Positions 1 through 21,043 of a stretch of DNA of 21,043 nucleotides are shown piece by piece; positions within the stretch are counted from its first letter, which is position 1; each line of letters opens with the position of its first letter. The position numbers were made by a program, and so were the translations under genes. Origin of the DNA: Methanomicrobiales archaeon (GTDB lineage Archaea > Halobacteriota > Methanomicrobia > Methanomicrobiales > Methanospirillaceae); the NCBI GenBank assembly GCA_037137755.1, contig JBAXJR010000040.1:1-21043 (forward strand), written 5' to 3'. The notes under the pieces were generated by a model that was not told the origin of the DNA, did not search any database, and saw only the letters and a list, made by a program, of their open reading frames with translations.

Positions 1-2
1 AC

Positions 3-554
3 GGAAGCATTGCCGCCTGGGGAAACAACCAGTACGGCCAGTGTAATGTCCCAACAGGAACCAGCTACGCGGCAATCAGCGCCGGGGGGTGGCACAGCCT
101 GGCGATCGCTACGAACGGCAGCATTGTTGCATGGGGTGAGTCCACGGGAGTGGCCCCGTCCGGGAATGACTTTTCGGCTATCGCCTCAGGGTGGTACCAC
201 AACCTGGCCCTCCGCCAGGATGGCACCATTGTGGCATGGGGGAATAACAAAGTCGGCCAGTGTAATGCCCCCTCCGGGAATGACTTTGTCGCCGTAAGCG
301 GCGGGGGATATCACAGCCTTGCTTTACGGCAGAACGGGAGCATCGTGGCCTGGGGGGACAATCAGTATGGACAATGCAATGCCCCGGCAGGGAACGACTT
401 TGTCGCCGTAAGCGCCGGGGGGTATTTCAGCCTGGCCTTACGCCAGGATGGGAAAATCGTGGCATGGGGGGCGAATGATTCCGGCCAGTGCGATGCCCCT
501 GCCGGGACCTTTTCCTCTATCTCCGGCGGCTATGAACACAGCCTGGCCATTGCA
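3..554 (+). repeat. Intragenic tandem RCC1-like repeats, 38 aa / 114 bp period
   Basis: gactttgtcgccgtaagcg recurs at 282 and 396 (114 bp apart); about five units visible, one with a shortened loop (WGESTGVAPSG). Confidence 0.85.
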
Positions 555-3161
555 CCGGCGACTGGATCTCCGGTAGCGGGATTTTCTGCCACGCCAAAAA
601 GTGGAAAATCCCCCTTACAGGTCCAGTTCAATGATACCTCTTCCGGTACACCTCCGCTGTCGTACCAATGGAACTTTGGTGATGGGAGCCCGAATGTTAC
701 CGTGCAAAACCCCCTGCATACCTATACGACAGGGTCCAATTTAACCTTCAATACGGTGCTGACCGTTGCAAATAGCGAAGGAACTGACAGTACCGCCTGT
801 AATATCCTGGTTAACATAACCGCCCCAGACCCCTCGGGTACCCAGATCACTGCCCCTGCGGTGATCAGCACTCCGGGGAACTACCGGCTTATGAACGATC
901 TCACCAATTCAACCGCAGAGACTGCAATCTGGATAAAATCCTCGGATGTATATCTCAACGGGAACGGCCATACGCTCAACGGGGCTTTAGCCCTGAACAC
1001 CACAGGGGTTCTGGCCGGAGACCCGTCACGGGACCTGAAGAATATCACGGTTGAAAACCTCACTATCACCGGATGGACCCCTGGCATTCAGATAACCAGG
1101 GTCACTGACAGCAGGCTTCAGAATATCCGTGTAACAGGTAACCAGGAAGGGATCCGCCTGAGTGGTTCCCCGGGGACCGCAGTCAGCCACTGCCTGGTAT
1201 TCGATAATATCCCGCTGAACGAGAAGGGGGTATTCGTAGGCGGAACGGGTATCAATGCATTGGATTCTCCATATTCCCGCATTCTTGATTCCAACATAAG
1301 TCACAACGGGTGGGGGGAGGAACTTCCCGGTGTCGGAGGCTATGGTATACTATCCCTTAATAACACCGGCATGCTTGTTTCCGGCTGTGTTGTCAATACC
1401 AATGTCAACACCGGGATTTGGAACCAGGACTCGGAGGATATGGTTGTCGTTGGGAATCTGTTCCATCACAACAGTGGTAACGGCGGGATATTTATGACAG
1501 CACGGTCTGAAGCCCCTGAGCTGAATTCCACCATCGCAGACAATACCGTATCAGAGAGTGGATGGGGAATATGGCTCATGATGAATAACAACACCATCAG
1601 GAATAACACGGTACGTGATTGCGGGTACGGAATATTGCTTGATACCAGCAGGAATGCGACGCTGACCGGGAACGTAATGTTCGATAATACAGTGAATTTC
1701 GCGGTGGATGGCCAGGAAACAGAAAATTACTTCCATAGAATCGATACCTCAAATACCGTTAACGGCCATCCGGTTTACTACCTTGTCAACCAGTCCGGTA
1801 CGGTTGTAGACAGGATCACCAGAGCCGGAACGGTCTACGGAATATCCTGCCAGGATCTTACGGTCCGGGACCTGGCCCTGGATGAGAACGAGTACGGGGT
1901 ATTCCTCCTCGGGTCCGATAGGGCCGTCATCCGTAATGTGACCGCATCCGAGAATACCAACGGGTTCAGCATTATAAATAGTGATAATCCCCGTATCGAA
2001 ACATGTACCGCTAGGGCGAATACCAACAACGGTTTCCTGGTACAGGATTCAGATGGGGTACAGATCAGGGACTCAGGCTCTTTCCAAAATACAGGGGGGA
2101 TGGAAAGCGGGACAGGAATTGCTATTACTAACTGCCAGGACGTTCTCCTTCAGCAGGTGAACGCCAGCAGGAATAACTTTGCGGGGATTGACGTGGAAGG
2201 CACCGGTCGGGTGGACCTGTCAAACGTAATAACCAATGCGAATGGGGCTGTCGGGATGATTCTGGGGGGAGAAACAATCCAGGTCACCGGATGTTATATC
2301 CTGGATAACGAGGGTCCCGGGATAGGTATGCTGGATTCCAGCAACGTCACAATCTGGAACAACTACTTCTCGAATGACGAAAATATCGATATTTCCAAGG
2401 GGGTTGTAACCGGGTCTTCCTGGAATATCCAGAAAACAGCCGGTAATAACATCGTCAACGGTCCGTTCTTTGGCGGGAATTACTGGGCAACACCAGACGG
2501 GACCGGTTGGTCACAGGTCACGCCTGACCGGGGCGATGGATTCTGCAATGCACCGTTTGTTATAGATGCGAACAATACGGATTACCTGCCGCTCCATTCC
2601 TATACTCCGAAACCAACATTCCAGGCGGATTTCGCTGTTTCACCCGTGAATGGGATGGCTCCCCTGACCGTGAAATGCACCGATAAGTCCATCGGCAGCC
2701 CGACACATTATTATTACAATTTTGGAGATGGCGTCAATGTTACCGGGCCAAATCCTGTCCACACCTACAAGTACCCCGGTACCTACAGCATCACCCTGAC
2801 GATCACGAAATATAACCCCGCAACAGGTTCCATAATGAGCAGTGTGGCCACAAAAACGAATGTTATAACGGTCAGCAAAGTTCCGGTCGTCATGCCTGTC
2901 GCGAAATTCACTGCATCACCGACCAGTGGAACCGTGCCTCTGACCGTAACATTTACGGACCAGTCCACTGGGAACCCGACATTTTATACCTATGATTTCG
3001 GAGATGGTGTCAATATGACCGGGGCAAACCCGGTTCATACCTACCTGTTCCCCGGGGTCTACAATGTCACCCTGACGGTCCTGAAAAATGATGTAAGCAA
3101 TGGTTCGGTTGTTAGTAATGCATCTGTTCAAAAAGGCCTGATTGTGTTGAACGGAAAATAA
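3..3161 (+). CDS. Large cell-surface/secreted protein, 5'-partial: RCC1/BLIP-II-like repeats + PKD + right-handed parallel beta-helix (NosD/CASH-like) + two C-terminal PKD domains
   Basis: The frame of ORF 150..3161 stays open back to base 3 (GSIAAWGNNQYGQCNVPTGTSYAAISAGGWHSLAI...), so the true start is upstream of the window. Repeats AGxxHSLALxxDGxIVAWGxNxxGQ; PKD motifs WNFGDG, YNFGDG, YDFGDG each followed by NPxHTY; many GI-x-L/N-rich beta-helix rungs; GGNYW motif; many N-x-S/T sequons. Confidence 0.88.
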   Translation, partial: GSIAAWGNNQYGQCNVPTGTSYAAISAGGWHSLAIATNGSIVAWGESTGVAPSGNDFSAIASGWYHNLALRQDGTIVAWGNNKVGQCNAPSGNDFVAVSGGGYHSLALRQNGSIVAWGDNQYGQCNAPAGNDFVAVSAGGYFSLALRQDGKIVAWGANDSGQCDAPAGTFSSISGGYEHSLAIAPATGSPVAGFSATPKSGKSPLQVQFNDTSSGTPPLSYQWNFGDGSPNVTVQNPLHTYTTGSNLTFNTVLTVANSEGTDSTACNILVNITAPDPSGTQITAPAVISTPGNYRLMNDLTNSTAETAIWIKSSDVYLNGNGHTLNGALALNTTGVLAGDPSRDLKNITVENLTITGWTPGIQITRVTDSRLQNIRVTGNQEGIRLSGSPGTAVSHCLVFDNIPLNEKGVFVGGTGINALDSPYSRILDSNISHNGWGEELPGVGGYGILSLNNTGMLVSGCVVNTNVNTGIWNQDSEDMVVVGNLFHHNSGNGGIFMTARSEAPELNSTIADNTVSESGWGIWLMMNNNTIRNNTVRDCGYGILLDTSRNATLTGNVMFDNTVNFAVDGQETENYFHRIDTSNTVNGHPVYYLVNQSGTVVDRITRAGTVYGISCQDLTVRDLALDENEYGVFLLGSDRAVIRNVTASENTNGFSIINSDNPRIETCTARANTNNGFLVQDSDGVQIRDSGSFQNTGGMESGTGIAITNCQDVLLQQVNASRNNFAGIDVEGTGRVDLSNVITNANGAVGMILGGETIQVTGCYILDNEGPGIGMLDSSNVTIWNNYFSNDENIDISKGVVTGSSWNIQKTAGNNIVNGPFFGGNYWATPDGTGWSQVTPDRGDGFCNAPFVIDANNTDYLPLHSYTPKPTFQADFAVSPVNGMAPLTVKCTDKSIGSPTHYYYNFGDGVNVTGPNPVHTYKYPGTYSITLTITKYNPATGSIMSSVATKTNVITVSKVPVVMPVAKFTASPTSGTVPLTVTFTDQSTGNPTFYTYDFGDGVNMTGANPVHTYLFPGVYNVTLTVLKNDVSNGSVVSNASVQKGLIVLNGK

Positions 3162-3182
3162 TTTTCTCACTTAACCTTTTTC
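3161..3182 (+). terminator. Possible archaeal oligo-T terminator of the surface-protein gene
   Basis: ttttctcacttaacctttttt immediately follows the stop codon. Confidence 0.4.
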
Positions 3183-3492
3183 CATGATATCATTTGTCTT
3201 TGACTTTTTCCCACTCGTGAGGCTGAACATGGTAAAAATTTTGGTGATTTAGACCTCCTGATCGTCAGTCAAGGATAAGAATTAATAATTTCTATCATGA
3301 AATTTTTTGAATCAAACAACGCTATGGGTGTGAAAAGGTGGCCTTTCAAATTTTCATCGTTCTGGTGCGACGCCAACTTGTTTCATGAAGGTTTTTTTAA
3401 AAAGCTCCGGGAGCGACTGGTAAAAATTTGGAATGACTGGAAATATGCAGGATAGATTTGAGAGAATCTCTAAAAAATCCCTGAAAAATCCT

Positions 3493-4494
3493 CTAAAACC
3501 ATTTATCCAGTGTCTTTTGTCCGGCTTTGCCTGCAATCCCTTCAAGTGATTTTCTCACCCGTTCCACCGAGAAATTGTAATCCCCGCAGAGCATCTCCTC
3601 GATCTTAATGGTGTCGGGCGGATGCCAGGCAAGGTTATACTCATTCGTGACAGGCGGGTGTAAGAAAAAGTCAATGACCTGTCCTGGATCGAAATCCGGT
3701 TCCTTTTTACCCATGGTATTTTCGAAGGAACCTTCTTTTACCAGTTTCAGTGCTGTCTTTGGGCCGATACCTTTCACACCGGGGTTAAAATCGTTCCCGA
3801 TAAGTACCGCGATCTGTACCAGCTGTTCGCGGGTGATACCCAGCCCTTTCAGCACCTCGGCGAGGATAACCTTTTCCGGGTTTAATACAAGGCTCCTCCC
3901 GTGGATTTTGCGTTTCCCGCTAATCGTGAGGTTCCGAACCAGCATGGGGACACCAAACAGCAGGGTATCGTAGTCCTGCGACACGACATAGGACGCATCG
4001 CCATGCATCACCATGTGTGTCGCCTGTGCTTCTCCTTCGCTTGGTGCATCGATGCAGGGTATACCCATCAGGGACAGGAGTTTTTTTGAGGTTTCTATTA
4101 TGTCCCGGTCGACCTTTGATGATGACCGCGCCTGTTTATACGCTTCTTCGGTGTCACCTCTTGCAAGGGCCTCCTCCCAGCGTTCACCTGCCTTTGCCCG
4201 TGCATTTCTTCGCTCTTCTATGGTCTTTTGTTTGAAATCCGGAGGTGGGCCGTCGAAAACATACACCGGCCGGATCCCTCTCTCGAGGAAATTTGCATTC
4301 CGAAAGAGAATACCGGAAAGATGGGATGTGATACGCCCCTTTGTGTCCATCAGGGGCGTACCGTCAGGCTGGCGAATAATTGAAAGGAACTGGTAGAGAG
4401 CGTTATGGGCGTCAACTGCCGCTATTCCGGGGAGTGCCTCCCATCCGAGGGGCACTTTATAGTCTGCAATGATATCTCGTAACGCGACTCCCAT
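3493..4494 (-). CDS. fen: Flap endonuclease 1
   Basis: N-terminal MGV, DAHNALYQFLSIIRQPDGTPL, VFDG, APSEGEAQA, SQDYD, GNDFNPGVKGIGPKTAL (H3TH), C-terminal PCNA-binding PIP box QKTLDKWF. Confidence 0.97.
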   Translation of the reverse strand: MGVALRDIIADYKVPLGWEALPGIAAVDAHNALYQFLSIIRQPDGTPLMDTKGRITSHLSGILFRNANFLERGIRPVYVFDGPPPDFKQKTIEERRNARAKAGERWEEALARGDTEEAYKQARSSSKVDRDIIETSKKLLSLMGIPCIDAPSEGEAQATHMVMHGDASYVVSQDYDTLLFGVPMLVRNLTISGKRKIHGRSLVLNPEKVILAEVLKGLGITREQLVQIAVLIGNDFNPGVKGIGPKTALKLVKEGSFENTMGKKEPDFDPGQVIDFFLHPPVTNEYNLAWHPPDTIKIEEMLCGDYNFSVERVRKSLEGIAGKAGQKTLDKWF

Positions 4495-4518
4495 GGTAAC
4501 CTCGCGGAGTGACTTTTC

Positions 4519-4833
4519 CTAGCGGTAGATACGTTTCCCGAACTCGTTTACGACATCATCGAGATGGGCTGCACTCGCATCGTACTTCTGGATCATTTTC
4601 GCTGAAATTTCTTCAAGATTAGCCCTGATTGCCTTGTCACGCACCTGGAGGCTCCGTTCCAGTGAACGGATCCTCATGCCCTGTGACAGGAGGAGCCCGC
4701 CAAGGGAAAGCATCATCAGGGTTGCGCCCAGGGCGATTGTACTATCAAACCAGAGGCGCGTAACGAGTGCGAGCGTGGCAATTACAAGGATAATAATAAG
4801 AATAATATCGCGCGCGTATTCCCGGATATCCAT
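4519..4833 (-). CDS. Small membrane protein (two predicted TM helices + C-terminal coiled coil), unknown function
   Basis: 104 aa ORF, two hydrophobic stretches then a charged heptad-like tail; ends 24 bp before the fen start, same strand. Confidence 0.75.
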   Translation of the reverse strand: MDIREYARDIILIIILVIATLALVTRLWFDSTIALGATLMMLSLGGLLLSQGMRIRSLERSLQVRDKAIRANLEEISAKMIQKYDASAAHLDDVVNEFGKRIYR

Positions 4834-4890
4834 GCTTTTAGATAATGAAGACCAACTAATTAAACTACCTATGGTGCATGGAGTTTTAAT

Positions 4891-5793
4891 ATGGAGTTGA
4901 AGCAGCTGGTTCCGCTGGCAGGGATGCTGGTAATGATGGTTCTCGTGGAAATCGGCGCCATACTTCTGTCACTCCCGATGAAAGCGGCAGGAATCTCGGC
5001 ATTCGAAGACCCGTCTTCCGTGTTAAATCCCCTTATCTTTATTGCAATACTTCTTGCCTTCACCGCGGTGCTCCTGGTCCTGCTTAAGTACCGCTATAAA
5101 CAGTTGATCGTTATAATCATTGCAATTTCAATTTTTTTCACGTTTGTTTATATTTTCAGCTCCATTGTGGCCTTCTTTACAAGTAACGAGATCCTTGCAG
5201 TTGTCCTGCCTCTCGTACTATCAGGGCTTGCCATTGCCCTCCTGTACCGGTTCCCTGAATGGTATGTCATTGATACGCTCGGGATACTTATTGCGGCCGG
5301 TGCGGCGTCAATTTTTGGCATTTCGCTTGGTATTGTGCCGGTAATTATCCTGCTCCTGCTTCTCGCGGTTTACGATGCTATCTCTGTGTACAAGACCAAG
5401 CACATGATCACCCTCGCAGAAGGTGTGATGGAGATGAAAACACCTATTCTCTTCGTCATCCCGAAAAAGGCCAGTTATTCGTATATCAGGGACGGGATAG
5501 GCAAGATTGGCGAGGGAGAACGGGGCGCGTTCATCATGGGGATGGGGGACCTCATTATGCCTGCGATCCTCGTTGTTTCTGCCAACATGTTTATAAAAAC
5601 CGGGGGGCTGTCATTTATCAATATCCCTGCATTAGGGGCGATGGCTGGATCCCTTGCCGGCCTCGTAGTCCTCCTGTGGTATGTATATAAGGGAAAACCG
5701 CAGGCAGGGCTCCCTCCATTAAACGGGGGGGCAATAATTGGCTTTCTGATCGGTTGTGCACTAAGCGGGAGCTGGGGATGGATGATTATCTAG
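4891..5793 (+). CDS. Presenilin / signal-peptide-peptidase family intramembrane aspartyl protease (archaeal PSH type)
   Basis: Multi-TM protein with catalytic YD (AVYDAISVYKTKHM), GxGD (GMGD) and PAL-equivalent (PQAGLPPL) motifs. Confidence 0.93.
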   Translation: MELKQLVPLAGMLVMMVLVEIGAILLSLPMKAAGISAFEDPSSVLNPLIFIAILLAFTAVLLVLLKYRYKQLIVIIIAISIFFTFVYIFSSIVAFFTSNEILAVVLPLVLSGLAIALLYRFPEWYVIDTLGILIAAGAASIFGISLGIVPVIILLLLLAVYDAISVYKTKHMITLAEGVMEMKTPILFVIPKKASYSYIRDGIGKIGEGERGAFIMGMGDLIMPAILVVSANMFIKTGGLSFINIPALGAMAGSLAGLVVLLWYVYKGKPQAGLPPLNGGAIIGFLIGCALSGSWGWMII

Positions 5794-5867
5794 CGATGGA
5801 AATAATGCCAAAACTCATCTAAAATAGTAGCAGGAAAGGCCCCGGTTTGATAGGTTCGAAAATGTAT

Positions 5868-5876
5868 ACTTTTTTT
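5868..5876 (+). terminator. Possible oligo-T terminator between the convergent protease and GTPase genes
   Basis: T-run in the short convergent intergenic gap. Confidence 0.3.
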
Positions 5877-5888
5877 ATCGGTTAGAAA

Positions 5889-6857
5889 TCAGTAGGTAAG
5901 GGTGTAAGGAACCGGTTCTTCAACCACCCCAGGTTCCCGCCAGTATTCCATGAGGGTTGAAAGGACCTCGTCAACCCCAATGTTCTGGCCTGTTGACATC
6001 TGGGGATAGCCTTCCAGGCCTTTTATATCAGATTTATTTGCCACTGCGATAACCGGTATATCGATGGTGCTGGTAATTTCTTCATAGAGTTTCATCTGGT
6101 CTTCAAGCGGGAACCCGCAATGTTCGCTCGGGTCAATGATAAAGAGGATTACATCCGCAATATTGGTTATTGCAGCCATTGCCTGCCGTTCGATGGGGTT
6201 TCTCTCCTCAGGCAGCCTGTCAAGCACACCGGGAGTATCGATAAACTGCATCCGCTTCCTCCCGTCAACCCGATGCCCGACGATAACACCTTTCGTTGTA
6301 AACGGGTACGAAGCAACTTCCGGGTCTGCTGTGGAAACCAGCCGGATAAATGATGATTTGCCGACATTCGGGTACCCTGCGATCACTATCGTGAAAATGT
6401 CCTCCACATGGGGAAGCTTCCGGACAACATTTCTTACTTCATTTAAGAACCGCAGTTCGGAGTCTACCTGGTGAACGACAGAAGCGAGTCGTGCAACCGC
6501 CTTTTTTCGTGCGGCAAGCGGATCATCGCCTCTCCGTGTCTCGTATATCAGGTCAGGGCCGTGAAGCCTGGACCACCTGGCTGCCCATCCGACCGCACCG
6601 AGGGCTTTTTTCAGCCTCGGAATTCCATAGAGGATATCAACAGTTTCCCGGTAAAACGGGGGCAGGGTCTCGAATTCAGGGAATGTCTGGATCACGTGTA
6701 CCAGCCTGTCATGGATGGAGTGGCTGACGGCCCGTACGAAATCCTGATTTGCGCGGTCTTTATTCGCTTTTAATTTCATTTTAGCCGCAGCACGCCGGAA
6801 ACACCTGTCAAGGACTTCGTCAGCGGTCGGTACAGTCGGGATTCTCTCAAATTCCAC
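5889..6857 (-). CDS. NOG1-family (Obg-like) GTP-binding protein
   Basis: GTG start; N-terminal FERIPTVPTADE, G1 GYPNVGKSS, G2 YPFTTKG, G3 DTPG, G4 NKSD. Confidence 0.93.
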   Translation of the reverse strand: MEFERIPTVPTADEVLDRCFRRAAAKMKLKANKDRANQDFVRAVSHSIHDRLVHVIQTFPEFETLPPFYRETVDILYGIPRLKKALGAVGWAARWSRLHGPDLIYETRRGDDPLAARKKAVARLASVVHQVDSELRFLNEVRNVVRKLPHVEDIFTIVIAGYPNVGKSSFIRLVSTADPEVASYPFTTKGVIVGHRVDGRKRMQFIDTPGVLDRLPEERNPIERQAMAAITNIADVILFIIDPSEHCGFPLEDQMKLYEEITSTIDIPVIAVANKSDIKGLEGYPQMSTGQNIGVDEVLSTLMEYWREPGVVEEPVPYTLTY

Positions 6858-6903
6858 AGAAGTTCAACCTAACCTATTTATGGTACTCCCATGATTAATC
6901 ATT

Positions 6904-7782
6904 ATGGATCTTTCCCTTATTCAGAAAGACATCCTGATTACACTGATTTCCCTTTACCAAAAGCATTCCCACCCGATTAAGGGTGAAGATATCGCCGATG
7001 TAATTAAACGGAACCCGGGTACTATCCGGAACCAGATGCAGTCCCTCAAAGCGATAGGGCTGGTTGACGGTGTCCCCGGACCGAAGGGGGGGTATAACCC
7101 GACGGCACTTGCCTTCCGGGAGCTCGACCTCGACAGTTCTGATGAGGATTATGATGTCCGTATCTCCCGGAATGGTGAGACGGTAACGGGGGCAAAGGTA
7201 TCAGAGATTGATTTCACTACCCTGTGTCACCCGGATATCTGCCATGCATTAATAAAACTGATTGGAAGCGCCAAAATCTTTGAGATCGGTGACCAGATCA
7301 CGATCGGCCCTACCCCGGTTAACAAGCTCCTGATCCGCGGAGAGGTGTACGGGAAAGACGAGGTGGAACAATCCCTGCTGATTACTACCCAGGAGATGAT
7401 CTCACTCCCGAAACAATCAATCAGGCATTATATGAGTGCCCCGATCCTCTCGCTCCCACCAGACTCCACGCTTCGTGATGCGCTTCATCTCTTCAATACC
7501 CGGCATATCCACGGTGCCCCGGTTATCGGTAACGGGGGCCTTGAAGGGATAATAACTCTTTCAGATGTGATAAAAGCGATTGATAGCGAAATTCCCCTGA
7601 CAAATAAGGTCAATACGGTAATGACTACGGATGTAGTGAAAGCATCAGCTGATGTCCAGCTCTTTGATGTAATTGGCAGGTTCAAAGAACGCAAGATTGG
7701 CCGGCTTGTAGTCGTTGATGGGGACATACCAATAGGGATTCTCACCCAGTCTGATATCATCCGGGTATTCCCATCGCTTTAG
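6904..7782 (+). CDS. Predicted transcriptional regulator: N-terminal winged HTH + C-terminal CBS pair (COG2524-like)
   Basis: IKGEDIADVIKRNPGTIRNQMQSLKAIGLVDGVPGPKGGY wHTH; CBS motifs HGAPVI..GIITLSDV and GRLVVV..GILTQSDII. Confidence 0.88.
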   Translation: MDLSLIQKDILITLISLYQKHSHPIKGEDIADVIKRNPGTIRNQMQSLKAIGLVDGVPGPKGGYNPTALAFRELDLDSSDEDYDVRISRNGETVTGAKVSEIDFTTLCHPDICHALIKLIGSAKIFEIGDQITIGPTPVNKLLIRGEVYGKDEVEQSLLITTQEMISLPKQSIRHYMSAPILSLPPDSTLRDALHLFNTRHIHGAPVIGNGGLEGIITLSDVIKAIDSEIPLTNKVNTVMTTDVVKASADVQLFDVIGRFKERKIGRLVVVDGDIPIGILTQSDIIRVFPSL

Positions 7783-8155
7783 GCCAGAGACCGGTGCTGG
7801 ACCCGGGCCATTACTTTTTTACCCGGTTATGAGAATGCATTCAGCCCTTTTCATCCGGCGGGTCGTATGATGACTAATTTTGTTCAGCCCCGGGATCATT
7901 CCCGGTGTGCAATGTCACCGGTACTCTGTCAGTGATCACCATTCTGGCACTAAAAAGACTGGCTAACCTATTTATGGCTTAACCCGAAACAAATTTTACA
8001 CCTTCCCACAACAATGCCGGGCCATTTACTCCCTGGTTCATGGAACGAACCTTTGTGGATTATAGAGGGCGGCGCTGCCAGTCGGGGAATCCCGTGGGGA
8101 TTTCCAACAGGCAGCTGCCACTGGCAGGGAAGAGATGAAGGAGGACCAGGATATC

Positions 8156-8365
8156 ATGACAGAAATTCCGATTGCCCCGGTAATACGGATTATGCGGAAG
8201 ACCGGCGCTGAACGTGTCGGCAACGAAGCAGGAGAGGCTCTTGCTGACCTGATGGAACAGTATGGCCATAAAATTGCAAAGGAAGCGGTGAAACTCGCAT
8301 CCCATGCCGGCCGGAAGACGATTACTGCGGCGGATATCCGGATGGCGGCTGATCTGCTGAGCTAG
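8156..8365 (+). CDS. Archaeal histone (HMf-like)
   Basis: MTEIPIAPVIRIMRKTGAERV...AVKLASHAGRKTITAAD; start moved from 8135 to ATG 8156 because AAGGAGG (8138-8144) precedes it and it gives a typical 69 aa histone. Confidence 0.93.
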   Translation: MTEIPIAPVIRIMRKTGAERVGNEAGEALADLMEQYGHKIAKEAVKLASHAGRKTITAADIRMAADLLS

Positions 8366-8465
8366 AAGCATCAGATGGACAAAATTTAACGTTTTACCGG
8401 TTTTATCATCAATCTCTCGAGGTTTTTAAGCATCTTTAAATATTAATATATCATCATTTTTTTCT

Positions 8466-8717
8466 ATGACACGTATACTGGCCCGCCAGCTTTCAAAGAA
8501 GAAAATTATGACCAATGACGGAAAGGTGATCGGGACCCTTAAAAATATTATTGTCGACGATGAGACAGGACAGGTAATAGATCTCATAATTCACCCGGAT
8601 TCGTCTTTTGATACATCAGGGTACCGTCTTGAGGGTGATAAACTCTATATTAATTTTGAAGCAGTGAAAGATATCAAGGACTATATTGTTGTTGACCGTT
8701 ATCTCTCAAGAAAATAA
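8466..8717 (+). CDS. PRC-barrel domain protein (possibly CdpB-like cell-division protein)
   Basis: 83 aa; LSKKKIMTNDGKVIGTLKNIIVDDETGQVIDLII...INFEAVKDIKDYIVV matches the PRC-barrel pattern. The cell-division role is inferred from the family only. Confidence 0.85.
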   Translation: MTRILARQLSKKKIMTNDGKVIGTLKNIIVDDETGQVIDLIIHPDSSFDTSGYRLEGDKLYINFEAVKDIKDYIVVDRYLSRK

Positions 8718-9397
8718 GATGAATAGTTCTGTATCGCCTCAATAAAACCATCTCCATACCCTTTTTTTGCGATATATCCTGCAGCGGCCATTGCTGCCGG
8801 ATGTCCGTTTGCCACCGTAACCCCTATTCCCGCGGCTTTGAGCATCTCAACATCGTTGATTGCATCACCTATCGCGAGAAATTCCTCGGGTGGGATCCCG
8901 AGGTCATTTGCCAGGTCCATAAAAGCTGTTGCCTTGTTGACCCCTTTTGCCTGGAGGTGGATGGCAAACCCGGTATCGATAACCCGCACGTCGTAGTCAG
9001 CGAGTAGTTTTTCCACCTCTTCAGGAGGTACCGTCCGTGAGAAGGCGACATCCGCATACCGGTACTGGGGGCTCAGCAACTGGAGGGGAGTCCCTGCATT
9101 CCGGTAATGCGCCTGTATTACCTGGAATGCCTCGAGACAGACGGGCTGATCCCCGTGGATATGGAGTTCACCTGCGAATCCAACCCGGTAAACGCCCCCG
9201 TTTTCCCCTATAAAGGTCCCTGATGTGCCTATCATGCGGCACAGAGCGTCCATGAAACACGCTGTATTACCGCTGGCAAGCACGACCTCTACGCCACGTG
9301 AAACAAGCTCCCTGATCACCTCTATAGCCCCGGTGTGCAGGGAACGGCCTTGATCGGTTATGGTGCCGTCCACATCTGTCAGGATTGCTCTTAGCAC
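8699..9397 (-). CDS. HAD-superfamily phosphatase (phosphoglycolate phosphatase, TA0175/SPP-like)
   Basis: Motif I DVDGTIT, motif II ASGN, ENGG, motif III K (VNKA), motif IV GDAIND; GTG start overlaps the radA stop. Confidence 0.92.
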
Positions 9398-10368
9398 GGC
9401 TTGAGACCTGCCTCTTCAACCATGAATGGTGCTTCACCCTCGGGCAGGTTCGGGCTGTCCACGAGGCGGGCTATTCTTTTACCCCCCTTGCTCTTCCGGA
9501 GATATAACCTGAACGTGGCGGTATGGCCAACGATGTTGCCACCGATCGGCTTTGTCGGGTCGCCGAAGAATACGGCCGGGTTCGACATCACCTGGTTTGT
9601 CACAAGCGCCACGGCATTGTTCTCGTCCACGAGCTTGAACAGTTCATGCATGTGCCGGTTCAGTTTCTGCTGTCGTGTTGCGAGTGTCCCCCTGCCTGCG
9701 TATTCTGCACGGAAATGGGCGGTCAGGGAATCGATGATAAACAACCTGACCGGCATATCTGACTCCTTCATCTCGGCAGCACGTTCGCGTGCTGTATCAA
9801 TGAGAAGCATCTGGTGATCTGAGGTGTGGGCACGCGCGACATGGATATTTTTTAAGAACTCCTGCGGATCGGCACCATCAATTTCGAGACCGTTCACCAT
9901 CTGCTCGATACGTTCAGGCCTGAACGTGTTTTCGGTATCGATATAGATCGCGCTTCCGTTCAGCCCTCCTTCCGACTCGGGGAGCTGGACATTGACCGCG
10001 AGCTGGTGGACTATCTGGCTTTTACCTGACCCGAATTCACCATACAGTTCGGTGATCGCCTGTGTTTCGAGGCCCCCGCCGAGGAGGGTGTCGAAATCGG
10101 GGACGCGGGTCTGCAGTTTCCGAATCTCCTTCCTCTGTTCGAAAACATCTTTTCCTGTCTTGAAACCGCCAATATTGACCAGTTCGCGGGCGGCCTTGAT
10201 CATCTTCTTGGCAACAGCCTCTCCGATCTCAGCGGTCTCCGCGAGATCGAGCGGGGATGCTGTTGCAATGCTTTCAACGGTGACAAATCCGGCTTCCCGG
10301 AGTTTTTCGGCGGTGGTTGGACCAACGCCGGGTAAGTCATCAAGTTCCAGTGGACCTGTGGTGGTCAT
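9391..10368 (-). CDS. radA: DNA repair and recombination protein RadA
   Basis: N-terminal Hh[13 protein letters not shown], Walker [22 protein letters not shown], Walker [28 protein letters not shown]; 325 aa, no intein. Confidence 0.98.
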
Positions 10369-10517
10369 TTCTTATCTACCTCTTACTAAAATAACATCAT
10401 ATACTCTCGCATATATGCATCCGGCATGTGCGCAGGGTGAAAGTGAAAAAAAACGGCTTCATGGAAAACCGGTCCCTGCCGGAGACGGTATCCCGGTGGG
10501 ATGTTGTGGCCCTCCTG

Positions 10518-11849
10518 TCAGTGGGCGTTGCCGTGCTGCCCTTTCATTTCAGGCAGTCCCGTGCCAATCTGTTCTTTCAGGCGCCGGCACCGCACGAGTA
10601 CCTTTTCCGGGGATAGTTCAACCGCTTCAATGGTTTCCGGTGTAATCGTATGACCTGTAAGCGTACCCGTTACTCGGATTTCACGCCCGTGGGGGTGCTC
10701 TCCCTCAATGAGGTACGAGGCAGTCCCGTTTTCGATCATTGTACCTCTCCTGCCAGCCAGGATCGTTCCCTGGAACTCTATTGGCTGCTGAAATACCTGG
10801 GTTTCAACCAAGATGGAACTACCCCTGCCGACACTTAATTCGAGCTCACCGGTCCTTCCGGCCCGTGCCGTGGCATTGTAAATCGTGATAGCGTCCCCCT
10901 GGAAATAATGCTGCACTGCTGTATCCCCCCAGAACACTACCCTGATCTCACCAGTACCATCCCTGACTATGATATTCCTGACATGGGACCGGGAACCATC
11001 CCTCGCGATGAAAGACCTTGCAGGCAGGACCCGGGAAATCGTGCCCCTGACAGAATATACGCCCCCGTCTCCCACTTCCCCTATGGGGTTCATCAATACC
11101 TCAATTTCCAGTTCTATGGGCTCTATCGTGCTTTTTTCATCCACGCTGTACTCCCTTGCAGGAGGGCGTGAGCGATTTACAGCGCCGGTAATACGCAATG
11201 TTGTTCCCGGTACCAGTTCATCGAGGATTTCCGGCATCCAGCAGATGAGCCGCGCGGTCCCGCTCCCGTCTCCAATGACCGCTCCCCGCATCTCACCCCC
11301 TGTGCCGTCACGGCGGGTGAAAAGCCTGGGTTCCTCCAGTGAAAGCAACCGGGCCTCAAAAGTTACGCGTTCCGCCGGGGCCGTGTTGAGCGGTGATATG
11401 TTATTCCGGCATTCGATCTCGCAGGAGGCCTTCCTGATGGCGAGTGCCATGATGTCACCCGGTCGCTTTCCCGGTTTTCCGATGACCTCAAGCACGTCGC
11501 CTTTCTCGATCTCCTGTGCCGCCATGGCTTTCTCGTCCCAGAGGACCAGCCGGGTCTCGCCGGTCTCGTCCCCGACAAGGATCGAGGCAACGAGGCCTTT
11601 CTCCCCGTCGGTGCGGTCGAACTCCTTCGGTTCGCTCTTCTCGATTACTTTTGCGAAAAATGAAAAAAGACTTGATTTAGCCACCAGGCCATGTATCTTC
11701 ACGTGCTGCCGGCCAAGATCGGCAACGACAAGCATTGCACCGGTCAGCTCATCGACAAGGTCTCCGCAGTCCCGGATCTTCTCCTCTACCCGTCGCTCGA
11801 ACTCCTCCCTGCTGAGCAGGTCATCAACAAGCGCGTAGTGGAACTGCAC
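10518..11849 (-). CDS. rpa: Replication protein A / multi-OB-fold ssDNA-binding protein
   Basis: Three OB-fold repeats (F.R.DG..G.V....GDETG..RLVLWD; GDGSGTARLICW; RDGTGEIRVVFWGD); directly upstream of radA. Confidence 0.85.
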   Translation of the reverse strand: MQFHYALVDDLLSREEFERRVEEKIRDCGDLVDELTGAMLVVADLGRQHVKIHGLVAKSSLFSFFAKVIEKSEPKEFDRTDGEKGLVASILVGDETGETRLVLWDEKAMAAQEIEKGDVLEVIGKPGKRPGDIMALAIRKASCEIECRNNISPLNTAPAERVTFEARLLSLEEPRLFTRRDGTGGEMRGAVIGDGSGTARLICWMPEILDELVPGTTLRITGAVNRSRPPAREYSVDEKSTIEPIELEIEVLMNPIGEVGDGGVYSVRGTISRVLPARSFIARDGSRSHVRNIIVRDGTGEIRVVFWGDTAVQHYFQGDAITIYNATARAGRTGELELSVGRGSSILVETQVFQQPIEFQGTILAGRRGTMIENGTASYLIEGEHPHGREIRVTGTLTGHTITPETIEAVELSPEKVLVRCRRLKEQIGTGLPEMKGQHGNAH

Positions 11850-11865
11850 CGGGGTGATCCCTCAC

Positions 11866-13158
11866 TTATTGCTGCCACGGCGGTGTGACCATCGTTGAGG
11901 TGACGTCCTCCGTGGTCTCCCTGTTTCGCATGAGCGCCTTTCTCTCTCCTTTTACGAGGACTTCGGCACATCTCGGCCTGCAGTTGTACTGGGATGCCAT
12001 TGCAAACCCGTAGGCCCCTGCATCAAGGACCGCGATGATGTCTCCCGCCTCTACGGTCGGGAGTAACCGGTCGGCAGCTAAAATATCCCCGGTCTCACAG
12101 ATCGGACCCGCTATCGAATAGGTCTCTTTTTCGGGTGCAGTCGCCTTGTTGGCGACGATGACCTCGTGGTAGGAGTTATACATGGTCGGCCTGATCAGGA
12201 GGTTGAACCCTGCGTCCACGTTAACAAAATTTTTATGGGCAAATTTGACTGAATTTACGCGGGTAAGAAGTACCGAAGAATCGGCAACGAGATATCTCCC
12301 GGGCTCCACCCAGAGTGCAGGGCTGATACCCGCAGCGTTAATCCCCTCGACAAAAACCGGCACAACTGCCCGGGCGTACTCCTCGGGGGTTGGTGCGGGA
12401 TCGGTATCGTGGTGGTAGGGAATACCGAGGCCACCGCCAAGGTCAATAAATTCAAGTGCGACCCCTATCGCGGTCAGGTCTTTTGCGACCTTTACCATCA
12501 CTTCGGTAGCTTTCACAAAAGGTTCGATTTCGAGGATCTGGGAACCTATGTGGCAGTGGACCCCGACCGGGACCACATTGCTGCACGTGAGTGCCTCCCT
12601 GTACGCGGACAGGATCTTGTCATGGGCAATACCGAACTTGCTTGATGCAACCCCGGTCGCGATTTTAGGGTGGGTTGGAATGCGGAGTGCAGGGTTGACA
12701 CGGAACGAGATCCGTGCTTTCTTCCCGCCTGCTTTGGCAGCAGCATCGAGCTGGTGAAGTTCGTCAAGCGAGTCGACAGAGACCGTGATACCATGAGCGA
12801 CCGCGAGGGCGAGGTCGCCAGGGCTTTTTGAACTCCCGTTAAAGAGGAGGTCTGCCGGTTTCATCCCTGCAGACAGCGCGAGCTCGAGTTCACCGGGTGA
12901 GAAGACATCAGCACCGGCACCGAGTCTCCCCAGTGCACGGAGAAGCGAGACGTTCCCGTTGGCCTTTGCGGCGTAGAGCACTTTAGAATTCGGGTACAGG
13001 GACGCCAGGGCTTTTTGGTACCGTGTATAATTGTCGCAGATCCGCTGTTCATCCGTGACATAAAGCGGGGTCCCGTGCTCCTGCGCAAGGGCCACCAGGT
13101 CATGCCGGCCGATAAACAGGTGCCCGCCCTGAACTGAGATGTGTGGGGGCAGTTTCAC
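11866..13158 (-). CDS. lysA: Diaminopimelate decarboxylase
   Basis: YAAKAN (PLP lysine), SKFG, HCHIGSQ, DLGGG, EPGR, GPICETGD, GAYG; GTG start overlaps the dapL stop by 4 nt. Confidence 0.96.
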   Translation of the reverse strand: MKLPPHISVQGGHLFIGRHDLVALAQEHGTPLYVTDEQRICDNYTRYQKALASLYPNSKVLYAAKANGNVSLLRALGRLGAGADVFSPGELELALSAGMKPADLLFNGSSKSPGDLALAVAHGITVSVDSLDELHQLDAAAKAGGKKARISFRVNPALRIPTHPKIATGVASSKFGIAHDKILSAYREALTCSNVVPVGVHCHIGSQILEIEPFVKATEVMVKVAKDLTAIGVALEFIDLGGGLGIPYHHDTDPAPTPEEYARAVVPVFVEGINAAGISPALWVEPGRYLVADSSVLLTRVNSVKFAHKNFVNVDAGFNLLIRPTMYNSYHEVIVANKATAPEKETYSIAGPICETGDILAADRLLPTVEAGDIIAVLDAGAYGFAMASQYNCRPRCAEVLVKGERKALMRNRETTEDVTSTMVTPPWQQ

Positions 13159-14303
13159 GCCGATAGCCCCCTCATCCTTCCCAGTGCTTCGATGATGCGT
13201 TCTTTTGGCCGGGTGAGTGCAAACCTTACATACCCCTCACCCCAGCGTCCGAAGCCGAGACCGGGTGTGACGACAATACCTGCCTTATCCAGCATCATCG
13301 CGGAGAATTTCATGCAGTCTTCGACCTGCATCCATACGTAGAAGGTCGCTTTTGGGGCGGGGACGTTGTAGCCCAGTTCGTTAAGTCCTTTTACAAGGAT
13401 GTCACGCCGCTCCTGGTAGATCGCACAGGCCTCCCTGACACAGTCCTGCGGGCCGGAAAGGGCCGTGATTGCAGCATGCTGTACGGCGTTGAACACACCG
13501 GAATCCACGTTGGTCTTGACACGGCCAAGGCCTGACAGGATATCAGGGTTGCCTACGGCCATCCCGATCCGCCAGCCGGTCATATTGTAGGTCTTCGAGA
13601 GGGAGTGCATCTCGACACCGACCTCCATCGCTCCCTTCACTTCGAGGAAGGATGGTGCACGGTACCCGTCGTAGGCGATTTCCGAATAGGGGTTATCAGA
13701 AACAACAATGATATTGTTCTCGCTGGCAAAATCCACCACTTCGCGATAGAAGTCCGTTGAAGCTACCGCCGCGGTCGGGTTGTTCGGGTAGTTGATGAAC
13801 ATGAGTTTTGCCGCTTTGATGACATCCTTTGGAATGTCTGAAAGGACGGGAATGAATTTATTCTCCCTTTTAAGCGGCATTTCATGGACCCTACCCTCTG
13901 AGAACAGCGTTCCCGTGTAGTATCCAGGGTAACCGGGACTCGGGGCGAGCACGTAATCGCCGGGATCAACAAAGGCCTCTCCGATATGCGTGATTCCGTC
14001 TTTCGATCCCATCAGGGCAAGGACTTCTTTGCCCGGGTCAAGGGATACCCCGAACCGTGTTTTATACCAGTCTGCAACGGCACTCCGGTATTGCGGCATT
14101 CCCGCGTAACTCGGGTAATGGTGGTTTTCTACATGGTGTGCCGCCTCGCAGAGCGATTCCACGATATGGCGGGGTGTTGGAAGATCAGGGTCACCTACCC
14201 CGAGGTCGATGACATCAACGCCGCTCCTTATTTTCTCGGCCTTCATCTCATCGATCCGGGCAAAAAGGTAAGGGGGAAGCTGGCCCATACGTTTTGCGTA
14301 CAT
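13155..14303 (-). CDS. dapL: LL-diaminopimelate aminotransferase (class I/II PLP aminotransferase)
   Basis: LPPYLFA, DLGVGDPDLPTP, GSKDG, NYPNNPT, SLSKTYNMTGWRIG; coupled to lysA. Start set at ATG 14303 (MYAKRMGQLPPYLF); the extra 14 codons in the ORF track come from the repeat. Confidence 0.9.
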   Translation of the reverse strand: MYAKRMGQLPPYLFARIDEMKAEKIRSGVDVIDLGVGDPDLPTPRHIVESLCEAAHHVENHHYPSYAGMPQYRSAVADWYKTRFGVSLDPGKEVLALMGSKDGITHIGEAFVDPGDYVLAPSPGYPGYYTGTLFSEGRVHEMPLKRENKFIPVLSDIPKDVIKAAKLMFINYPNNPTAAVASTDFYREVVDFASENNIIVVSDNPYSEIAYDGYRAPSFLEVKGAMEVGVEMHSLSKTYNMTGWRIGMAVGNPDILSGLGRVKTNVDSGVFNAVQHAAITALSGPQDCVREACAIYQERRDILVKGLNELGYNVPAPKATFYVWMQVEDCMKFSAMMLDKAGIVVTPGLGFGRWGEGYVRFALTRPKERIIEALGRMRGLSA

Positions 14304-14370
14304 TTGCACATATTTTGATTTAATGCGATACATCCCTTTCGGCACGGTGATCTCGGAACGGGTAACTTTG
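14290..14370 (-). repeat. Direct repeat copy 1 (overlaps first 14 nt of dapL; lacks the inverted-repeat arm)
   Basis: Ungapped hand alignment to 16238-16318 gives 69/81 identities; 37 nt (14308-14344) are identical to 20447-20483. Confidence 0.95.
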
Positions 14371-14527
14371 CGGTGTATGAAGTGCCCGTCTTTTGGTAGA
14401 CCTCTTATCTGAACCTCGCTAGTCGACCTTTCGCTTCCCTATTCCCTTAAAGAGAGTTACCATCCTTAACGATCCATCAATTCCGCAAATAAATGAGATT
14501 AAACGATGTAAAAACAGTTTCATGAAC

Positions 14528-15361
14528 TTATTCATTCCCGATCGGAATGGCATTTTCCCATAATTTTTGAAAAACACCTCTTAGCTGGGAATTCAGAACC
14601 GCATCACGAATCCTGATCATTGCATAAGGCCGGGCGAGATCTCTTTGATCCTCAGGTTCAAATATGCATGTTGTTTTGTCCACGAGGATGAAGTTATGTT
14701 CCGTGTTGCAAACCCGGATTTCAACCAGATCATGATAGAGTTGCCGGGTATCATCATCCTGGATGCAGGAGGCGATTTTGGAAAAGAAATTTAAATAAGG
14801 GGAATCCGGGTAAATTATTTTTACAGAAATTCCCCTTTTCAACAGACTGACCAGGTTATTCATTAATGAATATAATGTTCTTTCATCAGGTTCTGAATTA
14901 AAAGAACCATAGCGAATCTGAGTAACATATATCACTTCTTTTTTCGCTTCATTGTGTATCCGTATGAAATAATTCAGGATATCTTCATTGCTGTACATAA
15001 TTTGTAAATCCTGAAGATTGGGTGATGATTGATTTTTTCTCTCTAAACCCTGTTCGAGTTGAGTTATGGTATTTTTTAAATCCTCCCGCTTTTTTTCATG
15101 TTCGATAAAATATTTCATATAGGTTCGTTGAAGTGCAATTTCCGGAATGATGGCTTCGTATTTTTTTGGCCTTCCGGAATGCTCGATAATTATTTCATTT
15201 ATGAGAAGCTGGGAGAGCGTTTCATAGATTTTTCCCATAGGAACATGAGATTCTCCTGACAGAATTCTCGCGTCAAGTGGGCCTTTTCGAAGCAGGCAGG
15301 CGTAAATTAATGCCTGGTATTTAGAAAGACCAATCTTCTGGAGCAAATCGATGTCAGACAT
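14528..15361 (-). CDS. TrmB-family transcriptional regulator
   Basis: LQKIGLSKYQALIYACLL...SHVPMGKIYETLSQL...GRPKKYEAI wHTH, coiled coil, C-terminal PLD-like effector domain (RGISVKII, HNFILVD, FQKLWENA). Confidence 0.9.
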   Translation of the reverse strand: MSDIDLLQKIGLSKYQALIYACLLRKGPLDARILSGESHVPMGKIYETLSQLLINEIIIEHSGRPKKYEAIIPEIALQRTYMKYFIEHEKKREDLKNTITQLEQGLERKNQSSPNLQDLQIMYSNEDILNYFIRIHNEAKKEVIYVTQIRYGSFNSEPDERTLYSLMNNLVSLLKRGISVKIIYPDSPYLNFFSKIASCIQDDDTRQLYHDLVEIRVCNTEHNFILVDKTTCIFEPEDQRDLARPYAMIRIRDAVLNSQLRGVFQKLWENAIPIGNE

Positions 15362-15424
15362 TAAACTTCACTGAGTTTATTTGGTGTGAATTGTTTAAAT
15401 CACTATACCAGGAGAATACTGATT
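15362..15424. promoter_or_regulatory. Divergent promoter region with candidate operator, TATA-like box and SD
   Basis: TTCAC(15367-15371)-N14-GTGAA(15386-15390) inverted repeat; TTTAAA at 15394-15399; AGGAG at 15410-15414. Confidence 0.45.
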
Positions 15425-15829
15425 ATGACAACCATGACTAAGGAACCCCAGTCTCCCCTTGAAGTCGTCAAGGCATTCTTTGCTGCAATGGCAAAGCTCG
15501 ACTACGACACGGCACTTTCGTATGTTTCCGATAATTGTGAGTACGATAACCTGCCCATGCCTGATGCCAAGGTATATGGGCCGGCAGGTATTCGTGCCGT
15601 GCTGGAACCATTCTTCGCGCCAACCATCAAAAACGAGTTTGTCGTGCTGCGCGAAGCGGCACAAGGCCCTGTTGTATTTATGGAGCGACTCGATCGGCAC
15701 CGCCTGCCAAATGGCTGGTTTGAGTTGCCCGTCATGGGTGTGATGGAGGTGCACAATGGTCGCATCACGCTCTGGCATGAGTACTTCAACCTGCCCACGA
15801 TCGCACCCATGTTTACTCCGCAATCCTGA
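15425..15829 (+). CDS. Limonene-1,2-epoxide hydrolase-like protein (NTF2/SnoaL fold)
   Basis: YDNLP (Tyr/Asn water-binding pair), MERLD (Arg/Asp), LPVMGVMEVHNGRITLWHEYF; start ATG 15425 (or 15434) after AGGAG. Confidence 0.85.
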   Translation: MTTMTKEPQSPLEVVKAFFAAMAKLDYDTALSYVSDNCEYDNLPMPDAKVYGPAGIRAVLEPFFAPTIKNEFVVLREAAQGPVVFMERLDRHRLPNGWFELPVMGVMEVHNGRITLWHEYFNLPTIAPMFTPQS

Positions 15830-16217
15830 CAAAATCAGCGTTTAACGGCCTGTAAGGGCGTCGTTGTAGCGGTGGGATCAGAGCTAAAGGAATCGAGCAC
15901 CGCAGTAACAGAAAGCGGTTACACACGATATGTACATGTCCGCAATCTAGTGCTGGCTAATGGAAATATACCCAAAATCATATCCCTTTCATCGACATCG
16001 GGCAGCAGAATTTTCTTTGTGATGTTTGAAATTTGCAGAGCCGGGGAATTTCTGTAAGGCTTTCCCGGTGTTGCCCAACTGACTTACCGGGAATTATCCA
16101 GAGCTTATAAAGCCACAGATTTGAATTATAACCCATTTTATCGCAGTCAACTGAATAATATTTAAAATTTTAAAAGCTCGAAGAAGATATCAGGAAACCT
16201 GGATGGGAAAATCCTAT

Positions 16218-16318
16218 AAAAAGCGAACACCTACGTTCGTTTTTCGTACATTTGGACATATTATTATTTGATGCGATACATCCCTTTCGGCACCGTGATC
16301 TCAAACCGGACACCTTTG
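16218..16318 (-). repeat. Direct repeat copy 2 (contains last 17 codons and stop of the histidine kinase, plus 11-6-11 inverted repeat)
   Basis: Shares atgcgatacatccctttcggca (16271-16292) with copies 1 and 3; aaaaagcgaac-acctac-gttcgtttttc at 16218-16245. Confidence 0.95.
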
Positions 16319-19300
16319 CCAGGTTCGCCGTTCTCCTTAATAGTGATGCCTGTAAGGGAGAGAATCTCCCGTACCAGGAACATTCCAAGACCGGTGTTCT
16401 TTCCGAATCCCCGTTCAAAGATCTTCTCCTTCTCCTCTACCGGGATTCCTACACCGTTGTCTTCCCAGATAATAGTTAACGTATTATTGGACTTTTCGAT
16501 AGACACTCTGATGTTAGTCACATGCTCACCGTGCCGCACAGAGTTATCAAGAAGGTTAAAAAAGACCCGTTCAAGCATCGGATCAGCGTATATTTCTGTG
16601 CCTTTCACATTGGAATTCAACTTTAACGTTGGCGGGAGATGTGGACTAAGTGCAATGATTATATTCAAATCCTGCCATAGTGGTTCATGCGTACCAAGAT
16701 TTTCGTAGACCTTCGTAAACTCGATCTGGGAGCGAATTGCCCTCGTGGCCAATTCGATTTTGCTTAAATACTCTGCAATCAGCGGATTTTTTAGTTCCAT
16801 TTCTGCCAGGGAGATATATCTAAGGATAGTTGTGATCTTATTCAGGATATCATGGCGTGTGATTCCGGTGAGAAGCTTTAACTGCCGGTTTGACTGAAGG
16901 ATTGCTTGTTCCGCCTTTTTCCGGTCTGTAATGTCCCGGCCATTAGAGATAATAGCAGGTTTTCCGTTATACGTGATTACGCGACTGCTCACTTCCGCCG
17001 GGATACGGGTTCCATCCTTTGCGTGGTGAGCCGTTTCAAAAACAACATGGCCGGTTTGCTGCAGTTCCTGGACACGAGCCTGGACCATATTGCCATATTC
17101 GGGTTCGTCTATGTCGCTGGGACTCATTTTAAGCAGTTCTTCACGTGAATAGCCAAGTCTCCTGCAAATTTCATCGTTAACCTCCAGGAAATGGCCCTGC
17201 ATATCATGGATCACGATTGCGTCGCCGGCGTTGTTGAAGAAGTCCCGGAATTTCGCCTCACTCTCCCGCGATGCTTCCTCAACCTGTTTTCGTTCGGTGA
17301 TATTTTGTCCTAAAATGGCAAGCCGCCTGATCTTTCCATCCGGATCTATCACCGGATTAAGTATATTATTAAACACTGTACCTGACCCGACGTTTTCATA
17401 CTGCACCATCTGTCCGGACCGTAGAACTTCCTGGACCTTGCTTTTACGTTCCTCGCACAATTCGGGGGGGAGGACCGAGTAACTATTCAGTCCAACAATA
17501 TCCTCACCCCTCGCAAATCCAAGGCGTTTGGCCGCTGTTTCATTGGCTGCGAGAATAGTTCCATCTAAAAGCATCAGGAAGGCCGATTCGGTGATCCCGT
17601 TCAGCATAGCAGAAAGCGTTTCCTCGCTTGACTGTAGATCTGCTTCTGCCCGTTTGAGATCAGTAATGTCAGTGCAGGAACCCAGGTAGCCTCCTTGTGG
17701 CAACGCGCTAGCGTTCATCATTACGTTCAAATAATCGCCGTTCTTTTTCCGAAGTTGAATCTCTCTCGATAGTGAACCCTTCACCTGTAACGTAGAAAAA
17801 TTATTGCTACGGCCCGGCTGGTCAGGATTTATGTCATACACCGAAAGGGAAAGAAGTTCTTCACGGGAATAACCGAGCATTGAACACGCATAGGGATTTA
17901 CATCCCGGTACTTACCTAGTGAATCCACAATAAAAATTCCAACAGGGGAATTGTCAATATATGTACGGTATCGTGACTCGTTTTCTTTAAGTGCTTCCGC
18001 CACTTTTTTGCGTTCCGTGATGTCATGAATAACTCCAATAACAGCATTCTCTTGTGGATTGTATTCTGCAACAGAATGAATATCAAGTACTGCTCCGTCA
18101 GATTGCCTCTGGATTTTAAATTCAACATTATAAGGAGATTTTCCCGCAATAAGGTCTTTCAGAGCCGTATTGAGGAGAGGGCGATAACCGGCGATGGGGA
18201 TTTTCTGGATAGCTTCAAGGGTAAATTGCGCTCCTTCGAGACCATAAAGGATCTTTGCACCTTCCGAGGCGGTGACACTATGATCATTTAATCGGATCTC
18301 CCAGCTTCCCGACCTGCCGATCTCTTCCGCCCGTTTTAAATGCATCTCGCTAATGCGGAGTATATCCTCTTCCTTTCTCCGTTCTGTGATGTCCTGAACC
18401 AGACCAAGCATACGGTTCTGCTCGCCGATGGGACTGAATTCGATTTTGCCTCTTGCCCAAATCCAACGGATTTCACCATCAGTTCGCCGTATACGGCACT
18501 CAAATTCCCAGTCGTGCTTACATGACTGGGCCTCATTGAACGCATGATCCACCAAATCCCGATCTTCCGGCAGGACATGTTCCAAAAACATCTCGTATGT
18601 CCATTCCGGTAAAAGGGAATCATATCCAAAAATCTGGTCGTGCCGGAGTGATCGCCACGCTGTATGACGTTTCAGGTCAAGGTCCCAGGTCCCCATTTGA
18701 GCTACGCTAAGAGCGAGTTCAAGTCGCTCCTCGCTCTTTCGCAGTGCTTCCTCTGCCCGCTTCCGTTCGGTAATGTCCTCGATTGTCCCTTCATAGGCGA
18801 TGATCTTTCCATTGGTATTACGTATAACTCTTGCATTTGTGGTAATCCAGATAGAATGTCCATCCCTGTGCCAGTTTTGCATCTCGAAATTCCGAACCTC
18901 CCCTGCCTCTGAAAGTGATCGATTAAAGATCTGCCGAACTTCCGGGTTGACATATAACTGCTTCTGGATATCGTGGATTGCAGACATCATCTCTTCGGGA
19001 GAGTCGTACCCGTATATTTGTGCAAATGCCAGGTTCATAGTCAGATATCTTCCCTCCGGAGTCGTCTGGAAGATCCCAAGGATTGAATTATCAAACAGTA
19101 AGTGGAATTTACTTTCGCTTTTAAGACGTTCTTCTTCGGCCTCTTTTATTTCCGTTACATCCCGGCCAACTGATTGGTACTCGATTATCGTACCTGAAGC
19201 ATCGAATATCGCCCGGTCGCTCCAACGCTGCCACCGGATGGTGCCGTCCGGCATTACGATCCGGTGCTCAATGGTATCTACCTGATTATCCTGTGCCAAC

Positions 19301-20268
19301 GACCTGAAAAATTTGTTTATTCGTTCCTGGTCCTCCGATGGGATCTTTGGTCTGAAACGGTGACCTAGGATATCATGTCGAGCGAAGCCGAAGTATCTGC
19401 AATACGCTTCGTTTACAAAAATATGTGTGCCGTCAGGCAGAAACCGGGAAATTAATTCTGTCTGGTCCTCGACAACATTCCTATACCGCCTCTCGCTTTC
19501 CCGGAATGCTTCTTCTGTCCGCGTCTGTTCTGTTATATCAAAGGCCAGTCCGGTAACACCTGTGATTGTCCCCTGTGCATCGTAAAGAGGAGAGAGATAT
19601 GTCCGAAATGTTATACCCTCATACGTATAGTCATACACGGTCGACTCTCCGGTGAGCGCACGCAGATGGTGGCTTATTTCCGGATGATCCGGGTCACTCG
19701 TATTAAAGAATTCATAGAGGGTCTTTCCAACTGCCTTATCAGGTTTAAGGCCAATTTCTGCAAGTCCTGCGCCCTGCGACAAAGTAAACCGAAGGTTGCT
19801 GTCAACTGCCCACACGGTTCCAGGCAGTTGGTTCATAACAGATCGGAACCTTTCTTCACTTTGATTTAATGCCCTCTCTGCCCACTTCCGATAAATCGCC
19901 ATCTTGATCTTGTGGGTCAGCTCAACAAACTGTGCCTGCGGATCTCCACCCTTTTGGAGGTAAAAATCTGCCCCTTCGTTCAGAGCCTGGATGACAACAT
20001 CTTCACGCCCTTTACCAGTGAAGAGAATAAACGGTATATTATTGCCGGAATTTCTTACCGTCTTCAAAAGTTGAATGCCGTCCATATCGGGCATCTGGTA
20101 ATCGGATATAATGGCATCGAATTGTTCGGTTTTAAGAAGTGACAAGGCAGAAATGGCCGAATCAATTGTTTTTACTGAAATATCTCCGGTGTGTTCCAGG
20201 AACATCTTACCGATTTCGAGAAGGCCATGTTCATCATCAACATAGAGTACCCGAAGTACACCAGTCAT
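16264..20268 (-). CDS. Hybrid sensor histidine kinase: N-terminal receiver + 8 PAS/PAC domains + HisKA-like + HATPase_c
   Basis: REC (LYVDDE, ISDYQMPDMDG, FTG, YLQKG); eight PAS blocks closed by DITE-like motifs; H box RHDILN, N box NLLDNSVRHG, G1 EDNGVG, F box IFERGF, G2 TGLG. Confidence 0.95.
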   Translation of the reverse strand: MTGVLRVLYVDDEHGLLEIGKMFLEHTGDISVKTIDSAISALSLLKTEQFDAIISDYQMPDMDGIQLLKTVRNSGNNIPFILFTGKGREDVVIQALNEGADFYLQKGGDPQAQFVELTHKIKMAIYRKWAERALNQSEERFRSVMNQLPGTVWAVDSNLRFTLSQGAGLAEIGLKPDKAVGKTLYEFFNTSDPDHPEISHHLRALTGESTVYDYTYEGITFRTYLSPLYDAQGTITGVTGLAFDITEQTRTEEAFRESERRYRNVVEDQTELISRFLPDGTHIFVNEAYCRYFGFARHDILGHRFRPKIPSEDQERINKFFRSLAQDNQVDTIEHRIVMPDGTIRWQRWSDRAIFDASGTIIEYQSVGRDVTEIKEAEEERLKSESKFHLLFDNSILGIFQTTPEGRYLTMNLAFAQIYGYDSPEEMMSAIHDIQKQLYVNPEVRQIFNRSLSEAGEVRNFEMQNWHRDGHSIWITTNARVIRNTNGKIIAYEGTIEDITERKRAEEALRKSEERLELALSVAQMGTWDLDLKRHTAWRSLRHDQIFGYDSLLPEWTYEMFLEHVLPEDRDLVDHAFNEAQSCKHDWEFECRIRRTDGEIRWIWARGKIEFSPIGEQNRMLGLVQDITERRKEEDILRISEMHLKRAEEIGRSGSWEIRLNDHSVTASEGAKILYGLEGAQFTLEAIQKIPIAGYRPLLNTALKDLIAGKSPYNVEFKIQRQSDGAVLDIHSVAEYNPQENAVIGVIHDITERKKVAEALKENESRYRTYIDNSPVGIFIVDSLGKYRDVNPYACSMLGYSREELLSLSVYDINPDQPGRSNNFSTLQVKGSLSREIQLRKKNGDYLNVMMNASALPQGGYLGSCTDITDLKRAEADLQSSEETLSAMLNGITESAFLMLLDGTILAANETAAKRLGFARGEDIVGLNSYSVLPPELCEERKSKVQEVLRSGQMVQYENVGSGTVFNNILNPVIDPDGKIRRLAILGQNITERKQVEEASRESEAKFRDFFNNAGDAIVIHDMQGHFLEVNDEICRRLGYSREELLKMSPSDIDEPEYGNMVQARVQELQQTGHVVFETAHHAKDGTRIPAEVSSRVITYNGKPAIISNGRDITDRKKAEQAILQSNRQLKLLTGITRHDILNKITTILRYISLAEMELKNPLIAEYLSKIELATRAIRSQIEFTKVYENLGTHEPLWQDLNIIIALSPHLPPTLKLNSNVKGTEIYADPMLERVFFNLLDNSVRHGEHVTNIRVSIEKSNNTLTIIWEDNGVGIPVEEKEKIFERGFGKNTGLGMFLVREILSLTGITIKENGEPGKGVRFEITVPKGMYRIK

Positions 20269-20408
20269 TACTCTTCATTGCATGCCCATCAGATATTAGT
20301 TTGTCATTCAGATACCCTGCGCCAGCGGTCCTGTTTCGGTGAGGACTCTTATTTTTTCTAAAAAAATTTCAAAAATATGGCCTGGAAATTGGTAGAGAAA
20401 AGGTATGC

Positions 20409-20508
20409 AGAAAGCGAACACGTACGTTCGGTTTGCGCACATTAGGACATATTTTGATTTAATGCGATACATCCCTTTCGGCAGCGTAATCTCGAACAGG
20501 CACCTTTG
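20409..20508 (-). repeat. Direct repeat copy 3 (intergenic; kinase-tail-like stub with 1-nt deletion plus inverted repeat)
   Basis: Core 20462-20483 identical to the other copies; agaaagcgaac-acgtac-gttcggtttgc at 20409-20436; ends at the same ctttg as the others. Confidence 0.95.
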
Positions 20509-20645
20509 TGGGGATTATTTAAAAAAAAATTTACATTATCCAGGGCCGTTGGTATACGGATCCGCCTCGTCAGACTGTGCATTCATGATAGGGAAAAAGG
20601 CCCGGATGTGGAGGACAAATGGGGTCCCCTTGAAAAATAAAGATT

Positions 20646-21041
20646 TCAGGTCCCCAGCGGGGACTCATTCATGCCGAGGAAATCGAGTGCGTTCTCCCCG
20701 TATTGGACGGGTGCATACTTGGACCCGAAATGCGGGAGTCCCTTGAACCGCACGAGCCACGATCCGTTGATCTGACTGGCAATCTGGACCGTAACATTCT
20801 GTGGCGTCAGTACGTCCGCGGTGCCCACGACGAGCATGACCGTCTTATTGATCCCTGAAAGGTGGTCCCATGACCCGCTCCAGTTCAGGTTTGCCTGGGA
20901 CTCCTGGTGAACGCCCTGGGTCTGGTTAGGATTGTTACCTTCCACGACAATGAGAGCGTACAGCAGTTTGGTCTCCGGTATCCGGATATCGTAGGTCACA
21001 GAATCCAGTACCAGTTTTCGTACGCGTTCAGGGTGATCGAT
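20646..21041 (-). CDS. Alpha/beta hydrolase, 5'-partial
   Basis: Frame is open to the window edge (IDHPERVRKLVLDSVTYD...); catalytic Asp region VGTADVLTP and His region GLPHFG. Confidence 0.88.
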   Translation of the reverse strand: MDHPERVRKLVLDSVTYDIRIPETKLLYALIVVEGNNPNQTQGVHQESQANLNWSGSWDHLSGINKTVMLVVGTADVLTPQNVTVQIASQINGSWLVRFKGLPHFGSKYAPVQYGENALDFLGMNESPLGT

Positions 21042-21043
21042 AA

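Follow-up and report, generated by a model that had tools for sequence, protein, structure and literature searches.

An uncultured Methanomicrobiales genus includes one subclade in which a genuine gene-cassette array occupies the interval from cutA to the start codon of dapL, and this array is not an integron. Thirty junctions were found in 13 non-redundant genomes or contigs, every one at the dapL locus. The different cargo modules that they delimit number at least 16 and occur in about 10 distinct arrangements. The window, 21,043 nt, is the whole of contig C40. An earlier note had read it as integron-like accretion of cassettes at dapL; a real, variable cassette array was indeed present but it was not an integron, and the interpretation overall was partly supported.

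A repeat search of the window listed the repeat, its copies at 14272-14361, 16220-16309 and 20411-20500 being spaced 1948 and 4191 apart. Recomputation gave exactly the values reported earlier, i.e., three copies, a 22-nt perfect core, 69/81 identity between copies 1 and 2, and periods of 1948 and 4191, and in all three copies similarity ended at the same ctttg, just where it had been placed. When a 131-nt query over copy 2 (window 16200-16330) was compared by BLAST with the whole 2.64-Mb assembly, the other two copies were recovered at E = 2e-27 and 8e-21, a similarity far beyond chance. The repeat had been described as ~80-100 bp long; its presence was upheld but its length was not, the junctions being about 225-270 nt. 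The nhmmer profile built from internal copies spans about 270 nt at 20295-20565 and 16115-16381, and at dapL matches in its left part only, 14289-14378. Because every gene concerned except that for the limonene-epoxide hydrolase (LEH) is on the minus strand, the repeat is read in the dapL sense. Read thus, a junction consists of a P arm, then a 14-nt core, O, and then an H arm. The array goes on beyond 21043, a point that the note had proposed to check, with two further copies on contig C39; the end of C40 overlaps the start of C39 by 55 nt, and the joint is spanned by a metagenome contig of independent origin with 99.99% identity across 7869 nt. The features are as follows.

11866..13158, minus strand: lysA, diaminopimelate decarboxylase, immediately downstream of dapL; conserved flank
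13155..14303, minus strand: dapL, LL-diaminopimelate aminotransferase; start ATG at 14303, first 14 nt are core O
14289..14378, minus strand: junction 1, P arm plus core O (14290-14303), continuing directly as dapL in a P-O-dapL hybrid
14379..16114, no single strand: cassette LT, a TrmB-family regulator gene plus an LEH/SnoaL-like gene
14528-15361, minus strand: TrmB-family regulator gene of LT (Pfam PF01978)
15386-15829, plus strand: LEH/SnoaL-like gene of LT (Pfam PF07858)
16115..16381, minus strand: junction 2, complete P-O-H; O 16238-16251, palindrome 16220-16243
16264..20268, minus strand: cassette PK, response-regulator multi-PAS histidine kinase, 1334 aa (Pfam Response_reg, PAS families, HATPase_c)
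20295..20565, minus strand: junction 3, complete P-O-H; O 20429-20442, palindrome 20411-20434
20646..21043, minus strand: cassette HY, alpha/beta hydrolase, 3' part; the gene runs on to about C39:587
C39:580-813: fourth junction copy, full
C39:2581-2625: fifth junction copy, decayed

In the P arm, an AT-rich stretch is followed by what remains of the end of a histidine-kinase gene, its final ~15 codons and 3' flank. Core O is the first 14 nt of dapL, ATGTACGCAAAACG, and is carried by every internal copy. At the start of the H arm is a palindrome with a 6-nt spacer between arms of about 9-11 nt; its left arm shares bases with O, and T-rich sequence comes next. Complete junctions hold CGAAC-N6-GTTCG with flanking A/T runs; the arms are imperfect, with 5 perfect base pairs plus A/T pairs and a one-base bulge. 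The consensus junction fold is weak (-9.3 kcal/mol), with compensatory pairs at 0/22. Copies fall into three classes: complete internal junctions, the P-O-dapL form at dapL, and decayed distal copies. Alignment bore out the claim that copies 2 and 3 are complete and copy 1 a hybrid running into dapL. Junctions 2 and 3, both also found by fuzzy scan, cover profile positions 4-270 (score 199.6) and 1-275 (score 227.2), respectively, and junction 1 covers positions 57-150 only, its likeness to internal copies stopping after ..AAAACG. At junction 2 the P arm is the true 3' end of the kinase gene, with the stop codon at 16264-16266; junction 3 has no kinase in front and an AT-rich stretch at 20509-20540. 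Junction orientation is constant, and cargo genes point either way. That array copies are ordinary histidine-kinase paralog tails was considered and rejected, since similarity passes beyond the coding sequence; the copies reach 45 to about 160 nt past the kinase stop codon.

The arrangements in this genome and its relatives, written from left cassette to right cassette, with dapL last where it is given, are listed here; the G004 and G007 arrays are from long-contig assemblies (301 and 234 kb).

Genome of the window: HY, PK, LT, dapL
G003: M221, HY, PK, dapL
G004 and G012: HY, H248+LT, dapL
G010: HY, dapL
G006: H248, dapL
G007: TerC, H248, S131, dapL
L085: a single cassette
L087: M221, dapL
L082: LT, M221

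Cassettes are 0.7-6 kb in size, and some hold 2-6 genes. About 25 cargo proteins were annotated, comprising regulators, kinases, redox enzymes, hydrolases and membrane proteins; the LEH, H248, MIP and TerC genes point away from dapL, and the HY assignment is backed by the G010 ortholog, which matches Pfam Abhydrolase_1. LT is present in G004, G012 and L082 and was not seen at the locus in G003, G010 or G007; PK was not seen there in G004, G010, G012 or G007. In G003 a PK-related kinase cassette adjoins dapL directly (identity about 75% in the final ~1.1 kb and 88-90% across about 2.3 kb), as does the HY cassette in G010. In two relatives, one of the same genus and one of another genus, cutA lies directly beside dapL (G008, 106 nt apart; G017, adjacent), an empty form of the site. 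The junction expected by H248+LT in G004 and G012, and that expected by a radical-SAM gene in G010, are absent, which counts against site-specific assembly. The earlier proposal that the repeats delimit modules is sustained: close relatives have different modules, in different order, upstream of dapL, with breakpoints at the repeat. Since relatives carry different gene sets, the locus behaves like an integron-style gene-capture site.

The kinase homology of the P arm raises the question of static repeats, i.e., kinase 3'-end relics or promoter/terminator copies left by old segmental duplications, near which ordinary indels happen to end. Next to ctttg the repeat shares homology with the coding 3' ends of kinase paralogs, and 35 of 40 BLAST matches in the genome of the window were confined to this kinase-tail part; the non-coding remainder is array-only. 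Two of the five copies in this genome are true kinase 3' ends and three have no kinase in front, the H arm resembles a hairpin with a T-run terminator, and the cutA-dapL interval varies also where the repeat is absent (1.8-2.6 kb in G001 and G009). Against such a static origin, breakpoints between genomes fall at junctions repeatedly, similarity of the non-kinase cassettes begins at nearly one common point, O is present in all internal copies, and the M221 cassette (HXXEE membrane protein) is found in three different positions. Further, the dapL coding sequence is no better conserved than the non-coding core: mean identity of the 57-nt P-O core was 0.91 among 10 dapL-proximal copies vs 0.87 for the first 900 nt of dapL, and in the divergent L080 lineage the values were 0.84-0.95 vs 0.78-0.80. 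We consider static repeats highly improbable.

The dapL product matches TIGR03540 at 613.6 bits (cut-off 593.25), with residue 2 on profile position 2, and also Pfam Aminotran_1_2; relatives align from residue 1, and relatives without the array keep the N-terminal YAKRMG with synonymous changes. The lysA product (TIGR01048, 488.5 bits, plus Pfam matches) is kept in all relatives compared.

Junction sequences also bear on how the array was assembled. Profile scores drop away from dapL (199.6, 227.2, 170.6 and 25.9 in the genome of the window; 239.2, 205.7, 119.2 and 16.7 in G003; 271.0, 211.6 and 44.3 in G004), and this decay of distal junctions implies growth at the dapL end. Of the 12 junctions with a right-hand cassette represented at least twice, 10 had as their nearest H arm one that belongs to the same right-hand cassette. 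An att-type pattern is seen across the 30 copies: a 14-nt identity segment, O, a hybrid at dapL, and complete P-O-H sites between units. For identity segments of archaeal att sites, one account gives lengths of 8 to 243 bp (PMC8371274). These features suggest that a trans-acting site-specific recombinase may have built the array, a reading to which we would give nearly, though not quite, an even chance. A circular cassette with one P-O-H site would meet the resident P-O-dapL junction, and conservative recombination in or beside O would place the new cassette next to dapL and at the same time provide dapL with a new 5' region. The array would thus extend at its dapL end, H would travel with the cassette downstream of it, recombination between junctions would remove or relocate cassettes, and old junctions distant from dapL would decay. 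Because the palindrome spacer is not the same in junctions and at dapL, exchange at dapL cannot fall in that spacer. Homologous recombination and gene conversion between junctions would operate too.

The same cassette array might instead have been built and reshuffled by homologous recombination alone, a real possibility although we lean against it. The first internal junction would then have come from a tandem duplication with its right end 14 nt inside dapL, and RadA-dependent unequal crossing-over, loop-out and Campbell-type re-integration over 130-170 conserved nt would have deleted, duplicated, moved and imported cassettes; P-O would owe its conservation to its role in 5' control of the essential dapL-lysA pair, with gene conversion spreading it to other copies. 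Recombination over such a stretch could explain the losses, duplications and re-insertions, and radA is present (window 9391-10368). Lineage-private variants are common to junction copies (two G007 copies; also G003 and L082), showing that gene conversion, and thus homologous recombination, acts on junctions. Cassette divergence follows host divergence, which indicates slow turnover: HY vs flank identity was 92.0% vs 91.1% for G010, 91.5% vs 90.3% for G004 and 89.5% vs 85.9% for G003, so that most differences may be old losses. The conserved part of P sorts by left-hand cassette in only 5/16 junctions, and unequal crossover can yield the LT, M221 order of L082. The sequence preceding the distal copy, after the methyltransferase gene, recurs next to cutA; that copy is therefore no clean attL, and duplication on either side of the methyltransferase module is what Campbell integration predicts. 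The lack of any dedicated recombinase, linked or shared, among those found (see below) also agrees with homologous recombination alone. However, it leaves unexplained how at least 16 unrelated modules came to lie between P and H arms, and the switch from older upstream sequence to kinase-type P could draw on no homology but the 14-nt O. Across lineages, conservation varies strongly along the junction, with near-invariant blocks in P, O and the palindrome, yet gene conversion should homogenise within genomes only; and distal copies decay rather than being kept uniform.

The enzyme of a site-specific route was sought. The note had proposed looking for a tyrosine recombinase near the array, and none was there: PF00589 gave no match on C40 or C39, the 11 matches of this genome sitting elsewhere, nor on the array contigs of G003, G004 (301 kb), G007 (234 kb), G010 and G012. 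A XerA-like tyrosine recombinase (one match, frames mostly about 320-327 aa) was found in 13/13 genomes of the genus, and it is the sole recombinase found in all array genomes; G007 (83% complete) has the XerA-like gene only, at E <= 1e-8. A serine recombinase was found in 1/5 array genomes and a Y1 transposase in 0/5. If an enzyme acts in trans on the cassettes, the XerA-like recombinase, as the only one found in every array genome, would be a candidate. No cassette circle or deletion junction was seen among assembled contigs. The note had counted as adverse that copies be mere kinase-paralog tails, that content upstream of dapL be invariant, and that excision junctions and a linked recombinase be missing; the first holds for the left part of the repeat and the last for the contigs searched, and content is not invariant, so that the main clause of that argument fails.

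Small integrative plasmids or viruses could also have left the junctions as remnant att sites, after tandem integration at dapL and later loss of their own integrases. Tandem integration and integrated elements without an integrase are described in archaea (PMC8371274), the combination of a complete internal site with a hybrid one at the target gene fits, and the 11 PF00589 matches indicate that mobile-element integrases circulate in this genome. We find this origin very unlikely: no mobile-element hallmark (replication, capsid, integrase) was present among the annotated cargo proteins, the cassettes are small, and no intact autonomous element with the site was found in 2.9 million viral contigs, the genome collection or the metagenome scan. 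Exact matches to the P 21-mer were limited to 6 related MAG species among genome_contigs and to 11 metagenome contigs, with 0 in viral contigs. Scans with it and with an O-H 18-mer returned array loci only, plus chance bacterial matches for the 18-mer, and no integrase-bearing relative using the same site. Among 121 genomes of the family, matches past the kinase-tail part were confined to 7 genomes of this genus. In the genome of the window, O and the palindrome are restricted to the array, with no similar palindrome outside it in the 90.6%-complete assembly at <=3 mismatches.

An attC site is an imperfect hairpin with R''/L''...L'/R' boxes and a GTTRRRY core. The palindrome 7-mers AACGAAC and GTTCGCT fit neither RYYYAAC nor GTTRRRY when judged by eye against this consensus; together with the absence of a linked PF00589 match, this agrees with the earlier description of an integrase-less array whose site is not attC-like. 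Integrase-less attC clusters (CALINs) and integrons have been reported in Archaea (Ghaly et al. 2022, PMC9668308). Like these systems as described there, the dapL array is one-way, with short cassettes of unrelated accessory genes and a recurring site between them, content that varies between relatives, and growth apparently at one end; like a CALIN it has no integrase nearby, an IntI beside the array not being required of a CALIN. Unlike the attC of that description, a 57-141-nt hairpin, the dapL-array site is about 250 nt, a kinase-gene relic plus a copy of the target gene start. Unlike an integron, the array has no IntI on the contigs scanned with PF00589, and its point of insertion lies at an essential gene's start codon, not at an attI beside intI. 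Its cargo faces both ways and may be multigenic, unlike the mostly single, promoterless, one-orientation integron cassettes.

Xer-dependent comparators are the pdif modules of Acinetobacter plasmids (PMC6449649, PMC7399989). Like these modules and dif-integrating elements, which by such accounts are moved by host Xer, the dapL cassettes lack their own recombinase and have a short, imperfectly palindromic bounding site. The geometry of the H palindrome recalls dif, given as 11-nt arms and a 6-nt spacer (PMC2958812, PMC8371274), with arms here imperfect. Unlike dif-type exchange, the exchange point at dapL would fall outside the spacer. At 28 bp the pdif sites are far shorter, and they occur in alternating orientation, unlike the dapL-array sites, which are direct, about 250 nt, and at dapL. 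Further comparators are integrative elements that accrete in tandem at the 5' end of a protein gene, among them SXT/R391 at prfC and integrase-less cis-mobilisable elements of Streptococcus. Islands in the dusA 5' end are another case (PMC4482086). As portrayed for such 5'-end integrative elements, insertion at dapL would be within the gene 5' end, with the element restoring that end, and direct repeats lie at both ends and between tandem units; integrase-less members of those families are mobilisable in trans. Those elements are 10-100 kb with an integrase in at least one partner, whereas dapL units are 0.7-6 kb with cellular-type cargo, and no such partner was found.

In its fullest form, which we offer tentatively and think somewhat unlikely, the proposal is of an independently evolved archaeal gene-capture platform, in which circular cassettes of 0.7-6 kb with a ~250-nt P-O-H site are inserted at the first 14 nt of dapL by a trans-acting chromosomal recombinase, possibly the housekeeping XerA. 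If so, each insertion would bring a substitute 5' region for the essential dapL, and the array would resemble the integron in function while differing from it in site, enzyme and anchoring logic.

The earlier note had described three direct copies of a repeat at the dapL 5' end, and a direct-repeat search found them at 14272-14361, 16220-16309 and 20411-20500; the distance from copy to copy is 1948 and then 4191. Over the extent originally assigned to them, copies 1 and 2 do agree at 69 of 81 positions; the longest string common to all three copies is 22 nt, as claimed, and all three share the same ctttg end. A BLAST search of the 2.64-Mb assembly with a 131-nt stretch over copy 2 (window 16200-16330) retrieved the other two copies, with E = 2e-27 and 8e-21. 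The relevant genes are all on the minus strand except one.

Genes at the dapL locus in the window
14303..13155, minus strand: dapL (TIGR03540, 613.6 bits against a cut-off of 593.25; alignment begins at residue 2)
13158..11866, minus strand: lysA
15361..14528, minus strand: TrmB-family regulator
15386..15829, plus strand: limonene-epoxide-hydrolase/SnoaL gene
20268..16264, minus strand: response-regulator, multi-PAS histidine kinase
20646 to contig end, minus strand: alpha/beta hydrolase, 3' part

The TrmB regulator and epoxide-hydrolase-like genes have divergent starts 24 nt apart as called (window 15361-15386), and one of the two start codons was probably called too early. Within 10 kb downstream of dapL lie radA (Rad51/RadA, 9391-10368), a FEN1-type flap endonuclease gene (3493-4494) and an OB-fold, RPA-like gene (10518-11849), probably by coincidence. 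The large open frame at the contig start (window 3-3161, >1000 aa), with RCC1 repeats, NosD/beta-helix and PKD domains, probably encodes a surface protein.

The window is the whole of contig C40, the last 55 nt of which are the first 55 nt of C39, the next contig of the assembly; an independent contig from a metagenome spans this joint, with 99.99% identity over 7869 nt. The array was found to continue past 21043, as the earlier note had wondered, with a fourth and a fifth (decayed) repeat copy on C39. There the end of the hydrolase gene is followed by the fourth repeat, with which a second kinase gene, this one membrane-bound in its product, comes to its 3' end, and then by the fifth copy, beyond which lie genes for a methyltransferase, an ArsP permease, a DGC-domain protein and ArsR, then cutA, DUF1890 and a 560-aa gene. 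The interval between cutA and dapL is ~12.7 kb in the window's own genome. The ArsP-type permease gene (C39 4017-4978, minus strand) is split into 213-aa and 96-aa frames, likely by a frameshift or as a pseudogene; the related genome G010 has one 338-aa frame.

Alignment of the relatives' copies showed that the repeat unit is much longer than the earlier note gave, and that, read in the dapL sense, it has three parts. The P arm runs from an AT-rich stretch into a kinase-tail relic, beginning near caaagg, and then ~25 nt more. The core, O, is 14 nt (ATGTACGCAAAACG) and is the dapL start. The H arm, ~115 nt, begins with a palindrome (CGAAC, six bases, GTTCG) between A and T runs and is then T-rich. 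Copy 2 is a true kinase ORF end (..FEITVPKGMYRIK, then stop) plus 44 nt with the palindrome and T-run. P may supply a promoter and H a terminator. The residues MYAKR encoded by O are kept, with synonymous changes, in same-genus relatives without the repeat. Three relatives without the repeat have an 8-nt palindrome ~15 nt before the dapL start, GTTCGAAC in G008 (L067) and G001 (L068) and GGTCGACC in G009 (L066); the palindrome survives both changes, which are symmetrical, so it may be a regulator binding site.

Of the 40 BLAST matches in the window's own genome, 35 take in the kinase coding tail alone and belong to other kinase paralogs, and the non-coding part of the repeat is found only in the five array copies; outside the array, that assembly has neither the palindrome nor O. 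The final ~55 nt of the kinase gene have at least 35 matches on many own-genome contigs, with identities of 75-100% (for example C34:22284-22338, C50:3542-3598 and C11:6276-6331), which point to a large histidine-kinase paralog family with a conserved ..PKGMYR tail. Similar kinase tails are present in other genera of the family.

Among 41 relatives searched, dapL was found in 38, and up to 18 kb upstream was compared in ten. cutA directly adjoins dapL in G008 (same genus; gap 106 nt) and in G017 (another genus), and in G001 and G009 the two genes are separated by 1.8-2.6 kb without any repeat. The content upstream of dapL, which the earlier note had proposed comparing, differs within the repeat-bearing subclade, and its breakpoints fall at junctions, as the repeat copies are called here.

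Cassette order towards dapL, junctions shown as slashes. LT, TrmB plus epoxide-hydrolase-like; PK, multi-PAS kinase; HY, alpha/beta hydrolase; M221, HXXEE membrane protein; the rest are labels of other cassettes
Own genome: MT / KB / HY / PK / LT / dapL
G003: AKR / M221 / HY / PK / dapL
G004: MT / MIP / HY / H248 + LT / dapL
G012: MT / .. / M221 / HY / H248 + LT / dapL
G010: HY / dapL
G006: H248 / dapL
G007: TerC / H248 / S131 / dapL
Contig L085: MT / X175 / dapL
Contig L087: M221 / dapL
Contig L082: LT / M221 (2.1-kb contig, possible chimera across the repeat)
Contig L086: ? / K3 / HY
Merged set of contigs: HY / H248 with five further genes / dapL

M221 is distal to HY in G003 and G012, follows LT in L082 and adjoins dapL in L087. 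The difference between G004 and G007 is not an effect of assembly, because the contigs are long (301 and 234 kb). An assembly artefact is also unlikely for the array in general: within the own genome the junction copies are 13-24% different, the arrangement recurs in an independent contig, and two long-contig assemblies differ from each other. The locus is very probably a cassette array organised by its junctions. That the repeats are static relics fits these data poorly, and we consider it very unlikely.

The cargo includes regulators (two TrmB, an HxlR and an ArsR-like protein), three kinases, hydrolases, redox enzymes (an aldo-keto reductase with Fe-S, a GGR-like flavoprotein and a PNPOx-like protein), membrane proteins (HXXEE, TerC/DUF475, MIP and ArsP), a radical-SAM gene and unknowns. 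Genes for replication, capsid or recombinase proteins are absent from the annotated cargo, and the view that the cassettes are decayed integrative elements is likewise a poor fit and improbable. The distal modules are arsenic-flavoured, with ArsP, ArsR, the DGC-domain gene, a SAM methyltransferase and, in G004, the MIP channel. The multi-PAS kinase cassette beside dapL in G003 (L065) is broken into three frames (710, 402 and 335 aa), either as a pseudogene or by assembly error. The H248 module ends in a perfect palindrome, AGAGGATA AT TATCCTCT (L064 of G004 at ~14700, L063 of G007, L036 of G006), just past which G004/G012, G007 and G006 diverge with no P-O-H junction there; contig L084 diverges ~20 nt ahead of this palindrome and is without it. 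In L087, ~300 nt downstream of the HXXEE-membrane-protein gene (2737-3034) are inverted relative to G003, with AT-rich runs on the flanks.

Three classes of copy were distinguished. Complete internal junctions are P-O-H. The dapL junction is P-O followed by dapL, with similarity stopping after ..AAAACG in the 12 proximal copies whose downstream bases were read. Decayed distal copies keep O-H and have a different upstream sequence. Conservation varies along the junction, and P, O and the palindrome each contain near-invariant blocks. Across 10 proximal copies the 57-nt P-O core has a mean identity of 0.91 and the first 900 nt of dapL one of 0.87, and in the divergent L080 lineage the values are 0.84-0.95 for the core and 0.78-0.80 for dapL. 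The consensus fold of 15 complete junctions has -9.3 kcal/mol and 0 of 22 compensatory pairs, the sequence being too invariant for any structure to be testable.

In all three genomes with four or more copies, junction profile scores drop with distance from dapL: 199.6, 227.2, 170.6 and 25.9 in the window's own genome, 239.2, 205.7, 119.2 and 16.7 in G003, and 271.0, 211.6 and 44.3 in G004. A still more decayed copy adjoins cutA. The drop in score and the decayed copy by cutA put the old junctions well away from dapL, in keeping with growth at the dapL end. The distal partial copy past the methyltransferase gene was considered as a clean attL and rejected, since its upstream sequence is repeated beside cutA and may be an older decayed junction. 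Shared cassettes have diverged about as much as their flanks, and cassette turnover is apparently slow.

Where a junction's right-hand cassette is represented at least twice, its closest H arm comes from a junction with that cassette on the right in 10 of 12 cases, the two exceptions being the junctions between HY and PK. For the conserved part of P, the nearest relative shares the left-hand cassette in only 5 of 16 junctions; the far-left part of P is, by eye, cassette-specific. Private variants are common to two G007 copies, and to the G003 and L082 copies, and judged from sequence homologous recombination is also acting on the junctions. Exchange points read from shared variants are compatible with exchange in O, with informative sites too few to separate this from homologous recombination.

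How, then, are cassettes joined? We tentatively favour a conservative exchange, within or beside O, by a recombinase that would act in trans, because of the att-like three-class pattern and the 14-nt identity with the target, because of the uneven cross-lineage conservation and the polarity, and because the upstream arm changed where O was the sole sequence in common. A serious rival, and a possible one, is homologous recombination by itself: it accounts for losses, duplications, gene conversion and the lack of a dedicated enzyme, but leaves unexplained the unrelated cargo between P and H. A casposon-like 14-nt target duplication was rejected, as on inspection the cassettes neither end in inverted repeats nor hold a casposase-type gene. 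In Logan contigs of public runs, 4 of 4 runs cross the junction between PK and LT in the window's arrangement. No repeat-to-repeat or circle joint is listed among these, which are assembled contigs only, break inside junctions 1 and 3 and do not address rare events. Only one joint starts in a repeat (14355 to 17175, in one contig with side 20), and its shortness makes it unreliable; the remaining contig joints fall inside kinase PAS repeats.

The linked tyrosine recombinase that the earlier note had thought might accompany the copies did not materialise: the own genome has 11 PF00589 matches, none on C40 or C39, and in the 13 genomes of the genus searched no tyrosine recombinase gene is on an array contig. 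A XerA-like gene is present in 13 of 13 genomes of the genus, and in the window's own genome it lies on contig C21 at around 4195-4653; at E <= 1e-8 it is the only such gene in G007 (83% complete), and G004 has three. As shared candidates, a serine recombinase (resolvase; 1 of 5 array genomes) and an IS200-type Y1 transposase (0 of 5) were rejected. Archaeal dif has two 11-nt arms and a 6-nt spacer and is cut at the spacer ends (PMC2958812, PMC8371274). The H palindrome matches this arm/spacer geometry only loosely, and since similarity ends three bases before the spacer, the spacer is not the exchange point at dapL. A chromosomal dif twin of the H palindrome was sought in the assembly and none was found.

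The exact P 21-mer has 8 matching loci across 6 MAG species, every one titled Methanomicrobiales and situated at the dapL locus; it also matches 11 metagenome contigs but no viral contig. An O-H 18-mer adds chance bacterial matches and a second contig of one MAG, the distal half of that MAG's array. Some match is present in 16 of the 121 genomes that represent the family (19 genera), and matches reaching past the kinase-tail part are confined to 7 genomes of this genus. A profile search recovered 30 junction copies from 13 non-redundant sequences.

The main known form of gene-cassette array is the integron, in which IntI acts on attC. The open literature searched describes no archaeal integrons other than the canonical attC/IntI kind, and no description of a dapL-locus array was found in open-access literature. 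In the way it works the array is similar to an integron or CALIN, but it is without IntI, has mixed cargo orientation and, by eye only, has no attC. It also resembles Xer-dependent modules and systems of tandem accretion at gene 5' ends, without showing the full set of features that define either family.

In sum, the locus bears the population signature of a cassette platform, with junctions that stay fixed while the cargo varies, with growth at one end and with one cassette in several positions. Unlike in integrons, the site is a kinase-gene relic joined to an essential gene's start, with no recombinase adjoining. If a host recombinase such as XerA builds the array, this would be a second, independent route by which cassettes are captured, and the first one for methanogens; if the array is the product of homologous recombination alone, a repeat carrying the 5' region of an essential gene would make the locus a self-perpetuating accretion site. 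Either way, it is an entry and exit point for accessory genes (kinases, regulators, arsenic-related and redox genes) in these freshwater methanogen genomes.

What the first reader, a model, noticed from the sequence alone, without database searches (positions are those of the whole stretch)
16261..16318. The repeat doubles as the coding 3' end of the histidine kinase; orphan copies are kinase-tail stubs
Seen: copy 2 encodes KGVRFEITVPKGMYRIK*, copy 1 reads KVTRSEITVPKGMYRIKS and copy 3 KGA-(1 nt deletion)-FEITLPKGMYRIKS. Flanking codons show synonymous changes (atc/att, acg/acc, ttt/ttc, cgg/cgt), suggesting origin from kinase paralogs, yet ccg aaa ggg atg tat cgc has no change even at wobble positions. 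Inference: either a recombination site was co-opted from a kinase tail, or elements integrate into kinase 3' ends and leave displaced stubs, as tRNA-targeting islands do. Either would offer a route to turnover of PAS kinases in these methanogens.
Basis: partly seen in the sequence, partly recalled or inferred. Interest (0 to 1): 0.72.

Follow-up and report, generated by a model that had tools for sequence, protein, structure and literature searches.

The report
Kinase-tail/dapL-start junction repeat bounding cassettes
The repeated kinase tail is real, but it is one part of a longer repeat that joins a kinase gene's end to the start of the lysine gene dapL, marks the borders of swappable gene blocks in lake methanogens, and lets different sensor kinases be spliced in.

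Summary
Three direct copies lie at 14272-14361, 16220-16309 and 20411-20500. Copy 2 is the true 3' end of a 1334-aa REC-PAS-HATPase kinase.

The repeat is composite. It holds about 17 kinase codons, a 19-26 nt spacer and the first 14 nt of the dapL ORF (ATGTACGCAAAACG). Internal copies add a small hairpin, a T-run and a promoter-like box.

Copies bound gene blocks in an island that varies between species. The island sits between cutA1 and dapL-lysA in one subclade of an uncultured Methanomicrobiales genus. Outgroups have cutA1 next to dapL. A 27-nt block is nearly invariant in 31 copies, while the 5' part of the stub drifts. All orphans share one 5' boundary.

Cassette genes are closer between species than dapL and lysA are. 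Five kinases of different lineages carry the same grafted tail. No integrase lies nearby, and there is no attC-like fold.

My best reading is homology-driven cassette turnover and kinase capture at a junction repeat that dapL expression keeps intact. Elements do not target kinase 3' ends in general: only 2 of 69 kinases carry the repeat. First-stage notes of this scan had already flagged the array.

The parts
16267..16318 (-). Coding part of repeat copy 2: the last 17 codons of the kinase (KGVRFEITVPKGMYRIK). The stop is at 16264-16266 and a second TAA at 16261-16263.
16264..20268 (-). Kinase 1, 1334 aa: Response_reg, several PAS domains and HATPase_c. It forms a cassette between copy 3 and copy 2.
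16215..16312 (-). Repeat copy 2 as a whole: kinase tail, spacer, dapL-start stub, hairpin and T-run.
16238..16251 (-). dapL-start stub ('O') inside copy 2: ATGTACGAAAAACG, one mismatch to the dapL start ATGTACGCAAAACG.
16218..16244 (.). Hairpin CGAAC-N6-GTTCG, flanked by an A5 run on one side and a T5 run on the other (terminator-like in both directions). Across copies the stem is kept and the loop varies.
14272..14361 (-). Repeat copy 1: a kinase-tail relic plus the conserved block (23-mer at 14323-14345). It runs straight into the true dapL start and has no hairpin.
13155..14303 (-). dapL (LL-diaminopimelate aminotransferase), with its start revised to the ATG at 14303 (MYAKRMGQLPPYLF...). 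Its first 14 nt are the 'O' segment found in every repeat copy.
20411..20500 (-). Repeat copy 3: an orphan stub with a 1-nt deletion. The conserved 23-mer is at 20462-20484 and 'O' is at 20429-20442 (2 mismatches), followed by a hairpin. It lies about 140 nt upstream of the kinase start.
14528..15829 (.). Cassette between copy 2 and copy 1: a TrmB-family regulator (14528-15361, minus strand) and a LEH/SnoaL-like protein (15386-15829, plus strand).
20646..21043 (-). 3' part of an alpha/beta-hydrolase cassette gene. The gene continues on contig C39, which overlaps the window's end by exactly 55 nt.
11866..13158 (-). lysA (diaminopimelate decarboxylase), the conserved right flank next to dapL.

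Best explanation
The 58-nt stretch is the kinase-coding part of a composite junction repeat. The repeat is about 100 nt long next to dapL and about 190 nt long inside the array. It consists of:
- the last ~17 codons of a PAS/HATPase kinase;
- a 19-26 nt spacer;
- the first 14 nt of the dapL ORF;
- in internal copies only, a 5-bp-stem hairpin, a T-run and a promoter-like box.

One ancestral kinase-dapL junction was copied along with each block of genes that entered the space between cutA1 and dapL-lysA. The repeats now bound cassettes: alpha/beta-hydrolase, HXXEE, TrmB+LEH, an HTH protein, an aquaporin and kinases.

Shown:
- The arrays differ between species by units of one cassette plus one repeat.
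- Outgroups have an empty site.
- Cassette genes are younger than the flanking genes.
- Kinases of different lineages are fused in frame to the same tail.

Inferred:
- Recombination is homology-driven. It takes place between repeats, and between the stub and the conserved tails of the ~70 kinase paralogs.
- The near-invariant block is kept for two reasons. It carries dapL's start and 5' control region, and it is the tract of identity where exchanges resolve.
For: Composite nature:
- In all 14 outgroup genomes that I read, out of 28 loci returned, dapL starts M-(x)-Y-[A/S]-x-R-[M/L].
- The TIGR03540 equivalog aligns from profile position 2 at the Y, scoring 613.6 bits against a cut-off of 593.25.
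- ATGTACGCAAAACG in every copy is therefore the dapL start.

Array:
- G010 has hydrolase-rep-dapL.
- G004 and G012 have rep-hydrolase-rep-HTH-LEH-TrmB-rep-dapL.
- G003 has AKR-rep-HXXEE-rep-hydrolase-rep-kinase(tail)-dapL.
- G007 has rep-HTH-rep-ORF131-rep-dapL.
- G000 has kinase2-rep-hydrolase-rep-kinase1-rep-LEH/TrmB-rep-dapL.

Empty site: cutA1 lies 110-240 nt upstream of dapL in 5 of 8 outgroup loci examined.

Conservation in 11 distinct dapL-adjacent copies:
- 43 of 57 columns are invariant, with a mean identity of 92.5%.
- In the 5' part of the stub, 2 of 35 columns are invariant.
- At dapL fourfold-degenerate sites, 16 of 129 are invariant.

Common boundary: in 26 distinct orphans, the match to the kinase consensus is 0.19-0.27 upstream of -27 (0.38 in one A/T-rich bin at -54) and 0.54-0.78 after it.

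Cassette exchange: in 10 of 10 genome pairs, third-codon-position identity of cassette genes (0.78-0.97) exceeds that of dapL (0.61-0.79).

Kinase capture:
- The catalytic domain of the L094 kinase is 89% identical to the G000 paralog C34:16708-19654, but only 41-45% identical to the other array kinases.
- Its DNA follows that paralog up to GTGCCGAA and then follows the repeat.
- Kinase 2 keeps ACT in place of AAA inside the block, which points to a different breakpoint.

No recombinase and no fold:
- The 11 PF00589 matches in G000 all lie on other contigs.
- G007 has only the universal 327-aa type.
- Single-stranded DNA folds give z-scores of -0.2 to -0.84.

A second, unrelated boundary repeat (B-type, 77-80% identical over 66-73 nt) flanks the methyltransferase block. 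This fits a general homology mechanism better than a single dedicated site.
Against: - The left-most copies in G000, G004, G012 and locus L092 hold only 'O' plus the hairpin arm. The dapL-adjacent copies hold only the stub, the block and 'O'. The two ends of the array therefore share just 14 nt, which is the textbook pattern of attL and attR.
- The left half of a repeat tends to travel with the upstream gene and the right half with the downstream gene. Exchanges therefore seem to fall within the ~55-nt conserved core. That is also what a fixed crossover site would give.
- How the first duplication of the junction arose is not explained.
- All genomes are metagenome assemblies. Contigs break at the repeats, so cassette order could be wrong in places.
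- The genomes are close kin, so the counts are not independent.
- High between-species identity of the core could come partly from recent exchange rather than from purifying selection.
- The promoter or 5'-region role of the block has no expression data behind it.
Confidence: 0.6

Rival explanations
1. Site-specific cassette system. The repeat is an att-like site whose crossover lies in the 14-nt dapL-start core. The 27-nt block would be the binding arm of a recombinase encoded elsewhere in the genome. Cassettes would excise as circles carrying one repeat and re-insert at the dapL 5' end.
For: - Half-sites at the array ends share only the 14-nt core in G000, G004, G012 and L092.
- The unit of difference between genomes is one cassette plus one repeat.
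- The left and right halves of a repeat co-vary with their own neighbouring genes.
- The block is near-invariant in non-coding copies: 26 of 27 positions in 5 copies that follow the hydrolase gene and 23 of 27 in 6 copies that precede it.
- Cassettes have moved between species.
Against: - No integrase lies in or near any array examined.
- Tyrosine recombinases occur in all 13 genomes of the genus, whether or not they carry the repeat. G007 has an array but only the universal XerA-like enzyme.
- The repeat has no dyad or attC-like fold.
- The left-most copy in G007 is a full copy, not a half-site.
- Kinase fusions have different breakpoints.
- A second repeat family flanks the methyltransferase block.
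Confidence: 0.2
2. The repeat is mainly a regulatory or RNA module. A TATA-like box upstream of each stub would start a transcript inside the stub. Next to dapL this RNA would be the dapL leader. At internal copies it would be a ~90-nt RNA ending at the hairpin and U-run, or else the block is an operator that co-regulates the cassettes. Recombination would be incidental.
For: - tRNA genes of this genome have boxes such as ACCTTTTTTAC and CCTTATAC about 30-40 nt upstream.
- Similar boxes (CACTTTATACACC, AAAAATAATCCCC) end about 10 nt before 'GCAAAGG' in 9 of 10 dapL-adjacent copies that do not follow a kinase (my count by eye in the listings).
- The 5' part of the stub drifts in sequence but keeps its length, as a TATA-to-start spacer would.
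- The hairpin stem is kept while its loop varies.
- The block is far more conserved than synonymous sites.
Against: - No Rfam family matches; the best hit has E = 1.1.
- No covarying structure was found apart from the 5-bp hairpin, and the possible GGGAUGUAU/AUAUGUCC stem is broken in several copies.
- In G003 a kinase gene abuts dapL with no TATA-like box upstream of the stub.
- A regulatory role does not explain why kinases of several lineages are fused in frame to the block.
Confidence: 0.15
3. One reading: integrative elements target the 3' ends of PAS kinase genes across the genome and leave displaced tail stubs, as tRNA-targeting islands do.
For: The orphans do carry kinase-tail relics beside inserted genes. 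Islands with partial-tRNA repeats are a known pattern (Prochlorococcus tycheposon preprint 10.1101/2020.12.28.424599; I read the passages found).
Against: - Only the 2 kinases inside this array, out of 69, have the downstream element. Every copy with the non-coding part lies at this one locus, in G000 and in the six relatives that carry it.
- The invariant anchor is dapL, not a kinase.
- Orphans share one boundary and one upstream A/T box.
- There is no integrase.
Confidence: 0.03
4. The copies are an assembly artefact or a chance similarity.
For: Short-read contigs end inside copies 1 and 3 (at 14315 and 20474). C40 and C39 are split inside the array.
Against: - The same repeat, in comparable arrays, appears in 6 other assemblies of the genus and in further metagenome contigs. 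Two of these arrays lie on contigs of 301,711 and 234,160 nt.
- Contigs from four runs bridge copy 2.
- The exact 19-mer is otherwise found only twice among 185,579 species genomes, and both hits lack any flanking similarity.
Confidence: 0.01

Closest known systems
Chromosomal integron cassette arrays / CALINs, including the archaeal integrons of Ghaly et al. 2022 (PMC9668308; I read the abstract and outline only)
   Same: Both are tandem arrays in which each gene block is followed by one copy of a conserved ~100-nt site. Gene content differs between close relatives, and cassettes are exchanged between species.
   Different: Here there is no IntI next to the array. The repeat is conserved in sequence and does not fold as a hairpin. 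It is made of two gene ends (kinase 3' end and dapL 5' end). Some cassettes hold several genes in both orientations and seem to have their own promoters.
Islands built by tandem integration at tRNA genes, with partial-tRNA repeats (for example Prochlorococcus tycheposons, preprint 10.1101/2020.12.28.424599; I read the passages found)
   Same: In both, a duplicated piece of the target gene marks each insertion. Newer blocks stack at one site, and the ends of the array share only a short core.
   Different: Here the target is the 5' end of a protein-coding gene (dapL). The repeat also drags along a kinase 3' end. No integrase or replication module is present. The kinase fusions have variable breakpoints.
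Integrase-free hotspots of horizontal transfer between conserved core genes (Oliveira et al. 2017, PMC5635113; I saw only the search listing and the start of the abstract)
   Same: In both, a variable region is pinned between two conserved genes (here cutA1 and dapL-lysA) without mobile-element genes. Turnover is most simply explained by homologous recombination.
   Different: Here internal repeats subdivide the hotspot into exchangeable units. Homology to a ~70-member kinase family offers an extra route for entry.
Ordinary C-terminus of the HATPase_c histidine kinase family of this genome (consensus GEPGKGARFEMTVPKGMYR*)
   Same: Copy 2 is a genuine member. The tail residues match the family consensus.
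   Different: In the other 67 paralogs the tail codons vary at wobble positions and nothing downstream is shared.

Membership tests
Integron (IntI + attI + attC cassettes) | An integron-type tyrosine recombinase gene lies adjacent to the array. | tested here: not met
   Pfam found no recombinase among 18 window ORFs or among 20 ORFs of five related arrays. All 11 PF00589 matches in G000 lie on contigs other than C39 and C40.
Integron (IntI + attI + attC cassettes) | attC sites are imperfect palindromes that fold as single-stranded hairpins and are conserved in structure rather than in sequence. | tested here: not met
   Single-stranded DNA folds of both strands of copies 2 and 3 give z-scores of -0.22 to -0.84. 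The alignment-based consensus fold (RNA energy parameters, both strands) finds only a 5-bp hairpin. It is the sequence itself that is near-invariant.
Integron (IntI + attI + attC cassettes) | The array is built of units of one cassette plus one site, and differs between relatives by such units. | tested here: met
   Gene maps of G000, G003, G004, G007, G010 and G012.
Integrative element with an att duplication of a gene end | Direct repeats contain the end of the target gene, so that the gene stays intact after insertion. | tested here: met
   Every copy holds the first 14 nt of dapL, and the dapL-adjacent copy is the real start of the gene.
Integrative element with an att duplication of a gene end | The outermost copies are half-sites (attL, attR) that share only the crossover core. 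| tested here: inconclusive
   Seen in G000 (C39), G004, G012 and L092. In G007 the left-most copy is a full copy.
Integrative element with an att duplication of a gene end | The element encodes its own integrase. | tested here: not met
Core-gene-flanked HGT hotspot | The same two conserved genes flank a region whose content differs between genomes. Some genomes, or the outgroups, have an empty site. | tested here: met
   cutA1 and dapL are adjacent in 5 of 8 outgroup loci examined. Element-bearing genomes have inserts of 1.9 kb to more than 15 kb.
HATPase_c histidine kinase | The stretch is the C-terminal strand of an intact HATPase_c domain in an open reading frame. | tested here: met
   This holds for copy 2 only: HATPase_c covers residues 1231-1328 of the 1334-aa protein. 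Copies 1 and 3 have no kinase similarity upstream of about -27.
Described RNA family (Rfam 15) | A covariance-model match at or near the gathering score. | tested here: not met
   Only STnc430 was reported, at 25.4 bits against a gathering score of 47, E = 1.1.
MITE / insertion sequence | Terminal inverted repeats and a short target-site duplication. | tested here: not met
   None of the inverted pairs listed in the window involves the repeat. Copies occur at one locus only.

The most novel reading that the evidence does not exclude
The 27-nt invariant block plus the 14-nt dapL-start core is a dedicated recombination site. It would be served by a recombinase encoded elsewhere in the genome, or by a specialised use of the RadA machinery. 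If so, this is an archaeal cassette platform that carries no integrase of its own. It stays fixed because it supplies the start of an essential lysine gene. Its built-in kinase-tail stub lets it capture any of the ~70 sensor-kinase paralogs in frame, which would make it an engine for turning over the sensory repertoire of these methanogens.
Probability: 0.2. Interest if true: 0.8.

Novelty: new variant of a known kind. Interest (0 to 1): 0.6.

Why it matters
Methanomicrobiales carry very large families of PAS sensor kinases, and how these families turn over is not known. This locus gives a concrete, sequence-level case. Kinases of different lineages have been joined in frame to one repeat, through the tail that all paralogs share.

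The locus also shows a repeat-bounded cassette array in an archaeon with no integrase nearby. The array is anchored at the first codons of an essential biosynthetic gene, so each insertion must bring its own copy of the gene's start. That could explain how such arrays persist.

If recombination here proves to be site-specific, it would be a new kind of cassette platform. If it is homology-driven, it is a clear natural example of short, conserved homology tracts organising gene exchange between species whose synonymous sites have already diverged by about 30%.

Tried and rejected
- Expression data: no RNA holder was listed for window 13100-21043, so transcripts could not be examined.
- Structural variants: I laid contigs of four DNA runs to look for joints at the repeats. 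The contigs simply end inside copies 1 and 3. The few joints listed have short sides of 20-48 nt and none links two repeats, so nothing can be concluded.
- Rfam found nothing usable.
- RNA structure: the consensus fold supports only the small hairpin. The GGGAUGUAU/AUAUGUCC stem has no compensatory change and is broken in several copies.
- N-terminal extension of dapL or a small ORF through the repeat: rejected. The frame to dapL shifts by +2 and +1 nt in L059 and L060, and stops occur in several copies.
- Origin of the hairpin arm from dapL's 5' coding region: rejected. In 1294 of 2000 shuffles the alignment scored at least as well.
- The two exact 19-mer hits in a Dehalococcoidales MAG and an Erysipelotrichaceae MAG, and metagenome loci L082 and L093, show no similarity outside the 19-mer. 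I treated them as chance.
- Sliding identity profiles could not place the cassette/flank breakpoint exactly, because the first ~300 nt of dapL are themselves highly conserved.
- Literature: searches for a kinase-3'-end attachment site, or for such an island in Methanoregula, returned nothing relevant among the listed papers. One search failed on a formatting slip and was re-sent.
- Rows dropped before counting: L084 (overlaps L083); L086, L088-L090 and L097 (identical to copies already counted); L082 and L093 (chance hits).

Full report
**Observation**

The window holds three direct copies of a ~90-nt repeat at 14272-14361, 16220-16309 and 20411-20500. On the minus strand, copy 2 supplies the last 17 codons and the stop of a 1334-aa protein with a receiver domain, several PAS domains and HATPase_c (ORF 16264-20268). 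It reads KGVRFEITVPKGMYRIK**. Copy 1 reads (K)VTRSEITVPKGMYRIKSK. Copy 3 reads KGA, then a 1-nt deletion, then FEITLPKGMYRIKSK.

The 18-mer CCGAAAGGGATGTATCGC occurs three times in the 2.64-Mb genome, and only here.

A profile search of all ORFs found 69 close paralogs of the kinase's catalytic end, with a tail consensus of GEPGKGARFEMTVPKGMYR*. In these paralogs the same codons vary freely: CCG 44 of 68, AAA 26 of 39, GGG 29 of 54, TAT 11 of 33 and CGC 6 of 67. Of 28 genome matches to a 131-nt query, 24 cover the coding tail only. Four also cover the sequence after the stop: the three window copies and C39:694-795.

**What the repeat contains**

I fetched dapL orthologues from relatives (28 loci) and read the upstream sequence of 16 of them: G000, G010 and 14 outgroup genomes. 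In all 14 outgroups the protein begins M-(x)-Y-[A/S]-x-R-[M/L]. An ATG directly precedes the Y in 11 of them, and ATG-x precedes it in 3.

The window gene scores 613.6 bits on the LL-diaminopimelate aminotransferase equivalog TIGR03540 (cut-off 593.25). The alignment starts at profile position 2, on that Y. The true dapL start is therefore the ATG at 14303, and its first 14 nt, ATGTACGCAAAACG, lie inside every repeat copy.

The repeat is thus a two-gene junction. It holds about 17 kinase codons, a 19-26 nt spacer and the dapL start. Internal copies continue with the hairpin CGAAC-N6-GTTCG, a T-run, and a box such as ATACTTTTTCTATAC. The hairpin stem is kept while the loop varies.

**The locus in relatives**

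Full-length copies, including the non-coding part, were found in 7 of the 13 genomes of the genus: G000, G003, G004, G006, G007, G010 and G012. In each genome all of them lie in one cluster. They were not found in G001, G008 or G009, whose dapL is only 78-80% identical to the window's protein. They were also not found in the incomplete G002, G005 and G011.

Gene maps:
- G010: hydrolase-rep-dapL.
- G004 and G012: (aquaporin or HXXEE)-rep-hydrolase-rep-HTH-LEH-TrmB-rep-dapL.
- G003: aldo/keto reductase-rep-HXXEE-rep-hydrolase-rep-kinase-dapL. The kinase tail is itself the dapL-adjacent copy, and an ISAZ013-type transposase gene interrupts the kinase.
- G007: rep-HTH-rep-ORF131-rep-dapL.

The window's contig overlaps contig C39 by exactly 55 nt. 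G000 therefore reads: methyltransferase, half-copy, kinase 2 (tail = repeat), hydrolase, copy 3, kinase 1 (tail = copy 2), LEH/TrmB, copy 1, dapL-lysA.

In 5 of 8 outgroup loci examined, cutA1 lies 110-240 nt upstream of dapL in the divergent orientation, with nothing in between. The island is therefore an insertion between cutA1 and dapL.

The exact 19-mer of the core was found in 16 stretches among 185,579 species genomes. Fourteen of these lie in records titled as uncultured Methanomicrobiales MAGs. The other two show no flanking similarity. A metagenome scan added further arrangements: HXXEE-rep-dapL, TrmB-rep-HXXEE, and another kinase-tail copy.

**Conservation**

In 11 distinct dapL-adjacent copies, the 57 nt before and including the dapL start have 43 invariant columns and a mean pairwise identity of 92.5%. 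The 35 nt of stub just upstream have 2 invariant columns and 55% identity. dapL third-codon positions are 68% identical, and only 16 of 129 fourfold-degenerate sites are invariant.

The 27-nt block GCCGAAAGGGATGTATCGCATTAAATC is invariant at 26 of 27 positions in five copies that follow the hydrolase gene, and at 23 of 27 in six copies that precede it.

In 26 distinct orphan copies, the match to the kinase-tail consensus stays near background (0.19-0.27, with 0.38 in one A/T-rich bin at -54) upstream of -27. It rises to 0.54-0.78 from GGCAAAGG onward. All stubs therefore start at the same place. This fits one ancestral stub that was propagated, not repeated independent events.

**Evidence of movement**

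For 10 of 10 genome pairs with data, third-position identity of cassette genes (0.78-0.97) exceeds that of dapL (0.61-0.79). For example, between G004 and G012, TrmB is 0.956, LEH 0.966 and HTH 0.927, against dapL 0.712 and lysA 0.688. One caveat: values on the cutA1 side range from 0.50 to 0.95, so the flanks are themselves mosaic.

Five kinases end in the repeat: kinase 1, kinase 2, and those of G003, G006 (L064) and L094. Their catalytic domains are not each other's closest relatives.
- The L094 kinase is 89% identical to the G000 paralog at C34:16708-19654, which ends ...AVPNLAWRMSGEGNRK*. It is only 41-45% identical to the other four.
- L064 is 81% identical to the paralog at C46:6005-10829.

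At the DNA level, L094 follows the C34 paralog up to GTGCCGAA and then switches to the repeat. Kinase 2 keeps ACT where the others have AAA inside the block, which points to a different fusion point. Kinases have therefore been grafted onto the repeat through the tail that all paralogs share.

**Mechanism**

No recombinase gene lies in the window or in the arrays examined. PF00589 proteins occur in all 13 genomes of the genus, whether or not they carry the repeat. In G000 they lie on other contigs. G007 has an array but only the universal 327-aa type.

The repeat has no attC-like fold (z-scores -0.2 to -0.84) and matches no Rfam family. A second, unrelated boundary repeat flanks the methyltransferase block.

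These points, together with the variable kinase breakpoints, favour homologous recombination. Recombination would take place between repeats, and between the stub and kinase tails. Only insertions that bring their own copy of the dapL start and 5' region would survive, because they keep dapL intact.

Against this reading, the array ends in four genomes are half-sites that share only the 14-nt core. The two halves of a repeat also co-vary with their own neighbouring genes. A fixed crossover site served by a recombinase encoded elsewhere would predict both, so I keep that reading at 0.2.

A regulatory or RNA role for the block is plausible. TATA-like boxes resembling those of this genome's tRNA genes lie upstream of most stubs, and the stub keeps its length while its sequence drifts. 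This role has not been tested.

**Comparison and verdict**

The closest known systems are:
- integron cassette arrays, including archaeal ones (PMC9668308; abstract and outline read);
- tRNA-anchored islands with partial-gene repeats (preprint 10.1101/2020.12.28.424599; passages read);
- integrase-free hotspots between core genes (PMC5635113; listing only).

This locus works like these systems but fails the defining tests for an integron: it has no IntI and no folded attC.

Earlier first-stage notes of this scan had already flagged a cassette array at the dapL 5' end in this window and a repeat-bounded island elsewhere in the genome. My maps agree with the first of these.

I rate the finding as a new variant of a known kind, with interest 0.6.

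Noticed in passing
L060:6152-7360 (G003): A DDE_Tnp_ISAZ013 transposase gene (E = 2.7e-145) interrupts the G003 counterpart of kinase 1. It splits the kinase into a 710-aa N-terminal ORF and a 335-aa PAS-HATPase ORF.
   Followed up: partly
G000 contig C39, oriented positions ~1970-2035 and 5267-5376; also L062 1945-2017 and 4179-4223: A second boundary repeat of ~70 nt (77-80% identical) lies near cutA1 and again after the methyltransferase gene, just before the left-most half-copy. In G004 the cutA1-proximal copy is followed by ATGTACAC, which may be an old dapL-start relic.
   Followed up: partly
window 21043 / contig C39 position 1: The end of the window's contig and the start of contig C39 overlap by an exact 55 nt. 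The two contigs are therefore neighbours, and the array continues onto C39.
   Followed up: yes
window 3-3161 (+): A large surface-type protein, open at its 5' end, with RCC1 repeats, NosD/beta-helix and three PKD domains. Its 5' part holds 114-nt tandem DNA repeats (families D1 and D2).
   Followed up: no
window 13155-14345: The longest ORF for dapL starts at a GTG at 14345, inside the kinase-tail relic. The conserved start is the ATG at 14303, so automatic annotation may give dapL a false N-terminal extension.
   Followed up: yes
L059:6132-6527 (G007): A 131-aa cassette ORF between two repeats has no Pfam match.
   Followed up: no
window 15395-15832 (-): A 145-aa ORF lies antisense to the LEH/SnoaL gene and has no Pfam match. 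It is probably a shadow ORF.
   Followed up: no
L058 versus L062 (G004 versus G010), cutA1 side: The methyltransferase, cutA1 and the 159-aa ORF are 0.88-0.98 identical at third-codon positions between these two genomes, while dapL is 0.72. The left and right flanks of the island therefore have different histories.
   Followed up: partly
L094 position 468 (metagenome locus): This orphan copy is unusually diverged in the otherwise invariant block (CTGACGAAAGGGCTGTATCGCAT) and has a shortened hairpin loop. It shows that the block can decay in some positions.
   Followed up: no
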